NCBI RefSeq assembly: GCF_964204645.1
Contig: NC_134027.1
Coordinates: 3,256,485 to 3,320,484, forward strand
Length of the DNA: 64,000 nucleotides
From: Tubulanus polymorphus
Lineage: Eukaryota; Animalia; Nemertea
Reading direction: 5' to 3'
Shown here: positions 1-64,000 of the stretch, in pieces
Layout: each line of letters starts with the position of its first letter
Numbering within the stretch: position 1 is the stretch's first letter
The notes under the pieces: model-generated
The model's database searches: none
What the model was told of the DNA's origin: nothing
Seen by the model: only the letters and a program-made list of their open reading frames with translations
Position numbers and translations under genes: made by a program

Positions 1-3000
1 TGTTTTGCTTCCCATCAGTCGAGTGCAGGCTGGAGAAGTCTACCGTTAAATACATTCGTAAGAATAATTTACTTCGAAACATATGCCTAGTTTTAATCGC
101 AATGCACTACAAATAGTACACAGGTATACAGGATTTCACGCTCTAGCTTAACACTGTCTTACGCCGACGATTCTACAACGTGAAATATGAAAATACGCGC
201 AGAATGTGGTGCTTTTTACCTAGTAAACTTAGTGATATTTTGTGTATTTTTCTAGTCGCAATACAACGGCTATGACATGATATATCGGCTACATAATCAA
301 TTACGCAACATCAACCATTACTACTGAAAACGTTTTCATATAATGCATATCCTAGGATCTATGGATAGTGAGGCCAGTTTTTGACGCCGTGAAAACCGTT
401 ACAAAAATGTATTAATATCTCTTACTACGCTACATTGCTAAGTGTTATGTAAGGGGTAGCGTGTGAGTCGACGTGCACTACGTCATCAATATTGGCGTTG
501 CAAAATAACAATGACGAATTGAATACATTTTTCTTCTATTTAATGAATTTTCGTGTCCTTTTGATAGTGCATCTTTATGGCTATTGGGGCATCAATACTT
601 GGGTAATCTGTGAGTAGATGTGCACAACGTCATCAATATTTGGAATAGACTGGTTGGCAGGCAATTCAATTCGATTCAATTCAATTGTCGATATATTCGA
701 ATTGAAAATAACTTTACTGATACTGTTTATCTTGAGTAACATTTTTGCAGTCTATTGAACGTAATTTCTGACCGTATTGAACGTAATTGACTATGGATAA
801 ACTATCATGGGTTTTAACTTAATTAATAGCATCACAGTAATTACATTAATCATGTATATGGTAAAGAAATTTTGTAAACAGAATGACTACGACTCCGAGA
901 CATACAAGAACGCGATTACCAAGGGGCATGGAGGATAGCTAATTGGATGCGCCGGAGAAAATCAGCAGTTATTTCTGTGAAAATATCGGAAATGCTCTGC
1001 AGGCATAAGAGATCACAGAAAAGAACGATGATTCAGTTTTGCGAGACATTTTCCATGTAGGTCCAAATGTTTAACTCATTATTTTCTATCATAGAATAAA
1101 ACTATATTCATATAATATCTATTTGAATGACTGTGTCGCATTTGATACGTAGCACATGCTAATAATTGATGTAAATTGTGCGTTTATGTCTGAATGGTAT
1201 AGAAATACATTCGTACGCCTATTTCAGATTACTGAACTATAATCGTTCAAAAGTTAAATTTGAATTTGGAGCAAATTTAATGGAAAATAAATGTTAATTT
1301 CTATTGTTAAAAAAACTACTTTATTAGCGTTGATCAAAAATGACTTAGTCTCTCAGGCACCTCTTAAACACACGGTGGAATCTTGTAGGAAGTTGATAGT
1401 CGCGCCTGTTACAAAAATACTTGGAAATCAGCATCCAGAGTGGTGCAAGCTCAGTTTCCATGGATACAGGAATCCTTACATCTCAGTTGGCAGTTATCTT
1501 CAACCTATTACCACGCTAAACTCGCCTCGTTCCCGTTGACAAAGTGCAATAAGTCCCCATAATCAAACAAGTACATGGTGGAACAAGAGCCATATCTCAG
1601 GGTTCGGCAAACTCAGTCAGTTGTCGATTTTCTTTATTAAATTAGGTAAATTCGATTCTCGATCGATCGAATTGAGAGCGTCGCGTTTTACCCCATATCT
1701 TATCTACATTTATGGGAGAAAAATGTGAAGCGAAGTGAACATCAACAAAATACAAAATGCACGAACCAGACCGGGATATTCTTATGCACTATTATATATC
1801 ATAAATAAGTAAAATGGGTTACATAATGATAACACGAGCAGCTGTGTATTATCTCTGCTATAAAATCCCGCTAATTATATTTCATATGTCCGCGTACATA
1901 CAAAAAATAAACCCAAAAAATCCATATTTTAAAATACAACGGCAACTAATATTGCTACGAATATTTAAGGTGAATCTGTACATGAATCGAAGCACGAAAA
2001 CCACCGCCGAGTAAGATTGAGTTACGCCAATTTCTATGAGCACTTATCTTTGCACATCGTTCCGAGAAGGCTTATTGGCGCAACTCACGCGACACTTCAC
2101 GAAGAAAAATCCGATCCCAAATATTTCGAGTGACAGTTGGAAATCTGTCTTAAATCTTTGTCGAATACGCCACTCGGTGCGTTAATTTTTGCAGGTAAGA
2201 ACAACTTCGGAAAATGAATGAAAATAATTATATCTATTTATGGACTAACTTCAATAAACATGACTTTTATATGATCAGTTGTAAATGAGGCATGCCAATC
2301 GTCATTAATCACGTTTCATGTATGGAACCTATTCACGATAGATTTTTATTACTGTTGAAATTGACTACAATCAAACTACTCGCGAACAGAATCTGTGTAA
2401 CTATGCATCGGTGACGTGATGGACAGAATAAATCCAAGTGAATGAAATTGGATTTTCATTTTTATTTATGGTTTCCTGGGTGTTTTTATAGCCGTTGTTG
2501 AATCGATATCGTATTTCTTCGAGATGAGAATTCCCGGAGGAAAGCTGTTCCGTGACGGCGACACAGGCAACAACATCAAAATGGTGACCTTAATAAATCG
2601 GGTGTAATAAAAATCCAGTAACGCCACAGTGAATAGATTGAAAATTGTGACAGGATTTACGAAGATTTATTAAAAGGATATACATGCGCATAGACTGTTT
2701 TGACGATAGGCTTTAACACACTATGATAATAGGAACGTTGAAAAATAAAGATGAACTACATGATGCTATCTGAGCGGTGAACAAATAACGTCATATATTT
2801 ATTACATGATGATATTGGTCCATTTCTGAATTTTTACTAATCTTCATTTATTGATATTTACTATATATCAATTATCACGTCCATTTCTGTATGTATTCAC
2901 AGTCGCTTTTATCTATACGATTAACATTCCATTGGCATCTATTTCTATATTACAATTTGCTTTATATAAACTCATAAACTTTTCACGGGCAAGAACCGAT

Positions 3001-4772
3001 TTTTTTGCCATACGAAACGATTGCACTATAGTCGCTATATACGTATGCAACCCAAGTACTTACTAATATGCAATTGGACCCTCTTACGAATACCAGGTAT
3101 GAATAATGTTATAATGTCATCTCGCTATAACTTTAGAATCAGCAGTTTATTGCATTTACTTTTATTGCCGTCCGTAATTTACCACGCGATGGTTCGATGT
3201 ATCAATAAGTGAATAAATGTTACTGGAGCAATGTCATAATGTGACAACGGTCACATCAGGACAGTTAATACAACGTTTAGGATAAGATCGCTAGAAAATG
3301 ATACTGATTCTATTATTCATCGACCACTGACCATCGAGATTTTATTAAGCTCAATTAGGTTACCCAAATACGTGGACGGACTAAACATTTGTTCATCTAC
3401 GGCCAAAACCAATCCCGTCTGAATTGAATTTGGTGGAAATTGTCACAGATGAATTGCGGCGCGCATAAAAATGCGGTTATCTCACAATTTTCTGAGTGTT
3501 ATGGTACACTTAAGATGGTGTATCAGCGACATTAGTAGGCCTTCTCTGTAACGTTTCGAGTTTCTTGACGCAATGAAACTACTATTCAATACTACTTTAA
3601 ACGGAATGTCGCTTCATAATGATCCATAGAAAGTGATAACTTTGCAGAGCGATGTCAGGAAATATATTTTTGCATGAATGCATATTCAGATTTAACAACA
3701 GCAGGTGCACTGGAATACGGTTTATATATCTATAGAGAGAAATATAGATATATAATGAAATCACTGATCGATTAATACATGCAATAACAACATATATTCT
3801 AATGTAATCTAATGTAATATGAGCGCCCCCTGAAAGAGATATTACACAGACAATTCAAAATACACAGAAAAACTTAACGAGATATTTCTGTCCAACGCAT
3901 CTTTGTCCAGGCCAGCATGAAATGAATCGACATCGGGACGTGTTTGAACAACTCTACCGTATGTTCACTAGATCGATGGATATACATAGTGTCATGAGAG
4001 AGTCCAAGATAACGCGTATCCTGACGATCAAGCACTTTCAATGGTATCTCACATAAATCTATGCCATGTCTAAGTCGCCCAAAATGAAAAACGATAGCAG
4101 CCGAACATTCATATCGTTTCGTTCATGTATATATTCATATATATGGTTGATCGAGGAGAACATTATAACATGGCAGTCCGTTCTCTATAACTCTATAACA
4201 GATGTTTGCGATATAATAAGCTGGATTTTTACGGGTTTTTTAATATACGAAAGTACGAGCTGATATGTAAAATAATATCTAGAATACGCGTAGACCATAA
4301 AGAGAATGCATGAGCGACGATATGTTAACATTTTCAAATGTTCGGCGAATAATGTTAATCTGTAGTTCGTCTGTAACCTTTTTTTCAGCGCTGAATGAAA
4401 ATCGACGAATGTTTATCGCGCAGAATTCTGGGCAGAACTCGTGGTGTATCGCAAATTAAAGCAAGCACCACCGGGGAATTCACAAATTAATTGAAAGAAC
4501 CAACACGCTCCCGAGACAATACATCACCCGCTCAAGATTAATAAAACTGCATCTGTTTACGAAAAGGTTACAATTTGAACTTCTATAATCATTTTCAAGT
4601 TTTAAGAAAGAACAATCTTATTCTTATTTACAGACGCTACAAAAGAGAAGAATTCTACATTGAAAAAAATAATGAATAATGACAACCGAATCAACACTAA
4701 TGATTTTACGTCTAACACGAATAGGACTTGCATCCATATACATTACTAAGCTGATTAATTGAATTTACTCAC

Positions 4773-4959
4773 TCGTTGTGTCTGTCCCTTTGGCAACAGC
4801 TTCAAGTCTTTCATTCATGCGGAAGGCGTGAGTCTGTCGATGTGGGAATATCTCCATTCCTAACAAGTCTAAAATGGGCCCGGGTACCCGAGAACGGGAC
4901 CATCCACCCATATTCCTGACAACGTTATGGCCAACTTTACCAACCATTGTGGCCACCAT
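4773..4959 (-). CDS. Putative first coding exon (62 codons + 1 nt) of an unidentified minus-strand gene
   Basis: ATG at 4959 opens MVATMVGKVG...HRQTHAFRMNERLEAVAKGTDTT. It ends at a consensus donor A|GTGAGT (GT at 4772-4771), phase 1. GC is higher than in the flanks. No family recognised. Confidence 0.45.
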
Positions 4960-7900
4960 TTATAATATCTTATGATACGAAAACCTTCTTGAAAATACGA
5001 CGAATGTAAATATTCGGAACGATGTGTCGAACTCAAAGATTACGCTTAATCATTCTGTAGCACTTACTAATCTAAAATGTCGATTTATGTCACCAGTTAA
5101 CTGTATGAACGCGTAGGTTACAGTGTCGCTTAAAAATCCGACAACTGTGATGTACATTTTCCAGTGATGTGACACTCCATCGTTCGAACACACTAGCGAT
5201 AGAGCGACGTCATGTCTACATCATGTTGCTGCCAATAACAGCGATGGGAAACACTTTCATGTGCGATACCACACGGCCGGTTGCCTTGCTCTGTGTTTTA
5301 CATCCACTTTTAGCCGTCCACTGCGCGAATCAATACGTATTGACTACGGCATCGATTACTCTAAGCTTACATCTGTTATTTGTGTTTAATACCGGCGTGA
5401 ATCCGATGAATCTGATCCAATAAGCCACACCCCATATTTCCGCAGATATCTGTTCATGGGATATGAATCAATTGTAATTTGGCCGAACACCGATCGAGGT
5501 CCGCAATGAGCTCCAAATGTCAATCCATTACGGTAGCGGATGTCAGTCCCTCCTGAAGTCGCTTCACGTTATCAACCGTGATGATGCTCACAAAACAGAC
5601 GGAAACTATTGCGACCTTTTTATCATTCGATCGGAAAATCGTTTGTAAGTGGTGCATATAGAGAGAATCTTACCCCGAAAACTGTGTGTATACTGTGGAC
5701 AAGTGGTAGCAGTGGTGATGAATTACTAGTTGTGGATTATGGGTCTGATGAGATATAACCGACCACTAGCAAATAAACATCATAAATCAGCTTGACAAAT
5801 TAAACTGACGCACTTGCACGCAATAATCTTGTCAATGCGCCTGCGTTGTTAAACCGAGAATTTAATTTCTCTCGACTAATCCCAGCGCGATTTACCGCAA
5901 TGATAAATTTTACCGGTTGGAACTGGGATCTCTCCAATGAGTTGATTCTGTTCCTACAGTATACAGCTATATATGATCTATCAGTTATAAGATTCTTCCT
6001 TATGATGAAGTCAGTTTTTCTGTGCGTGATTAACTCAAATTTGTTCTAGGCCTTTATAGAATTTGAGTGCAGAGAATTCTTTCATATATTCAATGTCATC
6101 TCGTGAAGTTCTTTAATTGGCGGTGCATTTTAAGACATTACGATTCTTTCACGTACGATTATAGAAAATAACTTATGTTTCGTACACGCGATGAGGCTAG
6201 CGTGTAGAGATACGTGTGGTTATTTTCTGAGAACAACCTTTATAGTTTGTTTGGTTGAAAAATGTCTAAACATTTTCATGTTCCATATGATGTCTATTTT
6301 GGTAAACGAGAACAGATCATTTGGGATTTTTCAGGTATCTTATTTCACCGTTATAAGGTAACTCTGCTAAACGTAGCCATGATAGTACCGAATGACACAG
6401 TATCATCACCTGCGCTCAAATGCTACGGAGAAGGATTATTCGACAACCTTACTAATCCCCGGAAAGGAAATCTGTCTGCAGATACAAGTCGGTTTTAAGT
6501 ACTAATCTCCACATCACTTGATATACCGATATACGTAAACGACGAAAGCGACGACACCAAGATTTTAAACAGCGAAAAGACTGGATTCGATGCATCAATT
6601 CGCGGTCTGTAGTTTGATACTTATATCTGTTCGCAATTCAGCAAAAACATTTCAAAAAACTAATAAATTTCCAGTATCCACAACACTTTTTGATAGACCA
6701 AAACGCCACGTTGTTTGAGAATTTCATCACCGATGAAACGTATCTATTCACGATAACATTTAGAAGTGCAAGGATGATACATTCTTATCTATTTCTCTGA
6801 CAAAAATATAAAAAGAGTTCTTATAGCCAATATTGTGAACTTACCATTAAAAGAAGAGTCCATACTTGAAGGCATAAGATTTAACTTAATATGAGAGTCA
6901 TCAGATAATACGAATACTGAAACTGACTGCGCCAGTCGTTTCGACTAATTGTTATTTTGCGAACAACTTTTGTAGTAGAGATGCAACCCCATATTTTAGA
7001 GTCCTAGACGCATTTAATCAAAATGTTCTAATGTCAATTAATAAAGTTGCTTGGTTCCAACTCGATTTTATGAGTTTCATTTATGTGATGAAACAAAGTC
7101 CCACAAAGCCAGGCGGACCTATTAACATACGGTCATTAAATGTGTACTCATTAAAATGGCAATGCAACTGATAGCAGGATATGGCATCGGGGATATTCAA
7201 CAAAATTTTAACTCAATGTAGATTTAGAACATGAAGAATAGAAAGATTTTATTTTTAAGAGAAACGTTAAAATGCTTAACTAAAAAAAGTCTCACCCATA
7301 ATATCACGGTGGACTGTACGGTTCTCCGGGTGAAAATCTATTAATTCCACGTCTCCAAACTTAGAATATCGAAGCTTGTAAAGTCGTTTTACAGTAAGTC
7401 CTGTTAATACACACGCCATGGTATAGTCACAGAAACGAACTGGAACGGTCCTCGATTCTATTTGAGGAGCTCTGCCATTTTCAGTAATTACGCACCATTA
7501 TTAAAGATATGATCGTACAAAGTAGGCCTCCGTCACAAGAGATGCATTTTAATGCAAAATTCTCGACAGACCTGGCAACATAGTGCTAGAAATATTAGTA
7601 TTGTCGTAACTGTTTGTTTTATCGTCTTGTGTGCATCTTAATTGGCTATGTTCTTATTTTACGACTTCTTTATCCGAATTTATATTTTGTATTAGCTTAA
7701 TAGTATCTTAGTATTGTATAGCACCCGTTGATGATTTTTGTTGAAACTCGAAGAATTCCTTGCGAGATTAAGCAATTAAGTCTAACGTATTAGTACAAAT
7801 TGAAAATTATGCTCAGCCGCGTCGGATAACTCGATGAAAAAACCACGATAAAAAAAAACTGTTAACCAATACATTTATTTATTTGTTTATTTATTTATCT

Positions 7901-10900
7901 ATTTCCTGAATAATTTTCATCAATGAATACCAGATTTACAAAATGGAAATACATTAACTAATTATCTATCTAATTACTTTTTCATAGTGAAAAGAATGTA
8001 ACGCGTATATTATCATGTATAACATAAATAGATATATTGGATAAGCATAATTCCACTACGGTTAGCAATGACGTCGAGAAGCAGAAAAACTTTTTCCCTC
8101 TGATTGCTGAATGCATCGAACCGCAATGGTCTTATAATCCGAGCGTATAATCGACCAAGATTTAGGCACCGGCGCAACAAATTTGTTTGTTGAAAGCCAT
8201 TTATGTGATCAGACTACAGAGATAGGTATATCGTAACCTTTCCCTGGAAACTGGTTCATTTACTCGCGGGATATGTGTTTCTACGCATGTCATATCGTAT
8301 CACGCAAAAATATGAGGAACTTGTCTTGATCAATCGTTTATTTTGTGGGTAAAAGCCACGCATGTTTTAGGAGCCGCTGTAAAACAAAAAGCATATGTAT
8401 GATTAATCAGAAAGTCTTATCCGACGTAGAAAAAGTCCGCGAGGCGCCCAGTAATACCTAATTACTATGTGCTATGATTGTTTGATCAGGCGCTAATCAA
8501 CAAGTAGTTCCACTGAAAGTTTGTTAAGATGATATTCACATACGGAGAAAGAATGTAGAAATACTATACAGAAAACTGCCATCATAGGATGTAACCATGG
8601 CAACCAGCCGTAATTCCGTATCGTCGCCGATCGTCTTTTTAGCATTTCGTAGCAAACCGATCCGCCATCTAGCGAAACGCGTGGTCATTTCTCTTGACTT
8701 GGGTATTGGGCTGCTAACTTTCGCGCGTTGTAGATCAAATCAGTTTAGAATGCTTCCTGGACAGATTTGGTATAGCCAATTTGAAAGATATTTACAGTAC
8801 TTTTAACAGTTTATTTTTAATTTGTGGAAGATAGAAATGATGTCAATAAGCAGTTGATACATTTTCCCTACAAACAGATGTGACTATGTGTGACAGTAAT
8901 CGTGTAGCGAGGAATGGATGTGTCACAGCAAACCAGTTTTATTTCTAAAGTAAACGACCTTGGACAGTCAATGAATAATGTAGAGCTCTGTATCTGAGCA
9001 CAAACGTGTATGTATATATACCATGAGCTGAAACTCGTGGCGAATTGAGCTCAACATCGGTGGTAAATACAGCCGCTCCATCCAATTTGCAACGTCTCCG
9101 GTAACCATGCTTTATGTGGCGGCGAAATGATATAAGACGAATTATATGCCCTTATTTCCATTCCATTGCGCAACCGAGAACTGGAGATCATTTGCATCTA
9201 TTTTGCCTCTGATGCGACGGAGTTCAGAAAAATCCCGCTGATGATCGTTACTGGACAATTACGTCGTGAAAATCGCGGTAGTTGTCGTAAACGCTCTTTA
9301 AGACGTCGGGTACTAAATATCGACATGAAATCTAAAATATGAGCACTTTTTATTAAAATGCGGTAAATTGTATTCTCTCATGGTTCGCGGCGTGTTCGTA
9401 AGGTTGTCGTAGCTTTTTAACGGTCACCAATGAGGATCCTGAACACCATGAAAACGGAAAAGCAGTACATGTCCGGAATTCCATTCATCCCCCACAGATT
9501 GCTTCGGCCTCATCGTTCAATATAGAAACAGTTGAGAAATGAGGTGTTCTTAACCGATAAAGATCACTAACAGATTATCATCGAAGGCGGTTGACGGCGT
9601 GGAACTGATTACTTGAACGAGCGTTTTGAAACAGTTCTCTCACTCACAAGTGACCGAAACTAGTTCAGACGATGTATCTTTGCTTAACGGTCGATATCGT
9701 TAATGTCATCCATTACCGCATAAACACATGGTTGTTGGATATCAGTCTTATTCGTGCACAACTTATGGAATTTAGCAAAAAATGATAGAAAACCGAATAA
9801 GAAATATGAATAATTTCTTGTACATTATCGATACACGCAAGTGCATTTTCAGCGTATTAAGATACATTACACAGTCATAAAAAAAATCATCAGTCCCCTC
9901 CGTAATCTTTACATTTTGTAGACAACCGTTCGTGATTAGATTATTAATCATATTAGATTTCCAAAACCCTGGGAATCTGAAATCATTTGAACAACTCCTG
10001 TCGTCTTTATATGCCAGCGAGATCCATTAAATAAATTTTTAGAAAAAAAACATGTTGCAACGAAGACCCATAAATAAAGCAAATTGTCTCAGCCTTTAGG
10101 ATACTGCACTATCCATCTAACATGAACATTTAAGATTCTTTGTGTTTTCTTGAATATCTTTTAATAGACGATGGTTACAAGTTATAAACAAGGACGATTG
10201 TCGTAGCGTGGTAAATGCCATTATTGGTCGCATCAAAACAATTCAGAATTTCTCATGATGTTTTAATGACCGGATTGATATTTCTTCAGCCATGAATGTT
10301 CTCCAACTTTTGGAAGCATGAGCTATAATATGATCAGTAGGAGTCTTTAATATGCAGGATGAAAGGATTCATTCCCCGCTTAGGGATGACATCTTACCAC
10401 CTCCAGAATTAATTTATTGGATGGCGTTCAAACAAGGAAGACAAGACTGCTGCTTGAATATCATTAGTTTAGGACTGTTGATTGTAAAGTATAGGGAAAA
10501 TGATGCACTTGGCAGATTTTATCACCAACTTTAGAATCAATCACACAATTGACTGACCATTTCCTGCACATAAAATAGTCATCAAATCGCTGCGTAAACT
10601 GGCCCACGAATAGTTACTAAGATTCTAGTTAGGGTTTATAGAAATAAATAACTTCTCCGGCGATTTTTTTTTATACGAGAAAACTGTCCTTCCTAGTTTT
10701 CATGTGGTATATTACATGTTATACATGGATTTTCCAAACATTTCTAAGTGGAACGACTTAGTATGAAGTATAAGGCGACAATTTGTGATAGCGACCCAAG
10801 AATTAACAGTTAAAAAACTGACAGATTTCACGTATGAAGTTTCATATCCATTTGTATCAACATGCTTAAAATCACTGCATGGCATGCTTACTGGATAATA

Positions 10901-13900
10901 AAAAAAAATATATAGCTACTGTTCTGGGAATATCTGAATAATCTTTAAAGATCTGATATATCGGTTGCAAGCGACCAGGGGATTTAAATTGGATTAGATT
11001 TCAATTCAAATTGAATGAAGCGCAGACTTGAAACGTATGCTTTTAAACACTGTAAAGAGATCGTTTCCGCCAGAATTGAAATTGTCACTCGTGCTTGCTA
11101 AAGAATGTTTTGCCAATTGAATGAAATAAGATGAAAGAGCTAGCTGCGTAGGAATACTTTTTGAATTATATTAGATTCTTCTATTTTGCAAAGGACTGCA
11201 AATATTGATTAGCTTCTAGTCTTCAAGCAAATAGTTATTTCGGAAGAGCATATGCAGTGAATATCTATCGAGCAGAAAGTGTGTTTGTGTAGGGATTTTT
11301 TTTTTGGGGGGGGGGGGAGGGTCCACCATTAAACTCTACATTTTCGTGCCATAATGTGTAATAATATATACCACGCACGTTCATCATTTCTATATTGTTT
11401 TCAATTCCTTGGTGGAATAAAGACAATGAGAATAAACATAGGCGTCAAGGGGCATCGACAAGACTAGTGATACTAGTGTAAGGAAGATCTCGATTACCAT
11501 ACGTACTCTTGACAATTGAATCTAAACCCTTCACTGCTCACCCGGTAACATATGTACATAATTATACATAACGCATGAAATTGGAGAGAAACGGAGTTTA
11601 TTCCGCGTGGAAGCTACTAAAGGCGTTTAATACGACTTTTAGCACGCCTAATACGCTCATAATCCAGGATTTAGGACCAACTCGATAAATAGTACCAGCT
11701 CTCGTTACCAGAGGCATATTAAAGGGCCAATTTTCTCACTCGGGAGCAAGGAGTCATTTGACGAGGCGCATCGAGCAAATGTGTCTCGGCGGAATGCCAG
11801 GCGGATAACTGTAATGCGAACCACTATTAGAAAGAACATACAAATAAATATACATCACGATAAAACAACAGAGAAATCTATTTTCTCGAGTGCTCTTGAT
11901 CACGAAAAAACGTGCGGTTTGCTATCATCGCGTTACTGGACATTATAACAAATTATCTTCCGAGAGCTTGAGTCTGTTTGACATGTATACGGCCATTTAC
12001 GAAGAATAATGAACTTCGGGCGTTCGCGAGACAGTATGTTACTTTTAGTAGATGAATGGCGAAATAATATTCACTCATGGATGGATACAGTTTATACGTT
12101 CATGATCCACCAAAAAGCAAAGTTTATGATGAGAGCATTTAGTACGAACACGCAAAAATTTGTATGTATGCGAACAACGACGCCTCAAGTATAGTCATTT
12201 ACATCGCTATAAGTGTCCTCACCGTTAATGAATCCTGAATAGCAGTCTCATCACCACTGCATAATTTGCACAAATATTCTTAGATTAATTCATAATGAAC
12301 AAAACGCAAGAGACCGATGAGTGTTTTGACGAAAATTGCTTCGTGATGTTCGTCGAACATATTCCGTTATAATTAAGTCATACTTGAAACGCTTTAGAAA
12401 GACAGAAAACGAATGAATCTCTGAATCATATGTCTTGTGGTGTTGTGGAGGAAATTGTCGATAACGGAAACATACATAAACCGTGACATCAGGACTGAAT
12501 ATGTGGGCCGAGATGGAAAGTTAACTCTTGAACTCCTTGTTATTTGTGTAAAAGCAAAAAAAGACTCGCTGTCAGATTTTCTGTATGATTACTTGATTTT
12601 GAAATATTCTTACTTCTCGCTATATGTAATATTCTTAACGCTCAAATTTCTTGTTTTAACTATAGGATATAGAAGATTTTGGACTTGCTTAAACAGTAAC
12701 AGTTTAATCCAGAACGCTCATCTTATTGGAATAATGAGGTCATCATGTATAGATTTTCTGTTTATATGCCAATAGTAGTTCCTGTATTTCCTTTGAATGG
12801 TTTTTTGATGTTATCACAGGTTAAAACGGCGAACGAACAAGCAGATGATCGCTTATCGATCGCCAGGTGATTATGTAAATTGTTTTCATTGCATTTCCAC
12901 ATGAAAAATCCCAACGCTGTGCATAAAATAATTTTGTCTCGTGTAAAATAGAAAATTTGAAATTTCCATTTCAGAGATCGTATCCGACTAAGGGTAGGAC
13001 AATCTAGACTGTGTCTAATGCATACAGAAGTCTCGAACTCTAAAACGAAAGTCCAAACTGAAATAAATTACATAGAAATGTCTCAATTTGTAGATAAAGC
13101 TATGACTATACAAACAACCCATTTTTAATATGAAACCATACGATCTAATAAGTGGTGCCTCGACATGATTATATCACCCGATTTATTTCATTCCGTCGTG
13201 TATAGGAGAATTAACGCTAATAACTGCGGTCATCTTTTTTCATTAGTGCAGTAACAGCGGGGAAGAATTAAAATTGTTACATACAGCAAAATTCTGCCAT
13301 TTAAAGTTATTTTGAAAATGTTCGAAAGAGTTTAGAACGTCCAGTCTTGCTATCAATATAAACAAGAACGCAGAAACCGTAGAAATGAAACGATATAAAC
13401 AGTTGAAACGACTGAAAACGATATAAAAGTGGTTGTTTATACTGTGTTGTGTGTTGAACTTTGCATACGAAATAGATAGAAAATAGAAATAGATTGATTG
13501 TACAATGAAAAATTGATCAAAAATCTAAAGCGAATATACGGGTACAAATAGTTTTATGCTGCGTTGTGAAAGACGACACGGCGGTCGATGTGGATAAGAT
13601 ACAGATTTTATTCTGAGTATATATGCGTTGAACGCAAATTTCTATGATTCAATAAATAGCTTGTTTGGTCAAACTAGTTGGTGTACTCGGGGCTAGCTTT
13701 AACAATATAAAGATACATCAGTGCTATACTAGCAGTGACGATAATTCGTCCGTAACTGGGTTTTCATCATTCCAGGAAACAACGACGAAAGAATTTCTCG
13801 AAATAGCCTAGTTTTGAATCGATAGATTTTCTTTCTATACACTGACCACCATCCTGGGATTCGAACCTGAAACGTGAGATTCTGCCACGTTCTCACGACT

Positions 13901-16900
13901 CCGTTCGAATTCCTGCAAGGATATGCGGAGATGTGAACCAAACGTAACTTGCTTATACGGATAGGTCAGTGATGGTGAATTTCATCGCGTGGTTTACATA
14001 CGTCAGCGAGGCAACTCCACCCAAGCTCTCGTGGACTAAACCTGATAGGAATAATAGGACATAAGGCAAATCCTATGCATTATGTATAACGGGCTAATCT
14101 TACTGCGATAAACAAATAAAAATAGACGATCGTCTCCAATGACGCGATATATACTGAAGATTAATCTAAGAGACCAACTCACCGATAAATGTAAAGCTTG
14201 GAGCCGGTTTTAGCTTTAACAAGGGGACTCGTTAAGCGCTATTCCGTAGGATTTTCTAATTACAATTGACAAGTCGCGAGCGAGTTGGCAATTTCTTATT
14301 GGCGAAGACAAATAAAAACGGCAGAAGATTTAAATGTCTATCTAATGCTGGCAAATGCAAGAATTATTGCACGATGACACGGAATTAGAAACAGTTTTCA
14401 CGGCTTAGCGCGAATGCAGTTATGTGTCCTATATTTTTAGATTTGTATTGGTTAATGTTCGCAGTCAATTGACGACTTGGTTAGAAACGCATGCAGTTTT
14501 TTGTCGAATCTCCTCTACATATGTCACAGAAAACAATTAAAGCACGGAATATACCACGAATGCACGACACAAGGACAACGTTACGACATTGATTGTGTCT
14601 GTGTAATAAAATCCGTGAGGTCTAATTGAATCAGAAATGTTGCATTAACCTTGTCTTTTGTTGAATTACGGGGAACAGTTTTCGTTCCGTTCGCTCTTAG
14701 TCAAATAATAGCCGAGAATGGATTAGAAGAAGGAGGTCTGATTGGAGTAAATGAGGGTTAGCTGGCCGTCTGATCTGGCCACAAATCAGCTCGTAAACAA
14801 ATAGGTTTCTTTCCTCTGGAGAAATTATTTTCAGCGCGATTTTCCGCAACAACGTGATAGAAATGGGATACGGTAGTGTATAACAAGGTATGAATAAAAC
14901 CATTTGGACCAAGGTGACACAATAGCAGAATCACGTATTGCTTCTAACCAACACACACCTCCAACTAGTTTATAGATAAACGATTTGCACCATCTTAGTA
15001 ATGATGTATTCATTATCTGAAGAGGACTATTTAGGATTTAGTCGAAAAATCAAGCATTATAGATTTCAAGGAAACCTTTCGGACTGTTTCTCTCTTGTAT
15101 TGTGGGATTCTATTCTATATCATTGCTACAACACGGATGTTTCATCAAGATTATCATGATATTTTTTTACACAAAAATTCTTTATTTCAACCATCAAACT
15201 TTTACAAAACATACGGTTATCACACCACGCGCTGTAATCAGTATTATGGGTGTGATTTATAAAGAAGAAAGTTATACATAGATAATATGACGGGTAAATT
15301 TCATTAAAAAAAAAAGGTAAATACAGAGTAGAGAGCGATAAAGAAAAAGTACCTGGTACAGTCATTGTCTTCTAATTTCCGTTACAACGATCATAATTTT
15401 CAGCAATGAATTTTCTCATGATGTTATAACAAAATCTAATTGAATACCAGAGGAAACATGAGTGAAATAGATTAAATAATTAAATGCGGTACAACTGCGA
15501 GTTAATTATGAATGATAGATATATACTGATGTATTTCGATGGCCTTGATTTGTTGCTAATCAGTCAGAGTCTTTACGAAACCTTTGTTTCTGCAACTTGA
15601 CAAGTAACTGAACAGCGCAAAATACCGGCAAATTGAGACATCTGATATATTAATCCCCTGTCAAATATCGTGACATTACAAGACAGATAGGCCGATACGT
15701 TGATTACGGTTAGTGGTCAAGCAAACAAACTATCATAGCAGAACTCGGGCAAAAATGATAAATGATTCATTCTATTGCCAAAAGACAAGAGTAAACATCG
15801 TGTTTTATGTATACGCGTTATATACGCACAGAAAAATAATGTCCGTCCGATGAATTTTCTTTTGTACGATTGTGATTTTTTCAAGGTACTGTGGACCTGG
15901 ACTACGTGCGTATACTGGAGGTTTCATTTTTTTGCTTCTATTCTTGCTGTCGTCCGTGGCCTCAATTGTGTTAGATTATTCATAACTACCATAAAAACTG
16001 GGTATCATAACATTATAATATACAAAATCATTTTCATATTAAGTTACTATTATAAGTAATTATCATCTGAATAACCGCGCCCTGCGTGACGACAGTGAAG
16101 TCGTGTCAGATATCACTGATAGAAACCACTAAACGACGACTGTGGCAGTAACAACTTCAAAGAGAGAGAGACATCACGCGTGTTTAACACTCGGGTAAAA
16201 TTAACAGGAACATGTGAAGAATTTCATCCTGCAGAATCTCGCTTCGGAAGACGCTGCTTTTATCTGAACGCTAGCTCGTAACTCATTCTAAAAGTAATCA
16301 CGAAGCACGGGTGATTCGAATCTACGTTATTTTCGAATATCACAGGGACAAACCACTTAATAATTTGATGGCTATCTAAAGTAACCAATATTTATTGAAC
16401 ATTTTCTCGCACGCTGTTCGTGTATCGGGGCACTAGAAAAGGTTATTCCTTGAAAAAATGCTATCGCACGCTACCTCACATGCTACCTCACGATAAGAGG
16501 TATTCACGGGATATGCCCATCTCAGCAATTTCGCGGTGCTTTGAATTAATATTCGAGGGGCTGGCTACTTTTGGGTGGGTTATCATTTTTAAAGGTATTT
16601 TAAACCCACCGAGATTCAATGCCTGACGTGTAGTTAAGTTAATTGATTTACAAGACTTTCAGACAGTTTTGACTTCCTCTTGGCGTAACTTTAATTACTC
16701 GTTATTGTAACGCTACATTTGGCCGTGACATTATTCCACTAGTGTTGGCGGTCGTGGAGCTCTAATTGGTCTAATCTCGCGGCTACAAAATGTCCTTGAA
16801 AAGGAATTTTGAACGAAAAGACTAATTTTACTTGGAAATGTTTGTCGGCTTGATTCGGGTCGACATGCTAGATCGCCCCATCCTACCAATGACAACGTCT

Positions 16901-19900
16901 AGCACTGCAGTAGGTTCAGTCCGAAGGCCAAAAACTTTTCTTAATCAAAGGGAGTGAAACTTAATTTCATCATTGGCAATTTATAGTCGAATGGACCATT
17001 AAACACTTAACGATGTCAGTAAAACGGGTAGTCAACCGACCGTTCCGAAGTAAACGACGAGGCATCCCACGGTTTAACCTCCTCAGATTTACATGATCGC
17101 CTAAAACGTAATAACCGAATTTGGGAAATGAAGTCAAATAAAACGAGAGAAGATTTAATGCAATTCTGTAAACATTAGCTTCACGATGGTAAATCAAGTC
17201 AGCGATAGCTACACAGTAATTATTGTTTAATCAGGGAGTCTTGGTTTAACACAATGTCATAGCAGATGTCGTTCTCAAATTTGAGGCATTGCCTCCCCCA
17301 AGAAGATGTCAGAACAAATACATATATTTCGAATTATTTCTAATTATCATATCACAAAATTGCTCATGTAAAAACTTATGCTTACAAATGTATGCTAAAT
17401 CATCAAATTGAAGTGTCACATTTAAATCTAGACATTTTTTTTATTTTTATTGAAACCACGACGTTTCGGTTGCGTTTCAGTTTCAGTTTCAGTTCATACA
17501 TCGACAAAAATGATCGTCGAACGCATCAAATATGAATTTGAATCGACAATCCTCAAAATAAGCAATGATAAATTTGTTCCGGTGATTGTCTCTCTCAAAA
17601 TCGTTACCTGGAATGTACGGTATCGACGAATTTAAACATTTTACTGCTCCTTAAATCGTCATATCGTAAACTGGAATTACAGCCTGGGTTTTAATGGCAC
17701 GTTGTTAGTGATCGTTCTAAAACTCCCTGAGGAGGGTTTCACAACATGGCTGATGCAGTAACCCGATTTCAAATCATATCTCGTTGATGAAATACACGAT
17801 TGCTGGCAACATATTGCCCCCGTACATTGATTATTGCCAACTATTTCGTCCAAAGTATGCAGTGCACAACGTCCACGAAGATGACGTTTTTTCCTATTTT
17901 GTAATGACGCAATCATGCTTTTATCCGCATCCGAGCTTGAAATGGGTGGTTATTTCGCTCTCTATGGTCATCAACTGCTACAGCAGTGTCAATGTCAGAG
18001 GTTCATTTAAGTTCGGCACAGCGTGGAGGAATTGTAACACTATACCATAATTCATCATAAACACGTCACCTTAGCGTCTGCTGCGCTCGTAAATCAAATT
18101 TAAGCTGTTTGTATATGTCATATGTGAATAAATTTAATTACCTGAGAAATATCATTAGAATTTTTTTATTTTGTAGTTATATGATGGACTTTGTTTCTCC
18201 AGTATCGATCAACATGGCATACCGTAACTCCTCTACACTGTATACGTCTTTTAACAACGATGGGAAAATTTTCCCTGCTGTTGACAAGAACAAATTACGA
18301 CGGGCCGGACTGCCCAGTTGGTAGTCATTATGACCAATGTCACTGACATTGCGAGGGAACTAAAATCATCCATTCCAATTGATATAAGAGATATATAACA
18401 TCTCGACCTGCAATTTCCAGAAAATACGCTACCATGGGGACAGTATATTCCGGTTACAAGACAACATCTTAGTGAAAAACGCTGAGAGTAAAACCTAACC
18501 TTTCCAGTATCCAGACGTGACCGACAAATAGTTCGTTCGACAGGAAAACGAAATAAGCCCCGAGAAGAAGCTGAAAATAGATTGCCTGACGTCAACAAGA
18601 ACAAAGACTAGATTGTAGATCAGCTAGCCATTTAGAGTTCAAATTATCCGTGATTTGCCAGTAGACTATAGTAGATTGGAAACAATTTACGCGAATGTCT
18701 TTTTTCTACTCGGTGCCGATTTATCGTTTTGAATATTTTTTTTGAAATAGAATTGTGATTTTCGAATGAAATTGTTTTTCTCAGAAATACGAGGATTAAG
18801 GGAACGACTTATGCGTTGTGACGGTTGGTTTATGCTCAGACGCGCATTTATGAAAATTACAATGCATCGTCACGAACGCTTGTGCTTCGAGATTAATTTG
18901 TAAAAGGTTGAACGCGAATAATAATAAAATCTTAAGCAACATCCTCGTCAAAACTTTCTCCAAGAGGGGTTAGCGTGTCGTTCCTGGCGTTTGATATGTT
19001 TCCATAGAAACTGCAATAACAAGAATGTGTTTCTCATTGCTCGGCCATGTTCTCGGATTATTAGCTGGAAACGGTAAAATGCTGACATGACACCGCCTAT
19101 AAGAAACATTATTGAAGTTCCACATGAGCCCCCCATCGTTAAGTACAGCTATTAATACTAATAACAATTTCCGCCCGAAAGTGTTTTGGAATGATCAGGC
19201 AGATTTTCTACCAAAATTGTTCTAGAAAAGAGCGTAATTTGCACAGGTGTAGATTTTTTCGAGATTTCTTGCTGCCGCCCGTGGTGGGAGTGACTAATGA
19301 TAAAACGTAAAAACAAAAACGATATAAGCCGTCGTTCCCGAATACGTAGTTTTTTTTGCTAATGTGCCTGCCGAAACCGATCGCAGAATACCAGCGACGA
19401 TAATTTAGGTTCCAGTAAAAAGATGACGGGTGTTTGGTCAGGCGCAGAATATCTATAAATCCATATAAACGTGAACGTTACGGGGCCACGTTTTAGGCTG
19501 ATTTCTAGTCCAATACATTTTCTATATGCTATCTCTGTATTTAATTCGAGATAAATGGTACTTTAAAAGTTGTCTAGCAAACGCTTCTTGCATGCTCTCA
19601 ATAGCGTGAAAGTAATCCTTGGCAATCTTCAAATGGATGAGTTAGGTTACTGAGAGAAGTGATACCGTTCGTGTTTATGTTTATTGGTTAATGCATCAAC
19701 AATTCAGTGATTGCTATTTGATATATAAGGAGTGCGCTATATTCCCATATTCAGCCAGATATTTACCTAGCCAAAACTTATTCGGTTTATAGTCTGATTA
19801 TCGTTCTCAAAAACGTGTTTTTGAGTTTTGGTTAACCATCGTGTAACGACGAAGAACTGGCCGTAATGTGTATGATTAAAGTTATTTGTTCGTGGAAGTA

Positions 19901-21308
19901 AATTGGAAACGTTGTACATCTCTGAAACGGAATCTTCCAACGCTCGGATGTCATTGGAAGTATAATATCTTTAACCTATAATCATTAGTGCCTGGTGGTC
20001 GCGGAGGAATGTTTGCTTGATTGTAGCGTGTTGAGGTTGATATGGTGGATTTCGCCAAAAGCAAGGAACCGTGATTGATGGATGGAAGAGTTCGACAAAC
20101 GTAGATTCTCGCTCGTAAAATAAACTGACGGTATTGGGAAAAGAAAACCTACAAATTAGACCTAAGCCACGCAAACGAAGATAGAAATATGAACTGCGGT
20201 TGTTTTTTCTTTTTTATTTTTTTCCCCACAGGGAACTGCTCGTAATTCAATTTAAACGCACCTCGATAGCATTCGAGGAGACAAAATGATGTCAAATCCA
20301 CAGCTATCATACACGTTACAACAAACTAATACCGAGCAGAAATTGCATGCACGTCAGAGACCTAATTTTGGACGAAATGCATAATCACATTCAGACAACA
20401 TTTAGATGTCATATTCACAAGTGAATCACTCCGTTTTCTAACATTTCCACACAAGTAGGGAGATGAAGACTTGTGGGTATGCATTCTATACACGCTTTAC
20501 TGCATGTTTTACATTCTCGACAATCAATTGTAGTTGACATTTGGGTTTTTCATAGAGCTGCGAGATCAAATCGTGGTGGCTGTAATGATTGACGATGGGC
20601 GTCACTCCCCATCACAGGTAGAAAATTAGGAAAACAGATGATTTCATATAAATAGAAAATATCAAGCACCACACTTTCCCATGTCTATTTTTCCAAACTC
20701 ATTAATAGCTGTCTCGCACAAATAATTTATATGATGATTTAAAACGATCATAATCAGGTATAATTATGATGAAAGTATAGGTAATCAGGCCATCCACATG
20801 GAAATAATGATTACTCAATAACATTTTTGCATTTGCAAAGTTCGCATGATACGTGTCAGCAATGTTTCCTTTGTATTTTTTTTTCTAATGCTCGTAGGGC
20901 AAGATCGCATTTATCTAGATAAGTACATGTCGTTGACGATGTATTATCTTAAGTCTGATGCTGTTGTCCACTCTCAGTATGCATCGATAATGAATGTCTG
21001 TCGTTAATGTCAATTGGGAAACCTTCTTGGACAGTACCGTTAAAATACAGTTATCCGTAATTAGGTTTATATAAGTATTCCTCGAATGTACATTTCTATG
21101 ATATAAATGTCTACTACAGATTTAGATCACGGTACCCCATGGCCGAAAGGTTTATAAGATCACTCAGCGATTCAGTTCGCGGTTTATCTGACAGTTCTTC
21201 CGTGAATGTACTTACTCATGACATCAATTAGAATTGAGAAAAAAATAATTCGGTCGAAAAGGTCGCGAAAAAGTTGTATCGAATGACTCATGTCGTTATT
21301 GAACGGCT

Positions 21309-21428
21309 CCAGTTGAACCTCGAAATAACGACCTCGGAAGTGATTTCTAGGTAGATATAACGAACCATCGGTTATAACGAATGTATTTTCTTGTCTTCTG
21401 AATTTTGTTGTAACGAGTTTCCACCGTA
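21309..21428. mobile_element. Degenerate pogo/Tigger-like MITE
   Basis: Left end CAGTTGAACCTCGAAATAACGA and right end TTGTTGTAACGAGTTTCCACCG(TA) are imperfect inverted repeats of the CAGTGGAACCTCG..ATAACGA type. Internal ATAACGA subrepeats are present. Confidence 0.55.
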
Positions 21429-24400
21429 CTTAGATTGCCAGTTACTGACGAAAGATGCATTGCATGAACCGATGCATTCTTCGAGAGTCTATTCGTTTTA
21501 CATTGCTTTTGTTGATTGATTCGAGACAAACCTCAGCAGATTGTATGATTGAATTAAATCTGCAATTCTGATATCGCCAGGGCGCCGCTCTCCATACACA
21601 CACTTAACACTAAACACTAAATACATAACATCAGCGAATATTATTTCGAGGACTTCATTAATTGCTTTTTCTTTTCAAGATCGAGTAAACATCGTGTTAC
21701 TTTATTCTACCAAAATTATTACTGTGAAGATATGTGACTTGCAATAATTGAGTTGCTAATTTATGTGACTTCTGCGGTGAAATATGCGATCGAATTTAAA
21801 AACTAAGTAGAATCATATGAATCCATGGCAAATTTGGTCATTATTCGTTAAATCTTGCTCCGTCATTTCGTACACTGTGAATTTGACGAAGATACACTAA
21901 TAGTCGATTTTCCAAATATCAATTATCGCCGGATTTACAACTTAACACTATGTGTGCTCTATGACTCTAAACATGTATAACTAAGAACGGTTGCCCACAA
22001 GCATTGCGCAATTATAAAAGATGATGCTGTGAGCTAGTTAGAATGTAGCCAGGCTTTCAGAAACGTCACAATATTGACGACTAACGGATAATTACAGCAA
22101 ATATGCAATTAAATACGAAGTTATTGAAGATTCATAAACGATACGGAGAGCCTAGCCACAGCTCTGCGCAGATTAGTGGAATCTTCAGATTAAAAGAATT
22201 ACATTTTGAGCGGCAAGGCTTTAAAATACGTCGATGCCTCGTAGATGAAATAAACCTGATCGTGTCGATCCGTGTGAGCTCAGAGTTGATCTGCGTGACA
22301 ATTTTCTATTGTAAAATGATATGACTCCAGATTAAGAATTTCAAGTCGCAATCAGGCACATTTATCGTCCTTGAGCTATAGCTGTGTTGTCTCTTTTCTG
22401 CTGGCGCGTATAAACTTATTTTTATACAAGAAACTAATTAGATTTACTGCAATAGATAAACAGTCTGGCTTAGTTTGTAACAGGCAATTGAATACTTATT
22501 GGATTCATTTTCATACAACATGCATGAGAAAAAGAATTCATTTTCTGAGATCACGCGGTGCAAGATGAGTGACGGATTAGAATAAAAGGTTTGAAAGTAA
22601 TTTTTATGCGTGGCATCGTTCGTAGAGGGAGAATCGTCCAAGTGAAAAAAGGCCATCACATCAATTAAGCCTTTAGACGTTTGTCCGTCGTTTTATTTTT
22701 TGCGTGCAGTTGATAGTAATTAATCTTGTGTAGTACTTGTGTAGTACTCATAGAATACTTCCACTCCATCATCACACCTTGGATGGCAGAAGCCACTAAG
22801 CTTGAATATAAAACAAGCAACGTTTTCATGTCGTCCACAGGTGATGTTATCATAGTGATACACTCATTCTACCGCGTATTTCGCAGCATAATGGGCTGAG
22901 ATAGTAATAAACAAGGAGCGCATACGTCCAGAATTACTTTCATCGTCGTAGAAATGACAGTCAGGAACACAATTGATAATTTCTTACGAATAGGAGATGT
23001 ACTGGATATATGGAAAAATATATCGTGCGTCATTCCTGACGTCTAAAGAAGTTTTATGCACGGGCGTCATATAGGTCATGTTGTCCGCCAAGTGACCGTC
23101 AATCGCAACTTACGCATGGCAGTCAATATGACACGCCGTGACGTCACTTGAATATAACATCTACACCGTATCAAAAATATCATTAATTAAAACAAAATGT
23201 AATCCCAGTGAGGTCCCGTGGTTTTCGTTAAAGCATTGAATAAGACATTTTCTTTTCTTTCGTGTATACAATACCCGATCGTTCTATGAACTATTATTTT
23301 TGTCTGTATATTCTCATTCTAGGCTGTATATACCATTCTTTGAGAAATTATCGATAGGCCTATAGCTCCGATTATCTGAACAGCGTGGCGGTAGATATCT
23401 TGATGAGCTCCCGCGGAGACAAGCGAACAATTTTCACTGCTTAAATGGCGAGATATTGCGAGAAAATTGAGTTTATCATTCAATCATCGCGGCTGATATA
23501 AAGATCTGCGCTCACGTTATACATGAATGATGTGAGTAGTAAAAAATTGCCGTTTGATATATACGGTACTGACGGGTCTGGGCTACTATTTACCTAAACA
23601 ACTCTAAAAAACCGTTGAAAGATGATTATTTGCCTCGGGTAAATACTGGGGAATATGACACAAAGATGGTCAGTTTTTTCTCGATGAAGGTTCATCTTAC
23701 ACAACTCGAAAAGCGAATGACTATTCTTGAGAAAAACCGATATCAAAATGTCTAATCGCGATATATTCTATCGTAACAGATGAAAAAAGATGTATATAAA
23801 CTTGACTTTTCAAACTTACTTTAGATGACTAACCCCGTTGTTTCATGCAAGATAGCTGTGAAGCTCTTCGGGAGCTTTTCTTAGGCTTAGGCAAGATAAA
23901 GTCATAATAACCTTATTTCCGTGTTAATCAACCCAGTTGTGACTGGAATTAAATAGGAAAAACAGCGTATTTTTATCACAGATAAGTTCAGTTCCAGTCA
24001 GCACGGTACTAATCATATAATGGATACTTCTACTAAATTATGTGTTAATGCTGAACTTAACGGTGAAAGGTTGACCAGACAAGGGGATCGAGAATTTGTC
24101 GCCGAAATTTCGCTTCTCTTCTCTCTTTTACATCACCGGTGGGATGTCTACCACGATAAAACTGGTTCGTGATTCACGTTTTACAAGCTTATTTCCCTTC
24201 TCCGTCTAACGTATTAGGATTCACAATGCAGTATCGGGGCAATAAACGCCGGTCATGTATGAAGATTCCGTGATGATTAGCCGCCATGCTTATATTAGAT
24301 CAATGTAATATATCGCGGAAGTATTACTTTCATACTCTGAACCCTCGCTGATATACCTGCACCGAGGGAAGTCAGCTCGCTTAGGTTTATTGCCTTGACG

Positions 24401-26657
24401 ATTTCACAGTCATCTCTTTCTGATGCGATCATCGCTCGGGAACATAATGACGCTCGATAGGTTTACTTAAAAAAGACAACTCGATTCTCATTCAGTTCTG
24501 TGACCAGTGTTCGGCAGATGTTCGAACATGACTCCATTCCACTTTCATATATCAGCTAATAAGATAGTGAAATATCGTGCAGACCACGATGACATCAATG
24601 GCGCCACAGAAATGGTCCTAGCATCACTTTATAGTGATAAGATGGATATTTTATCAACTCAGCAACAAGCCATAAAACTACATTGAACGGCGAAAGATTA
24701 TGTTTTATTGCGGAAATGTATATTGTGAAAATTGCCTTATTTTTGGCTTCATTGTGCGCATCTTTATGATTTTACCACCAAGGCTTCATTCTATTTTCAC
24801 TTAATTTCCGAATGAATCTGTGTCGGCAGCTTCTTATCGGCTGCATCATGTCTACTAGCAATTTCGAAACGAAAATTGCGGGTAAAATAAATTCAGAAAA
24901 CCATTACACGTTGTGATCTCGATTTTCGTGCTTTCTCGTATATATGAGAAAATGTAGTGAACTAAGACGCTAACAAGATATCATCTCTCCTCAATACATA
25001 TATATTGTTGTTACATACGTACGAAATTGAATATAATAGGATGTGCAATGTGGATTAATTGCTAACTATATCGCAATGATAACATTGCCTTTGGCTGGAG
25101 ATGTATGTTTCTTCGATAGCCTGGTATTATGGTAAGTACACTTTAGGGATTCCTTCATCTCCCGCTGCTCATAAAACAAACTTCATGATGATAAGTGTGA
25201 TTACAAAAAGACGAGTCGCACCGAACACGAAAAACCACAGATGATTACTAACGGTATACCGACGAAAGTCTCCTCAGACGCTTTACGGCATTTTTAGTGT
25301 TTAGAAGAAAGAATGAAATTTATAATTCACTAAATCTCCTTGTTCAAAATTAGTAAAAGATGGATAGAATCGGTGGTTATTTTAGATTTTCATTGCCTCG
25401 GAAGTTCTAATGCGAAATGGTATATAAATATTCATTCGGGCTTCTTCGTGCTTTCTTCAAATACTCCAACCATATAAACGAGTCGAATGATGCTACTCGA
25501 TAGAGGTTCTAGGTCTTTAGTCGCGAAGATTTCGTAGCGGAGAATACGACGAAAATCGGCATAGAAGGTAAAGAGTCGAATATCGTCTCCGCGCAGATGT
25601 TTCCGTCGCAATCAATTAAGATGGTCGGATTCGGTTACAAAATATAGCGGCAAAGCTGTTTACTAAGCACAAAAAGAGTTATGACGATTACCTACTGATT
25701 TCTTTATTGTCTTTTTCTCTACACAAAAATGTGATTGATTACGATATCTTCGAGTCATAGAGGCTTATGATTAACATAAAATTTATTGTTTATAGATTTA
25801 TGATTTTATTGTATCTAATAAAATGTATTATCTGGCCACAGCAGATCCTTTGGTATTGTAAGTATATGCGTATATAAGCAGGAACTGTAGGTGCGTGGGT
25901 TTCTTTGCCGTTGACTTGGAAACGTTATTGTGCGGTTTGAAGCTCAGATGATAACTTTTTCTGTCATTCGAAACCTTGTCCGTGCTTATGATTCGTATTA
26001 ATAAAATATTAGACAGATCTATGATACCGTATCTTCTTGTCAAATGTCAATACAATATCTATCGAGGAACAGGCGCCCGCCGTCACATATCCGAGGGATT
26101 CATCAAAATCAAAACAGACCAACCATGATCATAACCTCATAACAGGTTCCCACTAATCAATCGATGGATTTCAGAAATTTCTCTGGGATATAAATAGCTT
26201 AGCTCTTAGACAAAGACATCTTACTCTCCATTGATATCACACTTTTTCCGCTTTTGGTTGTAGAACTTTTTCTGAATCCGGAATTCTACGATCCAGTGAT
26301 TACGAACGACCATGTTGTGTATGGTCTAGTTTTTGAATTTCACTATTGTTGTCATGATGATGTTAACAGATTGTAATACATATGATGTAAATGAACTGGT
26401 CACATCTGGTTGAAATTGAACATAAATATGGACAGTTATAAACCCTACTAAAATGTATCATATTCTTAATCACAATAATCGTTTTCGTGTAATTGTTTTT
26501 CGCACAGCTTCGGACTTCTTTCCATCTTTAAAATTCATAACCATCCATTGCGCTTTGACGTCGAGCTATTATCAACAATACACGGGTATATATCAATTAG
26601 CGCTAGTTCTGAGCAATTACAGTACGAAATATAGATATATAAACATCTTATGTACTC

Positions 26658-26891
26658 ACCAAACTCTTCATCAAATTCGAATCCCTCAAAGCCAAAACCG
26701 GAGGAAGTTTCCGAGGGGATATCCCCAAACGTAATTTCACTGGCGTACTGGTTCAGATACTCCAATGACGTATCCGGCAACCAAGTAAAACAATTAAAGT
26801 TCAAAATTCGATTGTAACAAAACCCTGTATGAAATGTATACGAGCCTAATTCCCCGTATCGGAGGTGTTTCTTAGCGACCCGGTTAGCCAT
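26658..26891 (-). CDS. Putative first coding exon of an unidentified minus-strand gene
   Basis: ATG at 26891 opens MANRVAKKHLRYGELG...WLPDTSLEYLNQYASEITFGDIPSETSSGFGFEGFEFDEEF. It ends near 26660 at a consensus donor G|GTGAGT, phase 1. Composition is protein-like up to the donor and intron-like after it. Confidence 0.5.
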
Positions 26892-27171
26892 TCCAAACGA
26901 GTTGGAATTTTAGCGCCAAAACACGACGGCACGTCTGCCTTGAATCAATAAGCGCTTAGATACATGACGTTTCGCGAAATGTCGCTCAGAGCAGAACTCA
27001 TCAGATCTATAGAGAATATTCGTTAACAGAGTTGCATTGCTGAGAAGGCAATTATTTCAGGTTCCTGTTATTGTTGCATCCCACTTCCTCTCGCGGATAT
27101 TATGTTCACCGCCGCAACATCTGCGTGAGTACGCACAACGGGAATTTTATGTTCGTTACTGTCACCTACAG

Positions 27172-27694
27172 GACAATACCAGAACTGAAATAAATCTGGA
27201 CAAACGCCACAATCGATGCAAACAGTCAGCCAGTAAAACAGGTGAATGAGTTATCTCACTTTCATGTATCAAAATACAGCAGCCTCCTATCAGAAAATGA
27301 ATCCGAGAATATACGCATTGACGAAGGAAAAAGACGCCCCGATGCTCTATCATCGGAGACCATATGCATAGACAGAAGATAATCTGTTACTTTATCGGCT
27401 GCTTTTGACAGCATGAGCTATTTTCAAAATCACTTTCACGCTATCGGCGAGGTTTATATGAAAAGTACCCGCTTTCAATGTATTAAAAGCATGGGGGAAA
27501 ATTCCAAATTACATCGTGTTCAACTGTCACGTCATCATAGTTTCGGGACCAAAATCATTAATTTGATGTTTGGTGATGTAGATTCACAGCTTGGTCTTAT
27601 GCAGGTTGGGGTTTGCACGTTGCAAAGTCTCGATCCCATCACGTTCGAATCCCTGCCGAAAGACGTCGCTGCTCTGGACCTCATCCCGCTATGA
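27172..27694 (+). CDS. Possible last two exons of a small plus-strand gene
   Basis: Exon ~27172-27241 (DNTRTEINLDKRHNRCKQSASKT, after cctacag, phase-1 donor G|GTGAAT) joins in frame to exon ~27582-27694 (after gatgtag: DSQLGLMQVGVCTLQSLDPITFESLPKDVAALDLIPL*). No homology recognised. Confidence 0.25.
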
Positions 27695-28264
27695 TACGAC
27701 AATTAATCAAATATTTTTATATCAATACATGTATAACCAATTTTTGTTTTTGTTCATCGGGAGGGAACGTGTTGATAAATCAAAATAAAGTCGTTTGTTC
27801 CATTCATGTTTGTTTTCATTCAACGCAGCTGTATCGATGATTGGTTGAAACATATAATTCATTTCATTACTTTCAGTAATATCAGGACACATTTCGCAAT
27901 TAATCAAAACATAGCACCTTTGACAATGAAACCTTTTGAAATAAAGACATTCGATCAAACCTGGAATATTTAGATATTCAAAAAGATGGTTAGTGGAGCA
28001 TCTACCTATCCTATTTATCCATAACCAAAATGGTAACCTAGTGAACAGTAGATTCTTATTCAAGGATAGAAATATCAAATTAGGTGTAAAACAAAATTTC
28101 AATCAAACATTCACAGGCAGCTGTGGAAAAACAACAAGAACAAATATTGCAATTGATATAAAGTGTTTTTTTTCAAAACGATTCAGTTGAGTAGTTCTAC
28201 AGCGCGTTGTTAGATAACAACGTTCTCTACTCAAATTGACCATCGGAAATTAGGTGTTTTTATC

Positions 28265-31200
28265 ATGCGGATAGTAAAGGACAGGTTCGTATCTTTCATT
28301 CCAACTGAATTGTTTATTTAGTTCGAAAAAAAGAGTGCTTTTTCATAATGATATGTTTCTGCAGAACATGGTGGCTGTATGATTCCTTTTCGACTCAATA
28401 AGTCGAAAATTAACTCAAATAAGTCGAAGTTTCGAGTTTATTCAAGTAGGATTTCGAGTTCAAAAGTCGAAATTTCAACTTAAAATTTCGAAAAACCGCA
28501 ATGCTCTTCTCTACAAATGGATCTATTGAAAAGGTGAATTTTCATGGTTGTTTAAAAAAAAAAAAATTTCGCAAATTTTCATTATTCTTTTCAGCAGGGC
28601 GTTGGTCATTTTTATTGTGTTACTTGTGCACACCACAAGCGCTATTTCATCACCGGTATGTCATACCGACACACTATGCACTACTTCATATGGATATGCT
28701 GAAAATAGCAGAAACATAATCAACCAGCCTTTCAGAAGTCTTGGTTTATATGGTCGGTGGGGCTACGCACAATGTCTATCTGCAAGGGGCGTTTATTACT
28801 TGAAACTTCTTTCAAATACCAGAGAACGAGGTAAAAGGACTCCAGTGTACGTTGCCGATATAACAGTCACATATTCTTGTGTGAATGAAGAATGCACGAT
28901 TGGTGTTAAGTACCAGATGAGGGATACATGTGCAGTTGGAGGTAAATCTGCCACACTTCATTATGCCAACGTCAAAATCAGTGCTAAATTCGATATGTTA
29001 ACATTTCATCACCCCGATGTAGCGTATGAATACATGTATTGGGCAAAAACAGTGTCTAGTTATGGATTTGATCCCATTAAGTTAAAATGTCGAGGAATGG
29101 GCTGCGAAAAACTGGTAAACCTTGGTAAGGCAGGGAAAAAACAACCGAACGTCTGTATAGTGGTAGAGGGATTAGTGTGTGGATTTTGCCATCCTGAAAG
29201 ATGCGATGCTAAATCAACCACAATAAAAACCACAACGACGAAGCTTACAACGTCAAAGAAACCAGAAACTACTACCGTAACGACGGAATCCAAAACTACA
29301 TCTCTAGAAACCACAGCTGCTGCTTTCACAGAGGCTACTACAAAACAGGCTAGTTTGAAATCTACTGCAGGAGGAACCCCATCAGCTGCTGGCACTGAGG
29401 TCACTACACAGGCGGCTGGATCAGCATCTACTGCAGGAGGAACCACATCAGTTGCTGGCACTGAATCCACGACACAGGCGGCTGGATCAGCATCTACAGC
29501 AGGAGGAACCCCATCAGCTGCTGGCACTGAATCCACGACACAGGCCGCTGGATCAGCATCTACTGCAGGAGGAACCCCTTCAGCTGCTGGCACTGAGGCC
29601 ACTACACAACCCACTGGAACAGCATCTACTGCAGGAGGAAACCCTTCAGCTGCTGGCACTGAATCCACTACACAACCCACTGGATCAGCATCTACTGCAG
29701 GAGGAACCCCATCAGCTGCTGGCACTGAAGCCACTACACAAGTGACTGGATCAGCATCAACAGCAGGAGGAACCCCATCAGTTTCTGGCACTGAATCCAC
29801 TACAAAAGCGACTGTATCAGCATCTACTGCAGGAGGAACCCCATCAGTTTCTGGCACTGAATCCACGACACAGGCCGCTGGATCAGTATCTACTACAGGA
29901 GGAACCCCGTCAGTTGCTGGCACTGCATCCACGACACAGGCGGCTGGATCAGCATCTACAGCAGGAGGAACCCCATCAGTTTCTGGCACTGAATCCACGA
30001 CACAGGCGGCTGGATCAGCATCTACAGCAGGAGGAACCCCATCAGTTTCTGGCACTGAATCCACTACACAGGCCGCTGGATCAGCATCTACCGCAGGAGG
30101 AACCCCATCAGTTGCTGGCACTGAATCCACGACACAGGCCGCTGGATCAGCATCTACTGCAGGAGGAACCCCATCAGCTTCTGGCACTGAAGCCACTACA
30201 CAAGTGACTGGATCAGTATCTACTGCAGGAGGAACCCCATCAGCTGCAGGCGCTGAATCCACGACACAGGCCGCTGGATCAGCATCTACTACAGGAGGAA
30301 CCCCATCAGTTGCTGGCACTGAATCCACGACACAGGCCGCTGGATCAGCATCTACTGCAGGAGGAACCCCATCAGCTTCTGGCACTGAAGCCACTACACA
30401 AGTGACTGGATCAGTATCTACAGCAGGAGGAACCCCATCAGTTTCTGGCACTGAATCCACGACACAGGCGGCTGGATCAGCATCTACTGCTGGAGGAACC
30501 CCATCAGCTTCTGGCACTGAATCCACTACAAAAGCGACTGTATCAGCATCTACTGCAGGAGGAACCCCATCGGTTTCTGGCACTGAATCCACGACACAGG
30601 CGGCTGGATTAGCATCTACAGCAGGAGGAACCCCATCAGTTTCTGGCACTGAATCCACGACACAGGCGGCTGGATCAGCATCTACTGCAGGAGGAACCCC
30701 ATCAGCTTCTGGAACTGAATCCACTACAAAAGCGACTGTATCAGCATCTACTGCAGGAGGAACCCCATCGGTTTCTGGCACTGAATCCACTACAAAAGCG
30801 ACTGGATCAGCATCTACTGCTGGAGGAACCCCATCAGTTTCTGGCACTGAATCCACGACACAGGCGGCAGGATCAGCATCTACTGCTGGAGGAACCCCAT
30901 CAGTTTCTGGCACTGAATCCACGACACAGGCGGCTGGATCAGCATCTACAGCAGGAGGAACCCCATCAGTTTCTGGCACTGAATCCACGACACAGGCGGC
31001 AGGATCAGCATCTACAGCAGGAGGAACCCCATCAGTTTCTGGCACTGAATCCACGACACAGGCGGCAGGATCAGCATCTACTGCAGGAGGAACCCCATCA
31101 GTTTCTGGCACTGAATCCACTACACGGGCGGCTGGATCAGTATCTACTGCAGGAGGGACCCCTTCAGCTGCTGGCACTGAAGCCACTACACAAGTGACTG

Positions 31201-34200
31201 GATCAGTATCTACTGCAGGAGGAACTCCATCAGCTGCAGGCACTGAATCCACTACACAGGCCGCTCGATCAGCATTTACTGCAGGAGGAACCCCATCAGC
31301 TGCTGGCACTGAATCCACGACAAAGGCCGCTGGATCGGCATCTACTACAGGAGGAACCCCATCAGCTGCTGGCACTGAATCCACTACACAGGCCGCTGGA
31401 TCAGCATCTACCGCAGGAGGAACCCCGTCAGTTGCGGGCACTGAATCCACGACACAGGCGGCTGGATCGGCATCTACTACAGGAGGAACCCCATCAGCTG
31501 CTGGCACTGAATCCACTACACAGGCTGCTGGATCAGCATCTACTGCAGGAGGAACCCCATCAGTTGCTGGCACTGAATCCACTACACAGGCCGCTCGATC
31601 AGCATCTACTGCAGGAGGAACCCCATCAGCTGCTGGCACTGAATCCACGACAAAGGCCGCTGGATCGGCATCTACTACAGGAGGAACCCCATCAGCTGCT
31701 GGCACTGAATCCACTACACAGGCCGCTGGATCAGTATCTACTGCAGGAGGAACCCCATCAGCTGCAGGCGCTGAATCCACGACACAGGCCGCTGGATCAG
31801 CATCTACTACAGGAGGAACCCCATCAGCTGCTGGCACTGAATCCACTACACAGGCTGCTGGATCAGCATCTACTGCAGGAGGAACCCCATCAGTTGCTGG
31901 CACTGAATCCACGACACAGGTGGCTGGATCAGTATCTACTGCAGGAGGAACCCCATCAGCTTCTGGCACCGAAGCCACTACACAAGTGACTGGATCAGTA
32001 TCTACTACAGGAGGAACCCCATCAGCTGCAGGCACTGAATCCACGACACAGGCCGCTGGATCAGCATCTACTGCAGGAGGAACCCCATCGGCTGCTGGCA
32101 CTGTATCCACTACAAAAGCGACTGGATCAGTATCCACTGCAGGAGGAACCCCATCAGCTGCAGGCACTGAATCCACGACACAGGCCGCTGGATCAGCATC
32201 TACTGCAGGAGGAACCCCATCAGTTGCTGGCACTGAATCCACGACACAGGCGGCTGGATCAGTATCTACAGCAGGAGGAACCCCATCATTTGCTGGCACT
32301 GAATCCACGACACAGGCGGCTGGATCAGCATCTACTGCAGGAGGGACCCCATCAGCTGCTGGCACTGAATCCACGACACAAGCGGCTGGATCAGCATCTA
32401 CAGCAGGAGGAACCCCATCAGTTTCTGGCACTGAATCCACGACACAGATGGCTGGATCAGCATCTACTGCAGGAGGGACCCCATCAGCTGCTGGCACTGA
32501 AACCACTACACAAGTGACTGGATCAGCATCTACTGCAGGAGGAACCCCATCAGTTTCTGGCACTGAATCCACGACACAGGCGGCTGGATCAGCATCTACT
32601 GCTGGAGGAACCCCATCAGTTTCTGGCACTGAATCCACGACACAGGCGGCTGGATCAGCATCTACTGCAGGAGGAACCCCATCAGTTTCTGGCACTGAAT
32701 CCACGACACAGGCGGCTGGATCAGCATCTACTGCTGGAGGAACCCCATCAGTTTCTGGCACTGAATCCACGACACAGATGGCTGGATCAGCATCTACTGC
32801 AGGAGGGACCCCATCAGCTGCTGGCACTGAAACCACTACACAAGTGACTGGATCAGCATCTACTGCAGGAGGAACCCCATCAGTTTCTGGCACTGAATCC
32901 ACGACACAGGCGGCTGGATCAGCATCTACTGCTGGAGGAACCCCATCAGTTTCTGGCACTGAATCCACGACACAGGCGGCTGGATCAGCATCTACTGCTG
33001 GAGTAACCCCATCAGTTTCTGGCACTGAATCCACTACACAGGCGGCTGGATCAGCATCTACTGCAGGAGGAACCCCATCAGTTTCTGGCACTGAATCCAC
33101 GACACAGGCGGCTGGATCAGCATCTACTGCTGGAGGAACCCCATCAGTTTCTGGCACTGAATCCACGACACAGGCGGCTGGATCAGCATCTACTGCTGGA
33201 GTAACCCCATCAGTTTCTGGCACTGAATCCACTACACAGGCGGCTGGATCAGCATCTACAGCAGGAGGAACCCCATCAGTTTCTGGCACTGAATCCACGA
33301 CACAGGCGGCTGGATCAGCATCTACTGCTGGAGTAACCCCATCAGTTTCTGGCACTGAATCCACGACACAGGCGGCTGGATCAGCATCTACTGCTGGAGG
33401 AACCCCATCAGTTTCTGGCACTGAATCCACGACACAGGCGGCTGGATCAGCATCTACTGCTGGAGGAACCCCATCAGTTTCTGGTACTGAATCCACGACA
33501 CAGGCGGCTGGATCAGCATCTACTGCAGGAGGAACCCCATCAGTTTCTGGCACTGAATCCACTACAAAAGCGACTGGATCAGCATCTACTGCAGGAGGAA
33601 CCCCATCAGTTTCTGGCACTGAATCCACGACACAGGCGGCTGGATCAGCATCTACTGCTGGAGTAACCCCATCAGTTTCTGGCACTGAATCCACTACACA
33701 GGCCGCTGGATCAGCATCTACAGCAGGAGGGACCCCATCAGTTTCTGGCACTGAATCCACGACAGAGGCTGCTGGATCAGTATCTACTACAGGAGGAACC
33801 CCGTCAGTTGCTGGCACTGCATCCACGACACAGGCGGCTGGAACAGCATCAACTGCTGGAGGAACCCCATCAGTTTCTGGCACTGAATCCACTACACAGG
33901 CCGCTGGATCAGCATCTACAGCAGGAGGAACCCCATCAGTTTCTGGCACTGAAGCCACTACACAAGTGACTGGATCAGTATCTACTGCAGGAGGAACCCC
34001 ATCAGCTGCAGGCACTGAATCCACGACACAGGCTGCTGGATCAGCATCTACTGCAGGAGGAACCCCATCAGCTGCTGGCACTGAATCCACTACAAAAGCG
34101 ACTGGATCAGTATCCACTGCAGGAGGAACCCCATCAGCTGCAGGCACTGAATCCACGACACAGGCCGCTGGATCAGCATCTACTGCCGGAGGAACCCCAT

Positions 34201-37200
34201 CAGTTGCTGGCACTGAATCCACGACACAGGCGGCTGGATCAGTATCTACTGCAGGAGGAACCCCATCAGTTGCTGGCACTGAATCCACGACACAGGCGAC
34301 TGGATCAGCATCTACTGCTGGAGGGACCCCATCAGTTTCTGGCACTGAATCCACGACACAGGCGGCTGGATCAGCATCTACAGCAGGAGGAACCCCATCA
34401 GTTTCTGGCACTGAATCCACTACAAAAGCGACTGTATCAGCATCTACTGCAGGAGGAACCCCATCAGTTTCTGGCACTGAATCCACGACACAGGCGGCTG
34501 GATCGGCATCTACAGCAGGAGGAACCCCATCAGTTTCTGGCACTGAATCCACGACACAGGCGGCTGGATCAGTATCTACTGCAGGAGGAACCCCATCAGT
34601 TTCTGGCACTGAATCCACGACACAGGCGGCTGGATCGGCATCTACAGCAGGAGGAACCCCGTCAGTTGCTGGCACTGCATCCACGACACAGGCGGCTGGA
34701 TCAGCATCAACTGCTGGAGGAACCCCATCAGTTTCTGGCACTGAATCCACTACACAGGCCGCTGGATCAGCATCTACAGCAGGAGGAACCCCATCAGTTT
34801 CTGGCACTGAATCCACGACACAGATGGCTGGATCAGCATCTACTGCAGGAGGGACCCCATCAGCTGCTGGCACTGAAACCACTACACAAGTGACTGGATC
34901 AGTATCTACTGCAGGAGGAACCCCATCAGCTGCAGGCACTGAATCCACGACACAGGCCGCTGGATCAGCATCTACTGCAGGAGGAACCCCATCAGCTGCT
35001 GGCACTGAATCCACGACAAAGGCCGCTGGATCAGCATCTACTACAGGAGGAACCCCATCAGCTGCTGGCACTGAATCCACTACACAGGCCGCTGGATCAG
35101 CATCTACAGCAGGAGGAACCCCATCAGTTTCTGGCACTGAAGCCACTACACAAGTGACTGGATCAGTATCTACTGCAGGAGGAACCCCATCAGCTGCAGG
35201 CACTGAATCCACGACACAGGCTGCTGGATCAGCATCTACTGCAGGAGGAACCCCATCAGCTGCTGGCACTGAATCCACTACAAAAGCGACTGGATCAGTA
35301 TCCACTGCAGGAGGAACCCCATCAGCTGCAGGCACTGAATCCACGACACAGGCCGCTGGATCAGCATCTACTGCCGGAGGAACCCCATCAGTTGCTGGCA
35401 CTGAATCCACGACACAGGCGGCTGGATCAGTATCTACTGCAGGAGGAACCCCATCAGTTGCTGGCACTGAATCCACGACACAGGCGACTGGATCAGCATC
35501 TACTGCTGGAGGGACACCATCAGTTTCTGGCACTGAATCCACGACACAGGCGGCTGGATCAGCATCTACAGCAGGAGGAACCCCATCAGTTTCTGGCACT
35601 GAATCCACTACAAAAGCGACTGTATCAGCATCTACTGCAGGAGGAACCCCATCAGTTTCTGGCACTGAATCCACGACACAGGCGGCTGGATCAGCATCTA
35701 CTGCAGGAGGAACCCCATCAGTTTCTGGCACTGAATCCACGACACAGGCTGCTGGATCGGCATCTACAGCAGGAGGAACCCCGTCAGTTGCTGGCACTGC
35801 ATCCACGACACAGGCGGCTGGATCAGCATCAACTGCTGGAGGAACCCCATCAGTTTCTGGCACTGAATCCACTACACAGGCCGCTGGATCAGCATCTACA
35901 GCAGGAGGAACCCCATCAGTTTCTGGCACTGAATCCACGACACAGATGGCTGGATCAGCATCTACTGCAGGAGGGACCCCATCAGCTGCTGGCACTGAAA
36001 CCACTACACAAGCGACTGGATCAGTATCTACTGCAGGAGGAACCCCATCAGCTGCAGGCACTGAATCCACGACACAGGCCGCTGGATCAGCATCTACTGC
36101 AGGAGGAACCCCATCAGCTGCTGGCACTGAATCCACTACACAGGCCGCTGGATCAGCATCTACCGCAGGAGGAACCCCATCAGTTGCGGGCACTGAATCC
36201 ACGACACAGGCGGCTGGATCAGCCTCTACTGCAGGAGGAACCCCATCAGCTTCTGGCACTGAAGCCACTACACAAGTGACTGGATCAGTATCTACTGCAG
36301 GAGGAACCCCATCAGCTGCAAGCGCTGAATCCACGACACAGGCCGCTGGATCAGCATCTACTACAGGAGGAACCCCATCAGCTGCTGGCACTGAATCCAC
36401 TACACAGGCTGCTGGATCAGCATCTACTGCAGGAGGAACCCCATCAGTTGCTGGCACTGAATCCACGACACAGGTGGCTGGATCAGCATCTACTGCAGGA
36501 GGAACCCCATCAGCTTCTGGCACTGAAGCCACTACACAAGTGACTGGATCAGTATCTACTGCAGGAGGAACCCCATCAGTTTCTGGCACTGAAGCCACTA
36601 CACAAGTGACTGGATCAGTATCTACTGCAGGAGGAACCCCATCAGCTGCAGGCACTGAATCCACGACACAGGCTGCTGGATCAGCATCTACTGCAGGAGG
36701 AACCCCATCAGCTGCTGGCACTGAATCCACTACAAAAGCGACTGGATCAGTATCCACTGCAGGAGGAACCCCATCAGCTGCAGGCACTGAATCCACGACA
36801 CAGGCCGCTGGATCAGCATCTACTGCCGGAGGAACCCCATCAGTTGCTGGCACTGAATCCACGACACAGGCGGCTGGATCAGTATCTACTGCAGGAGGAA
36901 CCCCATCAGTTGCTGGCACTGAATCCACGACACAGGCGGCTGGATCAGCATCTACTGCAGGAGGGACCCCTTCAGCTGCTGGCACTGAGTCCACTACAAA
37001 AGCGACTGGATCAGCATCTACAGCAGGAGGAACCCCGTCAGTTTCTGGCACTGAATCCACGACACAGGCGGCTGGATCAGCATCTACTGCTGGAGTAACC
37101 CCATCAGTTTCTGGCACTGAATCCACGACACAGGCGGCTGCATCAGCATCTACTGCAGGAGGGACCCCATCAGTTTCTGGCACTGAATCCACGACACAGG

Positions 37201-40200
37201 CGGCTGGATCAGCATCTACAGCAGGAGGAACCCCATCAGTTTCTGGCACTGAATCCACTACAAAAGCGACTGTATCAGCATCTACTGCAGGAGGAACCCC
37301 ATCAGTTTCTGGCACTGAATCCACGACACAGGCGGCTGGATCGGCATCTACAGCAGGAGGAACCCCATCAGTTTCTGGCACTGAATCCACGACACAGGCG
37401 GCTGGATCAGCATCTACTGCAGGAGGAACCCCATCAGTTTCTGGCACTGAATCCACGACAGAGGCTGCTGGATCAGTATCTACTACAGGAGGAACCCCGT
37501 CAGTTGCTGGCACTGCATCCACGACACAGGCGGCTGGATCAGCATCAACTGCTGGAGGAACCCCATCAGTTTCTGGCACTGAATCCACTAAAAAAGCGAC
37601 TGGATCAGCATCTACTGCAGGAGGAACCCCATCAGTTTCTGGCACTGAATCCACTACACGGGCGGCTGGATCAGTATCTACTGCAGGAGGGACCCCTTCA
37701 GCTGCTGGCACTGAAGCCACTACACAAGTGACTGGATCAGCATCTACTGCAGGAGGAACCCCATCAGCTGCTGGCACTGAGGCCACTACACAAGTGACTG
37801 GATCAGTATCTACTGCAGGAGGAACCCCATCAGCTGCAGGCACTGAATCCACTACACAGGCCGCTGGATCAGCATATACTGCAGGAGGAACCCCATCAGC
37901 TGCTGGCACTGAATCCACGACAAAGGCCGCTGGATCAGCATCTACTACAGGAGGAACCCCATCAGCTGCTGGCACTGAATCCACTACACAGGCCGCTGGA
38001 TCAGTATCTACTGCAGGAGGAACCCCATCAGTTTCTGGCACTGAAACCACTACACAAGTGACTGGATCAGTATCTACTGCAGGAGGAACCCCATCAGCTG
38101 CTGGCACTGAATCCACTACAAAAGCGACTGGATCAGTATCCACTGCAGGAGGAACCCCATCAGCTGCAGGCACTGAATCCACGACACAGGCGGCTGGATC
38201 AGTATCTACTGCAGGAGGAACCCCATCAGCTGCAGGCACTGAATCCACGACACAGGCGACTGGATCAGCATCTACTGCAGGAGGAACCCCATCAGCTGCT
38301 GGCACTGCATCCACGACACAGGCGGCTGGATCAGCATCTACTGCAGGAGGGACCCCTTCAGCTGCTGGCACTGAAGCCACTACACAAGTGACTGGATCAG
38401 CATCTACAGCAGGAGGAACCCCATCAGTTTCTGGCACTGAATCCACGACACAGGCGGCTGGATCAGCATCTACTGCAGGAGGAACCCCGTCAGTTGCTGG
38501 CACTGCATCCACGACACAGGCGGCTGGATCAGCATCTACAGCAGGAGGAACCCCATCAGTTTCTGGCACTGAATCCACGACACAGGCGGCTGGATCAGCA
38601 TCTACTGCAGGAGGAACCCCATCAGCTGCTGGCACTGAATCCACTACAAAAGCGACTGGATCAGCATCTACTGCAGGAGGAACCCCTTCAGCTGCTGGCA
38701 CTGAAGCCACTACACAAGTGACTGGATCAGCATCTACTGCAGGAGGGACCCCTTCAGCTGCTGGCACTGAATCCACGACACAAGTGACTGTATCAGCATC
38801 TACTGCAGGAGGAACCCCATCGGTTTCTGGCACTGAATCCACTACACAGGCGGCTGGATCAGCATCTACTGCTGGAGGAACCCCATCAGTTTTTGGCACT
38901 GAATCCACGACACAGGCGGCTGGATCAGCATCTACTGCTGGAGGAACCCCATCAGTTTCTGGCACTGAATCCACGACACAGGCGGCTGGATCAGCATCTA
39001 CTGCTGGAGGAACCCCATCAGTTTTTGGCACTGAATCCACGACACAGGCGGCAGGATCAGCATCTACTGCAGGAGGAACCCCATCAGTTTCTGGCACTGA
39101 ATCCACGACACAGGCGGCTGGATCAGCATCTACTGCTGGAGGAACCCCATCAGCTTCTGGCACTGAAGCCACTACACAAGTGACTGGATCAGCATCTACT
39201 GCAGGAGGAACCCCATCAGCTGCAGGCACTGAATCCACTACACAGGCCGCTGGATCAGCATCTACTGCAGGAGGAACCCCATCAGCTGCTGGCACTGAAT
39301 CCACGACACAGGCCGCTGGATCAGCATCTACTGCAGGAGGAACCCCATCAGCTTCTGGCACTGAATCCACTACACAGGCCGCTGGATCAGCATCAACTGC
39401 AGGAGGAACCCCATCAGCTTCTGGCACTGAATCCACTACACAGGCCGCTGGATCAGCATCTACAGCAGGAGGAACCCCATCAGTTTCTGGCACTGAATCC
39501 ACGACACAGGCGGCTGGATCAGCATCTACAGCAGGAGGAACCCCATCAGTTTCTGGCACTGAATCCACGACACAGGCGGCTGGATCAGCATCTACTGCAG
39601 GAGGGACCCCATCAGCTTCTGGCACTGAAGCCACTACACAAGTGACTGGATCAGCATCTACTGCAGGAGGAACCCCATCAGCTGCAGGCACTGAATCCAC
39701 TACACAGGCCGCTGGATCAGCATCTACTGCAGGAGGAACCCCATCAGCTGCTGGCACTGAATCCACGACACAGGCCGCTGGATCAGCATCTACTGCAGGA
39801 GGAACCCCATCAGCTGCAGGCACTGAATCCACGACACAAGTGACTGGATCAGCATCTACTGCAGGAGGAACCCCATCAGCTGCTGGCACTGAATCCACGA
39901 CACAGGCCGCTGGATCAGCATCTACTGCAGGAGGAACCCCATCAGCTTCTGGCACTGAATCCACTACACAGGCCGCTAGATCAGCATCTACAGCAGGAGG
40001 AACCCCATCAGTTTCTGGCACTGAATCCACGACACAGGCGGCAGGATCAGCATCTACTGCAGGAGGAACCCCATCAGTTTCTGGCACTGAATCCACTACA
40101 AAAGCGACTAGATCAGCATCTACAGCAGGAGGAACCCCATCAGTTTCTGGCACTGAATCCACTACAAAAGCGACTGGATCAGCATCTACTGCAGGAGGAA

Positions 40201-42194
40201 CCCCATCAGTTTCTGGCACTGAATCCACTACAAAAGCGACTGGATCAGCATCTACTGCTGGAGGAACCCCATCAGTTTCTGGCACTGAATCCACGACACA
40301 GGCGGCAGGATCAGCATCTACTGCAGGAGGAACCCCATCAGTTTCTGGCACTGAATCCACTACAAAAGCGACTAGATCAGCATCTACAGCAGGAGGAACC
40401 CCATCAGTTTCTGGCACTGAATCCACTACAAAAGCGACTGGATCAGCATCTACTGCAGGAGGAACCCCATCAGTTTCTGGCACTGAATCCACTACACAGG
40501 CGGCTGGATCAGTATCTACTAGAGGAGGGACTCCTTCAGCTGCTGGCACTGAAGCCACTACACAAGTGACTGGATCAGCATCTACTGCAGGAGGAACCCC
40601 ATCAGCTGCTGGCACTGAGGCCACTACACAGGCGGCTGGATCAGCATCTACTGCCGGAGGAACCCCATCAGCTGCAGGCACTGAGGCCACTACACAGGCC
40701 GCTGGATCAGTATCTACTGCAGGAGGAACCCCATCAGATGCTGGCACTGAATCCACTACACAAGCGACTGGATCAGTATCCACTGCAGGAGGAACCCCAT
40801 CAGCTGCTGGCACTGAGGCCACTACACAACCCACTGGATCAGCATCTACTGCAGGAGGAACCCCATCAGCTGCTGGCACTGAATCCACGACACAGGCCGC
40901 TGGATCAGCATCTACCGCAGGAGGAACCCCATCAGTTGCTGGCACTGAATCCACTACACAGGCCGCTGGATCAGTATCTACCGCAGGAGGAACCCCATCA
41001 GCTGCTGGCACTGAATCCACTACGCAAGCGACTGGATCAGTATCTAGTGCAGGAGGAACCCCATCAGCTGCTGGCACTGAATCCACTACACAGGCGACTG
41101 GATCAGTATCTACTGCAGGAGGAACCCCGTCAGCTGCTGGCACTGAAGCAACTACACAACCCACTGGATCAGCATCTACTGCAGGAGGAATTCCATCAGC
41201 TGCTGGCACTGAATCCACGACACAGACGACTGGATCAGTATCTACTGCAGGAGGAACCCCTTCAGCTGCTCGCACTGAATCCACGACACAGGCCGCTGGA
41301 TCAGCATCTACTGCAGGAGGAACCCCATCAGCTGCTGGCACTGAATCCACGACACAGGCGACTGGATCAGTATCTACTGCAGGAGGAACCCCTTCAGCTG
41401 CTCGCACTGAATCCACGACACAGGCCGCTGGATCAGCATCTACTGCAGGAGGAACCCCATCAGTTGCAGGCACTGAGGCCACTACACAGGCCGCTGGATC
41501 AGCATCTACTGCAGGAGGAACCCCATCAGCTGCTGGCACTGAGGCCACGACACAGGCCGCTGGATCAGCATCTACTGCTGGAGGAACCCCATCAGCTGCT
41601 GGCACTGAGGCCACTACACAGGCGGCTGGATCAGTATCTACTGTAGGAGGAATCCCATCAACTACCGAAACAACGACTACTCAAGCGATAACTTGTAACC
41701 CTGTTTGGTCACCAATCAGTTCCCGTATGAGTCCATACAAATTCAATATTGGTGGTGATAGCACGAAGGAAGGTTGGGCCCAGTGTATATCTTCTCCGGG
41801 GAAATATATATCTTTCCTGTATATGAAAGGTTTGACAAAGAAAAAAGTCGGTATCGCAAGTGTAACTTATACGTGTGATACATTCCCATGTAGTATACAC
41901 GTAACACTTGACCTAAAACCATGCAAAGCTGGTAGCACCACGTCGAAAATCCTCTCGAAGTCCGCTCTGCGTCTAACGCTTGGCAAATCGGCACTCTCCA
42001 GCTCGGGACCAGAAGATTACGAATATAAATTGGAATATCCCTCATACAGTGATTTTTCTAATTTCGGAACGATCTCTAAGGCATGCAAAGACGCAAGTGG
42101 AAAATGTGATTTCACATCTATATCAGAAGTCGATGGAAAGCCTCCACTTGTGTGTGTTGCTGTTTATGCAGAGATTTGCGGTTTATGTAATTAG
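28265..42194 (+). CDS. Giant secreted mucin-like protein (~4550 aa): signal peptide, Cys-rich domain, ~186 x 22-aa repeat, homologous Cys-rich domain
   Basis: 13.6-kb uninterrupted ORF (28548-42194). The listed TTG start lies in intron-like sequence ahead of an acceptor ttcttttcag at 28594. An upstream exon ATGCGGATAGTAAAGGACAG|gttcgt (28265-28284, phase 2) splices in frame to give MRIVKDSRALVIFIVLLVHTTSA, a typical signal peptide. Confidence 0.9.
28388..28490. repeat. Short degenerate TTCGA/AGTCGAA minisatellite and hairpin in an intron of the giant gene
   Basis: Repeated aataagtcgaa and tttcgagtt motifs at ~22-bp spacing, partly self-complementary. Confidence 0.5.
29361..41660 (+). repeat. 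Coding tandem array, 66-bp unit (GSASTAGGTPS[V/A][S/A]GTESTTQAA), about 186 copies
   Basis: Unit ggatcagcatctactgcaggaggaaccccatcagttgctggcactgaatccacgacacaggcggct is directly visible. Length ~12.3 kb / 66 gives about 186. No frameshifts. Confidence 0.98.
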
Positions 42195-42204
42195 ATAAAA
42201 TTCT

Positions 42205-42421
42205 TAAGGCTAAAAAAAATTGATACCTCGTTTCTCCGCTCTGCTGAGCTTAAATGTTGACCCGGCCGGCCGCCTATCTACCCTATACATTACTTTTTTT
42301 TTAAATCGTGATCAATTTTACCATAACAGACCCGGCCACTATAGAAATGAACTGTTTACAAATTTTACAAAAATGACCCGGCCGCTGCGGAGAAACAAGG
42401 TATCATTTTTGTTTAGCCTAA
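42205..42421. mobile_element. MITE copy A (~215 bp, ~30-bp TIRs, TA-flanked)
   Basis: Left TIR AGGCTAAAAAAAATTGATACCTCGTTTCTCCGC; right TIR GCGGAGAAACAAGGTATCATTTTTGTTTAGCCT. A highly similar reverse-complement copy lies at 50017-50242. Confidence 0.9.
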
Positions 42422-42792
42422 CACACGCACATACATATACAATGGATTTCTATAATTGAATAGTATTAGAGCCATGATAATAAACACAAGCTTGCATTAT
42501 ATCGTGTATCGTCTTCAATTGCATTTCAACAAGGGATTAAGTGTTAGATCAGTAGGAATTGATTTAAGCGTACATCAACATGGTTCCTACAGAAGCATCG
42601 ATATGAAATTTGAGGGGTATTTGAGGGGCTTTTGAGGGTATGATCACCAAATTTGAGGGTCATTTTTCACGACGAAAACCTAATTGATACATAAAACAGT
42701 ACCAGTAGAATACTTATCAGCCCAAGCAAAATAAATTTAGGCACCTATGAATAACCTTAAATGAGCTTCGATTCGAAGCTCTTTTTGGTTTA

Positions 42793-42907
42793 CTAGGCCC
42801 CGGTCCCATAATCATCGGACAATATTTGACTCGAAAGTTGTAACCTTGGAAAATGAACTGATTTCAGTCGAATCAAACTTTAAGGAAAGTTATGAAACTG
42901 GGTCTAG
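42793..42907. mobile_element. Small degenerate MITE
   Basis: Ends CTAGGCCCCGGTCCCATAA and TTATGAAACTGGGTCTAG are imperfect inverted repeats, of similar type to the element at 45402-45512. Confidence 0.45.
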
Positions 42908-43872
42908 ATATTGCATGATTATTTGACATTTTTGTCCATCCCGCACAATCCAGTGGAAATCCTTAATCGTTATGTAGGAACAATCGTTGCTGGATACAAC
43001 TTCGTTAGACTCGGTTGAATGTAGAACCGAAAGTGAGACATCTTTTTCATCTAGCACCAATCATGATAAATCAGTCATCTTTCCTGGAAACACAAAATGA
43101 CATCAGAAACGTGGCACCTTTATGCCAATACAACAAACACCAATTGCTTAATTACATTTTCTTTCATTTATACATGTAATTCATTTTTTACAATATCATT
43201 ATTTATAGCATTGAGCACAATGCAGAGCATGTTCTTGCACAATATTACTACATGTATGACGACTAGCGAACAATTTAGATGTGCACATATCATAGCCCTT
43301 GACTGAATTCAAATTTTGATTTTTCCCAATCACATGTACCGGTATTTGACAGATTGAAGACATGAATAATCTACAATGTAGTAGCAGAACTAAAATTTAT
43401 GAAGATAATATGACAATATTCGCATTTATCAAGCAAAGCTATAAACCAAACATTCCTATCATAATCAGAGTACTGTATCCTTTTGTTGAATAACATGCGC
43501 ATAGCTTAAAGATTCAACTGCATCTAAACAACTAGTTTTGCATTCGCCTTGTGGACACAAGAAGATTATCCCCAGACATCCCCAAAATAACCTCCGAAAC
43601 CTAGGTTCATCGAAATCTACTAACTTTGAATTCATAAGACATCATTGTGAAATATATTCACAGTACCGGTAAAAGGCCAAAATGTACAATTTGGAATCCA
43701 AAATGGCTACAAATAAACTTCATGTGGATGTGGTACAACTATAATGTCACTGCTGACTTTATCCATTTGTTTTGTTTTATCATCCGAATCTTTTGGTTTC
43801 CCTAGGCTAACCCTCTTGGATTGTCTTCATCCAGGGGATATAATTTCTGAAATTCTACTATCACAGTTAAAA

Positions 43873-46544
43873 CTAAACACAAGGTTCCCAATCATCCATC
43901 TCATCATCACTGTCTTCAAATTCTTGTTGAAGTTTAGGTATGACAGCTGATCGACATATTCCCCAAAACATCTCGGGTTTAAGCCCCTGCTTTTTATTAA
44001 CGACTGTAAATCTCCATCCCATATGATCAGAACAGTTTTTACACTCAGCTATAGTCCATGCATACCTTAAAAATACCAAGATACATATATTACGTACGTT
44101 ATTACTGAATGCCGTCTTGAAAAAGAAACTCAAGAATTAATTGATACCATACCCAGGAAACCAGGAGTGTTGAGAGCTTGGCCGACCTCGCAAATTCAAT
44201 GCAAATTCTTTGCGCTCACTGCTAACTGTAAACATTTCATGGACATAACCTCCGGGGTTGACGTACGTGCCCATTGGCCCTTGTACAGACATCGTGAAGA
44301 CTTCATTTTTGTTGAATATCATTTCTCCACAATCTCTACAGCACAAAACTGAACACTGGAAGTTTAGATCATTGATTTTGATAGCAGGAACAACAACCAA
44401 TATAGCGTACAATATTATCAGCATGGAAATCCAGTATGTGCACAATAGCAGAAACAAGGAAGATATTTTACCTTTTGCATGATAGCCAATTCACAACGCA
44501 GTCTTTGAACAGCAGAATCAATTGCTAATAGTTTTAATTTCAAATTATCATCCATCATAATATTTCCAGCGACCCAGAATGAAAACTCAACTGCATCAGA
44601 CGGCATTTTATCAGGTTCAAATGTATCACTCCAACTGGAGAATTCATCTTTCATTTTCTTCATCAAGCAATCCTAAAAATATGTCGACATCGTAACTCAT
44701 TATATATCTCACCATGATAAACAGAAAGCAGCAAATAAGAACCGATCTTGGTTTACCACGTCATAATTTTCATAAACCCATGGAGGCCACCATGTAGTGT
44801 ATGCTGCACCAAGTGCTTTTTTCTGTAACGAAAATGAGAATTTCAATCAATACAAAAGATCTTTTCATGCGTTACATAAACAACAAATATGAGAAATACC
44901 TTATGTCTATAGAAAGCGGCATTAAATTGCAGGTCATCAAACTGGACCGGTACAGGCCATACCGGTTCTTTCAATGTACGTTGAGACCGACATCGGGCGC
45001 CTTCCAAAAAATCAGGCAGAGATTTCTCAGCGAGTATCTTGACCTTAGCGAGTAGAGTCCTATAATAATCGAAATATTTACTAGATTAACAATTACCAAA
45101 AGCTCAATGCTGGGTAATGGTAATGAGACGTTCACATGAATAAAGGAAATTTTAATCATATCCAGTTATCCATATGTACGTACCCATCCACTTGGCGCCT
45201 TGTATCTAATATCTGAAATCTTTGCCTACCAGCAGCGATCATCCTTATAGATGAGATTCCAGAACGATCATCATTTTCTTCTTTGATTGACAGTATTTCC
45301 GCCGTTGTGCCGATTTTCGCATGAATTTCATCATACGTCGATTCGTTATAACTGAAAATAATAAGTGACTGTAAAATTGAATAAAAATAGATGTATGAAG
45401 CCAGGGCCAAGTTTCACAAAAAAGTTTAAATCTTAAATCGATTTAATTTCTTCATTAATTCAGTTTATCTTAAATCGATTTATGCCTTAATCCTTTTTGT
45501 GAAACTGGACCCAGAGCTATTGGGGATTAGATTAAGGAATCTTTTGATCTATCCACTTTTTTACCTCAAACAAACCAATCCAAAAGTTTTATCTAGTTCT
45601 AAGATGCGTTTGATCATATTAACAGTGGATTGGGCAAACACATGCAGCGGTAAAGTTTGTCCGGGAATCAGGATAACCCCGGGTAATCCAATAATAGGAA
45701 TAGATTGACACGAGTCATCATCGTGAATCGTTCGGCCGTGTAATTCTTCTAAATCTTCTCCTAAATACTGAAAAATCAAAGAATCAATTATCAGAAAATG
45801 ATTAAACAAATTCGGGAAATATAAAGTCTCGGGCCACTATCGTAGTCTTAAGACTAATTCAAGACCATCTTAGTTCTATAACCTAACAAATTAAGACCAT
45901 TTTTTGATAACGTTTCCACATTTTTTCACGTCAACATACAATAGGCCCAACATAAGCATTGTTACTGATCACAATCTGGACAGAGAATAAAATTCCTTAA
46001 ATTAAACACAATTTGTGCATGATGAATTCAGAGCTCCACGGTTCTACTATATGGCATGAATAGAGTATCAATACGGTATATTTCTAAAGACATTTTTCTA
46101 GAATTTTTAACACATCTTCAAGATTTTCCAAATTTTCCCTGACATCGCTATTCAACGGTGAGGCCCTTGAATTTCAACTTTTTTCACATCAATCTGATAC
46201 TTCTGAAAAATGAGTACCTACTGAATGAGCAACAGGCAATTGAACATTGAATGTCACTTCAGTATGAGATTGTCGTCTTGGTTGACGCAGAGAAGTTCGG
46301 CTAGTTCGCCGTTCCCCTTGACCTAAAGCTATAGTATTCACATGTGCTCCTGGTTCATCTACTTCTTCATCAACTATGAATAATAATCATAAAACTTAAC
46401 TATATACAAATACATGCAGTATTCAAAATAATAAAACTCAGGAATTCAGCCTTTTTGGGTCTTACTGTCTATTTCCAAAACATCTGCCTCTTCAAACTCA
46501 TCAGCAGGTATAAGAGGGAGTTCTTCTTCATCGTCATCAGCCAT
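43873..46544 (-). CDS. CRBN: Cereblon (Lon N-terminal-like domain + CULT/thalidomide-binding domain), ~9 exons
   Basis: Exons 46544-46466 (MADDDEEELPL), 46373-46222 (EVTFNVQLPVAHS), 45767-45565 (YLGEDLEELHGRTIHDD...LIPGQTLPL), 45351-45184 (IGTTAEI...GRQRF), then WPPWVYENYD, FSFWVAGN...SAVQRLRCEL, LCCRDCG...YVNPGGYVHEM...HSWFPG, YAWTIAECKNCSDHMGWRF...FWG. Boundaries are canonical GT-AG. Confidence 0.97.
45402..45512. mobile_element. Hairpin MITE in a CRBN intron
   Basis: CAGGGCCAAGTTTCACAAAAAAG ... CTTTTTGTGAAACTGGACCCAG terminal inverted repeats, with internal TCTTAAATCGATTTA duplicated. Confidence 0.75.
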
Positions 46545-47282
46545 TATTTATTTCATGCAATGTTTTCTTTGCAGCGTGCGGATGCTAGACTGGCTTACAA
46601 CTAGGTTTGACTAAAAAATTACCACTATATTAAACTTAATAAGGCCACTTAATAAAGTGAAAGTACACCAATAAAATTCAATTTAATTCAATACCGTATC
46701 TGATTGTGGTGGCAGCACTATACGGTCGTATAACTCAGCGGCCAAGTGTGGTGATTTATTCCTACCATGAAATTAACCATATTATTAGAAACGAAACCGC
46801 CAAGGCGCGGGAGTAGACTTGTCACAATTGACAGTGAATGAATAGAACCAATGTCAATGCCCGACCCCGGGATCCCTGTACAATAAAAAAAAACCTGTTA
46901 CAGGACAATGGGGTTGGTCGTAGGCCTCAAGTCACAAGCCCAGTCAGGGCCCCCTTTTTGGTTTTTGCAAAAATAACAAAAACAGTAACAAATATAAGTT
47001 TGTCCTTTCGTTTCAAACGATCATTCTGAGAATGATCCAGCGGTTCCATTTTGTTAAAGCTTTGATCATTCGAATTTTCCAAACCTCCCTTATTTTTTCA
47101 AGGCTTCAAACTTTTTTTGCCAGCCTACTACAATCCAAAGATAACAAAACAGTCAAATGGATAATTTGGCACTATTTATTTCCGTAAGTACTCCCAGCAT
47201 TCAAAATGCATAATCATTTAGTAACGGTATCATTTGTATAATATTATAAATATAACCAGGTGATAAAAATTATCTTTAATCT

Positions 47283-48431
47283 TTAATCTGTGACAGGTTC
47301 TAAACCGGCAGCAGTATTTTCTACATGCTGACTCTTTTTCACAATCCAACATTCATTTCTTCTATTCATCAATTTGAAAGGTGGATCATATCCAACGCTG
47401 TAAGTTTGGGGTTTTTCCTCCAAACATTCTTTATCTGCTTCTTCCAGTGAAGCCATCAACTTATCATTTTCTTCAACCCATGCTTGACCGCGAGCGAAAC
47501 CACCAAACCGCCTAAAATAAAAGAATTAAGTGTTAGGCAATGTGTACATGTATAAAACTTTTAGAATCAGAGGCCAAGAAAATTGTACCTGACAAATATA
47601 TCCATTGCAGGTATTTCTTGAATGTATACATCCTCTTCAGTTGGTTGTGGAATTTTACCATCTTCAAACAGTGATTCATTTAGAAAGAAAGATGTAGTGA
47701 ATATGATCTCAGTTTCAGGATCTGTTGACGGACCGAGTAATTCTATATTTATAATCACTGGTATCGTCATGTACAAAGTTTTTTCTGTAAAATAAATCAG
47801 CAAACAATACGAAAGGTTTCGCCCTACTCATTGTGAAATCTTCGGTCTTTTCTAACTCAGGTTCTCGAAGAACTACTCACTTTGATCATTGTTACCCTCA
47901 AGGTATCTGAGACACTTCATGAACCCTTCTGCTGCAGGATTCTTCTTAACAGTTGTTCTAATTGTACTGCTCACCCAAACCATTGGTTCATAATGCCGTT
48001 CTTCATAGTCAGACTACGAACAGATATTTAGATTGATCATTGCTACACTGAAGTACGTATTTTTCAATCCTCTCCCAACATAGTACAAGCTTAATATAAA
48101 TAAAGTTGCCACAAATTTAAGTTTTGTGTGATGAGCGAGTATATAGCCCCTTAGTTAGTTACCAAATCGTTGGTGGTAAGCTTTTTATAATCCGTCGGGC
48201 TTATACAAACTATTACATTGTAGTTAGTTACCTAATCGGATGGGCTTATAATAATATGTGGTTTGTGAAAATATCCGATCGTGAAACAAAGCCACTAACA
48301 GGTTACTGACTGATAGCCCCTTATAATATTATGATACATACGTGTTCCTTTGTTACTGTGTATTTAGGCTGCACAGGAGCTGCTAGGCCATTTGTCTTGA
48401 TAATACCCGAAACAGCTTTCAGAAAATTCAT
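47283..48431 (-). CDS. SOUL heme-binding protein (HEBP2-like), 4 exons
   Basis: Exons 48431-48342 (MNFLKAVSGIIKTNGLAAPVQPKYTVTKEH), ~48013-47881 (DYEERHYEPMVWVSS...GFMKCLRYLEGNNDQ), ~47784-47589 (MTIPV...IPQPTEEDVYIQEIPAMDIFVR), ~47511-47283 (RFGGF...GYDPPFKLMNRRNECW). These are the hallmark SOUL motifs. Confidence 0.93.
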
Positions 48432-48889
48432 CCCAGATCTTCCTTGCACACACCACTTGAAAAATACCAGATTGTCACACAGTAAGGTTAGGAGGGCTTA
48501 TTCGAACTCACTGTGCCACTAGTTCTGATCTGTTGACTGAAAGGCAAAGGTCATTTATTTATTAGCGCATGAGATAACCAAATTGGGTCACGTCTGGCGC
48601 CAGCAGGCCGATACAATAATTTTCTATTCAAAGCATGCACGCAGCAATAGTCTGGATACCAATAATAGCACCGGCCCCCCGGCGTCAACCTCGTCTGGGA
48701 TTTAACGTCTAGGCCTATGGGGCACCTACCGTACCGAACGATAAAACAGCAATGCTGGGGTGGGTAATATTAGTCAGTATCCCATCTGGTCTAGTACCTA
48801 GCCGTTGTTCCTCAGGGAACCCGTAACAACGACTGGTATTCAGACTCTCAGACTATATCCCATCACAAAGGAACGATCAGAATAAAGAT

Positions 48890-49340
48890 TTATGGAATTG
48901 AATTGACTGGTATTCTAACTGTGGCACGCAAGTCATCAAATGTATTACCGCTAGACTGGTTGCCTATCCAATTCCGCGCCATGTGTAGACCGGTAACCAG
49001 TCTTACTCGCATGCCACAAAGAAACCCGTCATGCATGTGCTGCCTCGGGTTGGAGTAATCATTTGAATCAAGACTCAAATGATTACTCCAAGCTCTGTTA
49101 TCGTTGGAGGAATGTACATGAACTAGCCTATTTGCCGCGAATTTAATTTTCGTTTGTGAAAATCCTCTCATTAGGCAATGAAATTCCTCTCTCAACACAA
49201 GCTTGGTTTTCGGCCTTAGGGCATCGCCAAGAATCGACTGGGGTGAAACAGAGTCCCTGATTGTTGTATTTGATATCCAGGTCATTGATTCACCGCAATC
49301 AGAACAAAAATATTTCTTTCGTTTGAAAGATTCATATTTC
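48890..49340 (-). pseudogene. Decayed Merlin/IS1595 (ISXO2-like) transposase relic
   Basis: In frame upstream of the listed ORF is KYFCSDCGESMTW. A shifted frame gives DSWRCPK. This matches the CxxC..M....D..WRC zinc-ribbon start of Merlin transposases. The tail (NDYSNPRQHMHDG...NWI...TFDDL) loosely resembles the ISXO2 C-terminus. Frameshifted, and no intact DDE core seen. Confidence 0.4.
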
Positions 49341-49817
49341 TAAGATTCTGATATCATATGATCATCAACTTGCGTTAGTATTGTTCATTGCGTTTTGAAT
49401 CATCAACCCCCTCAAATGAAGCACTCTTTTGATTTGATGTTTAATCAGTTTTCGCCTACTGAATTACATGAACGTTGATAAATATTTCTCGACTTCCTCC
49501 AAATCCAATTATCAATCATAATAATGAATTAATTAAGAATTCATAAATGTAAACATTCCCGGATTATGAGATCAATATTTGCCTGCAACACTCCATATGT
49601 AACATAAACCTCTCATCCCAAGTGTAGGGGTCTCGTGTAAAATAATCCCTGTGGAAGCTACTCGGACAACATACTCGTTTTAAAATCTGATACGACAAAC
49701 CAACCACATGTGTACTACTATCGTCTAGGTGATCAATATAGGATCAATATATGATCCCATTTCGTGATAACAATATTTTTTTTCTCATGGAAATTATTGT
49801 ACAATGAAACAAAATTA

Positions 49818-50004
49818 AAGGCTGAAAAAATCATACCCCTGTTTCTGTCAATCAGCTAGGTCATTTTGTAAACCACATTTAGTTTACAGCTGTCGGGTCT
49901 GTTAACTTGACCATGATTTTAAAAAAAGTAATGGGCAGGTAGGCGGCCGAACGGGTTTTAAAGCTCACCAGAAATGAGAAACAAGGTAGCACTGTTTTAG
50001 TCTA
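49818..50004. mobile_element. Older, diverged MITE of the same family (copy C)
   Basis: AGGCTGAAAAAATCATACCCCTGTTTCT...GGTCATTTTGTAAA...TAGGCGGCCG...AAGCTCACCAGA...GAGAAACAAGGTAGCACTGTTTTAGTCTAA aligns colinearly with copy B. Confidence 0.7.
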
Positions 50005-50016
50005 ATAGGCCCAATA

Positions 50017-50242
50017 TAAGGCTAAACAAAAATGATACCTTGTTTCTCCGCAGCGGCCGGGTCATTTTTGTAAAATATGATAAAATTTATAAACAGTTCA
50101 TTTCTATAGCGGCCGGGTCTGTTATGGTAAAATTGATCACGATTTCAAAAAAAGTAACGTATAGGGTAGATAGGCGGCCGGCCGGGTCAACATTTAAGCT
50201 CAGCAGAGCGGAGAAACAAGGTATCAATTTTTTTTAGCCTAA
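50017..50242. mobile_element. MITE copy B, inverted relative to copy A
   Basis: Reverse complement of 42205-42421 with the same TIRs and TA flanks. Confidence 0.9.
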
Positions 50243-50626
50243 GACAACTGATTTACCTAATATAGAATTCTGTTGAATAATAGATACGAAGTTTCGTCAT
50301 AACTCAATATCAATGTTTGCTTTCATTTCCCGAGCCATGAAAGCCAACCACACTTCACGGTTCTAAAGACACGCTGCTGGACACTCGGACAACTTAACTC
50401 TAACCAAAACTCAAAATGCTATCCAGCTCCCGGGCATCAGTGGGAATGTTGATGTCCATATTTTTGTATTTCAGAACTGCACCAAAACTTTGCTGTGGTA
50501 AGTAAATAATATTTTGATGAGCGGTCAGGTTTTAGAAATGCCTAACCTTTTAGATAATCTGCACGTTTTATTGTGGTTCCTTCTTGTGGGCAATCTATGA
50601 AGCCTATACTTTTATCTATTTGGCAG

Positions 50627-51279
50627 CGAGTTGTCTTAACGGGTATTATTGGACTGAAATACCCGGTCGTGGAATTGTTGGAAACAATGATAAAATTGTC
50701 AATTATGTAACATTGGCGGAATGTGAACATCTTTGCGAAATCGAAACCAGTTTTCGTTGTGCATCTATAGAAATTCAACCCACTAACCAAATTTGCGCAA
50801 TGACAAAAGAAACCCGATGGACAGTTCCGGCTTCTTATGGAATAGACCAAGAGCCGTGGATTTATGCAGAGATTAGATGTTCAGGTATTCAGCGAAAATA
50901 TGATCATTAGAAATACATATACTATGTATAATGGCACGATGTCTTATCTAGACGAGTAAAAAAAATTTGGGAATTATGTTTTGTCTTTTTAATTCTTTTA
51001 GATAAAAAACGCGTTACGAATCAATGGTATGAGACGATATCACCACAGGTCACACCCGGAAATAAACGATCTCTGATTTCCGTTAGCAAAACCGCATCGA
51101 CACCCGAGTGCGCATTGATGTGCTCTTCAAATGACGCGTGTATTCTTTTCGCTTTCAAAAAACAAACCCCTGAAAACAGCGGTGAATGTTTCTTATACAA
51201 TTCTCATCCTTCTTGTGATCAATGCGGTATTCCGACAACCGCCAGTGAGAACAAGGTTGTTTATTTGATCAGAAATTGA
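50627..51279 (+). CDS. Small protein with two PAN/apple domains; 5' end unresolved
   Basis: Exon to 50884 has TLAECEHLCEIETSFRCASIE...ICAMTKETR. Intron 50885-51001 (GT-AG, phase 1). Exon 51002-51279 has STPECALMCSSNDACILFAF...GECFLY and a stop. The CxxxC..C..C spacing is that of PAN domains. Confidence 0.8.
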
Positions 51280-51552
51280 TTGTCCAGTGCAGTCACCTGT
51301 GACAATTATCTAACCTCTCTTTATTCTTTATCGAGTTATCTATAAAAAAATGTGTATGGCCTACACTGTTCTAGATTTGTAATCGACGAGTAAATATTTG
51401 TTCTCTAGACATACTGAAATGCATAAGAAGTAATATATATGTTTGTAGACACGGTTCTAAATGAAAGAAGAATCATATGGAGTTTAGACGCGAAATATCG
51501 CTAAAAAGTTGAATAACTGTAGGTGTGAAAATACCGATCACTGGTGAAAATA

Positions 51553-51954
51553 ATGAAGAACGTTTATAAGTTTTGGGTGAAGCTTGCGGCCGTTATTGAT
51601 ATCGTGTTCACGATCCTTTTCTTTTGTCTCGGCGTCGCTGAAGAGGCTAAAAGCTGGACGACGTACCATCACTGTATGACCGCTTTTGTAGCAGCCGTGT
51701 TATACCAGGCGTTAACATTCAGTTTGATTTATGGACACCACGATTTGATTCTATCGTTGATTTTTGTGTTGATTCATTTTACCGGTTTGCTGTTAGCGAC
51801 TATCGCACTAGTACTGTGTTGTAACGACATGTCGATGAATCCAGTTTTCCAAAATATTTGGATAGCTGACGTCATACTGCTGATGGCGAATCTCGTTCTC
51901 GGAGGAATGACTGCTTTTAGCTGCGCTTTTCAATTATGTTTGAATATGTGTTGA
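51553..51954 (+). CDS. Small four-transmembrane protein (MARVEL-like topology), single coding exon
   Basis: 133-aa ORF from ATG 51553 with four ~20-aa hydrophobic stretches and short loops. Confidence 0.65.
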   Translation: MKNVYKFWVKLAAVIDIVFTILFFCLGVAEEAKSWTTYHHCMTAFVAAVLYQALTFSLIYGHHDLILSLIFVLIHFTGLLLATIALVLCCNDMSMNPVFQNIWIADVILLMANLVLGGMTAFSCAFQLCLNMC

Positions 51955-52410
51955 GGAGCACCAAATTTATCAATTGCTGATGGATTCGAGAAGCAAAAGA
52001 ATTGTACTAACGCTTTTACAACTTATATAGGCATATCATAAAAAAAACATGCCTTTATTGAACGTCGAACATTACACTTTTTATTTTCAATCATTTAGGC
52101 TAATAGTTGTACATATGTTGAATCGATTCACACCGAGCCCTCAGCTCTTGTAAATACGAAGGCATTTTATTTCATGAAAAAATTATCAGCCCGTACTTTG
52201 AATTGCTACTAATTTTCATAAAACAGCTGTCTTTTTATTTGAAATACAATCGCTATATTGTTTTTCGAGTTGATTAGCGTATATACGTCTTCGATGCGGT
52301 TTAATATTCAAATATCATGTTGCAATTTAGTTGCTACCAGTAAGGTTCATACATAGATATCCCAATTGGCTTACGTTCGTTTCACGGTGCGGTTGGTAAA
52401 CGTTAACAAA

Positions 52411-53022
52411 ATGGATAAATTCGTATTCATAATGCTAATATTGGTAACTGGAGCGAGTAGAAATAATGCTACAACCACGGTAAGATTTTACGACTAAGCG
52501 AAACAAATTTCCACTTCCTTTGATCAGTAAACTGAAAGAACTATATGGTTATTCGATTTCTCTATAATAGTCTATAAACGTGCGCAACTTTTTTACCCAT
52601 TTCTTCAGGCTCAGATCCCTCACTGGAGTACAGTCACTATCCATGGTAATATCACCATAGTACAACCTACTCCTGATGACACTAGCAAGGACGAGGTACT
52701 TCCTGCCGACTCAATGATGGTTATCAAACTTCAAGATATGTCCATCGCTGATATAGGACCCGTAGTATTCCAGCGATACCAAGTTGACGTGAGCTCGCAT
52801 AAGATATCCGTCCCGTTGCCTTATTCGGTGCAGGTCAACAACTTTCCCCACGGACGACCGATGCTATTCGTGTCCTGTGTTATAAATGTTGGCTGGCATC
52901 CCGATCGATTGAAAGGAGAATGGATACGTTCCGGAGATTATTACTCCACATCTTTTCACCAAGTCGATTCTTCACCTAACAGTGAAACGATAACAACAGA
53001 TATCACAGTTCGTAAGATTTAA
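52411..53022 (+). CDS. Secreted protein with YbaY/YscW (pilotin-like) domain, 2 exons
   Basis: Exon 52411-52479 (MDKFVFIMLILVTGASRNNATTT, signal peptide), donor GTAAGA, acceptor ttcttcag at 52608, exon 52609-53022 in frame. The motif IHGNI...LPADSMMVIKLQDMSIAD...PLPYSV...VSCVI resembles bacterial YbaY (VSGTV...LPPDAVLTVTLxDxSLADAP...PFSF). Confidence 0.75.
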
Positions 53023-53148
53023 ATTGATATTTACTGAGACGTTTGTTCATAAATACAGAAGATAATAAATTCATGGATTATCATACCTGTATATATGCGT
53101 GTAATTTCTTGTAGTTGATTCGTAGATGATTTTAAGGTTCTGAGAATT

Positions 53149-56100
53149 TCATGATTTTATCGCCTTAATTATCGGAATATAAAACTGAGCCATTAGTGCA
53201 TCATCTTTAAGACACCGTTGGTAGTCCAAACAGCGCACCGTATCTAACAAACCAGTTGGAGGTAAACTCGAGTCTATGATTATTGGGATTACTCGTTTGC
53301 CAGTATTAAAAGCTACGCGCAACTCTGCCATGCATCTGGCGTCGTTGTAGTAATTTCGACTTAACACTGCTATCATTGTTTTAGACATGATAATGTCCTC
53401 CCTCGTTATATTAATAATTGAACTGCGGGAGTTCGCGCTATATCCTGGGTCGGGGTTTGTTGAGTAATTCATCCTGGTGGCTACGCTCGGTTTTTCACAA
53501 AGCAGGTCACAAAACGGTTGTTCTGCTGTTTCTAATAAAGCCACTAGTTCACATTGAACCCAAGCATCATCTTCTTCTGAACTCGAGATGAAAGTCTCAA
53601 ACTCAACGTACGCTTTTGTGTCGAGAGGGGAAACATTTTCCTGAAAATAAACGACTTTCCTTTTTATGTTTCACGATATCATTGGTTGGTTTTGAAGATT
53701 GAGTCAAAACTTACCTGGTCAATTGAATTTTGTTGTATATTAGGAGGAATAGCAATTGTACGTATCACACCGTTACATATGAATTTCAATTCCCCGCCTG
53801 TAAAGTTCTGTTCTAATGAACCGCCGTGTGTGGAAAGAACTGAAAGGTGCAACTTGTTATTATAGCTACAATGACACGTAATTCCGCACGAGTATTTCAA
53901 AAAAGGAAATTGTTTTAGCCGAATCAGATTTATAATTTCATCAACCCATCGCAAAGTTCGAAAAATATCTTCTTTATTCATTTTATCCTCGCCAATCGTT
54001 GTCTTTATTAAGTTTTGTCCAATCGATGCTTTCATTAATTCTAGTTTACAAAATACGCCAGGACCAAACTTAAATATACCACAATCCTTGAAGAGGCGAG
54101 GAGTAAAAGTTCCAATTGACATTTGGTAACATTTAGCCAAAAGGGTCAAAAACATAGCTTCCGGATAGAAATAACCAAAATCGAAATAAAAGTCGAGCGA
54201 AAGTTTGCATACCGGTAACACGGACTCGTTCACGCTTAACGGCAATCTATAAGGTACAATGAACATCTCTTCCGATTCGGTAGAGAACGGTATGATCAAA
54301 TTCACTGCTCGAAGGATGTCTAAAATACAATCTAAATCACCGACTGTATTTTGTAGCATAAAGCGAAGTAAAGCGGGCGATGTGACACCTGTACGACACA
54401 GCGAATTCCAAGCCGATTCTAGGTGTTTAGGAACGACTGTCAGATAGTTTCCGGCTAGTGATTCTACGCAATCGGCGAGAATCTGCGGTTCGAGTAAAAC
54501 GTAACGAAATAATCGAGGATCATTCGATTTGAAGAATATTTCTCCGTAATCATTAAAAAACTCCAGCATCCTTAGGAAATGAGCTTCTTTCTCAAATCCG
54601 ATGTCTTCTTTCATCTTCGACCACAAATCGAAATAACTAACGATACAATCACGGCGATAATTCCGTCTGATTGTTTTAACATAATCTAAAAATCCTAACC
54701 ACTTAACTGGTATCAAACGATTTGCGTATTCGGCTTCACGTGTAGTCTTTAGGATCATTTCTTTTAATTCATCGATATCCGTATCCCATCCATTGCATTC
54801 TCGATATCTATTTTCTAACGTGAACAGTGGACATTCATTTCGACTCGAGTTTAGAGCGAGACGTCCACCGAATACTGGATACAGTTCTCTCTTCATCATA
54901 GAAGCAATTCCATTAGTTTGATTGTTGTCTAACGATGCCCTATGTGTACCTATTAGAAATATCAACGAATCTCGATGGTGAGCATGGGCAAAAACAGAAT
55001 TCAACCAATAGAGGATTCGTTCCATTTGCCAATCTGGGCGTTCGTAAGCATCTTCTAGCGAGAAAACGACCAAATATATGGAATGCTTTGCCATAAATAT
55101 ATGGTGTCCCACATGGTACAATTCATTTCCCGAACAGTCCAACAGACAAAGTCTTTGTGGCCAGGTTGTTGGGTTGCTGCATTTTATATCCCAAATCAGC
55201 TGGGCGGGAACCGAATCATTTCGGATAAGGTAATGCCTGCGTATTTCCGATGCTATTGCTATCGTGCATCCTAATATAGCTAAAAACAAGTACCAGCCAT
55301 CGGTGAACAATGCAGTCCAAGAAAACCTCCATCCCATATATATTCCACCTAACATGCCTACCTCCCATCCATAAACGATCACCAATAACCTGCTGTGTCC
55401 GAATAGTCGTCTTAGTCTGTGGCCAAAAGTTAAACCCCTTACAAACGAAAATCCGTAGATAACTCCAGTGCATGTCGCCAGTAGTAATTCCGATTCGATT
55501 TTCATTGAAACCATCATTACTAACATTGTTAATGCCGAAGTAAGCGAACAGACACAAATCAATATTCGTCTTTTCATGTTATGGAATTTGCTCTGAATGA
55601 GAACGCCGAGGACAAAGCTCAAAAACAGGAAAATTATTTGCAGGATATTCATGATTTCGTTTTCGCCACTTTTTAGGTTGAAAGAATGAGTTTGAGCGAG
55701 TTGTGTAACGATTCCCTTGTAAGCTGGAGGAATTAGCGTACATAACGCTACGGCCATACCAGCTCTACCCCCAGTTCCCAGTGATGCGCTTAGCAATGCA
55801 AAAACTCCCGACGAGATGAAAGTGCGGGATAAGATGGCCCATAGCGCATCATACTTTTCCATCGTCCGAATTCCTGAACACATTTCTGGTAGCATTATCG
55901 TACTTATATAGTTTAGAATAACTAGGATGATCGCCAGTCCGTTGCCTTGGTTGAAACCCTCGATGTCATTTTTCCACAATATGGAAACTGGAACGACAGC
56001 TAACAGAAGTAACGGTGTAAAACCTAAACGTATTCCGTGTAAACATAACAGGATGAACGTTATTATACCGGTAATGAAAAAGGTCACCATCAATATAACT

Positions 56101-56504
56101 CCATTGAGTAAGAGTATGTATATCGGAGTTGCGATATGTGTCAAGAGATTACTCGTTCCTAGTATAGTGAAATACGAAGCAGCTTGTTGCACTTCAGTGT
56201 AGCGACTGTTGTCAATCTTTTTGTACGAACCATCAACAAAATATTGCTCGATTCCAAATGTGCTCTCTCCGTCTCTTTCTGAATGGGGAATTCCCATTAG
56301 TAATTTTCGCGAACTTGTTTTTCCGACTCCCGAATCTCCGAGAAACATAACTTTCCTGTAAGCACAAGTGATATTCCCAATTTTCATCGCATTTTCATAT
56401 TTCTCTTTAACTTCAGCGCCGTAGATACTCATTTCTTCTTGCGATAAGTTCAAGTTTTGCAGCGTTTTTGCCCTAATAGCCGCCATTCTTTCTGAACCTG
56501 ACAT
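53149..56504 (-). CDS. Roco-type ROC-COR GTPase with multi-pass transmembrane insert and C-terminal TIR domain (~1093 aa, 2 coding exons)
   Basis: Exon 56504-53715 has P-loop KVMFLGDSGVGKTS, switch I ESTFGIE, ~10 hydrophobic segments, G3 LLDCSGNELYHVGHHIFM..SIYLVVF, G4-like FLIGTH, and COR (IPVKWL...LEFFNDYGEIFF...VLLEPQ...IVP). Intron 53714-53641 (CAG|GTAAGT...tttcag, phase 0). Exon 53640-53149 is a TIR domain: FETFISSSEEDDAWV...IAVLSRNYYNDARCMAEL...RVIPII. Confidence 0.88.
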
Positions 56505-56789
56505 GATCGTGTCGCCTTGTGAGAATATGATCCTCAGTTTAATCTGCAGATGATGAAACAACTTCCGCCTGGAAAGAGTATGCAGTATGCAGTATGCACA
56601 TGTATTTATACTCTTTCCATATATAATCACATAAATTGATAACAGCGGACAGATTCTATGACTAATCGGTGTCCTAAAAACCCGGCATCTGCGTCGATAA
56701 CCAATGGTAGCCGTCTAGAGAGTGTTTGGGGGAAACCGTGCGTTTTCTCTTTTCAGTAGTACAGCTCGTATAGCTGATCGGTGTACAGC

Positions 56790-57557
56790 ATGCGCAGCAA
56801 CATGTTTCATGTACAATTCCTCGTCTTGTCATTCTTAGTCGTTACGGTATCGAGCCGTCAACCAAGAAGAGCGGGTGATCAGCCACCAGAAGGATACTGT
56901 CAGGATTTCAAATGGGGCGGAAAGATACGAGTCCATTGGTACGCGTGCTGTAATAATTGTAGAAGCGGTAACAAGACGGGTGTACCATGCGACGGGAAAA
57001 CTTATCATTCTGCATCTGCGTGTAAGTATGATTAGAACTGGTGCCCACTGGCGCCGATCACAGTTTTTATGACAATAATCCTCTCGTTGATTTTAGATAC
57101 ATACTGTGATGGTTGTGGAGTTGATTCCAAAGCAGGAGATGGAGCCAAACGCATGGCCGACAAGTTCGCATGTGGAGGTTGCAGGGGTCAAGACCAAATA
57201 GCCAAAGAGTGTGAAACTTGGTGGCGCAAAATCCCTGGCTTCTGTTGGTCATTTATCAAGTGTTTCGAAAAGAAATGCAAAATGGCGCACGGAAAAGGTG
57301 GACTTACGCCAAAATCATGTTACAACGGGATATGTGAGGCGGGTGAAACACCCGAGAACTGCCCCATGGATTGTTGTTACAAAAATAATCCTAAATGTGA
57401 TTGGACACTAACAAATGCTGGTAATAAGACATGTATTCCATTATGTTGTAGTCAGCCAGGATGCTGCAATGCGGCCGTGTCCATTGTCCAAGGCAATATC
57501 AGAATGTTGAGCCTGATTTTGTTTTCTTTGTTAGTTTCCCTTAAAATCTGTGAGTGA
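56790..57557 (+). CDS. Secreted or GPI-anchored cysteine-rich protein, 2 exons
   Basis: Exon 56790-57021 (signal peptide MFHVQFLVLSFLVVTVSS; WYACCNNC), intron 57022-57096 (GTAAGT...ttttag), exon 57097-57557 (YCDGCG...FACGGC...PGFCWSFIKCF...CYNGICEAGETPENCPMDCC). It ends in a hydrophobic tail MLSLILFSLLVSL preceded by NAA. Confidence 0.85.
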
Positions 57558-57816
57558 ATGAATATCTTTGTGTGGCCATTAAGAAAATACACGAATGTAT
57601 ATTTAAATTGTGGACGCGGTATTCGATTGAGGACCTATATTTACAATTCGCAAAAGTAGCATGATATTCTTCAATGGAATTCGGCGGAACATCGAAATGA
57701 CCCGTATTGCCAAAACGAAGGAAGACAATTTCCAATAAGCGAATAATCTAAAGCAGGCGCAGTTAATGCAGCGCCAAGATATGGCGAAATAAGGAAAGGG
57801 TCAGATAAGCAGATAA

Positions 57817-58060
57817 GTGTCCTAAAAACCCGGTATGTCAATGGCAATAGATAAGTCGATAATCAATGAGAGGTTTAGTGTTTAGGGGTAACTGTGTAAC
57901 TGTTACATTCAGGAGCAACATGTTTCATGTCGTTCTGGATCGTTGCGGTATCCAGTAGTCAACCAAGAGCGGATGATCAGCCACCAGAAGGATACTGTCA
58001 GGAATTCAATAGGGCGGAAAGATTAGTGTCCATTGGTTTTCGTGCTGTACCAGTTGTAGA
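57817..58060 (+). pseudogene. Truncated, frameshifted duplicate of the upstream region and exon 1 of the 56790-57557 gene
   Basis: Shares GTGTCCTAAAAACCCGG, GCAACATGTTTCATGT, GATCAGCCACCAGAAGGATACTGTCAGGA and GTCCATTGGT..CGTGCTGTA with 56669-56962, but carries indels and has no second exon. Confidence 0.85.
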
Positions 58061-58360
58061 AACGTTTTAGAGTGCATGGCCCAACGCATTCAAAATGTAC
58101 TCCGCTTTTACTAATAGAATTGTCTTACATTTGTTTTCGCAATAAGAATTCCTTTGAAGCACGATACACTGCTGTGGATAGTGAATTAGTCGTCCATATA
58201 CGCTTTGCTTACGAATCAACGAACATAAATTAAGTCAACATGACCGATATATAATATAATTTTAATATATTTTAATATGTTTCTTTCTATTCACTTATAT
58301 ATATAACGAGTGTGCATTGTTTAGTTTATCGGGATTTGAATCTTTTAAATGCTCTTGGTT

Positions 58361-61300
58361 CTACTTGTTTGCGGCCAAATCGTCTTTTTTGAGCTGTACC
58401 ATTTCGTTCATATGACGAGCGATCAGGTTTATTTTTAAATTTTCCTTGAGTGCGCAAAGCTCGTTTCCTTTTCAACCTGAAAGCCTGTAGAACACCAAAT
58501 ACATGTAATCAGTTATAAAACTTTACATAGAACAACTCAAGTATGCAGTAGTCCAACTTTGTGTTAAACTTACTTCAATAGCTTTTTGCCTATTTTCGTT
58601 CCAATTTTCTCGAAGTTCATCTGGATCTTCGGTAGCCTGGAAAAACTCTATTCCTTCTAAAAATAGAATCAGAAGTGATTGAAACAATGAATTCACCGAC
58701 AGAGAATACAAAGCATGCAAGACAGAATATTGTACCTTTTATTCTGATATCATCTATAGTAAAGAAAAACGTGTCTCTACAAGATTCCACAATCGTACCT
58801 TGGTTTTCATGAATATTACTACGAAAAGATCCAACATAATAATAGTTACAGTATATGTAATCCTAACTAAGAATGCACAAGAAAAAAGCGGTGTACACAA
58901 TGTATTTTCTCAATTTTTAATACCAGTACCTGCTGGAACCTTTTTCCTCAGTTTCATGTTCTATTTTGTCATTTTCGCTGGTATCCATGTTACATTTATC
59001 ACGCCATGACAAATCAACACTTTCACTCTTTCGATTTTCCGCCAAATTTGGCTTTGCTAAGAATTACGGTAAATATTCAAATGTTAAATAAGACCGCAAG
59101 ACCTACCATAACTTAACACCAAATAACACGAGCAAACTTAATGATAATTCTTATCTTACACACAATATTCAACTCACTCTTTTCAACAGTGGCTTCAGTG
59201 TTAGAACTATCTCCAAAGAATGAAAACGGTGTCTTTTCTGAAGAATCAATAGCATTTTTTAAGTCTGCAGCTACTTCGTAAAAACGTTCTTTCGATACTT
59301 CTGGCTCTGTCCTCACTTCAACTTCGTCTTCACCTAATTTTGATTTCTTCGATTTTCTGAAAAAGGTATACATGGACCCTGTGTAAAATATGAAGAATAA
59401 CAAACGCACATGATATTATGCTCAATCCATTATGCTCAATACTTTTCTGGTTTTAATTTAGAATCATTCTTGATCTCATATTTGTCATGATCTTCCCGAG
59501 TTGGATCATATCGAACATGTGTTGTGCTAGAAAAGAAAATAAATACATGTCCACATAAAAAATTTAGCGCCAAGAGATAAAGACAGTACTGTAACTACAT
59601 CAAGATACTCACCTTATATCGCTTTTCTTCCTCGATGTCATTAAAACTTTATTGCCTAAAATTCCTTTCAGTATATTCAGACTTCTTTCCTTTTCAGCCA
59701 CATTACATTCAGCAGTTTCAACATCTATCATAAACAAGATAAAAACTCTTGATTGTTACCAAAGCAAAGGTAAAGACATTATAGTCTCTTTAAGTTTGTT
59801 TCTCGAGTTACCTGAAATAAATTGCTTAAATTTTCTGAGCAAAGAATCCATAAGCACAATTAGAGTACGGCCACTGCTACATCTAATTTTTAAAAGTTCA
59901 GTTGCCACTTTATTTGAGAAATATGCGTCGTCATCATATTTTTCAAGAATTTTACAGTGCTCTAAAGAATGATTGTAATCACCGGGATGCTTTAAAGCAG
60001 CTATGCGCAACAAATCTTTACCAAGCCTCTCATTATTGGAAGCCATTTCAACGAGCAATTCAAACTCGCCAGACTTCTTCATTTTGTCTATGAACAGATC
60101 GATTTGACCATGTAAAGATTCGTTTTCTAGAAAAACAGATACCGTTCACATATTACAATTGAAAACACTCTTGAGTATCGAAGGAGTATGAAACAGTCAA
60201 ATAATTCATGTAATATGGTTCCATACTACATACCATCATCAGAAATATCTGCCAAAAACCGTTTATCCATTCGAAATCTCTCATCAGTGCCAATTTTATT
60301 TTGAAGTTTCATTAACTAAAAAAGAAAATTCTTCTTGTTATATATGATTATATCAATCTGTACAGTTTTTCTTGAATTATTAACTTCACCTACCTGCTGT
60401 CCAGATTTCCCTTCAAACTGTGGTCGCTCCCGGAACATATCCTGATTATCACTGTCACTACTTCCTGCATTATCGTCGTCTGAGTCATCGCTATCAAACA
60501 GCTTCGGTTTTGAATCTTCCACTTTTTTGTTTTTTGCAGACTTAACCTGATAATAAAACATTCATAGTTATTCAATCAATATCAACCATTTTTGGTACTT
60601 GATTTATTGATTAGAAATAATCTAGCAGTCAAGTCTTACTTTCTTGATTTTTGGTTGTTCTATATTATTGGTACTAACTTCTGGTAGAGACTCCATATCT
60701 TCATCTTCCGAGTCAAATACAACACGTTTGTTTAAAGGTTGTGAATCCTATCAATGAAAAATTAATACATGTACAATGTTCTTCCATTTCCTTTGCCTTA
60801 ATGATAATTTCATATTAAGTAATGAATGAGTGTTTACCACTTGCTTGAGAGCTGCTTGTATTGCCAATTTCTTAACTGATGCCTCCTTTCCACGTAGCCG
60901 CAAACTTTCAAGTCGTTTCTTGTTATCTAATTCATGTTTCTTTGCTGAAAATGTTACATTCAAGATTAAAACCTCTTTTATAAAACAAATGCATGTTTGA
61001 ATCTCAGGACTAACCTGCTGTTGTTTTCAGTAAATCTTCATTCGAATGGCCATTTTTGGAAGCTCCCTTAGAATCGTTTTTAATCACAGCACTTATCTGC
61101 TTTATATTTGTGGTATTTCTATCTCTGTCTTCCTCACTGCTAGAACTGCTACTTTCATCAGATGAAGATGGTTTTTGTGAGGTGCCAGATACAGTTTTGT
61201 CTGAATTAGTATTATCATTTTCACTGTGTTTAACTTTTGCATTCTTTTCTACATCACTACTATCTCTACTGCTACTTTCCGCTGATTTCTCATTAGTTTT

Positions 61301-62926
61301 TGAGCGGACTTTAGTTAGTTTTTTCGCCTTTCGCGTTTTATTCGGTAAAATCTTTGAATTTTCAACTATCGCATCTGTATCATCCGATGATGAACTAGGA
61401 TGGAGTTGAGAGTTAACTGACTTCTGTTTGGGGTTTTTACTGGCAACAATCATATCATCGGTGTCATCTGATGAATAATCAACGTCTTCGCCCTTTTTAC
61501 GCCAATTAAATGCATCATTTACCCCAACAACTTCAAAATCATTTGTATTATTCAATTTTCTGTCATTTAAATCTGATGAAATTCCACCTTTTATAGAATT
61601 TGAGCTCGAGTGACTAGAATTAGAAGTTGCTTTTTTACTGAACACATCACTCTGTTTGTCAACAACTTTATCATCAGAAGACAGCTCGTCACTAGAATCA
61701 GATGATGACGAGCTGCTCGAATCACTACTACTAGATTTTTTTACCGACTGTTTTTCAGTTTTGGTTTTTCCTTTTAAATGCCGAGTGTTTGAATCTGCAT
61801 CCGATGAATCGCTATCACTACTGGATGAATCTGAAGCTGGTTTTTTCACATTTCTAACAGTGGGTTTTTCATTGATCTTCTTGGTTTTTTTACTCGGTTT
61901 TTCATCTGAATCTGAATCTGATGAACTCGAATCTGAAGATGAAGAACTACTTTCAAACTTTTTCTTGGTGTTTTTCTCATGATGTTGCTTTTCGTGCACA
62001 TCATCTTCTATTTGCCACGTCAGGTTACTGATGTCGTTTCCCGCATTGATTTCATCCTCTTTTAATTTTCGAATGTTATGTACAAATTTTGAAGGGTTAA
62101 TCGTTATCGTTTTTCTTGCATCCGTTTCTTTTGATAAATGCATTATGGGTAAAGGTCGACCATATTTGCTGACTACCCAATCCTAGAAAATAGTTCACAA
62201 CGCATGAGATATATACCCGGTATATACATATAATTGAGATGTCTACAGTGAATTATCATTTTGAAATTTACATACCTTTTCCCCAGGAACTGAGTCACCC
62301 GGTTTAGCTTTAGGTATAAACTCGGGCGGTGGAGGTTTCGAAGCAGAACTATCAGTTTTATTGCGCTGCTCACGTTCCCTTCTTAATCTAAATCCATTCA
62401 TAAAATGAAGTACATTTTTAATGATTCCGTGTGCATTTTCTTCGAAAACGAACATAACAGAAACAATTAAACTCTTTTTACCTGTCGAGAAAACTCTCTT
62501 TAGCCAATTCGACTGTAATTTGTGCACCATTCCATTTTGTTTTGTTGAAGGTTTGGATACCTAAATTTACAAGTCAAAACCCATCATTATTAATCAACTA
62601 TCACTTTAAGAAAACTATTAAAAACTAAATTTCCCAACTTACATCTCTGAATACGATTTTCTTCGCCTTCAATATTCAAATGCGCAAAAGCATTAGTCAC
62701 ATTACCTGAAAAATAAAAATGAAACATAACTTCTGGTTGTTCATGACACTTATTTTCATGATGCAGAGATTTTTAGATAAAATGCCTTCGTACCTTCCTC
62801 ATCACGCCGGAGTTTTATTTCAACCGCAGTCACATCGCCGAACTGTTTGAATCTATCGGCTAAAGCATCGTCAGTGATATCAGAAAACAAACCACCGATG
62901 AACAAACGTTTCTTTTGAAATACCAT
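58361..62926 (-). CDS. NOL8: Nucleolar protein 8 (N-terminal RRM, Ser/Asp/Lys-rich middle), multi-exon
   Basis: MVFQKKRLFIGGLFSDITDDALADRFKQFGDV, FAHLNI, FNKTKWNGAQITVELAKESFLDRLRRERE, PGEK-DWVVSKYGRPLPIM, DNKKRLESL, LFDSDDSD, RPQFEGKSGQQLMKLQNKIGTDERFRMDKRF, RYDPTREDH, PEVSKERFYEV, FFFT. Stop at 58361. Confidence 0.93.
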
Positions 62927-63851
62927 AGTTCAACACGAGAATCAATTCATCTGTCTGAAATAAACGTGTAGAAATAAACGTGAGAAACGTGTAGTAGGTA
63001 GCAATAAAATTCTTATCGAATTGACTTAAATATACTGAATGTTTTGATATTGGCAACTAATGAGAATCGACAGTAACAACAAATAGAGAATCGAGATACT
63101 TCAAACAATTATCAGAGAGGGGATTCCTTTTGATACTTACAAAATATGAGCATCAGTTTTATTTTAGTGAACCAAACCACGTTTTGAGCAATGAATTCAA
63201 TACAATTCAACTGAAACGCTACTGTGGCAATTGTGTTTTGAAATAAAACACGGAAACGGAATGGGACTCTATTTTTGAGGCCAAAGCCGTCGATTACGGA
63301 CGACGATTGATGTCACATGATCAAAATATGGCGAATTCCTTTTAACTTGAAAGTGAAAGTTTAGCGAATACGGTAATCGTTGAAACGTGCGTTACTCCGT
63401 TATTCAGGTAACTTAATGTGGAACTTAACAGTTTAATTAACTCCTTGAAATCTGACTGGGACACAGAGCTGAATTTAAAAATTAAACGGATTCGATGAGT
63501 TGAGTAAAAAACGACAGCCCCTGTCCTCGTCGTCAACTTCAGTCAGTTTCACTTCACTTCACTGAAGTCTTCAGTCTGCCGTGCCGGCGTCATTGTCCAG
63601 TTAAACTTTTAAGTATGCGGTGTCTGTATAGAATGAATGCCTAACCCTTAAGGATACTCACTAGAATTCACATAAAGTTTAAAGATGGCTTTTGACGACG
63701 AGCACGCAACTGACTGAGTACTAGTAGGCCTTATATGTATGCTTATACCATATGGTTAATGAACTTTCGATAATGAACGTTGCCAACAAGGATATGTTCA
63801 TTTTTTCTACGTTTTAACTTCAGTTTCATTTTTTCTAAGTTCAGTAAGAAG
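62927..63851. promoter_or_regulatory. Probable bidirectional promoter region between NOL8 and LTA4H
   Basis: Start codons are head-to-head ~925 bp apart. YY1-like motifs occur at ~63322 (CAAAATATGGCG) and ~63681 (AAAGATGGC). Confidence 0.45.
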
Positions 63852-64000
63852 ATGTCTGCTTTAAGCCCAGCTGATCCCAATTCATTTGCACTTCCTGAAC
63901 AATGGCAAACGAAGAAAATCCACCTTGATTTGGCAGTTGATTTTACCTCTGAAACACTCGATGGACGAGCGGATTTTGAAATAGAGAAGAATGCTGAGGA
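63852..64000 (+). CDS. LTA4H: Leukotriene A4 hydrolase / M1 aminopeptidase, N-terminus (runs off window)
   Basis: MSALSPADPNSFALPEQWQTKKIHLDLAVDFTSETLDGRADFEIEK matches the DPxSF..P....TxHxHL...VDF....LxG start of LTA4H-type M1 peptidases. Confidence 0.8.
   Translation, partial: MSALSPADPNSFALPEQWQTKKIHLDLAVDFTSETLDGRADFEIEKNAE

Follow-up and report, generated by a model that had tools for sequence, protein, structure and literature searches.

A gene of the nemertean Tubulanus polymorphus was found to be a spliced animal Roco gene encoding a predicted ten-helix membrane domain inside its GTPase domain and a TIR domain at its C-terminus, and its product is likely a one-piece membrane switch in immunity or cell death. 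The gene lies in the 64,000-nt stretch of DNA analysed here (contig NC_134027.1, positions 3,256,485 to 3,320,484), termed the window, whose own numbering is used throughout. It is a Roco gene of a conserved and apparently undescribed type, and its architecture is new.

Gene structure, transcripts and neighbouring features

The Roco gene lies on the minus strand, and the translation of its spliced coding sequence (56504-53715 joined to 53640-53149) is identical to the 1093-aa RefSeq protein XP_074645068.1 (P0004), labelled 'uncharacterized protein LOC141901616 isoform X1'. Coding exon 1 (53715..56504, minus strand, 930 codons) encodes a short N-terminus, the split ROC domain, the membrane bundle and the entire COR domain, and coding exon 2 (53149..53640, minus strand) encodes the TIR domain (163 codons, 53640-53152) and the stop. 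They are separated by a 74-nt phase-0 intron (53641..53714, minus strand) which reads GTAAGT...TTTTCAG. One 5287-nt contig of sequencing run X2, from one sample of one study, joins the COR exon directly to the TIR exon and also omits a 3'-UTR intron of 111 nt (52976..53086, minus strand). This run, whose library type is not on record, was taken as RNA because its contig omits GT-AG introns. The contigs of runs X1 and X3 retain both introns and are unspliced. The sequence-only reading had merged two separately listed ORFs into one gene across a clean 74-nt phase-0 intron, which is borne out by the spliced contig and the RefSeq model; together they rule out two separate genes. A chance hydrophobic stretch or an assembly chimera was likewise ruled out by a continuous contig of run X1 and by a T. 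polymorphus paralog that is 41% identical over the full length. Relative to the window, run X2 differs in two adjacent bases at 54670-54671, which change Ile612 to Arg in COR-A, and its other two coding differences are silent.

RefSeq also lists an isoform X2 of 772 aa without COR-B and TIR, because a 373-nt GT-AG intron inside exon 1 (53840..54212, minus strand) is removed. Its removal was not seen in the contigs of the sequencing runs compared with the window, and this isoform is possibly a decoy or a decay-bound form. Nonsense-mediated decay follows a rule of 50-55 nt from the stop codon to a downstream intron. The 3'-UTR intron of the Roco gene begins 62 nt past the stop codon, farther than this distance, which could hold expression down.

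Several other features were observed around the gene. Downstream, at 51430-53085, the spliced Roco contig runs over two plus-strand ORFs, a hydrophobic one without Pfam match (51529-51954) and one with a weak YscW match (52531-53022), which suggests that overlapping convergent transcripts were merged in the assembly. An adjoining gene carries two PAN/apple-domain exons (50554-51279, plus strand), and a contig of run X2 omits 50497-50625. At 50019-50240, an element of ~220 nt is bounded by terminal inverted repeats of 33 nt; contig depth over it is very high in 4/4 runs, and it is probably a MITE. Head-to-head with the Roco gene, a plus-strand gene (56876-58003; ORF 57036-57557) encodes a small protein that is rich in cysteine, hydrophobic at its ends and without Pfam match; its 75-nt intron (57022-57096) is spliced in run X2, and it is flanked by two diverged direct repeats (~56669-56967 and 57817-58064). 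Farther away, one open frame of 4554 codons (28530-42194, plus strand) encodes mucin-like Thr/Ser/Ala/Gly repeats between two cysteine-containing ends without Pfam match.

The split G-domain and its ten-helix insert

The ROC domain is encoded in two halves on the minus strand. The N-terminal half (56220..56417; residues 30-95) comprises helix alpha0, beta1, the P-loop, switch I and beta2, with the G1 motif GDSGVGKTS at residues 56-64 (56339-56313) and the G2 residue T82 in switch I (56261-56259), which is invariant in 40/40 aligned relatives. The C-terminal half (54717..55154; residues 451-596) comprises beta3, G3, G4 and a G5 region reading ENR, with the G3 motif DCSG at residues 456-459 (55139-55128). 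The motif positions and the structural model described below agree with the earlier placement of G1 and G2 before, and of G3 and G4 after, the membrane insert, with one correction: G3 is intact, but G4 is degenerate, reading THRA (54947-54936) without the guanine-specifying Asp. G1-G3 are conserved family-wide and intact in the T. polymorphus protein. The G4 Asp is kept in 26/40 aligned family members and absent from the T. polymorphus copy and its paralog (it is lost in P0004, P0005 and P0006), and G4-G5 motifs are described as variable among Rocos (PMC6337361).

Profile searches with Pfam detected Roc (E 6e-8, above its cut-off) and TIR_2 (E 1e-7) as expected from the sequence, but COR-A at E 0.004 falls under the Pfam curated cut-off. 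The COR domain (COR-A and COR-B; 53736..54716, minus strand; residues 597-923) was instead recognized by structure, as model residues 599-923 align with the C. tepidum COR domain (3dpt_B) with Z 15.5 and rmsd 3.7 over 273 residues. The AlphaFold2 model built with a 93-sequence alignment reached a pLDDT of 83.5 and a pTM of 0.77 (single-sequence folding gave a pLDDT of 37.5), and COR-B is present in it. Further structural alignment of the split ROC (model residues 45-596) with Rab3C aligned 171/172 residues (Z 18.8, rmsd 2.9), that of ROC-COR with LRRK2 aligned 466 residues (Z 23.7, rmsd 3.9), and Foldseek matched the model to LRRK2 with E 6e-15. The two ROC halves are shown in silico to close into one normal Rab/LRRK2-like G-domain, the refolding that the sequence-only reading had proposed to look for with AlphaFold.

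The membrane domain lies between the two halves (55221..56123, minus strand; residues 128-428). In the model, the insert exits after beta2 (residues 85-91) and re-enters at beta3 (residues 451-457), that is, in the beta2-beta3 turn, so that the modelled membrane domain is placed in the hairpin linking switch I and switch II. Hydropathy analysis of the single protein gave 11 segments within residues 114-417 on the GES scale and seven on the Kyte-Doolittle scale; family-averaged hydropathy peaks and the AlphaFold2 model, from which the helix bounds were set, both gave ten, in keeping with the roughly ten hydrophobic helices noticed at first between G2 and G3. TM5 and TM9 are short in the model, each ending in extended segments. 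Lys/Arg density is greater in alternate (inner) loops in 41/43 sequences, with loop bounds set by hand from the family-averaged hydropathy profile. Because of this bias, both ends of the bundle are predicted to be cytosolic, which together with the even helix number agrees with the anticipated cytosolic location of both ROC halves. The outer loops are short, averaging 4-22 aa.

The mean identity of the insert is 15% versus 25-40% for the core and is lowest (8%) in the outer loop 261-280. Its conserved elements are glycines, a GxGxRxG..CxxxPP motif, W392 and an intramembrane Glu near residue 420, with few conserved polar residues. Searches of Pfam, NCBIfam and PDB sequences assigned the insert to no membrane family, NCBIfam giving a single weak NqrD match (1/52), and the ESM Atlas yielded no usable match for two inserts. 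In a fold search with the whole model, the top ranks held only Roco and small-GTPase folds and no membrane fold; GTPases filled these lists, which leaves room for a membrane fold in the bundle. Only ~30 residues precede ROC and no LRR, ankyrin or kinase match was found, consistent with the initial impression that the protein has no N-terminal repeat sensor.

Relatives, origin of the insert and C-terminal domains

Word-based homology searches returned only the gene itself and one paralog, and the family was recovered by a full phmmer scan, which gave 819 proteins at E <= 0.001. The search of invertebrate proteins for the same architecture that the sequence-only reading had called for was rewarding: among the best 150 of the 819 proteins, 69 have both ROC halves separated by an insert with at least four predicted helices (median length 354 aa). 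In another 46 the insert at this site is soluble (median 130 aa), one protein is partial and 34 are without a detectable N-half, nine of these with helices. The ROC N-half is preceded by 60 or fewer residues in 63/69 membrane-insert proteins versus 20/46 soluble-insert proteins, counts in which many entries are possibly truncated gene calls. The hosts among the 20 matches looked up include the sponges Corticium and Oscarella, the coral Montipora, the echinoderms Asterias, Amphiura and Anneissia, the hemichordates Ptychodera and Glandiceps and the lancelet Branchiostoma; no vertebrate, insect or nematode was among the named matches. Two copies were found in T. polymorphus by protein searches, which is not an immune-type expansion. 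In addition, a coral-type insert lies inside one long ORF in 6/18 metagenome loci. Bacterial Roco ORFs from a genome scan have 11-29 aa and no helices at the insert site, and no prokaryotic source of the insert was found among the matches listed (0/4 loci with a helix insert).

In a tree of the ROC-COR core (92 rows, with 21/39 distant soluble rows left out), the membrane forms fell into a bilaterian-type group of 44 rows (SH-aLRT 99), a coral-type group of 21 rows (SH-aLRT 100) and a sponge group of two rows (SH-aLRT 99), and all membrane forms stood on one side of a branch with SH-aLRT 88. Within the bilaterian-type group, which joins the nemertean with deuterostomes, the inserts are homologous at hhalign probabilities of 97-99% (reversed controls <6%), whereas no homology of the bilaterian-type insert to the coral-type, sponge or P0150 inserts was detected (hhalign probability <3%). 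Either a single origin with strong divergence or repeated insertion at this site is possible. In the Roco P0150, the insert has 502 aa and ten helices but no sequence relationship to the inserts of any other group, and it possibly arose by an independent insertion. Another unusual protein is P0022, with 1362 aa, two tandem ROC-COR units and a Death domain.

The TIR domain of the nemertean protein (~residues 943-1093) contains a CxxE motif with E1036, and CxxE is retained in 5/5 aligned related TIRs. Its top PDB sequence matches are TLR6, Toll-receptor-related 2, TLR10 and MyD88, and TLR6 and TLR10 carry the same Glu; the TIR part of the AlphaFold2 model is poor (pLDDT about 40-73). Enzymatic (NADase) TIRs depend on a catalytic Glu in helix alphaC, whereas TLR TIRs are scaffolds not known to be enzymes. 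Because its top PDB matches are TLR/MyD88 proteins and the Glu is shared with TLR6 and TLR10, the nemertean TIR is likely, on sequence grounds, of the scaffold type and nearer to TLR/MyD88 than to enzyme TIRs, although it may have NADase activity.

The C-termini of the relatives are interchangeable. A Pfam scan was run on 48 proteins, one of which (P0009) lacks the insert and was excluded from the count; the 47 membrane-type proteins comprise 14 with Death, five with TIR_2, one with caspase and 27 with no effector family. When the tails of 77 proteins (counting isoforms) were clustered, 17 fell in a Death-dominated cluster and five and four in two TIR groups; the remainder are three sponge Death tails, three singletons, 38 tails shorter than 70 residues and seven proteins without a COR-B end. 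In Branchiostoma, P0012, which ends in Death, and P0019, which ends in caspase, are sister rows (SH-aLRT 99), and the SHG and QACRG motifs of the P0019 caspase look intact. Many of the short tails may come from gene calls cut at an intron, because the effector in the nemertean gene occupies its own exon. On the other hand, the Montipora RefSeq model stops 49 aa past COR-B, and a similarly short final ORF (6163-6504) is present at the metagenome locus L005; these two sequences suggest that coral-type members consist of ROC, membrane domain and COR and are truly without an effector. The proposed one-piece architecture of membrane domain, GTPase and TIR stands for the nemertean protein, but TIR is not the sole output of the family, since relatives carry Death, caspase or none.

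Known systems, a possible mechanism and its meaning

The protein shares the ROC-COR tandem and fold with LRRK1/2, DAPK1, MFHAS1 and C. tepidum Roco. In contrast to these, its ROC contains a ten-helix domain, and LRR, ankyrin, MBT and Neuralized modules are all missing from its N-terminus. It fits none of the three Roco topology groups given in PMC6337361 (LRR-Roc-COR, with kinase, and DAPK1-type), and the word 'transmembrane' is absent from the accessible text of that review. Fusions of ROC-COR to TIR have been described for Aplysia and Trichoplax (PMC9334734, PMC4104024), and the C-terminal TIR or Death domain is a feature in common with invertebrate ROC-COR-TIR and ROC-COR-Death proteins, among them those of Aplysia (PMC9334734). 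For brown algae, long ROC inserts and C-terminal membrane-like domains are mentioned (PMC11378527, PMC4104024). In line with the earlier supposition that the architecture was uncharacterised, full-text searches found no description of a polytopic domain inside ROC, though subscription journals, figures (including the domain-architecture figure of PMC11378527) and supplements could still show one.

A likeness to bacterial TM-NTPase-TIR defence architectures had also been suggested. The closest precedents for helices in a P-loop fold are the YobI/Tmn and KAP (Kidins220/PifA) ATPases (PMC13001434), which have P-loop NTPase-tied helices, inside the domain in YobI/Tmn, and defence roles. They belong to an unrelated ATPase class with two to four helices and no COR, in contrast to the Ras-like GTPase fold and ten helices found here; membership in either family was rejected, since both sequence and structure identify a Ras-like Roc. 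The precedent for effector swapping is provided by the prokaryotic AP-GTPase (Roco) systems (Kaur et al. 2021, PMC8195603), in which a constant ROC-COR core carries swappable effectors including TIR and caspase, a pattern in predicted counter-invader systems (section 15 of the same paper), and some members have TM helices. These systems differ from the nemertean protein in their N-terminal LRR sensors and in the placement of their TM helices in the effector slot that follows COR; the label 'AP-GTPase+TM' has 0 occurrences in the PMC8195603 files searched. Because those helices occupy the effector slot, the membrane domain of the nemertean protein may itself act as an effector.

Toll-like receptors and MyD88 offer another comparison, since a TLR is also a membrane protein with a cytosolic TIR. 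The nemertean protein differs in having no LRR ectodomain, ten helices rather than one and a GTPase between membrane and TIR; TLR identity was rejected by the missing LRR match, the short outer loops and a layout that is not single-helix. The Arf interswitch toggle (PMC6724607) is alike in placing an element between switch I and switch II as a possible coupling point between membrane and nucleotide. In Arf, however, the toggle combines a myristoylated amphipathic helix with a register shift, and the likeness of the nemertean protein is one of position only.

With about even confidence, we propose that the bundle replaces the LRR/ankyrin sensor, acts on the switch hairpin, sets the nucleotide and COR-dimer state and clusters the scaffold-type TIR. 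In the modelled anatomy, the ROC halves come together on the cytosolic side of the membrane, and the switch I-switch II hairpin carries the bundle. Because the protein has no N-terminal repeat sensor and the outer loops are short, the bundle would be the input, sensing a small ligand, lipid, membrane damage or a membrane protein rather than a large extracellular ligand. By analogy with the Arf interswitch, which couples membrane and nucleotide site (PMC6724607), and with the Roco cycle, in which CtRoco switch II passes the nucleotide state on to COR and the oligomer state (PMC6337361), a change in the bundle would shift the switch regions, then the nucleotide state and then the COR-dependent monomer-dimer balance. 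Dimerisation or clustering in the membrane would gather TIR domains and recruit MyD88-type adaptors, and in relatives the same proximity step would cluster Death domains or activate the fused caspase. The insert position alone is no proof of coupling, because the site also takes soluble inserts (46 of the best 150). Membrane domains generally diverge faster than enzymes, and for this reason the low identity of the insert need not mean a sensor. The apparently effector-less coral type, the missing G4 Asp in the nemertean copy and its paralog and the finding of only two copies in the species also count against a sensing bundle that drives the switch.

As the main alternative, the bundle could be the output, a GTP-gated pore, channel or transporter, with the TIR, Death or caspase domains docking it to upstream receptor complexes or acting as a second output, which we consider unlikely. 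Conserved glycines, shortened helices and an intramembrane Glu are the kind of features found in transporters, and the insert has conserved glycines, shortened TM5 and TM9 and the Glu near 420; moreover, coral-type members seem to be ROC, membrane domain and COR only. Tmn, an ATPase whose P-loop domain likewise contains helices, exports Mg2+ upon phage sensing (PMC13001434), and one PMC8195603 supplement places TM helices in the effector slot of prokaryotic Rocos, with 334 occurrences of 'COR+TM'. However, the insert matches no transporter or channel family in Pfam or PDB sequences and only weakly NqrD in NCBIfam, its low identity and few conserved polar residues fit a fixed substrate path poorly, and the caspase of P0019, with its intact-looking motifs, is more simply an output.

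Less probable again is a mere anchor or compartment address, in which case cytosolic partners, local concentration or nucleotide levels would activate the protein, much like LRRK2, which is activated through membrane recruitment (PMC6337361). The tolerance of the site for unrelated inserts fits this, as do the bilaterian, coral and sponge inserts, which are not alignable to each other, as expected if hydrophobicity alone counts; but from nemertean to deuterostomes the ten-helix insert keeps its length (median 354 aa), its order and its glycine motifs, which is more than anchoring would require. Finally, a family function outside immunity (development, trafficking or stress), or a nemertean copy serving as a nucleotide-relaxed scaffold, is improbable: known Rocos include non-immune proteins (PMC4104024), the G4 Asp is lost in P0004, P0005 and P0006 and few copies were found in T. 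polymorphus, but the recognized outputs are all TIR, Death or caspase, G1-G3 are intact and G4-G5 vary in Rocos anyway (PMC6337361).

Returning to a bundle that serves as input, we suggest tentatively, with somewhat less than even confidence, that these proteins are ancient animal immune or death receptors, from sponges to lancelets, in which a ten-helix module is wired into an LRRK2-like switch whose output can be exchanged between TIR, Death and caspase. They would be the counterpart of NLRs within the membrane, and may have arisen repeatedly at the same loop. Roco GTPases are regarded as soluble switches that visit membranes, and the input route to the LRRK2 ROC switch is still debated. The membrane-insert Rocos hard-wire into the switch hairpin a polytopic membrane domain that none of the libraries searched (Pfam, NCBIfam, PDB sequences) recognizes, and they have simple read-outs including caspase, so that the coupling from input to switch to dimer could be studied within one polypeptide. 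They point to a class of membrane receptors for immunity or death that has been overlooked, may occur throughout animals and differs from both TLRs and NLRs.
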